A DNA stretch of 29,896 nucleotides from a virus. Shown one piece after another: positions 1-29,896 of the stretch. Where the stretch lies: IMG/VR virus record IMGVR_UViG_3300031760_000017. One strand, given 5' to 3'. A program made the translations under genes and the position numbers. How positions within the stretch are numbered: the stretch's first letter is position 1; each line of letters starts with the position of its first letter. The notes below the pieces were generated by a model. The model was not told the DNA's origin and did not search any database. It saw only the letters and a program-made list of their open reading frames with translations.

Positions 1-2
1 CT

Positions 3-693
3 GTGGCTGCCGCTTTTGGTTGTAAAATGGTTCTTGGTTCAGATGCTCATTATCTTAAAAAAGAAGATAGATATGTACATAAAGCATATCTTAATTCAAA
101 AGGTGGAGAGCGTGAAGTTGATGCGTTTTATGAATACGCATATCTTCAAGATGAAAATGATATAAAAGAAAACATTTTACCATCTGAATTAAACTATGAT
201 GAGTTAGTTTTTAATTCATATGAAATTTATAATAAAATTAAAAATTATGATATTAGACATCAACAAACAATTCCAAAAGTGAAAGTTAAAGATTATCCAA
301 AAGAAGATGAAGAATTAAAAAATAAAAATCATAATGGAATAAGATTTTTTAATGATAAATATCCTATTTTAGCAAATATGAAAAAATCTGAAGATATTTA
401 TGAGAGATATTGGGTAAACGAATGTATTAATAAATTAGATAAACTACGTTTATATAATAATAAATACCTTTCTCGATTAGAAGAAGAAGCGGATATTAAG
501 AAAACTATTAGTGAAAAATTAGGAACTAATATGTTTAGTTATCCAATAACTCTTCAACATTACGTTGACCTCTTTTGGGAGTGCGGAAGCACAGTTGGTG
601 CGGGACGTGGTTCATCTTGCTCAGGGTTAAATCATTATCTTTTAGGCATTACTCAGCTTGACCCAATTAAATGGGATCTTCCGTTCTGGAGAT
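3..693 (+). CDS. DNA polymerase III alpha subunit (DnaE/PolC family), exon 1. It is 5'-truncated by the window edge. It contains the PHP domain and the conserved GAGRGSSCSGLNHYLLGITQLDP...FWR stretch.
   Basis: The ORF 3..704 translation matches the DnaE PHP/palm motif GPGRGSAAGSLVAYxLGIT-DPL-FxxLFERFLN. The reading frame is broken after FWR by the intron. Exon 2 continues with YLNKERVELGDIDLDLC, which aligns with DnaE FLNPERVSMPDFDVDFC. Confidence 0.85.
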
Positions 694-1729
694 TAGAACT
701 TTAAGAAATAGTCTCCCTATACTGTGAAGTATAGTATAAAAAATTTTGTGAACTCTATTGCTCAGAGGTGTGTAAAGAACGTTAAGTATTTAGTAGGAAA
801 TGACTAATTAATCTTTATGCTAACAGGGGAGCCTTAGCAAGTAAAGTTGAAGGTAATCCAGTGCCAAGCCTATTATTAGGAAGGTGTAACGACTATCCGA
901 AAGGAGTAGGGCAGATGATGAGCTACTGCTCGAAGTGCAAAAATCTTTAAATATTTTCTACCACTTTGGTCAAAGTGGGATAAATTAATTAATCGAATTT
1001 TTATATATAATAGAGAGATATAGAAAGGAGATTAATAATATGTTAATCTATAAAATAACGAATTTAATAAATAATAAATGTTATATTGGTCAGACAATAA
1101 AAACTGCTGAATAGAGATGGAAAGAACATCAAAGTCATGCATTTGGCTCGCATTTAAATGATCAAAATAAAACTTTATATAAAGCAATAAGAAAATATGG
1201 TCTTGAAAATTTTACTTTTGAAGTTCTTCAAGATAATATTGAAACTTTTGAACAATTAGATAAGGCAGAAATTTATTGGATTGATTATTATAATAGTTTT
1301 GTAAAAGGATATAATGAAACTTTTGGTGGTCAACAATATCATAAAATTCTACCAAATAAAGAGATTATAGAAGATTATTACAAAACAAAAAGTGCTAGAA
1401 AAACTGCTTTAAAATTTGGAATAGATCATTCTACAGTAGATGACATTTTAAATCAAAATAATATTCCAAGATTCAGTTTTAGAGAAGCCACAGGAAAAAG
1501 AATTAAAATTTCAAAAGATGATTTTGAAAAAGATTTTAATTCAGTTAAAGATTGTGCTGAATGGTTTGTAGAAAATCAAATCTGCAAAACTAAAAATGTA
1601 GAAAGCGCAAGAGCTGGATTAAAAACTGCAAGATCATCTAAAGGAAATGGCTTATATTATGGTTATTTAATAGAAAATATTTAAAGAATAAGATATAGTC
1701 TGTGCCATTAGAAATAATGGAATTACACG
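694..1729 (+). mobile_element. Group I self-splicing intron in the DNA polymerase gene.
   Basis: The 5' exon end ggagaU (688-693) pairs with an internal guide gtctcc (711-716), including a U.G wobble at the splice site. Conserved R/S-like P7 elements gactatc (891-897) and aagatatagtct (1690-1701) are present. A P9-like hairpin ccatta..taatgg follows. The terminal omega-G at 1729 leaves the splice in frame (FWR-Y-LNKERV). An internal HEG has its own RBS. Confidence 0.8.
1040..1684 (+). CDS. GIY-YIG homing endonuclease encoded within the polymerase intron. It contains one in-frame TAG at 1112-1114.
   Basis: The N-terminus reads MLIYKITNLINNKCYIGQTIKTAE-TAG-RWKEH, the GIY..YIG...R..H motif as in I-TevI and Seg proteins. 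The RBS aaaggag lies 8 nt upstream. The C-terminal region is a basic DNA-binding tail. The TAG interrupts the motif and must be read through. Confidence 0.8.
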
Positions 1730-4356
1730 ATTTAAATAAAGAACGTGTTGAGTTAGGCGACATAGACTTAGATCTTTGCCCTTCAAAACGTCCATTAATT
1801 CTTCAAAAAATAAAAGAAGAACGTGGTCAGAATTTTAATAAAGATATTGATGATTTAAGTAGAAAAAACCTTGGTTGTACACTTATTGCGACTTTTGGTA
1901 CAGAAGGAACTAAATCAGCAGTATTAACAGCTTGCCGCGGTTACCGCTCAGAAGATTTTCCAGACGGGATTGATGTTGATACAGCTCAGTTTTTATCTTC
2001 TTTGATTCCAAGTGAAAGAGGTTTCTTATGGCCTCTTAAAGATGTCGTTTATGGAAATAAAGATAAAGATAGAAAACCAATTACGCCTTTTATTTCAGAA
2101 ATTAATTTATATCCTGGTCTATTAGATATTGCAATGGCGATTGAAGGATTGATAAATAAAAGGTCTAGTCATGCTTCTGGTGTTATTCTTTTTGATGAAG
2201 ACCCGTACGAGTTTGGATGTTTTATGAAAACTCCAAAAGGAGAAATTATAACTCAATGGGATCTTCATAAATGTGAAGCATGTGGCATGACAAAATATGA
2301 TTTCCTTGTAACAGAAGTTCAGGATAAAATTGTTCAAACAATTAAACTTCTTCAAAAAAATAATAAAATTGATAAAGACCTTTCTTTAAGAGAGGTGTAT
2401 GATAAATATCTTCATCCAGAAGTTTTACCTTTAAACGACGAAAAAATATGGAAAGCTCTTCAAAATAATAGCGTTTTAAATGTTTTCCAGTTTGATTCAG
2501 ATGTAGGATCACAAGCCGCAAAGAAAATTAAACCAACTAATATTCTTGAAATGGCGGATGCCAATGGTTTAATGCGTCTTATGACATCTGAGAAAGGCGA
2601 AGAGACGCCTATGGAAAAATATATTCGTTATAAAAATAATATCTTATTATGGTATCAAGAGATGAATCGAGCTGGATTAACAGATGAAGAGCAAAAAATT
2701 ATTGAACCATATTTCAAACAATCTTATGGAGTTCCGCCATCACAAGAGCAATTAATGAGAATGTTAATGGATAAGAATATTTGTAACTTCTCATTAAAAG
2801 AAGCTAATGCCGCACGTAAAATTGTTGGTAAAAAACAAATGGCAAAGATTCCTGAATTACATCAAAAAATCTTAGATACAGCTTCTAGTTCGTCTCTTGG
2901 TAAATATATTTGGAAATGCGGTGTTGGTCCTCAGATGGGATATTCGTTCTCTATTATTCACGCTCTTGCTTATTCTTTTATTGGAGTTCAAACAATTTAT
3001 TTAGCGACTAATTGGAATCCAATTTATTGGAATACCGCATGTCTAATTATTAATAGTGCTTCTCTTGAAGATGAAGATGACGATGAAGATGATGATGAAG
3101 ATAACACTAAAGATAAATCTACTGATTATTCTAAATTAGCAAAAGCTATTGGAGATATAACTTCAAAAGGAATTAAAGTATCATTAATTGATATTAATAA
3201 ATCTGGATATAGTTTTGAACCAGATGAAGAAAATAATGAAATTCTTTTTGGATTAAAAGGTGTTAATAAAATTGGCGGTCCAGTTATTGATAAGATTATT
3301 GGCGGTCGCCCCTACACTGGAATTATTGATTTTATGAATAGATGCCCGCTAAATAAAACTCAAATGATTTCATTAATTAAGTCAGGAGCTTTTGATAAGG
3401 TTGATAATAATTGGGCATCAGAAATCTGTAAAGAAAACCCAAGATATGCAATAATGGCGTATTATATATCAATAGCTAGTGAACCAAAGAAAAAATTAAC
3501 ATTACAAAATTTTAATGGATTATTAAAAAATAAATTAATTCCAGAAAGTTTACTTAAACAACAACAGATTTTTATATTTAATAAATTTCTTAAAGAAAAT
3601 AAAAAAGTTGGTAAATACTATGTTTTTGATGAAGGTTCTTTAAATTTTTATTCTTATTACTTTGATTTAAATGAATTAGATGTTATTAATGGAATTACTT
3701 GTATTCTTCAAAGTAGATGGGATAAAATTTATAAGAGAGAAATGGATGAAGTTAGAGGTTGGTTAAAAGAAAATCAAGAAGAGGTTTTAAATCAATATAA
3801 TAACTTATTATTTAAAGAAACTTGGAATAAATATGCAACTGGAAACGTTTCTGCTTGGGAGATGGAAAGTTTATGTTTTTATTATCATGAACATGAATTA
3901 CTTAATATTGATAATTATAAATATGGAATTGTAAACTTTTCATCTTTATCAGAAGAGCCAGTAGTTGATTATTTCTTTAAGAGAGGAGATAGAAAAATTC
4001 CAATCTTTAAATTATATAGAATTGCTGGAACAATTATTAGTAAAAATAATACTAAAGCATCTATCACCATTTTAACAACAGATGGAGTTGTAAATGTAAA
4101 ATTTACAAAAGAATATTATGCTATGTTTAATCGTCAAATTTCTGAAAAGCAACCAGATGGTACTAAAAAAGTATTAGAAAAAGGTTGGTTTTCTCGTGGT
4201 ACAAAAGTTTTAATCACAGGATTTAGACGAGAAGACACCTTTGTAGCAAAAACTTATAAAGCAACTCCTACTCATCAATTATATAGAATCATCAATGTAA
4301 ATGATAAAAAGATTACCTTAGAACATGAAAGGATAAACGCAAATGTAGAAGATTAA
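1730..4356 (+). CDS. DNA polymerase III alpha subunit, exon 2 (palm/fingers/OB region). It has an acidic low-complexity insert EDEDDDEDDDEDN at about 3058-3100.
   Basis: The ORF 1702..4356 (884 aa) has no in-frame TAG, TAA or TGA. It runs LNKERVELGDIDLDLCPSKR...GVILFDEDPY...QWDLHKCEACGMTKYDFL and has DnaE-like order. It ends with TAA. Confidence 0.85.
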
Positions 4357-4918
4357 AGTTCTTGCGCTTTTTGGAGAGTCAGGTGCTGGAAAAGATACAA
4401 TCCAGCACTGGCTCGAATGGTATTTAAAAGATACTATACATAGAATAGTATCTTATACAACAAGACCTCAACGAAGCTATGAAATTGAAGGTCGTGATTA
4501 TTATTTTATATCAAAAGATAAATTTTTTGAATAGCTCAATGATAATAAAATACTTGAATACACCTGTTTTAATGATTGGTATTATGGAACTTCCATTAAT
4601 GAATTAAAAAAAGATAAAATAAATATAGGAGTTTTTAATCCACAAGGTATTCGCAGCCTACTATCACATTCAGATACTATTGATGTGCTTCCAGTTTGGA
4701 TAAAAACAAAAAACAAATAGCGTCTCTTGCGCTCTTTAAAAAGAGAAATTTATCCAAACTGCACAGAGATTTGTCGTCGTTTTTTAGCAGACCAAAAAGA
4801 TTTTCAAGGAATTGATTTTGAATATGAATTCTTTTTAAACGACACAGATACAGATCATTATATTGGATTTCTTAATAGACCAAAAGTAGCAGTATTTTTA
4901 AAGGACAAAAATGATTAA
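4342..4918 (+). CDS. Guanylate kinase-like (d)NMP kinase. It has three in-frame TAGs, at codon 2, about 4531 and about 4720.
   Basis: It contains the P-loop LFGESGAGKDTI and the GMP-binding motif SYTTRPQRSYEIEGRDYYFISKDKFFE-TAG-LNDNKILEY...WYYGT. The start ATG overlaps the polymerase stop. The track ORF 4727..4918 is the C-terminal fragment after the last TAG. Confidence 0.75.
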
Positions 4919-4987
4919 TTTTATTAAAAGTTTTTTAAATAATAAGAGAGAAATTATATGATTTTTAGTAAAACGGGAGGTTTTTAA

Positions 4988-5215
4988 ATGATTATATTAT
5001 ATTCAACAAATTGCCCAAAATGCAATGTTTTAAAACAGAAACTACAAAATCTTAATATTGATTTTTAGATTTCTGAAGATATTAAAGAATTAATTTAGAG
5101 AGGTTTTAGAGAAGCTCCTATTTTAAAGATTGATAATTAGTATTTAAAATTTTCTGAAGCTATTCAATGGGTAAAGGAGAAAACGAAACTTGAACATAAC
5201 AATTAGACTAAATAA
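4988..5215 (+). CDS. NrdH/glutaredoxin-like redoxin. It has four in-frame TAGs.
   Basis: MIILYSTNCPKCNVLKQKL...GFREAPILKIDN matches the NrdH CxxC thioredoxin fold (compare YTRNDCVQCHATK...GFRQLPVV). The RBS gggagg lies upstream. The gene sits immediately upstream of nrdD, as in NrdH-containing operons. Confidence 0.65.
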
Positions 5216-7130
5216 AAACTTTACGACAGCTTATAATAGATTACAAGCTGAATATGGAACTTAGATTGCAAAAATAAACGGTTTTGCAGATGAGCAACTA
5301 TCTTATAATGATTTTATTAGTAATTTTATAAATGAAGATACCGTTGCGGATGCTAGTATTGATGGTAATTCAAATGTATCTCACAAAGACATTGTTACAT
5401 TACTAAATGAAATGCCTAAATCTCATAGAAAATTATTAGCTTTTAATAAAATTCATTATGAAATGCAGAAAAAATATGGTTTTAAAATAGCTAATGAGTG
5501 GTTAAAACTTGAATGGATGGGTGCATTATATATGCACGATTCTGATACATCTACTTTTAAAAGTTATTGTTTTGCTTATGATTTAAAAGATGTTGCAGAA
5601 AAAGGTTTGTTTTTCTTAGGTAAAAATTTTAATGCAAAACCGCCGCAACATTTAGGGACATTTGTTGATTTTGTAAAAGAATTTATTTCTTATAATAGTA
5701 ATAGAACATCTGGTGCAGTAGGTTTACCTAATTTAATTCCTTATATGTTTTATTTCTGGAATAAAGATATAAAAGAACACTATTGGTTAGGACCGCCAAA
5801 AAAATATGCTATTCAAAATTTTCAAAGATTTATTTATGCAGTAAATCAACCTTATGTAAGAGACGGTTCTCAATCAGCTTTTACTAATACATCAGTATTT
5901 GATCGTCCTTATTTTGAAGCTCTATTTGGAGGAAGTGTTTTCCCAGATGGAAGTTTTATGATTGATTATGAAGATGAAATTATTAATTTTCAAAAATGGT
6001 ATATGGAAACCATGTCTGCTATTCGATCTGAAAATATGATGACTTTCCCAGTAAGCACAATTTCATTGCTATATCAAGATGGTAATTTTGTAGATGAAGA
6101 TTTTGCAAAATGGGCTATTAAGCATAATATGAGATGGTCAGATAGTAATTTATTTGTAGATGATAGTGTTAATAGTTTATCTAACTGTTGTAGATTAAAA
6201 AGTAATATTGATGAACTAGGATACTTTAATTCTATTGGTGGAACCGCATTGAAAGTTGGTTCTGTAAAAGTTAATACTATAAACTTAGCTAGATTAGCTC
6301 TTGATACTGATTCGGAAGAAGAATATTTAAAAGAGTTAAAAAGAAGAACAATTATTTGCTTACAATCTTTAGATTGTGTTAGACACATTATCAAAAGAAA
6401 TGTAGAAAAAGGTTTACTTCCTAATTTTTCTTATGGATTAATAGATTTTGAACATCTTTATAATACTATTGGGTTCTTAGGCATTTATGAAACCATGAAA
6501 GCTTTTAATTATATTAAAGAAGACGAATTTGGAAATATTTTTTATACAGAAGAAGCTTCTAAATTTGGTAAAAAAATCTTTGATGTAATTCATTCAACAG
6601 CAGATGATTTTATTGAAAAAAATCATTTAGATTATAAAATAAATACAGAACAAATCCCTGGAGAAACTGCAGCTGATAAATTAATGAAAAAAGATAAATT
6701 CTTTTATCCAACTGCAACTATTTATGATTTGCCTCTTTATGGTAACCAATTTATCCCTCTTGGAATAAAAACAACATTACAAGAAAGAATTAGAATTCAA
6801 GCTTTATTTGATCATTATTGTAATGGAGGTTCAATTCTACATGCTAATATAGATGCTCCATTTGATAGTTTTGATAAAGCTTGGGATATGGTAAAATACA
6901 TAGCCGATCAAGGTGTAACGTATTTTGCTTTTAATACGAAGATTCAAGCATGTGAGGATAATCATGCTTTTTATGGGACAACATGCCCAATTTGTGGTAA
7001 ACCTATCGCAACAGAATATACAAGAATTGTTGGATTCTATACTCCAATTAGAACATGGTCTACTCATAGAAAACAAGAATATAGTATGAGGAGATGGGAG
7101 AAAATAAATGATAATAAAAGGACTAATTGA
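5190..7130 (+). CDS. nrdD: Anaerobic ribonucleoside-triphosphate reductase (class III RNR) NrdD. The likely start is TTG at 5190 after the RBS aaggag. There is one in-frame TAG at 5262.
   Basis: The track ORF 5412..7130 (572 aa, TAG-free) aligns with T4 NrdD: ...GALYMHDSD (compare GIIHVHDID), the zinc ribbon CPICG, and the glycyl-radical motif RIVGFYTP near the C-terminus. The conserved N-terminal region continues upstream of 5412 through one TAG, back to a TAA at 5172. The stop is TGA. Confidence 0.85.
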
Positions 7131-7608
7131 TGAAGATTTTATAAATTATAAAAAGCCTTCTATGACTATTGAATTTCCTTATTGCACTTTTAAATGTGAT
7201 AAAGAATGCAATCAATCTATATGTCAAAATAGTACTTTAATAAAATAGCCAGATATTGAAATAAGTTATGATGATTTATTACAAAGATATATAAATAATT
7301 CAATAACAAAAGCTATTATCTTTCAAGGATTAGAGCCTTTAGATTCTCTTTCTGATGTTATAAATTTAATAACTTTATTTCGTATTAAATATAATTGTAA
7401 AGATGATATAGTAATTTACACAGGATATAAAGAAGAAGAAAAAGAAGTTTGCTTTTTAAAAGAATTTCTTTTATCATCATATAAATAGATTAATAAAAAT
7501 ATTATAATTAAATATGGAAGATATATACCAAATCGATCTTCTCGTTTTGACTAGATACTAGGAGTAAATCTTTCATCAAATAACCAATATGCTAAAAAAA
7601 TTTGCTAA
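7108..7608 (+). CDS. nrdG: Anaerobic RNR activating protein (radical SAM) NrdG. It has three in-frame TAGs.
   Basis: The FPYCTFKCDKECNQSIC cluster corresponds to the T4 NrdG region GCLHKCEGCYN. QGLEPLD matches GGDPL, and IVIYTGYKEEE matches IWLWTGYKFED. It overlaps the nrdD stop, and the RBS gaggag lies upstream. Confidence 0.8.
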
Positions 7609-7620
7609 AAGAGGTTAAAA

Positions 7621-7998
7621 ATGAAAACAAAAGAAATTCCAATAGGAACTTTATATGATTTTAATAAACAAATAATATTGCGGCAAGGTAAATTAACAGG
7701 CAAAAAAATTGAATCAATTAAAAAAGAATTAGAAGATTGGTTTAATTGGCAAATTGATGGATATGCTATGTTGCTTTGTCGAGAAAGATATGATTTTACA
7801 GTATTTCATTTATATGAGAAATTGAACCGCAACCCACCTGCGGTTGCCGCAAATGAACTCATTGACATTTTAAAAAATAGAGGAAGAATCCTTTCAATAG
7901 AGCAAGAAGAAGATAAATGGGAAATTTGGTTAGAAATTGGCGGAGAAGCCTTTGCCTACTATTTATTTAATTGTGATGATTGGGTTATCCAATGTTAA
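7621..7998 (+). CDS. Hypothetical protein (125 aa), TAG-free.
   Basis: This is an intact ORF with RBS agaggt, and its spacing to neighbours is tight. I recognised no motif. Confidence 0.5.
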   Translation: MKTKEIPIGTLYDFNKQIILRQGKLTGKKIESIKKELEDWFNWQIDGYAMLLCRERYDFTVFHLYEKLNRNPPAVAANELIDILKNRGRILSIEQEEDKWEIWLEIGGEAFAYYLFNCDDWVIQC

Positions 7999-8007
7999 GG
8001 AGAAAAT

Positions 8008-8268
8008 ATGAAAAAGATTATAGGAATTATTCATCCTTTTGACTTATATCAAATCCTTTACGTCTATTAGGATGGAAATAAATTAGAAGCAAGAAAAGTT
8101 AAAACAGGAAATATTCCAGAAACAATATTTGAATTATCTTAGCTTTATGATACTTATCAAATTGACTTAACTGGAGCTAAACATTATAATCTAGGTATTA
8201 TAAAACAAATACAAGAAAAAGAATTATTAAGATATAATAAAAATAAACTAACTATAAAATGTATTTAA
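8008..8268 (+). CDS. Hypothetical small protein (about 86 aa) with two in-frame TAGs.
   Basis: ATG at 8008 follows the RBS aaggag. The frame is continuous except for two TAGs and ends with TAA. Confidence 0.45.
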
Positions 8269-8280
8269 AAAGGAGATAAT

Positions 8281-8526
8281 ATGTCAAAATATTTAGTAAG
8301 TACAGTAGAAACATATAGAGTCGATACAGAAGCGGAAGCAACTAAAGCAATAGAAGAAGCAAAAAGTGATAATGCGTATGTTCTTGGAAAATATACAAGC
8401 GAACATAAAACTCGTAAAGCAAAAGGCGAAATTGTTGATGAATATTGGAAGTTATCTTTAACAAAATTATTTAATGATATTAAAGAAGCTAATACTATTG
8501 TAGAAATTAATTATGAGGTAGAATAA
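8281..8526 (+). CDS. Hypothetical protein (81 aa).
   Basis: Track ORF with RBS aaaggag. Its stop overlaps the dut start (ATAATG). Confidence 0.5.
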   Translation: MSKYLVSTVETYRVDTEAEATKAIEEAKSDNAYVLGKYTSEHKTRKAKGEIVDEYWKLSLTKLFNDIKEANTIVEINYEVE

Positions 8527-8969
8527 TGACAGAAAATATAAAAGTTAAAAAACTTAATGATTTAGCTAGATTTCCAACGAGGGGTTCTTCGGCCGCGGCA
8601 GGATATGATTTATATGCGGCAACTGATGGTCCTGTTTATATTTTACCACATTCCACAATGAAAATTGGAACAGGTCTTTCTTTTGAACTTCCTGAAGGAA
8701 CATTTGCAGCAATATTTGCTAGATCAGGTATTGCCGCAAAACAAGGTCTTCGTCCCGCCAATTGCGTAGGCATATGTGACAGTGATTATCGTGGATAGTA
8801 TATTGTAGCTATTCATAATGATACAGATGAGGTCCAAACTATTGTATCTCAAGAACGAATCGCTCAAATGATTCTTCTTCCTTATATAGAAATGGATTTT
8901 TATGAAGTAGATAATTTATCTGAGACAGAGCGCGGAGAAGGCGGCTTTGGTTCAACTGGTAAAGTTTAA
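8526..8969 (+). CDS. dut: dUTP diphosphatase (trimeric dUTPase). It has one in-frame TAG at 8796-8798.
   Basis: Motifs present: ARFPTRGSSAAAGYDLYA (motifs 1 and 2), RSGIAAKQG, CDSDYRG-TAG-YIV (motif 3), ERIAQMI (motif 4) and ERGEGGFGSTGK (motif 5). The track ORF 8526..8798 stops at the TAG inside motif 3. Confidence 0.9.
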
Positions 8970-8989
8970 TAAAAGAGGAGATTTTTAAA

Positions 8990-9184
8990 ATGACGAAAAA
9001 AAATATTGTTACCGTTCGATGGTGGGATGGTTATATGGAATCATTTTAGTGTGAATAGGTTAGATTCGGAAGCGATTTATTATGGATGAGATTAACTGAT
9101 GGGAAAAACCGTCATATTCCTATTAAATATGTACGTTGGTATAGTTTATCAATAGAGAGTCATGAATCTAATAATGATAAATAA
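8990..9184 (+). CDS. Hypothetical small protein (64 aa) with two in-frame TAGs.
   Basis: The RBS aagaggag precedes the ATG. It is the last plus-strand gene before the terminator. Confidence 0.4.
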
Positions 9185-9188
9185 AAAA

Positions 9189-9232
9189 GAGGGTAGATGA
9201 TTTAATCATCTACCCTTTTATTTTTATTCATT
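9189..9232. terminator. Bidirectional rho-independent terminator between the convergent early (plus) and morphogenesis (minus) transcription units.
   Basis: Perfect 11-bp stem agggtagatga / tcatctaccct with a 5-nt loop. It is flanked by an A-tract on the left and tttatttttatt on the right. Confidence 0.8.
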
Positions 9233-9781
9233 TTCCATCGGTAAATTAGTTATAATATTTCTACCGCCGTTTGCATAAGTAGCAAAATCAATTACTTGTT
9301 TATATTTATTTACATCAAAACTTTCTACAATTTTTGCAGCAGCCTCTGCATTCGCGGGTAAATCATTAATAAATGATTGAATAATTGCCGCAACGCTCAT
9401 ATGATTCTGTATTAAAGAATCTTTAATCGCATTAAGTTGTACAAAAAGTTCATTATATTCCTCTTCATTAATAGCTTGGAAAAACTGTTCAAAGAATCCA
9501 TTACTCTTTAATGTATCATATAATTTTAATTCATCTTCTCTTTGTTTTTCAGTAAATGAAATATTTGTATATAAATACACTAAATTTAATTCAAAATAAA
9601 GATTCAATTTAAATTCATTATAAATACCATTTTCCTAAGCTTTCTGTAATGTAATCATTAATAAATCATACTTATCTCTTGCGGGAAGATATTGTAAAAC
9701 CTAAATCTTTTGTCCGCAAAAATCAAAAGTTTTAATCTATGAATTAACTTTTAATTTCATATTTGCATATGATACTTTCAT
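9224..9781 (-). CDS. Hypothetical protein (about 185 aa), last gene of the minus-strand operon. It has three in-frame TAGs.
   Basis: Its RBS is aaggagat. The track ORF 9224..9607 is its C-terminal 127 aa. The N-terminal continuation is in frame across TAGs. Confidence 0.55.
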
Positions 9782-9794
9782 TTTTTATCTCCTT

Positions 9795-11018
9795 TTAACT
9801 CCCTCTGCTTCTATTATTAATAGTTGTTTTTAATCTTTGTAAATCAGTATCAAGATTAATAGCATCAGTAATTTTTGTTTTTAAAACCTAATCTATTTTA
9901 TTATACAATCTATTTCGTGTATTTGCATCTTTTTTTGCTGTCTATTTCCAATTCTAAACGTCTTTTTTAGAAAAAGCCCCTTGACTTCTTACAACTTTTT
10001 CAGCGAAGTCAAAAATTTGTTTAAGTCCTAAAGAAGAAGCGCCGCCTCCTTTTATCCCATATTCTGTATCTCCTAAAGAAACATCGCCAGCTAAAAAGCC
10101 AGATTCATCATCAACTCCAACAACTCCACCATGACTCCATTTTTTTATATTATCCTAACTCGTTCCTTGCTAACTGAGATAAAGTCTTGTTCCATTTTCA
10201 TTACCAAATAAAAAAAACTCTACTTGATGTTCTAAATCTTTATTTTTAAATGGTGCAAAAATATGATTAAGAGCATAAGCTGCATAAGCCTAACTAATAT
10301 CTCCACCTGCAACAACAAAAACTCCATGCCATCTTTTATCAATTTTATATAATACAATTTTTAATTTTTCACGAGTTCCGTCAGTTTTTCTATATTTAGC
10401 ATGCCTATATCGCCATATTACTTCTAAATAAGTACTCCTTAAAGCCGAAAAATCAGAATTAGTAGTAGAAAACTCTATCATGTTTTTTTCTTCTTTTTCC
10501 TCATTAGTAGTTCTTTTATATTTATTTATATTATATTTAAATATCATATTACTTTTATCAAAGCCAGACAATAAATCTTCACTATCAGCAAAAAGAATCG
10601 TAGCATTATCTTCAAAAACAAAAACCATCTGAACATATTGATCTAAAATCTAATTCATTTTTTCTTGATACCACATAATATTTTTGTAAAAACTTTTTGT
10701 AGCTGTCTAATTTAAAGTAGCACTTTGCATATAATTTTTAAAAAAAGTAAAGTATTCTAATGTTTTTGAATCTATTTCATCTGGTTTTTTTGCAGCACTT
10801 TTTATATTTCTTCTAAGTTGAACTATTCGATTTCTAATTTTTCTTGATGTCGTAAGGCTTTTTATTATCTAATCATTCCTTTTTAAAAATAAAAAAGAAT
10901 AATTATAAATTTTTGCATTTATTTCATCAATTTCAGGTTGAGTCATTTCAATAGCATTATCACCAAGTTCTTCATATATACGTTTTATTTCATTTTGATC
11001 AGTAACTATTGAAGCCAT
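9795..11018 (-). CDS. Hypothetical protein (about 407 aa) with nine in-frame TAGs. It has a Gly/Asp-rich conserved-looking block, HGGVVGVDDESGFLAGDVSLGDTEYGIKGGGASSLGLK.
   Basis: The track ORF 10290..10628 is an internal fragment. Frame continuity runs from the ATG at 11018 (RBS aggtga) to TAA at 9795. Confidence 0.5.
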
Positions 11019-11049
11019 TTTATATCACCTATATTTATTTTTTAAAAAA

Positions 11050-11078
11050 AATAAGGGGAATATTTATATTCCCCTTAT
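11050..11078 (-). terminator. Rho-independent terminator downstream of the 330-aa structural gene.
   Basis: Minus-strand hairpin aaggggaatat-aaat-attcccctt followed by a T-run. Confidence 0.65.
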
Positions 11079-11098
11079 TAAATTAAAGATTATTGTCA

Positions 11099-12091
11099 TT
11101 AATCTCTTGATTCATCAAATTCATCTGTCTCACTTCCATTAACAGAGTCCTCATAAGATTCTTCAATAGAAGCTCTATTAGCTGGATGCGGGAAGATAGT
11201 GCTTGTTGTATCTGTTACACCAGTTGAATCATCAACAATTTGAATTGCACAAAGAACTTGTTTCTTTCTATCAAAATAAGTATATCCTGGGAAAGCGTCC
11301 ATAGTAAAAGTAAATGTACTAGGATCTCCAGTAGATGCCATTGAGAAAGTAAAGTTAGATTGAATTTTTACGTTAGGAAGTGTAATATTTGCAGGTAAAT
11401 CTTTTCCGTCTGCCTGACGTCTAAATAAAGTATCTGCTTCAACATAGTAGTATCCAGCAAAATGACCTGCATCAATTTGAAGTTCAGAAACAGTATCAGC
11501 TTTTTTCTTTACATAATAATCAACCATAACTGTTCCATTTGTAGGAGCAGTTCCAGTTCCCGCATATTCAAGAGTTCTTCCTTTGATTGTTTTTGTATTA
11601 GTGTTAGTTGTAGCACTTACTCCATAATCTTTATAAATATCACCAGTTAAATCTCCATACTCGTCAATATTCATAATATACAATGGAGCTGTTGAACAGA
11701 TTTCTTCAGTTGGTTCAAGAGCATCATCTAAATTAATAACTCCAGTTGCGCCAATTGTTGCCATAGATGTTTGATGGAAATGAATAAGATCACTTGTATT
11801 CTTCGCTCCCTTTACAACACCAGCACCAGAAAGCATAGCAAAACTAATTGGAGAAAGAAGCGCATCTTCAACAGTGAATGTTAAAGTTTTTTCACCTTCC
11901 CAAGAAATTAAACGAGTATTTCCGCGACCACCTGTTGCGTACACTGTAGTAGCCGCACCTTCTAATGTAGAGGTTTTTGCAGAGTCAAGATAAAAAACTG
12001 GCTGTCCTTGTTTAAAAATAACATTACCAATTTTCTGATCATTCTTTGCTCTAAAGACTACATTAACAATTTCACGTACACCAAATTTCAT
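11099..12091 (-). CDS. Major virion structural protein (330 aa, TAG-free), probably the major tail protein or tube. It has a Thr/Gly-rich Ig-like C-terminal region.
   Basis: It has a strong RBS aaggagg and a long TAG-free ORF. It is flanked by its own terminator. Its position is downstream of the capsid and connector genes. The composition (TxT repeats, beta-rich) is typical of major tail proteins. Confidence 0.55.
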   Translation of the reverse strand: MKFGVREIVNVVFRAKNDQKIGNVIFKQGQPVFYLDSAKTSTLEGAATTVYATGGRGNTRLISWEGEKTLTFTVEDALLSPISFAMLSGAGVVKGAKNTSDLIHFHQTSMATIGATGVINLDDALEPTEEICSTAPLYIMNIDEYGDLTGDIYKDYGVSATTNTNTKTIKGRTLEYAGTGTAPTNGTVMVDYYVKKKADTVSELQIDAGHFAGYYYVEADTLFRRQADGKDLPANITLPNVKIQSNFTFSMASTGDPSTFTFTMDAFPGYTYFDRKKQVLCAIQIVDDSTGVTDTTSTIFPHPANRASIEESYEDSVNGSETDEFDESRD

Positions 12092-12146
12092 TTGGATTTC
12101 CTCCTTATATTTTGTACAAAATATTGATTGTCTTTATTTAGTTATT

Positions 12147-12881
12147 TTATTCATGAATATCTTTTAGCCAATCTTCTGGATCATCCATTCCAGAACATCC
12201 TGCGGCTTTAAATCTCTACCAAGAATCATAACGCAGTTTTAATTCAAATCGGTTAAATTCATCCATTAATTGATAAATAGTATAATTCATTAAATCATTT
12301 ATATTTTTTTTCTCGCCAACAGCAAGAATGGAAACATAACGACTTAATATAGCAATTTTAGAATCAGGCGCCAGCTTCGCCTTTTTCTATCTACCTCTTT
12401 TTATCTTATCGGCAATTTTTTGAGCTAACTATCCACTTGGATTATACTATTTATTTTCTTTATTTGTGAGACAAAACATAGTAATAATAATTTCTTTAAA
12501 AGCTTCAAAATTATCTTCATTTATTTCATTAACTTCTCCAGTCTAATTATCACGTAATTGTATTGCCCCTTTTTCCAATAAAATTTCTTTTGTTGGAAAT
12601 AATAATGCAAGAAGAGATAAAACATTTAATTTAGCCTAATAAGCCTATAAATTTTTTTCTTGTATTATCATCATTATTATATTAAAATTTGACATATTTG
12701 ATAAATCAATTTTGTCCTAATCTATTAAATTTTCTTTATTAAATTTTAATATTTCACATCCAGGCCAAAATTGCTTCTAAGTAATGTATGCTATTTCTTT
12801 TAATCGCGGCTGATGAATTGTTAATTGAGCCTAAGGGAAAGGTAAATCATTACCAGATAATAATAATAATTCATCAATCAT
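12147..12881 (-). CDS. Hypothetical protein (about 244 aa) with 11 in-frame TAGs.
   Basis: The ATG overlaps the upstream stop (ATGATTGA). The frame is continuous apart from TAG codons and ends with TAA. Confidence 0.45.
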
Positions 12882-13482
12882 TTTTTGGAATCCATCCATG
12901 CGAACTTGGTAATACATCATCTGTCCCATGGATAGCTGAATATACCATAGTATAACCAGATAAAGTTTCATCTAAAATTAATTCATTGCAACCTGCAAAT
13001 TGAAAGGTGCCTATTCCAGATAAACGTGCTTTGTTAAGAATTCCATCAATATAGCCCGCAATTTTTAAAGGTCTAATTCTAAAATTTCCTAAATCCCAAT
13101 AATCAGTATGACAAAGAATATCAATATTAACATTACAATCTCTAAATTCAGGATTTCTCATATTTGGTCTAAAATTATCAAAACTAATTAATAAATAACT
13201 TTTAACCTATTCATGTTCAGGCATCTTTATTTTAGGCTCAAACTTTATATAACCTTGCTATCTTAATTTAGCTAAACTCATATCTTTAATAGCATTTTGA
13301 TAAACCGTACTTGTTTTATTATCTAAACAATCTTTTGTATTTATTACTAACAATCTTTTTAATTCATCACTATAAGGTTGACTAGTCACAAAAAGTCTTT
13401 TTAAAATTTCTTCTAAGTCTTTCTAGCATGATAAAAAAGATGAAGTAAAATCAACAGGTCTTAAAGCTAAATCTCTCTTCAT
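12874..13482 (-). CDS. Hypothetical protein (about 202 aa) with three in-frame TAGs, a possible neck or tail-completion protein.
   Basis: The RBS aaaaggag precedes it. The track ORF 12874..13161 is its C-terminal 95 aa. Confidence 0.5.
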
Positions 13483-13507
13483 ATATTTTATCTACTCCTT
13501 TTGTCTC

Positions 13508-14488
13508 TTATAAAGATATAATCTTTACATCTAATTTAATATCTTCTTGTCCTTCTACTCTATATATTAAAGTAAAAGACTTAAGTTTTCCTTCTATCTC
13601 TAATGGAAGAATCTTTAAAGAACTATTTAAATCCTTTTCTTCTTCTCCCCATAACAAATACCAATGTCCATTTTCAGCATTACATATCTCATAATATGCT
13701 TTACTATATTGTTGCACTTGAGTGGGACCATTAATATATGCGGCAGTTTCGTCTATAGGATCTTGTTGTCCAGTCTATTGATTTTCTTTAGCAGTTGCTT
13801 CCGCAATAGTATTCTCAAAGAATTCATCTAAAAATACTTGAATTATACCATCACCATAATAAGGATCAACACCTACCACTTGCCAAGTTTTCTCAACGTT
13901 TTTTCTTGGATCTAAAACTTTAATTGTTTTAAATCTTTCAAAATAATTATTTGTGTTTTCATCAGCTGTAATATACATAACTAATGAATAATTTATAGTG
14001 TTCCATTCAATTCCAGACTTTTGTGACCATTCAATAGAAGTTTCAACTGGACCTCTAATATAAACCCAATAACTTTTATCCCCTACTTGAACCTATTGAT
14101 CACATCTGCGGATTTCTGATCTAAAATAAGCATCTTCTTCAAGAAACTCTAAATAAACTAACCAATGTGTATTAGTCTATTTCCAAGTAAAAACGTTTCC
14201 TGGTCTCATATTAATATCAACTTCTCCATCAGAAGTTTTGCCTATTTTTGGCGCATTTAAACATATATCTCTATATGGAATTGAAATAATTTTATTATCA
14301 TAGGCGGGTTTATTTTTATCAGGGTTGATTAAACATCTAAACTATCTTCCATCTTCTAGAACTGCGGTTGCCGCCTGATAAGAATATAATAAAGCTTTTT
14401 TTAAACTTCTTAATTTGTCATTAATAAATCTTTGCTATTGATTCCCGCCATGATATTGCAATCTTTTATTTAATAATTCTAATGACAT
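13508..14488 (-). CDS. Hypothetical protein (about 326 aa) with five in-frame TAGs.
   Basis: The track ORFs 13508..13717 and 13775..13978 are in the same frame, separated only by TAG. Upstream continuity runs to the ATG at about 14488. Confidence 0.55.
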
Positions 14489-14799
14489 ATCTTTTCTTTC
14501 AATTCATTCATTAGTCCTAAACATTCAAAAATAGTTCTACGATAACATAGAAAATCATCCTCTTTAGTTAATGAATAAAGTCCTTCTAATTTATTTAATA
14601 ATGGGAAAAAAATTTCCGAATATTTTTCTCCTATTAGTCTTTTCATACCAATAAGTTCTTCTAAAATTGTTTCTAAAGGTTTTTGCCAATCTAAACCTTC
14701 TTCTCGACTAGGTAAAAGTTTATATGTTTGATTAATAAGGTTTTGCAATCTATTTGAAATTACATTATTCTAAATATTAATGTTATATTTTAATAACAT
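14470..14799 (-). CDS. Hypothetical protein (about 109 aa) with two in-frame TAGs.
   Basis: The track ORF 14479..14748 is its core. The start overlaps the upstream stop (ATAATG). Confidence 0.45.
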
Positions 14800-15338
14800 T
14801 ATTCTTCTCCCATTCTCTTTTTATAATTTTTTTCTTCTAAATTAACAGAAGAAAATTTAACAGGTTGCATAATTTTTCCAAAAGTAGATCGCATGACTCC
14901 CTATTCATCTGGTATTCTTCTTTTATATAAACGTTGTAAATGAAAACCTTCTCTTTCATAATCCTTTTTTAATTGAAGAAGTTTTTGCATATGATTTGCT
15001 TGTGAGGTAAATTTAAAATCTGTTCCGCTATATTTCATTCTAGTATTCTAAACACTAGCTAATTGCTGACTTAACCACTAAACAATCATATACACCGCTA
15101 AAATATTTATCTCTTCACGTGTCAACTCATTGTTAAAACAAAAATATTCTTCACCATTTTCTTCTAATTTTTGATAATCCCATAGATTAATTCTAGGAAA
15201 TTCAAATTTTTCAATAGCAGAAATTAATAATTCCTATAACATTCTATGAGTATCCTATAAAGTTAACTAAAGGTACATATCATCAGTAATTTTTGAAAGA
15301 AAAGAATCATATACTAATGAAAATGGAGTAGTATTCAT
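14799..15338 (-). CDS. Hypothetical protein (about 179 aa) with six in-frame TAGs, a candidate head-tail connector or adaptor.
   Basis: It runs continuously from the ATG (RBS aggggg) to TAA. It lies just downstream of the capsid module. Confidence 0.45.
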
Positions 15339-15354
15339 TTATACACCCCCTAAA

Positions 15355-15924
15355 TTAATTGTTTGGTTTATATCTTCTACCTGTTGGCGCGGCAGTCTGT
15401 TTAATCGGCGTAGCTCTTCTAGTTGTCTGTTTTGTAGCAGAATTTAAAATATTTTCTTCTCCGCTATCAAATTTAGTATTTTTAATTTCAATTGCTTTAC
15501 TAACATCAAATCCAAGTTTTTCTTGAATTGCATTTCTTTTGCTTACATCATTAAGAGGAAGATTAACTGCCATATCTTTAATATTTTCTAAAACGGATTC
15601 TGGAGCAAAATCTAAACAATCTAAAAATTGCTCTAAAGTACCAACTTTCATAAGCTCTTCTATATCTTTATTAGAATAATGATATTCTGGTTCTGGTTCT
15701 TTCCCGAAGAGTATCTTCGCAGCTTCTTCATCTTTAATTTCAAGATATTCACTTAATATAACCTTACCGCCAGGTAAAAAAGAAAGTCTTTCTAATTCAT
15801 TAAAACTTATCTATTTTTGTTCATGCGGATAAAAATCTCTATGAACTCTTAAATCTGGTACATCATATCCAACAGTGCCACCAAATTTATTAACAACTTT
15901 TATCATACTGTTTTTATCTATCAT
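15355..15924 (-). CDS. Hypothetical protein (about 189 aa) with one in-frame TAG.
   Basis: The track ORF 15355..15651 is its C-terminal 98 aa. The N-terminal continuation runs to the ATG at 15924 with a strong RBS aaaaggag. Confidence 0.5.
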
Positions 15925-15961
15925 ATTTTAAAAATCTCCTTTTATCTCCTATATAGTAGAA

Positions 15962-15992
15962 AAAAGGGAGAATTAAAAATTCTCCCTTATTA
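15962..15992 (-). terminator. Rho-independent terminator or attenuator immediately downstream of the major capsid gene.
   Basis: Hairpin gggagaat-ttttaa-ttctccc followed by a T-tract on the minus strand. Confidence 0.7.
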
Positions 15993-16111
15993 TATTTTTT
16001 GCACGTTTAGGCCTATTCCAGACTAATCTATATTAAAAACATCTTCCTCTGGAACACCCCATAAACTTGTGGGGTCATTATTCAATCTTTCCCAAGCTGA
16101 AATAGACCCAA

Positions 16112-17209
16112 TTAGTTTCCCCATGATGGGTCTTGGTCTAGTCCAGGCATAGCCTTAACTAAACTAACATTCTTATATACACAAATACCAGGATTAATCA
16201 TATAAGTAGCAACACCAAGTTTTTGATAAGTCTGGATTTCTGTTGACCAATCGCGGTTTTCAAAAGATTTTACTTGAGCAGCTCCTTCAAAAGCTACTTT
16301 AACAGGTTTCTCTGCTCCAGTAGGAATAATCCAAGCGTATGATGGATCAATTACTTTTTCACTATTAGTTTCATCTGTAAAAGACTGCGGAAGAATAATT
16401 ACTTGATGTCCTTTGTAAGTTCCTAAAGAACCATTATTCCAAATCTGTTCTTTCATTCCATCAGACATCGCATTCCAGTTTAATGAAGCCTGGTTGTTAG
16501 CAATAGTTGTAGGAGCCATTGTTGCAGCAAATTCAAATGTACAATAAATTGTACTCTTACCATAAACGTCTGCTGTCATAAGAAGCTGATCCATTGCCGC
16601 TTCATTAAATCCAGTCTGAGCTGTTTTATTTGTAGCAGGAATATTTAAAACTGTAGCTTCAAGAGCTTTTGCAATTTCACGATAAACTGCTTCATCCATT
16701 CCTTCAAGTACAAGACTATAATAATCATTCATAGTCATACGACCATCAAGAAGTTCTTCCCATTCAATACGAGAAGCGCCTCCATAAGCAGCTGTCGGTA
16801 CTTCAAGTGAATATCCATCAAGCTTGAAGACTTCATATCTACCTGCTAAACCAACTCTTGTTACAAACTGTTTAGCACGTTTCTTAGAAGCTTCACTGAT
16901 TCTTACTTTATAAACAGGTCTTGTTCCTTGCGCGAATGTACGAACATCAGCAAACTGTCCATAATTCTGAAGGACCTTTTGCGGAAGAACTTCTGTAAGA
17001 CCTACTTCAATAAGTGTATAAATAAGATTTTTATTTTCTCTAAAATCTTGAGGAGTCGCCCCAAGTTCGTTTAATTCTTTAATAAAAGTTTTATTCAGAG
17101 CTTCTGCTGAAAGCTTTTCTCCACCAAAAGAAAAAGCAGTAGAAGGATTTAATGATGCTTTCGCATTGGCTCTAGCTAATTCAATAAGCTGATCTCTTGT
17201 TAATGCCAT
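16112..17209 (-). CDS. Major capsid protein (HK97 fold, 365 aa). It is TAG-free.
   Basis: Track ORF with a strong RBS aaggagg. The length and sequence character are typical of phage major capsid protein. It is followed by a terminator and preceded by the scaffold-like and head genes. Confidence 0.8.
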   Translation of the reverse strand: MALTRDQLIELARANAKASLNPSTAFSFGGEKLSAEALNKTFIKELNELGATPQDFRENKNLIYTLIEVGLTEVLPQKVLQNYGQFADVRTFAQGTRPVYKVRISEASKKRAKQFVTRVGLAGRYEVFKLDGYSLEVPTAAYGGASRIEWEELLDGRMTMNDYYSLVLEGMDEAVYREIAKALEATVLNIPATNKTAQTGFNEAAMDQLLMTADVYGKSTIYCTFEFAATMAPTTIANNQASLNWNAMSDGMKEQIWNNGSLGTYKGHQVIILPQSFTDETNSEKVIDPSYAWIIPTGAEKPVKVAFEGAAQVKSFENRDWSTEIQTYQKLGVATYMINPGICVYKNVSLVKAMPGLDQDPSWGN

Positions 17210-17226
17210 TGTCTTTTTCCTCCTTA

Positions 17227-17775
17227 TTACTGAATTCTCTGAAGTTTAACACCAGGGGTTCCATCCGGCATTGTATAATGATCTGTTGCATTATCTTTTA
17301 CGACCTTAAAAATAGGACCATCACCTTCTCCGACAACAAGGAATCCATTTTCACCAACATGAAGTTTCTGTCCTTTGGTCGGGAAAGTTTGTGTAACTGC
17401 TACATTCGGACCTGTACCAGCCGCAAAAGTATTAGTAGTAAAAATATCACCAATATTAGTTTTAATTAAACGAGGATACATTTTTCCATCAGAAAAATCC
17501 TCGGGTTTATATACAAAATCTTTATGACTTTGAAGTCTTTCATCATAAAGTTTTTCTTCATTATAAACAAGCATAAATTCGCCATCTTCAGCAGTAAAAT
17601 TTACTTCACCAGCTGCATAATCATATTTAGCAAACTGACCCTGCTCAAGCTGTGTAATACTAGCAGCTGCAGGTAGTTGTGCATAAATCTGACCAGTTAC
17701 AATACCAGACAGATGATTAGGTTCAACTTGTCCATAACCAATTCTTTTAGTTAAGTCTCTTGCCATTTTTAGCAT
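17227..17775 (-). CDS. Head protein (182 aa, TAG-free), possibly a decoration or scaffold-associated protein.
   Basis: Track ORF with RBS aggagg. It sits between the scaffold-like gene and the capsid gene. Confidence 0.45.
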   Translation of the reverse strand: MLKMARDLTKRIGYGQVEPNHLSGIVTGQIYAQLPAAASITQLEQGQFAKYDYAAGEVNFTAEDGEFMLVYNEEKLYDERLQSHKDFVYKPEDFSDGKMYPRLIKTNIGDIFTTNTFAAGTGPNVAVTQTFPTKGQKLHVGENGFLVVGEGDGPIFKVVKDNATDHYTMPDGTPGVKLQRIQ

Positions 17776-17789
17776 CCTCCTAAAATTAA

Positions 17790-19133
17790 TTAACCAAGTT
17801 TCTCTTGTTCTTTAACAGCTTTCACCCATTCTGGCAGGCTGTCATTTTTATCACTATCTAATGTATATGTGATAGTTTTTTCTTCATTATTTTCTTCTTT
17901 CTCTTTTAAAGAAAAACTAACTTTTTTATCAAAACAAATAACTGAAAGTTTTGCTTTAATTTCTTCTAAAGTGTACTTCTACTTATTACTAATAACATCT
18001 GCTTTATCTTCTTCAGAAAGCATATAGAATTCAGCAATAAGTGCATCCTTTTTCTGATTATCAATTTCTCTTTTAAATTTCACGAGTTCTTGATATTGAT
18101 TTTGAAGAGTCTAATAAGAAGTTTTTAAAGCTTCAAGCTAATTTTCAATTAATTCATATTTTTTTGCTTTTTCCTTATCTTTATCATCATCTTCATCATC
18201 TTTATCTTCATCATCTGATGAATCTTCAGAAGAGTCTTCTTTATCTTCAGTTTCAGATTTGTCTTCTTTATCATCATCTTTTTTTACATAATCAGCAGGA
18301 ACAGAAGCATCTTCCATTTGATCAACCGTAGAAATTGTTGTATCAATTTCTTCTTCAACTTGAGTAAACTCAGTTACAGCAGTATCAGAAGTTTCATTCT
18401 CAACAACCACAGTTTTTTCAAGATTATCCATCTGTTGTCCTCCTCCGTCTAAGGCATTCTTTAAATCTTGCATCATACTAAAAAGTGTATGCCTAAAATT
18501 ATCGTCTAATGTAAATTTCAAACTTACATCTGGAGCCGTTACAGAAGCGCCTTCGAAGCAAGGCTCAACATCGTCTCCTAATATACAAATTTTTTGAATA
18601 ATTGCATCATTTATAATAAAGAAGTCTAATCCATTTTCATAATTTTTTTGCCAATTTCCTTTTAAGGTTTCTGGTTTAAATTCCATTGATTGCGGACGAC
18701 CTTCATTCACAGGTAAGCTGGATTCTGGAAATTGATCAGTCCAAAGATAACCTGTTGTCATAAGATATTTTCTTACAACAGTATTACCCATACCATCGCT
18801 ATCCTAAAAATCTTGAAACCAAACTTTTGCATCAGGAGATACAAAACCATAAGGAACAGTTTGACATTCGAATTTTACTCCTTCATCATCAATAATAACT
18901 TTTTCTCCATGATCTGTAAAATCTTCTTTACTATCTCTATAATAACCTACAATTGGCGCGCCTCGAAGACTTTTCCCAATTTCAACAGCAACCTATTTAG
19001 AAATAAAACTATGGTTTCTATTTGCGCCAAGATAAAATACTTTAATATCACATTTAGACATTAAAGGATTTATATCAAGAGGTTGAAGATTTAAAAATTC
19101 AGGAGAGCTTATCGTTGCAACTGATTGGTGCAT
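17790..19133 (-). CDS. Scaffolding / prohead-protease-like protein (about 447 aa) with five in-frame TAGs. It has a strongly acidic DE/S-rich linker and a coiled-coil C-terminus.
   Basis: The track ORF 18138..18791 is the middle segment. The frame continues upstream to the ATG at 19133 (RBS aaaggag) and downstream through TAGs to TAA at 17790. Its position is between portal and capsid. Confidence 0.55.
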
Positions 19134-19325
19134 AATAAAAATTCTCCTTTTTCATTTCCATATATAATAAAAATTTGAATAATTTTCTTAATAACTTTTG
19201 TCCAAAAAATTTTAATTCATACTTTCACGATTTTGAATTGTTTTTGTCGATTTCTAATCATCTGGTTTTTCAGGTCTTCCCGCACCCTATTTTGAATCTC
19301 CGCCAGTTTTATTACGATTTAAAAC

Positions 19326-20753
19326 CTATGCATTCATAGTACTAGACATTAATGGTGGAATAAAGACGTTAACTAAATCAAGAATATCATTTTCAAAATA
19401 AGCTGTTGCTAAAATAGCGCTTTGAGATTGTCCAAGAGCTATTTGTGGTAACATTTTAGAATAACCTAATTGAGTATGTTCTTTATATTGTTTAGCTAAA
19501 TCTTTATAATTATAAATAGTTGTAGGAAGAATTTGTGCCCTGTAATTAACCTTTTTTGGACTCTTATTATAAGGTATTAATAAAGTATTTAAGAAAGTTT
19601 CAAATTGTTGAATTAAGTTCCACATTGAAGCTTCATCATTTAAAATAGATTTTTCAAGAGCAATATTACCATCAGTATTAAATTGCATTTGTGAAACACC
19701 AGCTTCATTATAAACTGTACGTTCAACTTTTTCTAAATCATCTGTTGTTGTAGTGGTATGATTATCTGCCATATCCGCAACTTCAACATCAGCAAAAGTT
19801 GTTAAAACATCAATTCCAATTGCTTTAGACAACATTTGTACTGCATTATTATGAAGTTGCTGAGCTTCATCTACATCAAATACTAGATCACCATTTTTAT
19901 CAATAGGCATTTTCTGAATAATAATTTTTAATAATTGTTGTTGCATCTTGCGGCGATCAAGGTCTTGAGCTGCATCTAAATCAATTATAGCAGGGATAAC
20001 CGCCATAAATGGTGGAAAATCCTATCCATTTAAATTAAATTTTATAACAGAACCAATAGGAAGTAAATACCATCCAGACTCGTCTCCAGGAAAATCAGGT
20101 TTTAATTTTCCTTGTTTATATAGTCTATATCCTTTTTCAAACTCTTGCGGAAAAATCTTTAACATTCGAAAACGTTGCTCTGAATCTGTGAACATATCAT
20201 CAAAATATTTCATATTAAATTCAACAAGAGGCTGCCCACCTGCCGCAATATATCTGGATCTGCAATATCTTGGCGGCAACTATTGAACTATTACTGTTCC
20301 ATTCTTAGCTATTAAATAACCATAATAACAGCCATTTTTTACAACTTTTAAAGCTACATCACCAAAAAATTTTTTAGCTTCAAATTTATCTAAATAATTT
20401 AAAACTTGATTGAACCCCTCAAGAAGTTTATCTGGTTTCATAGAATCATTATAATATGGTGTTACTAACCAATCATATCTATACATATAAGCCATATAAC
20501 GACATAATCTTTGATAGATACCACTAATCTTATAAAAATAATTAGAAATATCTCTCATCTTATTTAAATCGCCATAATGAATAGCTCTTAAAACCTGCTC
20601 TTTATTTGCTAAATATGGATTAACTCTTTGTAAATCTCCTAGTTTTAAAATTGCATCAGATACAGTTTTTACTCCAACTCGAATTTTTGCAAAATCAACT
20701 GGTATATATCCAGTAGCCTAATTAGGAATTTGGTAATCTTCAGTTCCAATCAT
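19326..20753 (-). CDS. Portal protein (about 475 aa) with three in-frame TAGs.
   Basis: The track ORFs 19326..20006, 20022..20279 and 20280..20558 are collinear in one frame, separated only by TAG. Its size and position immediately after terminase fit a portal. Confidence 0.7.
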
Positions 20754-20815
20754 ATTAAAGCCTTTTTTCTTTATCTATGCCATTCGATTTATCAACTTTA
20801 GATACCTCTCCTTCT

Positions 20816-21178
20816 TTACCACCCATACGCCGCCTTAAGAATATAATCATAATTTACACGTGCCTAATCCCAATAAGGAATAATAACTAATTTAATATCA
20901 TGATCTCGACAATACTATCTTTTTCTCATATCATTATACTGTTGTTTTCTTAATCCATTATAACCACCAAATTTATCTTTAGCTTCATAATGTTGAATTC
21001 CTTGAAATTCAATTAAAAAATCAATATTATGCTAATCATCAAAAACAGCAAAATCAAATCTTAATGGACGTCCGGTATTACTTACTAAATCTGGAAAAGA
21101 GTATTCTTCTACGAACTCTAAACCAGAATCTTGTAATATTTCTTCTATTTTAATTTCTCCTCTGGATGCTCGCATATT
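20816..21178 (-). CDS. Free-standing PD-(D/E)XK (Vsr/DUF559-like) homing-endonuclease-like protein (about 120 aa) with three in-frame TAGs.
   Basis: The motif RFDFAVFDD-TAG-HNIDFLIEFQGIQHY resembles the D...(D/E)...IEYDG.QH core of the Vsr/DUF559 endonuclease family. It is inserted between the terminase and portal genes with its own RBS gaaggag. Confidence 0.55.
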
Positions 21179-21236
21179 TTTTCTCCTTCACTATATTATA
21201 TAAAAAAACCTTTTATAAAATTAATAACTTTCGACC

Positions 21237-22641
21237 TTAATTTTGTGTAAAAAATAAAAAGTCTGATATATTTCTTTTTCTTCTTTTCTTATTTAATTCT
21301 TCTTCATAACGTATATAATAAAGTCCATAAATAAAAGCAGAAAATTTATCTTTTTTAATACCTCTATTACTTTGCTTTAAAATAATATTAACGCCCTAAT
21401 TTTCTTCTACAAGATTTAACATTTGCTATTTTAAAATAGATGTTAAAATAAAAGGACGTAAATATTCATTCCTTTCATCCATATTCATATTTTGTCCTTG
21501 TTTAGTAGACATCAATTTTGTTTTTGCTAAACTTTCATCTATTAAAAATCTAATTTTGCCACTAAACATTTGGGTTTGAGCATAACTATACGCTTCTGTA
21601 TTAATTGGTGCGTTAGCTTTTATTATATATAATATATCACGCTATGTTTCTGGAGTTACAAATTTTTTATATTCTGGATATTCATCTGTATTAAAAACTC
21701 CAAAAGGTGGTAAATACTATCCATCCGCAGTTTCTTGAGCTTTTATTAAATAATCAATTAAACCAACACCTAATCCATTACCGTCAATAGCAATTCGTTT
21801 AGGTTTATACTTATAATATAAGTGTTTTATATGAATACATTGAGTCTCAAAATGCTAAGCATCATAAGTATAAATATTAACAAGAGTCTTATGAGCAGCG
21901 CCTTGCACTTGCGGCGTTACCTTAAAAACACAAATTTCAGTTGTACATCCTATACGCCCAACGTCCACTCCAAATACATAATATGCGGTTTTAGAAGATC
22001 TTCCGCTATACTCATACTATGGTTGCAATAAAACTCGATATTTATCAAACTTCTCAGAAGAAAAGAAAGCATTTTCTACATCTCCTGACCAAATACTCCG
22101 ATATTCTCTATTAAAAGACTAATCATTAAATGTTCCTTGTAATCTTAATTGTTCAACAAAATCTTCATCTAATAATCCAGAAACAACAGGAGTTTCATAA
22201 GTTCCACCCATTATCATATACTAATCTGGATCAAGAATAGAATTAATCAAGATCTATATCAGTTTGTGATATGCGAATGAATTTTTCCATCCTGCGGTGG
22301 TAATATAGATCTGTGACTTATTAACATTTTCTTCCTTGTGGCGGCTGCCATCTGAAAGACGTCTATCAACGTTAGTAGTAGGAATGATAACTTCATTTAA
22401 AATATCCCCATCAATAAGAACACACTATTCCATTAATCCACCTGTTCGACGTTGACCTCTAGAAGATTGTCTTGCCGCAAGAATATCAATAGTTGAGCCA
22501 TTCTTAAAAACGTATTTTACATTGTCTTTTGATTTTGTAGAAACACCTCTGTCCCAATTAATTTCATCATTTAAACCAGGAATAAGTCTACATATCTACT
22601 AGATTTTCGCGACTGTAATCGAGGCTGCTTGCTACTTACCA
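21237..22641 (-). CDS. Terminase large subunit, exon 2 (ATPase remainder plus nuclease domain). It has about 13 in-frame TAGs.
   Basis: It starts GK-TAG-QAASITVAKI (Walker A continuation). It includes FKNGSTIDILAARQSS (compare T4 gp17 LDNGSSIGAYASS). GGLME-TAG-CVLID may be Walker B. The nuclease motifs YYVFGVDVGRIGCTTEICVF and IAIDGNGLGVGLIDYL are present. Confidence 0.8.
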
Positions 22642-23567
22642 CCTGTGGTTACAAACAAATGTGAGTTAGGATATAAAATGCATCTTATCATTAATGCCAT
22701 CATTGACAAAAAAGACTTTGAATAAGCTACTTCTATTTAATATAATTCGTTAAATTATATTCGTATATACGCTCTATGTTCCCATAGAGATTAGACTATA
22801 TCATCATCCTTTAAACTTGGAAGTAAAGGAGCCTACCGCTTCGAGGAAACTTTTCCTCTACTCTCTTTCGAGATAGTCGTTGAACTTTTTATTTATAAGT
22901 AAAAGTTTTTCTTTCCGCTTTACCTAACGGAGTGTCTATATCTTTAGTAAGATAAGTCCAAGTTTCTCTTCTTCTTATTTTAGCTATAAAGCTTCTTACA
23001 GGAAAGCCAGTGATTTTAGAAATTTCTTTATCAGTATATTTATTACTTTTTAATAAATCTATTACCAACTTTGCATCTTTTTCAGTATAATGAGATAGAT
23101 TAGTTTTTTCTCCTTGTAAATATGAGAAATCAGTTAATCCAGTTTTTATGGCGTGGTGTATATTTTCTTGTGAAGTTACCCACTATAAATTATCTAATAC
23201 GTTATTCTCTTTATTACCATCTATATGATTTATTTGTAATTTTTCCATTCCTTCTATCGGTTTTAATAACATCATTAATAATCTATGATATTGAATAGAT
23301 GTTGTCCCCCCGCCTTTTTTCATTAAACTTACTCTCATATAACCATTATGATTTTTATTTATTTTAATATAATTTCCTGTATTGACATTACGAATTTTAC
23401 CCGTGTCATCAATAACATAACAGTCTTTAATATCAGGGTAGAGATCGCTAATTCTCTTCTCCATAAAAATCTCCTTATAAATAACTTAGCTGCTGATAAT
23501 CCGTTCTGGACTTCCCAGCAATTCAATAGGTTTCCTTTGAGAATATTACTATTCTCACCCCGCACTC
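22642..23567 (-). mobile_element. Group I intron in the terminase large subunit gene, just upstream of the Walker A lysine. The junctions are uncertain by a few tens of nt.
   Basis: Exon 1 reads ...FYQRVFLRIVMRHRYVYATFPRR and then breaks. The frame resumes about 0.9 kb downstream at (I)GK. The intron carries an HNH ORF with its own RBS. On the minus strand it has the same R/S-like elements as the polymerase intron: aacgactatc (plus 22872-22878) and gatatagtct (plus 22794-22803). A P9-like hairpin is present. A G precedes the proposed 3' splice site and a U ends exon 1. Confidence 0.7.
22889..23464 (-). CDS. HNH homing endonuclease (HNH_3 type, about 191 aa) inside the terminase intron. It has one in-frame TAG.
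   Basis: NHNGYMRVSL...QYHRLLMMLL...INHIDGNKENNVLDNL-TAG-WVTSQENIHHA matches the H-N-H motif (HxDGNxxNN...NLxW.T..EN). The RBS aaggagat is present. The track ORF 23183..23464 is the N-terminal part up to the TAG. Confidence 0.8.
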
Positions 23568-23818
23568 ATTCTACGGGGGAATGTTGCATATACGTATCTA
23601 TGTCTCATAACTATCCGCAAAAAAACTCTTTGATAAAAAAGAAATTCAAAAGTACTATCTTTACCTTTAATAAAATCAACAAAAATATCTGGATACTATC
23701 TAAAATAAGCAATAAGATCTCTTAATTGATCCATATCTTGTAAAAGTCTTTCTTCTGATATTCCTTGCTTTCGATATTCTCTTTCAGAAGTTATTTGTAG
23801 TAATTCTTTTAACTTCAT
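23568..23818 (-). CDS. Terminase large subunit, exon 1 (N-terminal about 83 aa). It has one in-frame TAG.
   Basis: The ATG overlaps the upstream TGA stop (ATGA). The sequence runs MKLKELLQITSERE...FYQRVFLRIVMRHRYVYATFPRR and leads into the Walker A motif. Confidence 0.7.
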
Positions 23819-25155
23819 GATGTTTGAACCCTCCGATTTAAATATTCTTTTTCAATATCTTCATCATTTAAACTATCATCATGAGCTTTCATATGATTTA
23901 AAGAATTTTTATAATTTACAAAATCCTCATCCTCAAGTTCAACTGTATCTAAACCTTTTGCTCTAGCATCTTTTTTATCTTTTTTCATTTCTTCTGAAAT
24001 CCGCTTATCTTGAAGATATTTTTCAATTTCTTGAGCTAGTGATTTATCTTCATAAATAAGATTTCTATTATATTCTTTTAGATCTCTAATAATCTAATCA
24101 ACTATATCTTGCGGCTAATTACATTTATATCTAGGAATTGAACCACTATGACTCTAAACAAAATCTACAATAGCAGAAGCAGAATCTATACCTATACCAT
24201 TACCATCCTTATTTTGAGCTTCTGTAAATTTTGCAGATTTCATCATAGTATCATAAACACGCGATAATTTTTGATAAGAATCAATATCTCCACTATCAAT
24301 AGCCTAATCCATCTTTAAAGAAGTCTTACAAATTTTCTTTAAAGTATCAATACGCGCCGCACCTTGAATATCAAAAGAATTCATAAATTCATTATATAAC
24401 TGCTCAAGAGCAACCCATTGACTAGGTCTATAAAGACGCCCCCACTTAATTGCAAGATACATTTTATCTTCTTGATCCAAATCCGCACCAGGATCAGTAA
24501 TTTCACTCTAAGGTATAAATAACTGTTCTTGAAATGGATTTTTTACCTGACTTAAAGCTTCAGCATAGGATTGCGGCTATCCATGAACTTCAATTTTATC
24601 TCCAACATGTATACCAGTAATATTGTTTCCCCATTGTTGAGGTAATTCTTTATTTTGAGTCTCAGTACTTACTAAAGTTTGATATTCAGATAATGAAATT
24701 TTTCCTTCACTTAATTTAACTTTAAGCTCAGCTTCATACCTAGCTTTTTCTTCCGCTTCAACCTTTTCTTTTGCGGCTCTCTCTTCATCCATCTATTTTT
24801 GAATTTTTTCAGTATCTTTATAACCATATTTATTCCACTGTTTAAGTTTCATCTTAGCAAGATACTTACCAATAACAGACATTCCATTCATTTTATAAGG
24901 ATCTTTTGCAAAAGCCTTATCTCTTAATACATTCCATTCGACAGGAATATAAGGAACATCCATTTTTTCAAGAATCCATTCAAAAGTATGAGAATCAAAA
25001 TTATCAATATGCGCGGTTATACATGCTTTACAAATTTCGCATTTGCTTCCATCTTTATAACTATAAAAATTTATTTGACCAAATTTCTTTCCGCATCTTT
25101 CACACGTACATTTGCCATTCTAATCTGGCTATTGTCCCATTATTTTCTTTGCCAT
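23815..25155 (-). CDS. Hypothetical protein (about 446 aa) with nine in-frame TAGs. It has an N-terminal CxxC...CxxC zinc ribbon (CTCERCGK...CEICKAC) and a central Glu/Lys-rich coiled coil.
   Basis: It is continuous from the ATG at 25155 (RBS ggagaa) to TGA at 23815. The track ORF 24577..24792 is an internal fragment. It is the second gene of the operon, directly upstream of terminase, so it may be a small-terminase or DNA-recognition analogue. Confidence 0.5.
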
Positions 25156-25198
25156 AAAATTCTCCTTTCTATTATTATAGAAAAAATATTATATAGAA

Positions 25199-26335
25199 TT
25201 AAGTGGTTTTGACCTGTATTTTATTTTTTTTATTTCTACAACATTTGCACATACTATATAAACCATCTTTCGCAGTTTTATTTTTTGTAAAAAAATAGGG
25301 ATGTGCAAGTTTTATTTCATGACACCTAGAGCATCTTTTCCACTTACCTTTTTCTTCAACGGTATAGTGCCAGATTATCCAATCTTCTTTTGCTCTTTCT
25401 GAAATTATTTTTGGGATTTTTTTGCGCCAAACGACAGAGAGGTATTCAATAGAATAAGTAATATTATATTTCTATTTTATTTGCGCGGAAATGTCTTTAT
25501 TTTGTAAACCATCAATTTTATATTTTACAATATCATATAAAATAGGATAATCTTCTTTTAATGATTTATCTATAAGATTATCAAAATCCTCCATTAAAAA
25601 CCACCAATCTCCATCAAAATTTCCCCAAGCCTATTCTTTGATTTTGGAATAATTACATAATAAACAACTTACATGATGAGGGTCAAATAGTGATATTAAA
25701 CAATTGCTTATCGGATTTCCGCTATCATCGACTTTTATTTTTTCACTTAAATTAATTTGATTTACATTCTTAGTTAATTTCATGGAGGTAATAGGAGGTT
25801 TAAATGAGCTTTTTAAGATATATTGATCTTGTCTCATTTCTATTAATTGTTTAGTTAATAGATATTTTTTTCTTCCAGTTGCTACCTTTTGTTGAATTTC
25901 AATTTTCTTTATTTCTTCTCTTAATTCTTTTAATCCTGGTATTGTTTCAATATCGTCTTCAGTAATCTATATTTTTGGAACTAATAGAATATTTTTATCC
26001 CCGCCAGTCATAAAATTATAAATACCATCTTCGCCATTTTCTAATTTTAAAACCAACCCCTAATAAGAAGTTTCTCTCTTATTAACAGTTACCATTCTAT
26101 TGTCTGTTAATACAGTCTTTTCTTTTTTGCTTTCAGGAGTCTCAACTAAATATCTAGTTAATTCTTCTAAATAATATGGAGTCAATTTATCTGCCGCAAC
26201 GCTATTTACAATCTCATGCACTAATCTATTTCGCTATTGTATATCTGTAATTGTATAATCTAGTTTAGCGTAAGGTCTTTTACTATTGTTGTTTTCCAAT
26301 AGAGGAGTATCTTTTATAACATCTTTTTGTTCCAT
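25199..26335 (-). CDS. Hypothetical protein (about 378 aa) with five in-frame TAGs, the first gene of the morphogenesis operon. It has a C-terminal zinc-ribbon-like DNA-binding module (CSRCHEIK...F...DGLYSMCKCC).
   Basis: The RBS aaaggag is 7 nt upstream of the ATG at 26335. The track ORF 25631..25837 is an internal fragment. The frame is continuous to TAA at 25199. Confidence 0.5.
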
Positions 26336-26366
26336 AAATACTCCTTTTTATTAATTCTATACTTAT

Positions 26367-26395
26367 ATTATAGCAAAAAATTTTTTCTCTGTCAA
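26367..26395 (-). promoter_or_regulatory. Consensus sigma-70/sigma-A promoter driving the minus-strand morphogenesis operon.
   Basis: On the minus strand it reads TTGACA, then a 17-nt spacer, then TATAAT. The -35 element is at plus 26390-26395 and the -10 element at plus 26367-26372. It lies about 30 nt upstream of the RBS of the first gene. Confidence 0.7.
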
Positions 26396-26417
26396 TCTAG
26401 AATAAAGGATTATTTTA

Positions 26418-26446
26418 TTGATTTTTAAAAAAATATATTATATAAT
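26418..26446 (+). promoter_or_regulatory. Sigma-70-like promoter for the rightward genes, divergent from the morphogenesis promoter.
   Basis: TTGATT (26418-26423), then a 17-nt spacer, then TATAAT (26441-26446). It is about 30 nt upstream of the ATG at 26476, which has the RBS aaaggag. Confidence 0.6.
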
Positions 26447-26475
26447 AATTATATAATAAAAAGGAGATAATAAAA

Positions 26476-26676
26476 ATGATTACAGAAAAAACTATTAAAA
26501 AGATGAGTAATATTTTTTGTGAAGAAACTGATTGTGATTATTGTCCTTTTACTGAAATGTGCACCCCAATTTGGGAGCTTTCAAAAGACTGGATGAATGA
26601 TGGAACAAGAGCAATATGGAAGAGCGGATTTCAGAAATTTTTTGAAAAGAAACTGGAAGAGGAGCTGGAAGAATGA
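26476..26676 (+). CDS. Hypothetical small protein (66 aa) with a CxxC...C motif.
   Basis: Track ORF with a strong RBS. Its stop overlaps the next start. Confidence 0.5.
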   Translation: MITEKTIKKMSNIFCEETDCDYCPFTEMCTPIWELSKDWMNDGTRAIWKSGFQKFFEKKLEEELEE

Positions 26677-27101
26677 TTTTAGCTGTAACAGGACATCGTC
26701 CGCAACGATTAAAAGGACAAGAGCAATTGATAAAAGAATGGGCGGTCGAGTAGCTTACTCGCCTTCAGCCAGCACTGGTTATTGACGGAATGGCACAGGG
26801 AACTGATCAAATTATAGCAACTGCCGCGAAAGAATTGGGGATTCATGTTCTTTGTTGTTATCCATTTCCTAAGAAATATTATCATCCAGTTGAACAATGG
26901 ATTATGGAAGACAACCCATTTGTCTTTGTTTCTAAAGAATATTCAAAAAAAGCATATTATGTTAGAGACTGTTGGATGGTAGATCATGCAGATGCTCTTT
27001 TATGTGTTTGGGATGGAATAGGTAGCGGAGGAACTTTTTTAACTAGGAATTACGCTCTTAAAAAGAATAAACAAATTATTGATTATAAAGGTTTAAGGTG
27101 A
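26673..27101 (+). CDS. YoqJ/DUF1273-like protein (SLOG-superfamily Rossmann fold, about 142 aa). It has one in-frame TAG.
   Basis: The N-terminal MILAVTGHRPQRL and the IDGMAQGTDQIIATAA motif are characteristic of the DUF1273 (SPbeta YoqJ) family. The ATG overlaps the upstream TGA. The track shows only the fragment 26790..27101 after the TAG. Confidence 0.6.
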
Positions 27102-27106
27102 TAAAA

Positions 27107-27283
27107 ATGAAAGTCAAAGCAAATTATAATATTACCCTTGATGAGGGAAGTTTTATTAAAGGTAAAGAATATAATTATAAAATAACTAATGAAGGAAAAT
27201 ATCTTGTGACAACAGAAGAAGGAATGGAACAGGATTTAAATTTTGCAGAATTTGATATATTCTTTACACCTTTGAAAAATTAA
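27107..27283 (+). CDS. Hypothetical small protein (about 58 aa).
   Basis: Track ORF 27098..27283. The ATG at 27107 has the better RBS (aaggtga). Confidence 0.4.
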   Translation: MKVKANYNITLDEGSFIKGKEYNYKITNEGKYLVTTEEGMEQDLNFAEFDIFFTPLKN

Positions 27284-27348
27284 AAAATTTATAATATAAT
27301 ATACTTGTAAATGATAAATAAATAAAAATATTAAAGATTAAAGAGAAA

Positions 27349-27399
27349 AGGAGGCAGCAGGTATGAGACGGTCATATACCTGCAAAACCGCATGGTAAC
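27349..27399 (+). promoter_or_regulatory. Leader region containing an RBS, an 11-codon uORF (MRRSYTCKTAW) and a hairpin. The uORF stop overlaps the start of the downstream gene (ATGGTAA).
   Basis: The RBS aaggagg is 8 nt before the ATG at 27364. An inverted repeat caggtat..atacctg brackets the uORF start. The TAA of the uORF overlaps the ATG at 27392, which has no RBS of its own. This is a termination-reinitiation or attenuation-like arrangement. Confidence 0.4.
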
Positions 27400-27781
27400 A
27401 ACAGAATTTATTGTAAATGAAGAGAAGCGTACTGTAGTTTGTATTATTACAACAGTAGATGACATGGCAGATAGACTTGCTAAGTATGGTCTTGCGGATG
27501 ACCAGTATGATGACATTGAAGATATTCGTGTTTATAAGGGAATTGCAAAATGCTGCCCGCAGGATACTTGGGATGAGTCTTTTGGAAAGAAGCTTGCCGA
27601 GTGGAGAGCTGCGCGGAAGCGTCAGGTGGATATTAATAATGAAATTTCTGATTATATTGTTAGTATGTATGAAAGACTTGATACACTTGATATTTATGGT
27701 AGACTAAAGAACCCAACCCCGCCTAAGGGATATTGGTATGAAGATCCTGAAGTTGAAGCCGCAAATAAAGGACTAGTGTAA
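27392..27781 (+). CDS. Hypothetical protein (129 aa). It has elevated GC content and is TAG-free.
   Basis: Track ORF. Its codon usage (gcg, ccg, cag, ctg) differs from the rest of the window. Confidence 0.5.
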   Translation: MVTTEFIVNEEKRTVVCIITTVDDMADRLAKYGLADDQYDDIEDIRVYKGIAKCCPQDTWDESFGKKLAEWRAARKRQVDINNEISDYIVSMYERLDTLDIYGRLKNPTPPKGYWYEDPEVEAANKGLV

Positions 27782-28182
27782 TGGAAGAGAGATTAACAAG
27801 AGAAACAGCATTAAATCTTCATAGACAGATGTGGGCAGATATGCTTATAAAATTAGGTAATAACCCTGATGGTCTAGCTCGCACAATGTTTAAGCTGGAT
27901 TGGATTCGAACTCATGGCTATAAGGATGTTGAATGTAATTGTTTTTTGTGCGAATATGATTACCAACAGCGGAGAAGGGGAGACGAGTGGTGTGACTTCT
28001 GTCCAATTGACTGGTCTTCTCTTTCTGCGGGAGAAGAGGATGATTTGCTTTCTCTTCCTGGGGAAGAAGTGGCAAGTTGCGGAGATAGATATATTTATGG
28101 TAACCCTGATTCTTATGAAAGTATATGGAGATCCGCACCAATTAGTGAAATTTTAAATTTACCTGAAAAAGAAGGAGTATAA
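27781..28182 (+). CDS. Cys-rich putative zinc-binding protein (133 aa).
   Basis: Track ORF with motifs CNCFLCEYD, WCDFCPIDW and SCGDRY. Its start overlaps the upstream stop (TAATG). Confidence 0.5.
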   Translation: MEERLTRETALNLHRQMWADMLIKLGNNPDGLARTMFKLDWIRTHGYKDVECNCFLCEYDYQQRRRGDEWCDFCPIDWSSLSAGEEDDLLSLPGEEVASCGDRYIYGNPDSYESIWRSAPISEILNLPEKEGV

Positions 28183-28184
28183 AA

Positions 28185-28511
28185 ATGATTGTAAACCCGT
28201 GGATTTTTTATTTAGCTGGAATATGTGATAATTTAGGATTTGTTGCTATACTTGCTGTTCTTTTTATTTGTATTTATCTGATAATTAGAATAGCGGGTTA
28301 TTACGCTGATGAAATGCCCCATTGGTGGGATAAAAATTTTAAAATTGCGACAATTGTTGGACTTTTACTTTTAGCCCTTGCGGTAGCTATTCCTTCACAG
28401 AACACTTGTTATAAAATGATTATTGCATCACAGGTCACCGCAGAAAATTTGGATAAGGTAGAAGACACTATTGAAAGAATTGCCGATTATGTGGCGGATA
28501 AGGATGAATAA
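28185..28511 (+). CDS. Membrane protein (108 aa) with two predicted TM helices. It is holin-like in size and topology.
   Basis: Track ORF with hydrophobic segments FYLAGICDNLGFVAILAVLFICIYLII and IATIVGLLLLALAVAI, and a charged C-terminus. Confidence 0.5.
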   Translation: MIVNPWIFYLAGICDNLGFVAILAVLFICIYLIIRIAGYYADEMPHWWDKNFKIATIVGLLLLALAVAIPSQNTCYKMIIASQVTAENLDKVEDTIERIADYVADKDE

Positions 28512-28513
28512 AA

Positions 28514-28666
28514 ATGGAGATATTTTTACTGTTACTTTGGATTTTTGTTGGAGCAATTAATATTGCGGGGGCTGCCGCCAATGGCGGGGTAGTTTCTATT
28601 ACTAGTTATATTTGTTGCTGGATTGTGTTAATTGTATTTTTAACTATAAGATGTTTTGATAATTAA
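28514..28666 (+). CDS. Small membrane protein (50 aa).
   Basis: ATG 3 nt after the upstream stop. MEIFLLLLWIFVGAINIAGAAANGGVVSITSYICCWIVLIVFLTI is one or two hydrophobic helices. Confidence 0.4.
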   Translation: MEIFLLLLWIFVGAINIAGAAANGGVVSITSYICCWIVLIVFLTIRCFDN

Positions 28667-28681
28667 GAGGAGTTTTAAAAT

Positions 28682-28843
28682 ATGAATGAAAAAAATGTTG
28701 TAATTAGAGAAGACGAAAAGAATGTTGTTTGGTGTCCGACGTGCGGTGCGGCGTTTTATAAGGATTCCCCCAATTGGGGTAGAGAAACTTGCGGGCATTG
28801 CGGAACGGTGCTGAATTGGGAAAATGTGGAAAAAGAGGATTAA
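28682..28843 (+). CDS. Small zinc-ribbon protein (53 aa).
   Basis: RBS aagaggag. The CPTCG and CGHCG pairs are 20 residues apart. Confidence 0.45.
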   Translation: MNEKNVVIREDEKNVVWCPTCGAAFYKDSPNWGRETCGHCGTVLNWENVEKED

Positions 28844-28846
28844 GTC

Positions 28847-29209
28847 ATGTATTATGGAAATAAAAGTTCACATTGGATAGCGGCGCTGGCTCTGTTTTTT
28901 TACGCTATTTTGATAGTAGGACTTATTGCTTTCTCACTTTGGAGACCTATTGATAAAGTTTCTAATCTACGAGAAGAAACAATTGTAGTTACGGATAAAA
29001 TGGTAAAAGATGACGTTTATTTGATTTATTCGGAAGATACTACGTATGAAATTACTGATAGTTGGCTGTATCCAAGATTTAATTCGTCTGATTTATATGG
29101 AAAAATTCAGGTCGGAGAGAGTTACAAGATAACAGTTGGCGGAAGCAGAATTCCATTTTTGAGTTGGTATCCAAATATATATAGAGCGGATAAGATAAAG
29201 AAGGGATGA
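28847..29209 (+). CDS. Membrane-anchored protein (120 aa) with an N-terminal TM helix and a beta-rich C-terminal domain.
   Basis: Track ORF with hydrophobic segment WIAALALFFYAILIVGLIAFSLW. The stop is TGA. Confidence 0.5.
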   Translation: MYYGNKSSHWIAALALFFYAILIVGLIAFSLWRPIDKVSNLREETIVVTDKMVKDDVYLIYSEDTTYEITDSWLYPRFNSSDLYGKIQVGESYKITVGGSRIPFLSWYPNIYRADKIKKG

Positions 29210-29211
29210 TA

Positions 29212-29246
29212 AGAAGGGATGATAAATCATCCCTTCTTTTTTTGAT
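29212..29246 (+). terminator. Rho-independent terminator ending the rightward operon.
   Basis: Stem gaagggatga / tcatcccttc with loop taaa, followed by tttttttg. Confidence 0.75.
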
Positions 29247-29252
29247 TTGTCG

Positions 29253-29361
29253 TTTTTTGGTTTTGGAGAGGGAAATATCGCTTTTTGGATTTGAAAATTG
29301 ATTTGGAGAGGGAAATGTATGTCCGTTTTTTAGTTTTGAAAATTGATTTGGAGAGGGAAAT
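29253..29361. repeat. Tandem direct repeats. There are three copies of ttggagagggaaat. The last two are embedded in an exact 30-bp repeat tttgaaaattgatttggagagggaaatgt (29287-29316 and 29332-29361).
   Basis: The repeats are read directly from the sequence. The spacers are 17-25 nt. Confidence 0.8.
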
Positions 29362-29599
29362 GTGGAGCACATACCCTTTTATCATTTTTTAAAAAAATTT
29401 TTCCCGAAATATACCCCCCACATAACATTCAGGGAGTGGCGCTAGCTGAGAAAAATGTATGAGCACGCTGGTAGAAAACACGGCCCTAAAAATAGCGCAA
29501 CAAAATAATAGCTGGGGATATGAATAAAGATAACATCAAAGCATTGTCTTCTCATTTGATCTCTTCTCTATTTGAAGTAGATAATTCGTCGTCGCGAGA

Positions 29600-29896
29600 G
29601 CGTCCGCTGGAAAGACGCTTGAGCGACGCTTTTGCACTTTAACGCGTTAAAGCGTTAAAACTTTAGCGCGTTAAAGCGTAACACTGCACCACGTTAAAGT
29701 CCTAAAACTCTGCCACTTCACCGCGCTAAAGTGGTAACGCGTTAATACTTTAACACGGTGAAGTGGTAACGCGTTAATTTCAGCAAGTTGCACAAAAGTC
29801 TATCCAGCTTTTTGTGCAATCTGACGAAAATATTTTTTGTGCAAACCGCACAAAAACGAGCATGAGCTTTTGTGCAAAATGACGAAAATTATTTTT
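29600..29896. repeat. GC-richer region dense in short palindromes and repeats. It includes the perfect 16-bp palindrome ctttaacgcgttaaag (about 29638-29653) and gtggtaacgcgttaat x2. It also includes ttttgtgcaa(a)tgacgaaaat x2, a copy in inverted orientation, and the palindrome ttttgtgc-N5-gcacaaaa.
   Basis: Read directly from the sequence. No ORF is plausible here. It is a candidate origin, terminus or regulator-binding array. Confidence 0.6.

What the first reader, a model, noticed from the sequence alone, without database searches (positions are those of the whole stretch)
29253..29896. Repeat and palindrome array after the last gene, a candidate origin, terminus or operator cluster
Three direct repeats of ttggagagggaaat follow the terminator. 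Two of them lie within an exact 30-bp repeat. Then comes a GC-rich block with a perfect palindrome ctttaacgcgttaaag and several degenerate TTAAAG/CTTTAA half-sites. Two copies of gtggtaacgcgttaat follow. Last comes a set of ttttgtgcaa(a)tgacgaaaat repeats, with an inverted copy and the palindrome ttttgtgc-N5-gcacaaaa. The organisation is iteron-like plus operator-like. It is atypical for the otherwise compact coding.
Basis: seen in the sequence. Interest (0 to 1): 0.6.

Follow-up and report, generated by a model that had tools for sequence, protein, structure and literature searches.

The report
Repeat-packed control region before phage early genes
The repeats are real and conserved: they form the first half of a 1.2-kb non-coding control region at the head of the early-gene block of a ~140-kb gut or rumen phage, and one repeat type is also found in the terminal repeats of unrelated small phi29-like phages.

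Summary
Every repeat is present at the stated positions and nowhere else in the 30-kb window. The window end is not a genome end. An independent contig (L014, 99.98% identical) continues through it.

The full non-coding gap is about 1.2 kb. It lies between the terminator of the last gene and a block of small genes that have sigma-70-type promoters and no in-frame TAG. The late genes are TAG-recoded.

The region has three parts:
1. Direct repeats, an A/T run and an invariant, single-copy 17-mer, CCCGAAATATACCCCCC. About 25 distinct related contigs share this part.
2. A GC-rich hairpin, conserved in structure but not in sequence, followed by an array of about 20-26-bp dyad-symmetric units (caCTTCACCGCGTTAAAGtg) spaced 23, 24 or 32 bp apart.
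3. 7-3-7 palindromic operators of the TTGTGCA-N3-TGCACAA/TGACGAA type, which run on to the first early promoter.

The best reading is an insulated array of double-stranded DNA protein-binding sites that controls the early promoters. Part 1 could instead be a packaging site or genome terminus, or an origin; this is unresolved. No binding protein was identified.

The same units lie in the ~100-125-bp inverted terminal repeats of a 16.5-kb phi29-like phage family that shares no detectable proteins with this phage. That points to a common host factor or an exchanged cassette.

The parts
29211..29246 (+). Intrinsic terminator of the last + strand gene (28847-29209). Its left arm duplicates the 3' end of that gene (AAGAAGGGATGAT twice).
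   Evidence: 12-bp stem, 4-nt loop, T run; direct repeat D10 and inverted repeat I11.
29251..29363 (+). Direct 'A' repeats. There are three copies of TTTGGAGAGGGAAAT, at 29262, 29302 and 29347. The last two lie inside 40-nt units starting CG(C/T)TTTTT and ending TTTGAAAATTGATTTGGAGAGGGAAATGT. Spacing is 40 and 45 bp. They behave like iterons: relatives have 1-3 copies, and the repeat sequence changes between lineages.
   Evidence: Relatives, e.g. GATTTGGAGAGAG in L262/L278, GGTCTCTGGGATTG in L309 and GGACTTAGTGAGAG in L335.
29364..29402 (+). Conserved box GGAGCACATACCC, followed by an A/T run (T6 A7 T5). Two independent metagenome contigs start at the nucleotide homologous to 29367. One of them starts with CGATCT, which matches the tail of an Illumina adapter.
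   Evidence: The coincidence of contig starts is weak evidence: 2 of the 6 contigs that start within 100 nt upstream.
29403..29419 (+). Invariant 17-mer CCCGAAATATACCCCCC. It occurs once in the window and once in each related locus. It is always preceded by the A/T run and followed, 150-1100 nt later, by the first early promoter.
   Evidence: (the only match allowing up to 3 mismatches). About 35 loci show the upstream context, of which about 25 are distinct contigs.
29420..29587 (+). Variable spacer, conserved only among close relatives. No ORF, no Rfam match and no consensus RNA structure.
29588..29633 (+). GC-rich hairpin followed by TTTT. It resembles a terminator or insulator and lies at the promoter-distal edge of the array. 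The structure is conserved but the stem sequence is not.
   Evidence: -23 kcal/mol here. A hairpin of -14 to -33 kcal/mol occupies the same position in 15 of 15 relatives and modules, with unrelated stem sequences.
29634..29778 (+). 'B' array. There are five 16-bp units of the form CTTYANCG|CGNTRAAG, at 29637, 29661, 29684, 29716 and 29748 (spacing 24, 23, 32, 32), plus two copies of GTGGTAACGCGTTAAT. The extended consensus is T-nn-CA-CTTCACCGCGTTAAAG-TG-nn-A.
29779..29896 (+). 7-3-7 inverted-repeat operators:
- TTCAGCA-AGT-TGCACAA at 29779
- TTGTGCA-ATC-TGACGAA at 29812
- TTGTGCA-AAC-CGCACAA at 29837
- TTGTGCA-AAA-TGACGAA at 29870

A further operator is cut by the window end. Centre-to-centre spacing is 33, 25 and 33 bp. 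The series continues in L014 up to the first early promoter.

Best explanation
The finding is the upstream half of a conserved, roughly 1.2-kb non-coding control region. It separates the end of one + strand operon from the early-gene block of a ~140-kb, TAG-recoding phage distantly related to phAss-1. The early block consists of small genes that have sigma-70-type promoters and no in-frame TAG.

The likely mechanism is as follows.
1. Transcription arriving from upstream is stopped twice: first by the gene's own terminator, then by a GC-rich hairpin.
2. Behind this insulation lies an array of dyad-symmetric double-stranded DNA sites. These are the ~20-26-bp B units, spaced 23, 24 or 32 bp apart, followed by 17-bp 7-3-7 operators.
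3. A dimeric, probably oligomerising, DNA-binding protein loads on these sites.
4. The resulting nucleoprotein complex extends to, and overlaps, the first early promoters and sets their activity. Because those promoters are already near consensus, the most likely effect is shut-off or conditional silencing.

The separate upstream element consists of the A repeats, the A/T run and the invariant 17-mer. It is a single-copy landmark for the start of the early region. It probably has a different role, such as a packaging or terminus signal, or an origin.

Shown here:
- the anatomy
- its conservation and ordered architecture
- its position relative to terminators and promoters
- the absence of hairpin covariation within units

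Inferred, not shown:
- that proteins bind the sites
- which protein binds
- whether the effect is repression or activation
For: 1. The sequence is real and contiguous. L014 is 99.98% identical to the window and L015 is 99.4% identical, and both continue through the window end.

2. The context is clear. A terminator lies upstream. Downstream are small genes separated by hairpin/promoter cassettes with TTGACA-17-TAnAAT promoters. Late genes carry 1-13 in-frame TAG codons each, whereas only one of the 20 downstream small genes has one, 4 codons from its called end.

3. The B units are strongly localised: 8 half-sites in 150 bp against 2 in the other 29.7 kb.

4. Bases outside the search pattern are also dyad-symmetric: T(-4) with A(21), C(-1) with G(18), and A(0) with T(17).

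5. Unit spacing peaks at 23 (18 cases), 32 (11), 24 (5), 48 (5) and 56 (4).

6. The two half-site variants assort independently. Positions 4 and 13 give Fisher p = 0.78, and the commonest combination would be a C/A mismatch in a hairpin. This fits recognition of half-sites on double-stranded DNA rather than an RNA or single-stranded DNA hairpin.

7. The order is conserved in L003, L001, L051, L178, L301 and in all four L014 modules: GC hairpin, then three units 23-24 bp apart, then AAAGTCC, then further units, then a promoter. L094 has the same cassette in the opposite orientation ahead of a leftward promoter.

8. In L014 four arrays precede three- or four-gene modules, three of which are clearly paralogous, with proteins only about 60% identical. 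The units have therefore been maintained since an old duplication.

9. The GC hairpin is conserved as a structure with unrelated stem sequences in 15 of 15 cases.

10. The operators approach and overlap promoter elements. TTGTGCAAACTGCACAA is centred about 40 bp upstream of the inferred transcription start of the module-2 promoter. A TTTGTGCGG half-site lies in the spacer of the first promoter, TTGCGT-17-TATAAT (positions read directly from the sequence).
Against: - No DNA-binding protein was found. Eighteen neighbouring small proteins gave no HTH, RHH or HU-type Pfam match; one 53-aa protein gave a sub-threshold zinc-ribbon match. Ten further window ORFs gave none.
- Only about 40 kb of the ~140-kb genome could be inspected.
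- Within the wider family, the B arrays and the operators each occur only in subsets. Neither is therefore essential to the family.
- The early promoters are near consensus and may need no regulator.
- In the phi29-like phages the B units lie inside the inverted terminal repeat. That fits a replication or genome-end function as well as a promoter function.
- The four arrays in L014 could partly reflect segmental duplication rather than a separate need for each copy.
Confidence: 0.5

Rival explanations
1. This is the leading end of the genome with an entry-control region, as at the T7 left end or the T5 injection stop signal. On this view the packaging signal or physical left end lies in the A-repeat / GCACATACCC / 17-mer element. 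The arrays that follow sit on the first DNA to enter the cell, ahead of the early promoters, and hold or dock that DNA. This is compatible with the best explanation for part 3.
For: - The 17-mer is single-copy and invariant, and always lies just upstream of the early block.
- The lineage-specific direct repeats next to an A/T run resemble sites for a terminase small subunit.
- Contigs L327 and L319 start at the same homologous nucleotide (window 29367). L327 begins with CGATCT, which matches an adapter tail.
- The same B units lie 55-125 nt from both physical ends of the phi29-like phages.
Against: - Only 2 of the 6 contigs that start nearby coincide, and a chance coincidence has a probability of roughly 0.15. 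The other four start inside the A repeats, as expected for assembly breaks at repeats.
- Every long contig reads through the site.
- No terminal repeat could be shown.
- No terminase gene was identified nearby.
- The DnaA-box pairs that define the T5 injection stop signal are absent.
Confidence: 0.2
2. This is a replication origin. On this view the A repeats are iterons for a phage initiator, the A/T run is the unwinding element, and the 17-mer and arrays are auxiliary sites.
For: - Three direct repeats lie next to an 18-bp A/T run, the element is single-copy, and the repeat sequence changes from lineage to lineage.
- In the phi29-like phages the B units lie in the inverted terminal repeat, next to protein-primed origins.
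- In phi29, host and phage proteins bind near the origins (PMC2731898).
Against: - No DnaA boxes.
- No initiator gene was recognised nearby.
- The cumulative GC-skew minimum is at about 25-26 kb and follows gene orientation, not this site.
- The A/T run is short.
- The repeat spacing of 40 and 45 bp is irregular for iterons.
- B arrays recur four times in one genome.
Confidence: 0.12
3. The region contains a non-coding RNA gene. On this view a small RNA starts near the 17-mer and ends at the GC hairpin or, in relatives, at an AT-rich terminator. The C-rich 17-mer would be its functional 5' segment.
For: - In every relative a terminator-like hairpin follows the 17-mer, 40-230 nt downstream.
- The subgroup shares short motifs: CTGACGAG and GGCCCTAAAAA.
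- The contig starts at -36 could equally mark a transcription start, if those assemblies contain RNA-derived reads.
Against: - No Rfam match at E <= 1 in 29250-29640 apart from chance-level hits around the terminator, all far below the gathering scores.
- RNAalifold predicts 0 pairs across 9 relatives.
- No recognisable promoter lies upstream.
- The body of the putative RNA is not conserved across the family.
Confidence: 0.08
4. The repeats are selfish or neutral DNA (REP- or MITE-like), or an assembly artefact, with no function for the phage.
For: - The same 16-mer occurs in REP-like intergenic elements of Bacillus sp. CGMCC 1.16607, between purN and purH and between smc and ftsY.
- Several short contigs break inside these repeats.
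Against: - The order, orientation and position relative to the hairpin and the promoter are conserved across divergent phages.
- The units have been maintained since an old duplication.
- Independent assemblies agree at 99.4-100% identity.
Confidence: 0.05

Closest known systems
Phage T5 injection-stop-signal (iss) region in the left terminal repeat
   Same: Both are non-coding stretches of more than 1 kb in a large lytic phage. [quoted passage not shown] Both are adjacent to the earliest-expressed genes (bioRxiv 10.1101/866236).
   Different: The T5 region is defined by paired DnaA boxes, by its position in a mapped terminal repeat and by two-step injection. Here no DnaA boxes were found and neither a terminal repeat nor two-step injection is known. 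The hosts also differ: Bacillota here, Escherichia coli for T5.
Phi29 origin-proximal nucleoprotein sites (p6 complex; Spo0A 0A boxes at origins and early promoters)
   Same: In both cases protein-binding sites lie within about 50-130 bp of the genome ends and at early promoters, and they couple replication initiation to early-promoter repression. In phi29, host-factor sites are used to sense host state (PMC2731898). Here the B units occupy exactly this position in a phi29-like family. A periodicity of about 24 bp is recalled for p6 (my own knowledge).
   Different: p6 recognises DNA bendability rather than a sequence, whereas the B units are sequence-specific palindromes. 0A boxes are TGTCGAA heptamers in pairs separated by 3 bp, recalled to lie in tandem, head to tail (own knowledge). 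Here the TGACGAA heptamers form inverted 7-3-7 pairs, often with TTGTGCA as the partner. No p6 homologue was found.
SPO1 TF1 sites at early promoters, and the short repeat arrays at the T7 left end (own knowledge, not checked here)
   Same: In SPO1, a phage-encoded architectural protein binds preferred sites that overlap strong host-type early promoters in the early, terminal region. In T7, arrays of short TAAAG-containing repeats lie between the genome end and early promoters A1-A3.
   Different: No HU-type gene was found in the 40 kb examined. The T7 repeats are 7-8-mers of unknown function, not ~20-26-bp dyads. The resemblance rests on memory and was not tested.
Lambda-type ori or cos architecture (iterons or R sites, an A/T-rich or bent segment, and a conserved core)
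   Same: Part 1 has 2-3 direct repeats, an A/T run and an invariant core, and it is single-copy.
   Different: No initiator or terminase gene is adjacent. No ends have been mapped. The repeat spacing is 40 and 45 bp.

Membership tests
Operator cluster (binding sites for a transcription regulator at promoters) | Dyad-symmetric sites of about 14-26 bp | tested here: met
   The B unit is symmetric, and the symmetry extends into flanks that were not part of the search pattern. The 7-3-7 inverted repeats are seen.
Operator cluster (binding sites for a transcription regulator at promoters) | Several copies, adjacent to or overlapping a promoter | tested here: met
   Arrays lie 100-500 bp upstream of sigma-70-type promoters in L014, L003, L001, L051, L054 and L094. 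One operator is centred about 40 bp upstream of the inferred transcription start of the module-2 promoter. The promoters themselves are predictions only.
Operator cluster (binding sites for a transcription regulator at promoters) | A cognate DNA-binding regulator has been identified | tested here: not met
   No HTH, RHH or HU domain was found in 28 neighbouring proteins. About 100 kb of the genome was not available.
Iteron-type replication origin | Direct repeats next to an A/T-rich unwinding element, in single copy | tested here: inconclusive
   There are three A repeats, 40 and 45 bp apart, next to an 18-bp A/T run, and the element is single-copy in the DNA held.
Iteron-type replication origin | DnaA boxes or an adjacent initiator gene, and a strand-composition switch | tested here: not met
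   No DnaA box with up to 1 mismatch lies in the gap. No initiator was recognised. The skew minimum is about 3 kb away and follows transcription.
Genome terminus or packaging site (cos, pac or terminal-repeat boundary) | A physical DNA end at a fixed nucleotide | not testable with these tools
   No reads were available. The only weak proxy is that 2 of 6 nearby contig starts coincide at 29367, one with an adapter-like prefix.
T5-type injection stop signal | Paired DnaA boxes inside conserved inverted repeats within a terminal repeat | tested here: not met
   DnaA boxes are absent. Whether a terminal repeat exists is unknown.
Spo0A 0A-box sites | TGTCGAA-type heptamers in pairs separated by 3 bp (PMC2731898); the tandem head-to-tail orientation is own knowledge | tested here: not met
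   TGACGAA/TTCGTCA is enriched: 2 in the region against 1 elsewhere in the window, and 13 in L014, 11 of them inside the non-coding arrays. However, the heptamers are arranged as inverted pairs and are often partnered with TTGTGCA.
Structured non-coding RNA or riboswitch | A match to a known family, or a structure supported by covariation | tested here: not met
   Rfam gave only chance-level hits. RNAalifold predicted 0 pairs. Positions within the B unit do not covary. Only the GC hairpin shows conservation at the level of structure.
CRISPR array | Identical repeats separated by unique spacers of similar length | tested here: not met
   The units are degenerate, the segments between them are themselves unit-like 8-mers, and spacing is 23-56 bp.

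The most novel reading that the evidence does not exclude
The B array may be a portable cis-element through which unrelated phages read the same DNA-binding protein. The phages concerned are the ~140-kb TAG-recoding phages and the 16.5-kb phi29-like phages, which carry the array in their inverted terminal repeats. The protein would most likely be a host factor of an uncultured member of the Bacillota. That would resemble the way phi29 uses Spo0A, but with a new site type used both at genome ends or origins and at early promoters. Together with the invariant 17-mer, the array would define an exchangeable module controlling genome entry and early expression.
Probability: 0.2. Interest if true: 0.8.

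Novelty: new variant of a known kind. Interest (0 to 1): 0.55.

Why it matters
Phages of the phAss-1 type are known only from metagenomes. The one paper on them describes TAG recoding and does not contain the words "repeat", "promoter" or "non-coding" (PMC10607447).

This region gives a concrete, conserved landmark for the boundary between early genes that need no TAG read-through and the rest of the genome. It also supplies three defined motifs that can be used to:
- find the start of the early region in related contigs
- fish for the binding proteins
- look for hosts

If the shared array proves to be a host-factor site, it would link two unrelated phage groups to a common host. It would also be a second example, after phi29 and Spo0A, of lytic phages wiring a host regulator into both their genome ends and their early promoters.

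Tried and rejected
- tRNA or tmRNA genes: none in the window.
- Rfam at E <= 1: only chance-level matches to miRNA and sRNA families, far below their gathering scores.
- Cultured-phage DNA similarity to 29200-29896: no match.
- Literature search for the motif strings: only unrelated primers and similar hits.
- A hidden protein-coding gene in the gap, under the standard, TAG read-through or TGA read-through codes: nothing longer than 90 codons, and the small frames are not conserved between relatives.
- A hammerhead-like reading of CTGACGAG...GAAA: no Rfam support.
- A consensus RNA structure around the 17-mer: 0 pairs.
- B units as hairpins: no covariation.
- DnaA boxes: none.
- A binding protein shared between the phi29-like phages and the other array-bearing loci: no tblastn hit at E < 1e-4. 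There were also no blastp hits from window or L014 ORFs to the phi29-like loci L054 and L026 at E < 1e-5.
It yielded only the side leads listed under things noticed in passing.
- Sigma-70, SigD-like, sporulation-sigma-like and SPO1-middle-like readings of part 1: compared by eye with consensus sequences recalled from memory, and none fits in both sequence and spacing.
- Two paper searches and one in-paper look-up failed because a term was too short.
Full report
**What the window is.** The window has 30% G+C. It encodes a DnaE-type polymerase, an anaerobic ribonucleotide reductase-like protein and structural genes. Its major capsid protein is 52-56% identical to that of phAss-1 and an unannotated human-faecal phage record, and 34% identical to those of ~140-kb Enterococcus phages.

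The − strand late genes are broken in the standard code. In the nearly identical contig L014 they carry 1-13 in-frame TAG codons each. Only one of the 20 small + strand genes downstream of the finding has one, 4 codons from its called end. This matches the TAG recoding described for phAss-1 (PMC10607447). That paper does not contain the words "repeat", "promoter" or "non-coding".

**Checking the observation.**
- TTGGAGAGGGAAAT occurs three times and nowhere else, even allowing 2 mismatches. None of 100 shuffles reaches 3.
- The exact long repeat is 29 bp, not 30.
- The half-sites CTTYANCG / CGNTRAAG occur 8 times in 29630-29780 and twice in the other 29.7 kb.
- All four exact copies of TTTTGTGCAA lie in 29788-29877.
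- A strong terminator follows the last gene.
- No ORF longer than 90 codons exists in the gap under the standard, TAG read-through or TGA read-through codes.

**The region is not an assembly end.** An exact-protein look-up returned four contigs.
- L014, a 33-kb ENA contig, is 99.98% identical to window 18847-29896 and continues for 9.3 kb.
- L015 (JGI) is 99.4% identical and also continues.
- Two short Logan contigs stop inside the repeats.

The window therefore ends inside a 1.2-kb non-coding gap (L014 10364-11574). The relatives L003 (139.8-kb contig) and L001 (144-kb contig) are 83% and 70% identical across the non-coding stretch.

**What lies downstream.** L014 carries a run of 34-209-aa genes on the + strand. 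They are separated by hairpins that hold TTGACA in the loop with a -10 element directly after. The block includes three paralogous three-gene modules whose proteins are about 60% identical. None of ten of these proteins, and none of eight upstream neighbours, has a Pfam DNA-binding domain above threshold. A 53-aa zinc ribbon scores below threshold.

**Part 1 (29251-29419).** The A repeats are followed by the box GGAGCACATACCC, an A/T run and CCCGAAATATACCCCCC. The 17-mer is unique in the window even with 3 mismatches allowed, and it occurs once per related locus.

Scans of the viral and metagenome collections for the 17-mer recovered about 35 loci with the same upstream context, of which about 25 are distinct contigs. 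In distant members the repeat sequence differs but its position and copy number (1-3) are kept. The 17-mer was invariant by the design of the search.

In every case with enough sequence, near-consensus sigma-70-type promoters begin 150-1100 nt downstream and then recur every few hundred bases. Part 1 is therefore a single-copy landmark for the start of the early block.

Its function is unresolved.
- No promoter consensus fits it.
- No DnaA boxes are present.
- RNAalifold finds no shared structure.
- Two contigs (L327 and L319) start at the nucleotide homologous to 29367, and L327 begins with CGATCT, which matches an adapter tail. Four other nearby contig starts are scattered through the A repeats, so this is only a weak hint of a physical end.

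**Part 2 (29588-29778).** A GC-rich hairpin followed by TTT precedes the array. In 15 relatives and modules a hairpin of -14 to -33 kcal/mol occupies this position, with unrelated stem sequences. The structure is therefore conserved, not the sequence. I read it as a terminator or insulator at the promoter-distal edge of the array.

The array units have the following properties.
- The consensus is caCTTCACCGCGTTAAAGtg.
- Flanking positions outside the search pattern are also dyad-symmetric.
- Spacing peaks at 23, 32, 24, 48 and 56 bp.
- The half-site variants (CTTCACCG or CTTTAACG on the left; CGTTAAAG, CGCTAAAG or CGGTGAAG on the right) assort independently. Fisher p = 0.78, and the commonest pairing would be a C/A mismatch in a hairpin. 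This argues for recognition of double-stranded DNA by a dimer rather than for a hairpin.
- The first three units are 23-24 bp apart and the third is followed by AAAGTCC. This holds in the window, in L003, L001, L051, L178 and L301, and in most of the L014 modules.
- L014 has four such arrays, each ahead of an early gene module.
- L094 has the same cassette in the opposite orientation ahead of a leftward promoter.

**Part 3 (29779-29896 and beyond).** The TTTTGTGCAA repeats resolve into 17-bp 7-3-7 inverted repeats with two half-site types. The forms seen are TTGTGCA-N3-TGCACAA, TTGTGCA-N3-TGACGAA and TTCGTCA-N3-TGACGAA. Their centres are 33, 25 and 33 bp apart.

In L014 the operators continue to the first promoter, TTGCGT-17-TATAAT, which has a half-site in its spacer. 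Nine more precede the module-2 promoter, and the last of these overlaps its -35 region (positions read from the sequence). TTGTRCAAnTTGCACAA also occurs between the hairpin and the first promoter in L259, L263, L284, L292 and L335, which lack B arrays.

The B arrays and the operators are therefore lineage-specific insertions into a constant framework. That framework is the 17-mer, the hairpin and the early promoters.

TGACGAA resembles the Spo0A 0A box TGTCGAA. However, 0A boxes are described as pairs separated by 3 bp (PMC2731898), which I recall to lie in tandem, whereas the sites here are inverted pairs. I do not classify them as Spo0A sites.

**The array in unrelated phages.** A scan for CTTCACCGCGYTAAAG hit many ~16.5-kb contigs near both ends, in inverted orientation. 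These contigs encode a terminase-family packaging protein, a PolB fragment, a major head protein and a tail protein. Their capsid protein is 27-33% identical to those of small podophages of Enterococcus, Clostridium, Hungatella and Bacillus.

Their inverted terminal repeat is about 100-125 bp long. It consists of about 50 terminal bases plus 2-3 B units spaced 23 bp apart, followed by a promoter. No protein of these phages has a tblastn match (E < 1e-4) in the other array-bearing loci held. Window and L014 ORFs likewise have no blastp match (E < 1e-5) in L054 or L026.

The shared motif therefore reflects a common host factor, an exchanged cassette or a binding protein that was not detected. 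Two side observations fit hosts in the Bacillota. A CRISPR spacer in a Bacillota MAG is a B unit with array-like flanks. A Bacillus genome carries the same 16-mer in REP-like intergenic elements.

**Interpretation.** The best-supported mechanism for 29588-29896 is an insulated array of double-stranded DNA protein-binding sites that controls the early promoters. Because those promoters are already near consensus, shut-off or conditional silencing is the most likely effect.

Protein binding, the identity of the protein and the direction of the effect are all inferred. Part 1 may be a packaging or terminus signal, an origin, or the start of a small RNA; these cannot be separated without reads or experiments.

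The closest described analogues are the T5 injection-stop-signal region (10.1101/866236) and the phi29 origin-proximal and early-promoter sites for p6 and Spo0A (PMC2731898). Two further analogues, SPO1 TF1 sites and the T7 left-end repeats, rest on my own knowledge. The defining features of each of these were either not met or could not be tested.

I therefore classify the region as a new variant of a known kind of phage early-region control element.

Noticed in passing
window 9000-26000 (- strand); L014 366-7489: The late and structural genes are interrupted by in-frame TAG codons, 1-13 per gene, and end in TAA or TGA. Only one of the 20 small + strand genes downstream has an in-frame TAG, 4 codons from its called end. 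This points to TAG reassignment confined to late genes, as reported for phAss-1.
   Followed up: partly
window 3-704 and 1702-4356: The DnaE-like polymerase is split into two ORFs in different frames, separated by about 1 kb that has no long standard-code ORF. This could be an intron, an intein, an inserted element or recoding.
   Followed up: no
L054 1-130, L045, L026 and about 70 other loci (IMGVR_UViG_3300045988_*): A large family of ~16.5-kb phi29-like phages has inverted terminal repeats of ~100-125 bp. Each consists of about 50 terminal bases plus 2-3 of the same 16-bp units spaced 23 bp apart, just upstream of the first promoter at each end.
   Followed up: partly
L214 3110-3143 (JBMOLK010000289.1, Bacillota MAG): A 49-repeat CRISPR array (repeat GTTTTTATAGTACCTATAAGGAATTGAAAC) contains the spacer ACGCAGTGGCACCGCTTCACCGCGCTAAAGTGCT. 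This is a B unit with array-like flanks, and gives a possible host link for phages that carry the array. No exact protospacer was found in the loci held.
   Followed up: partly
L199 3380-3480 and L172 810-900 (Bacillus sp. CGMCC 1.16607): The same 16-mer alternates with GGGGGTCAGTCCCCC hairpins at a 39-nt period in the purN-purH and smc-ftsY intergenic regions. This looks like a REP-type element that shares the motif.
   Followed up: partly
L014 12200-12235, 13390-13430, 13765-13800, 15010-15050, 15380-15415: The small early genes are separated by hairpins that look like bidirectional terminators. Each carries TTGACA in or next to the loop, with a -10 element immediately downstream. These combined terminator/promoter cassettes are reminiscent of the T4 PeSL elements (own knowledge).
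   Followed up: no
L014 13162-16448: Three tandem paralogous modules of about 1.6 kb. Each consists of a B array, operators, a promoter and three small genes. The proteins are about 60% identical between modules, so the duplication is old.
   Followed up: partly
window 29198-29238: The last 13 bases of the final gene (AAGAAGGGATGAT, including its stop codon) are duplicated in tandem. The second copy forms the left arm of the terminator hairpin.
   Followed up: no
L094 3300-3900: Next to a B array and a GC hairpin lies about 600 bp of unusual T/G/C-rich low-complexity sequence (TGTGTGTATG-type) with no obvious gene.
   Followed up: no
L178 (CANQQR010000001.1, 139.6 kb) and L152 (JAFVUY010000119.1, 158 kb): Two contigs binned as Bacilli MAGs carry B arrays and architecture like the early region described here. 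They are probably related large phages rather than bacterial DNA.
   Followed up: no
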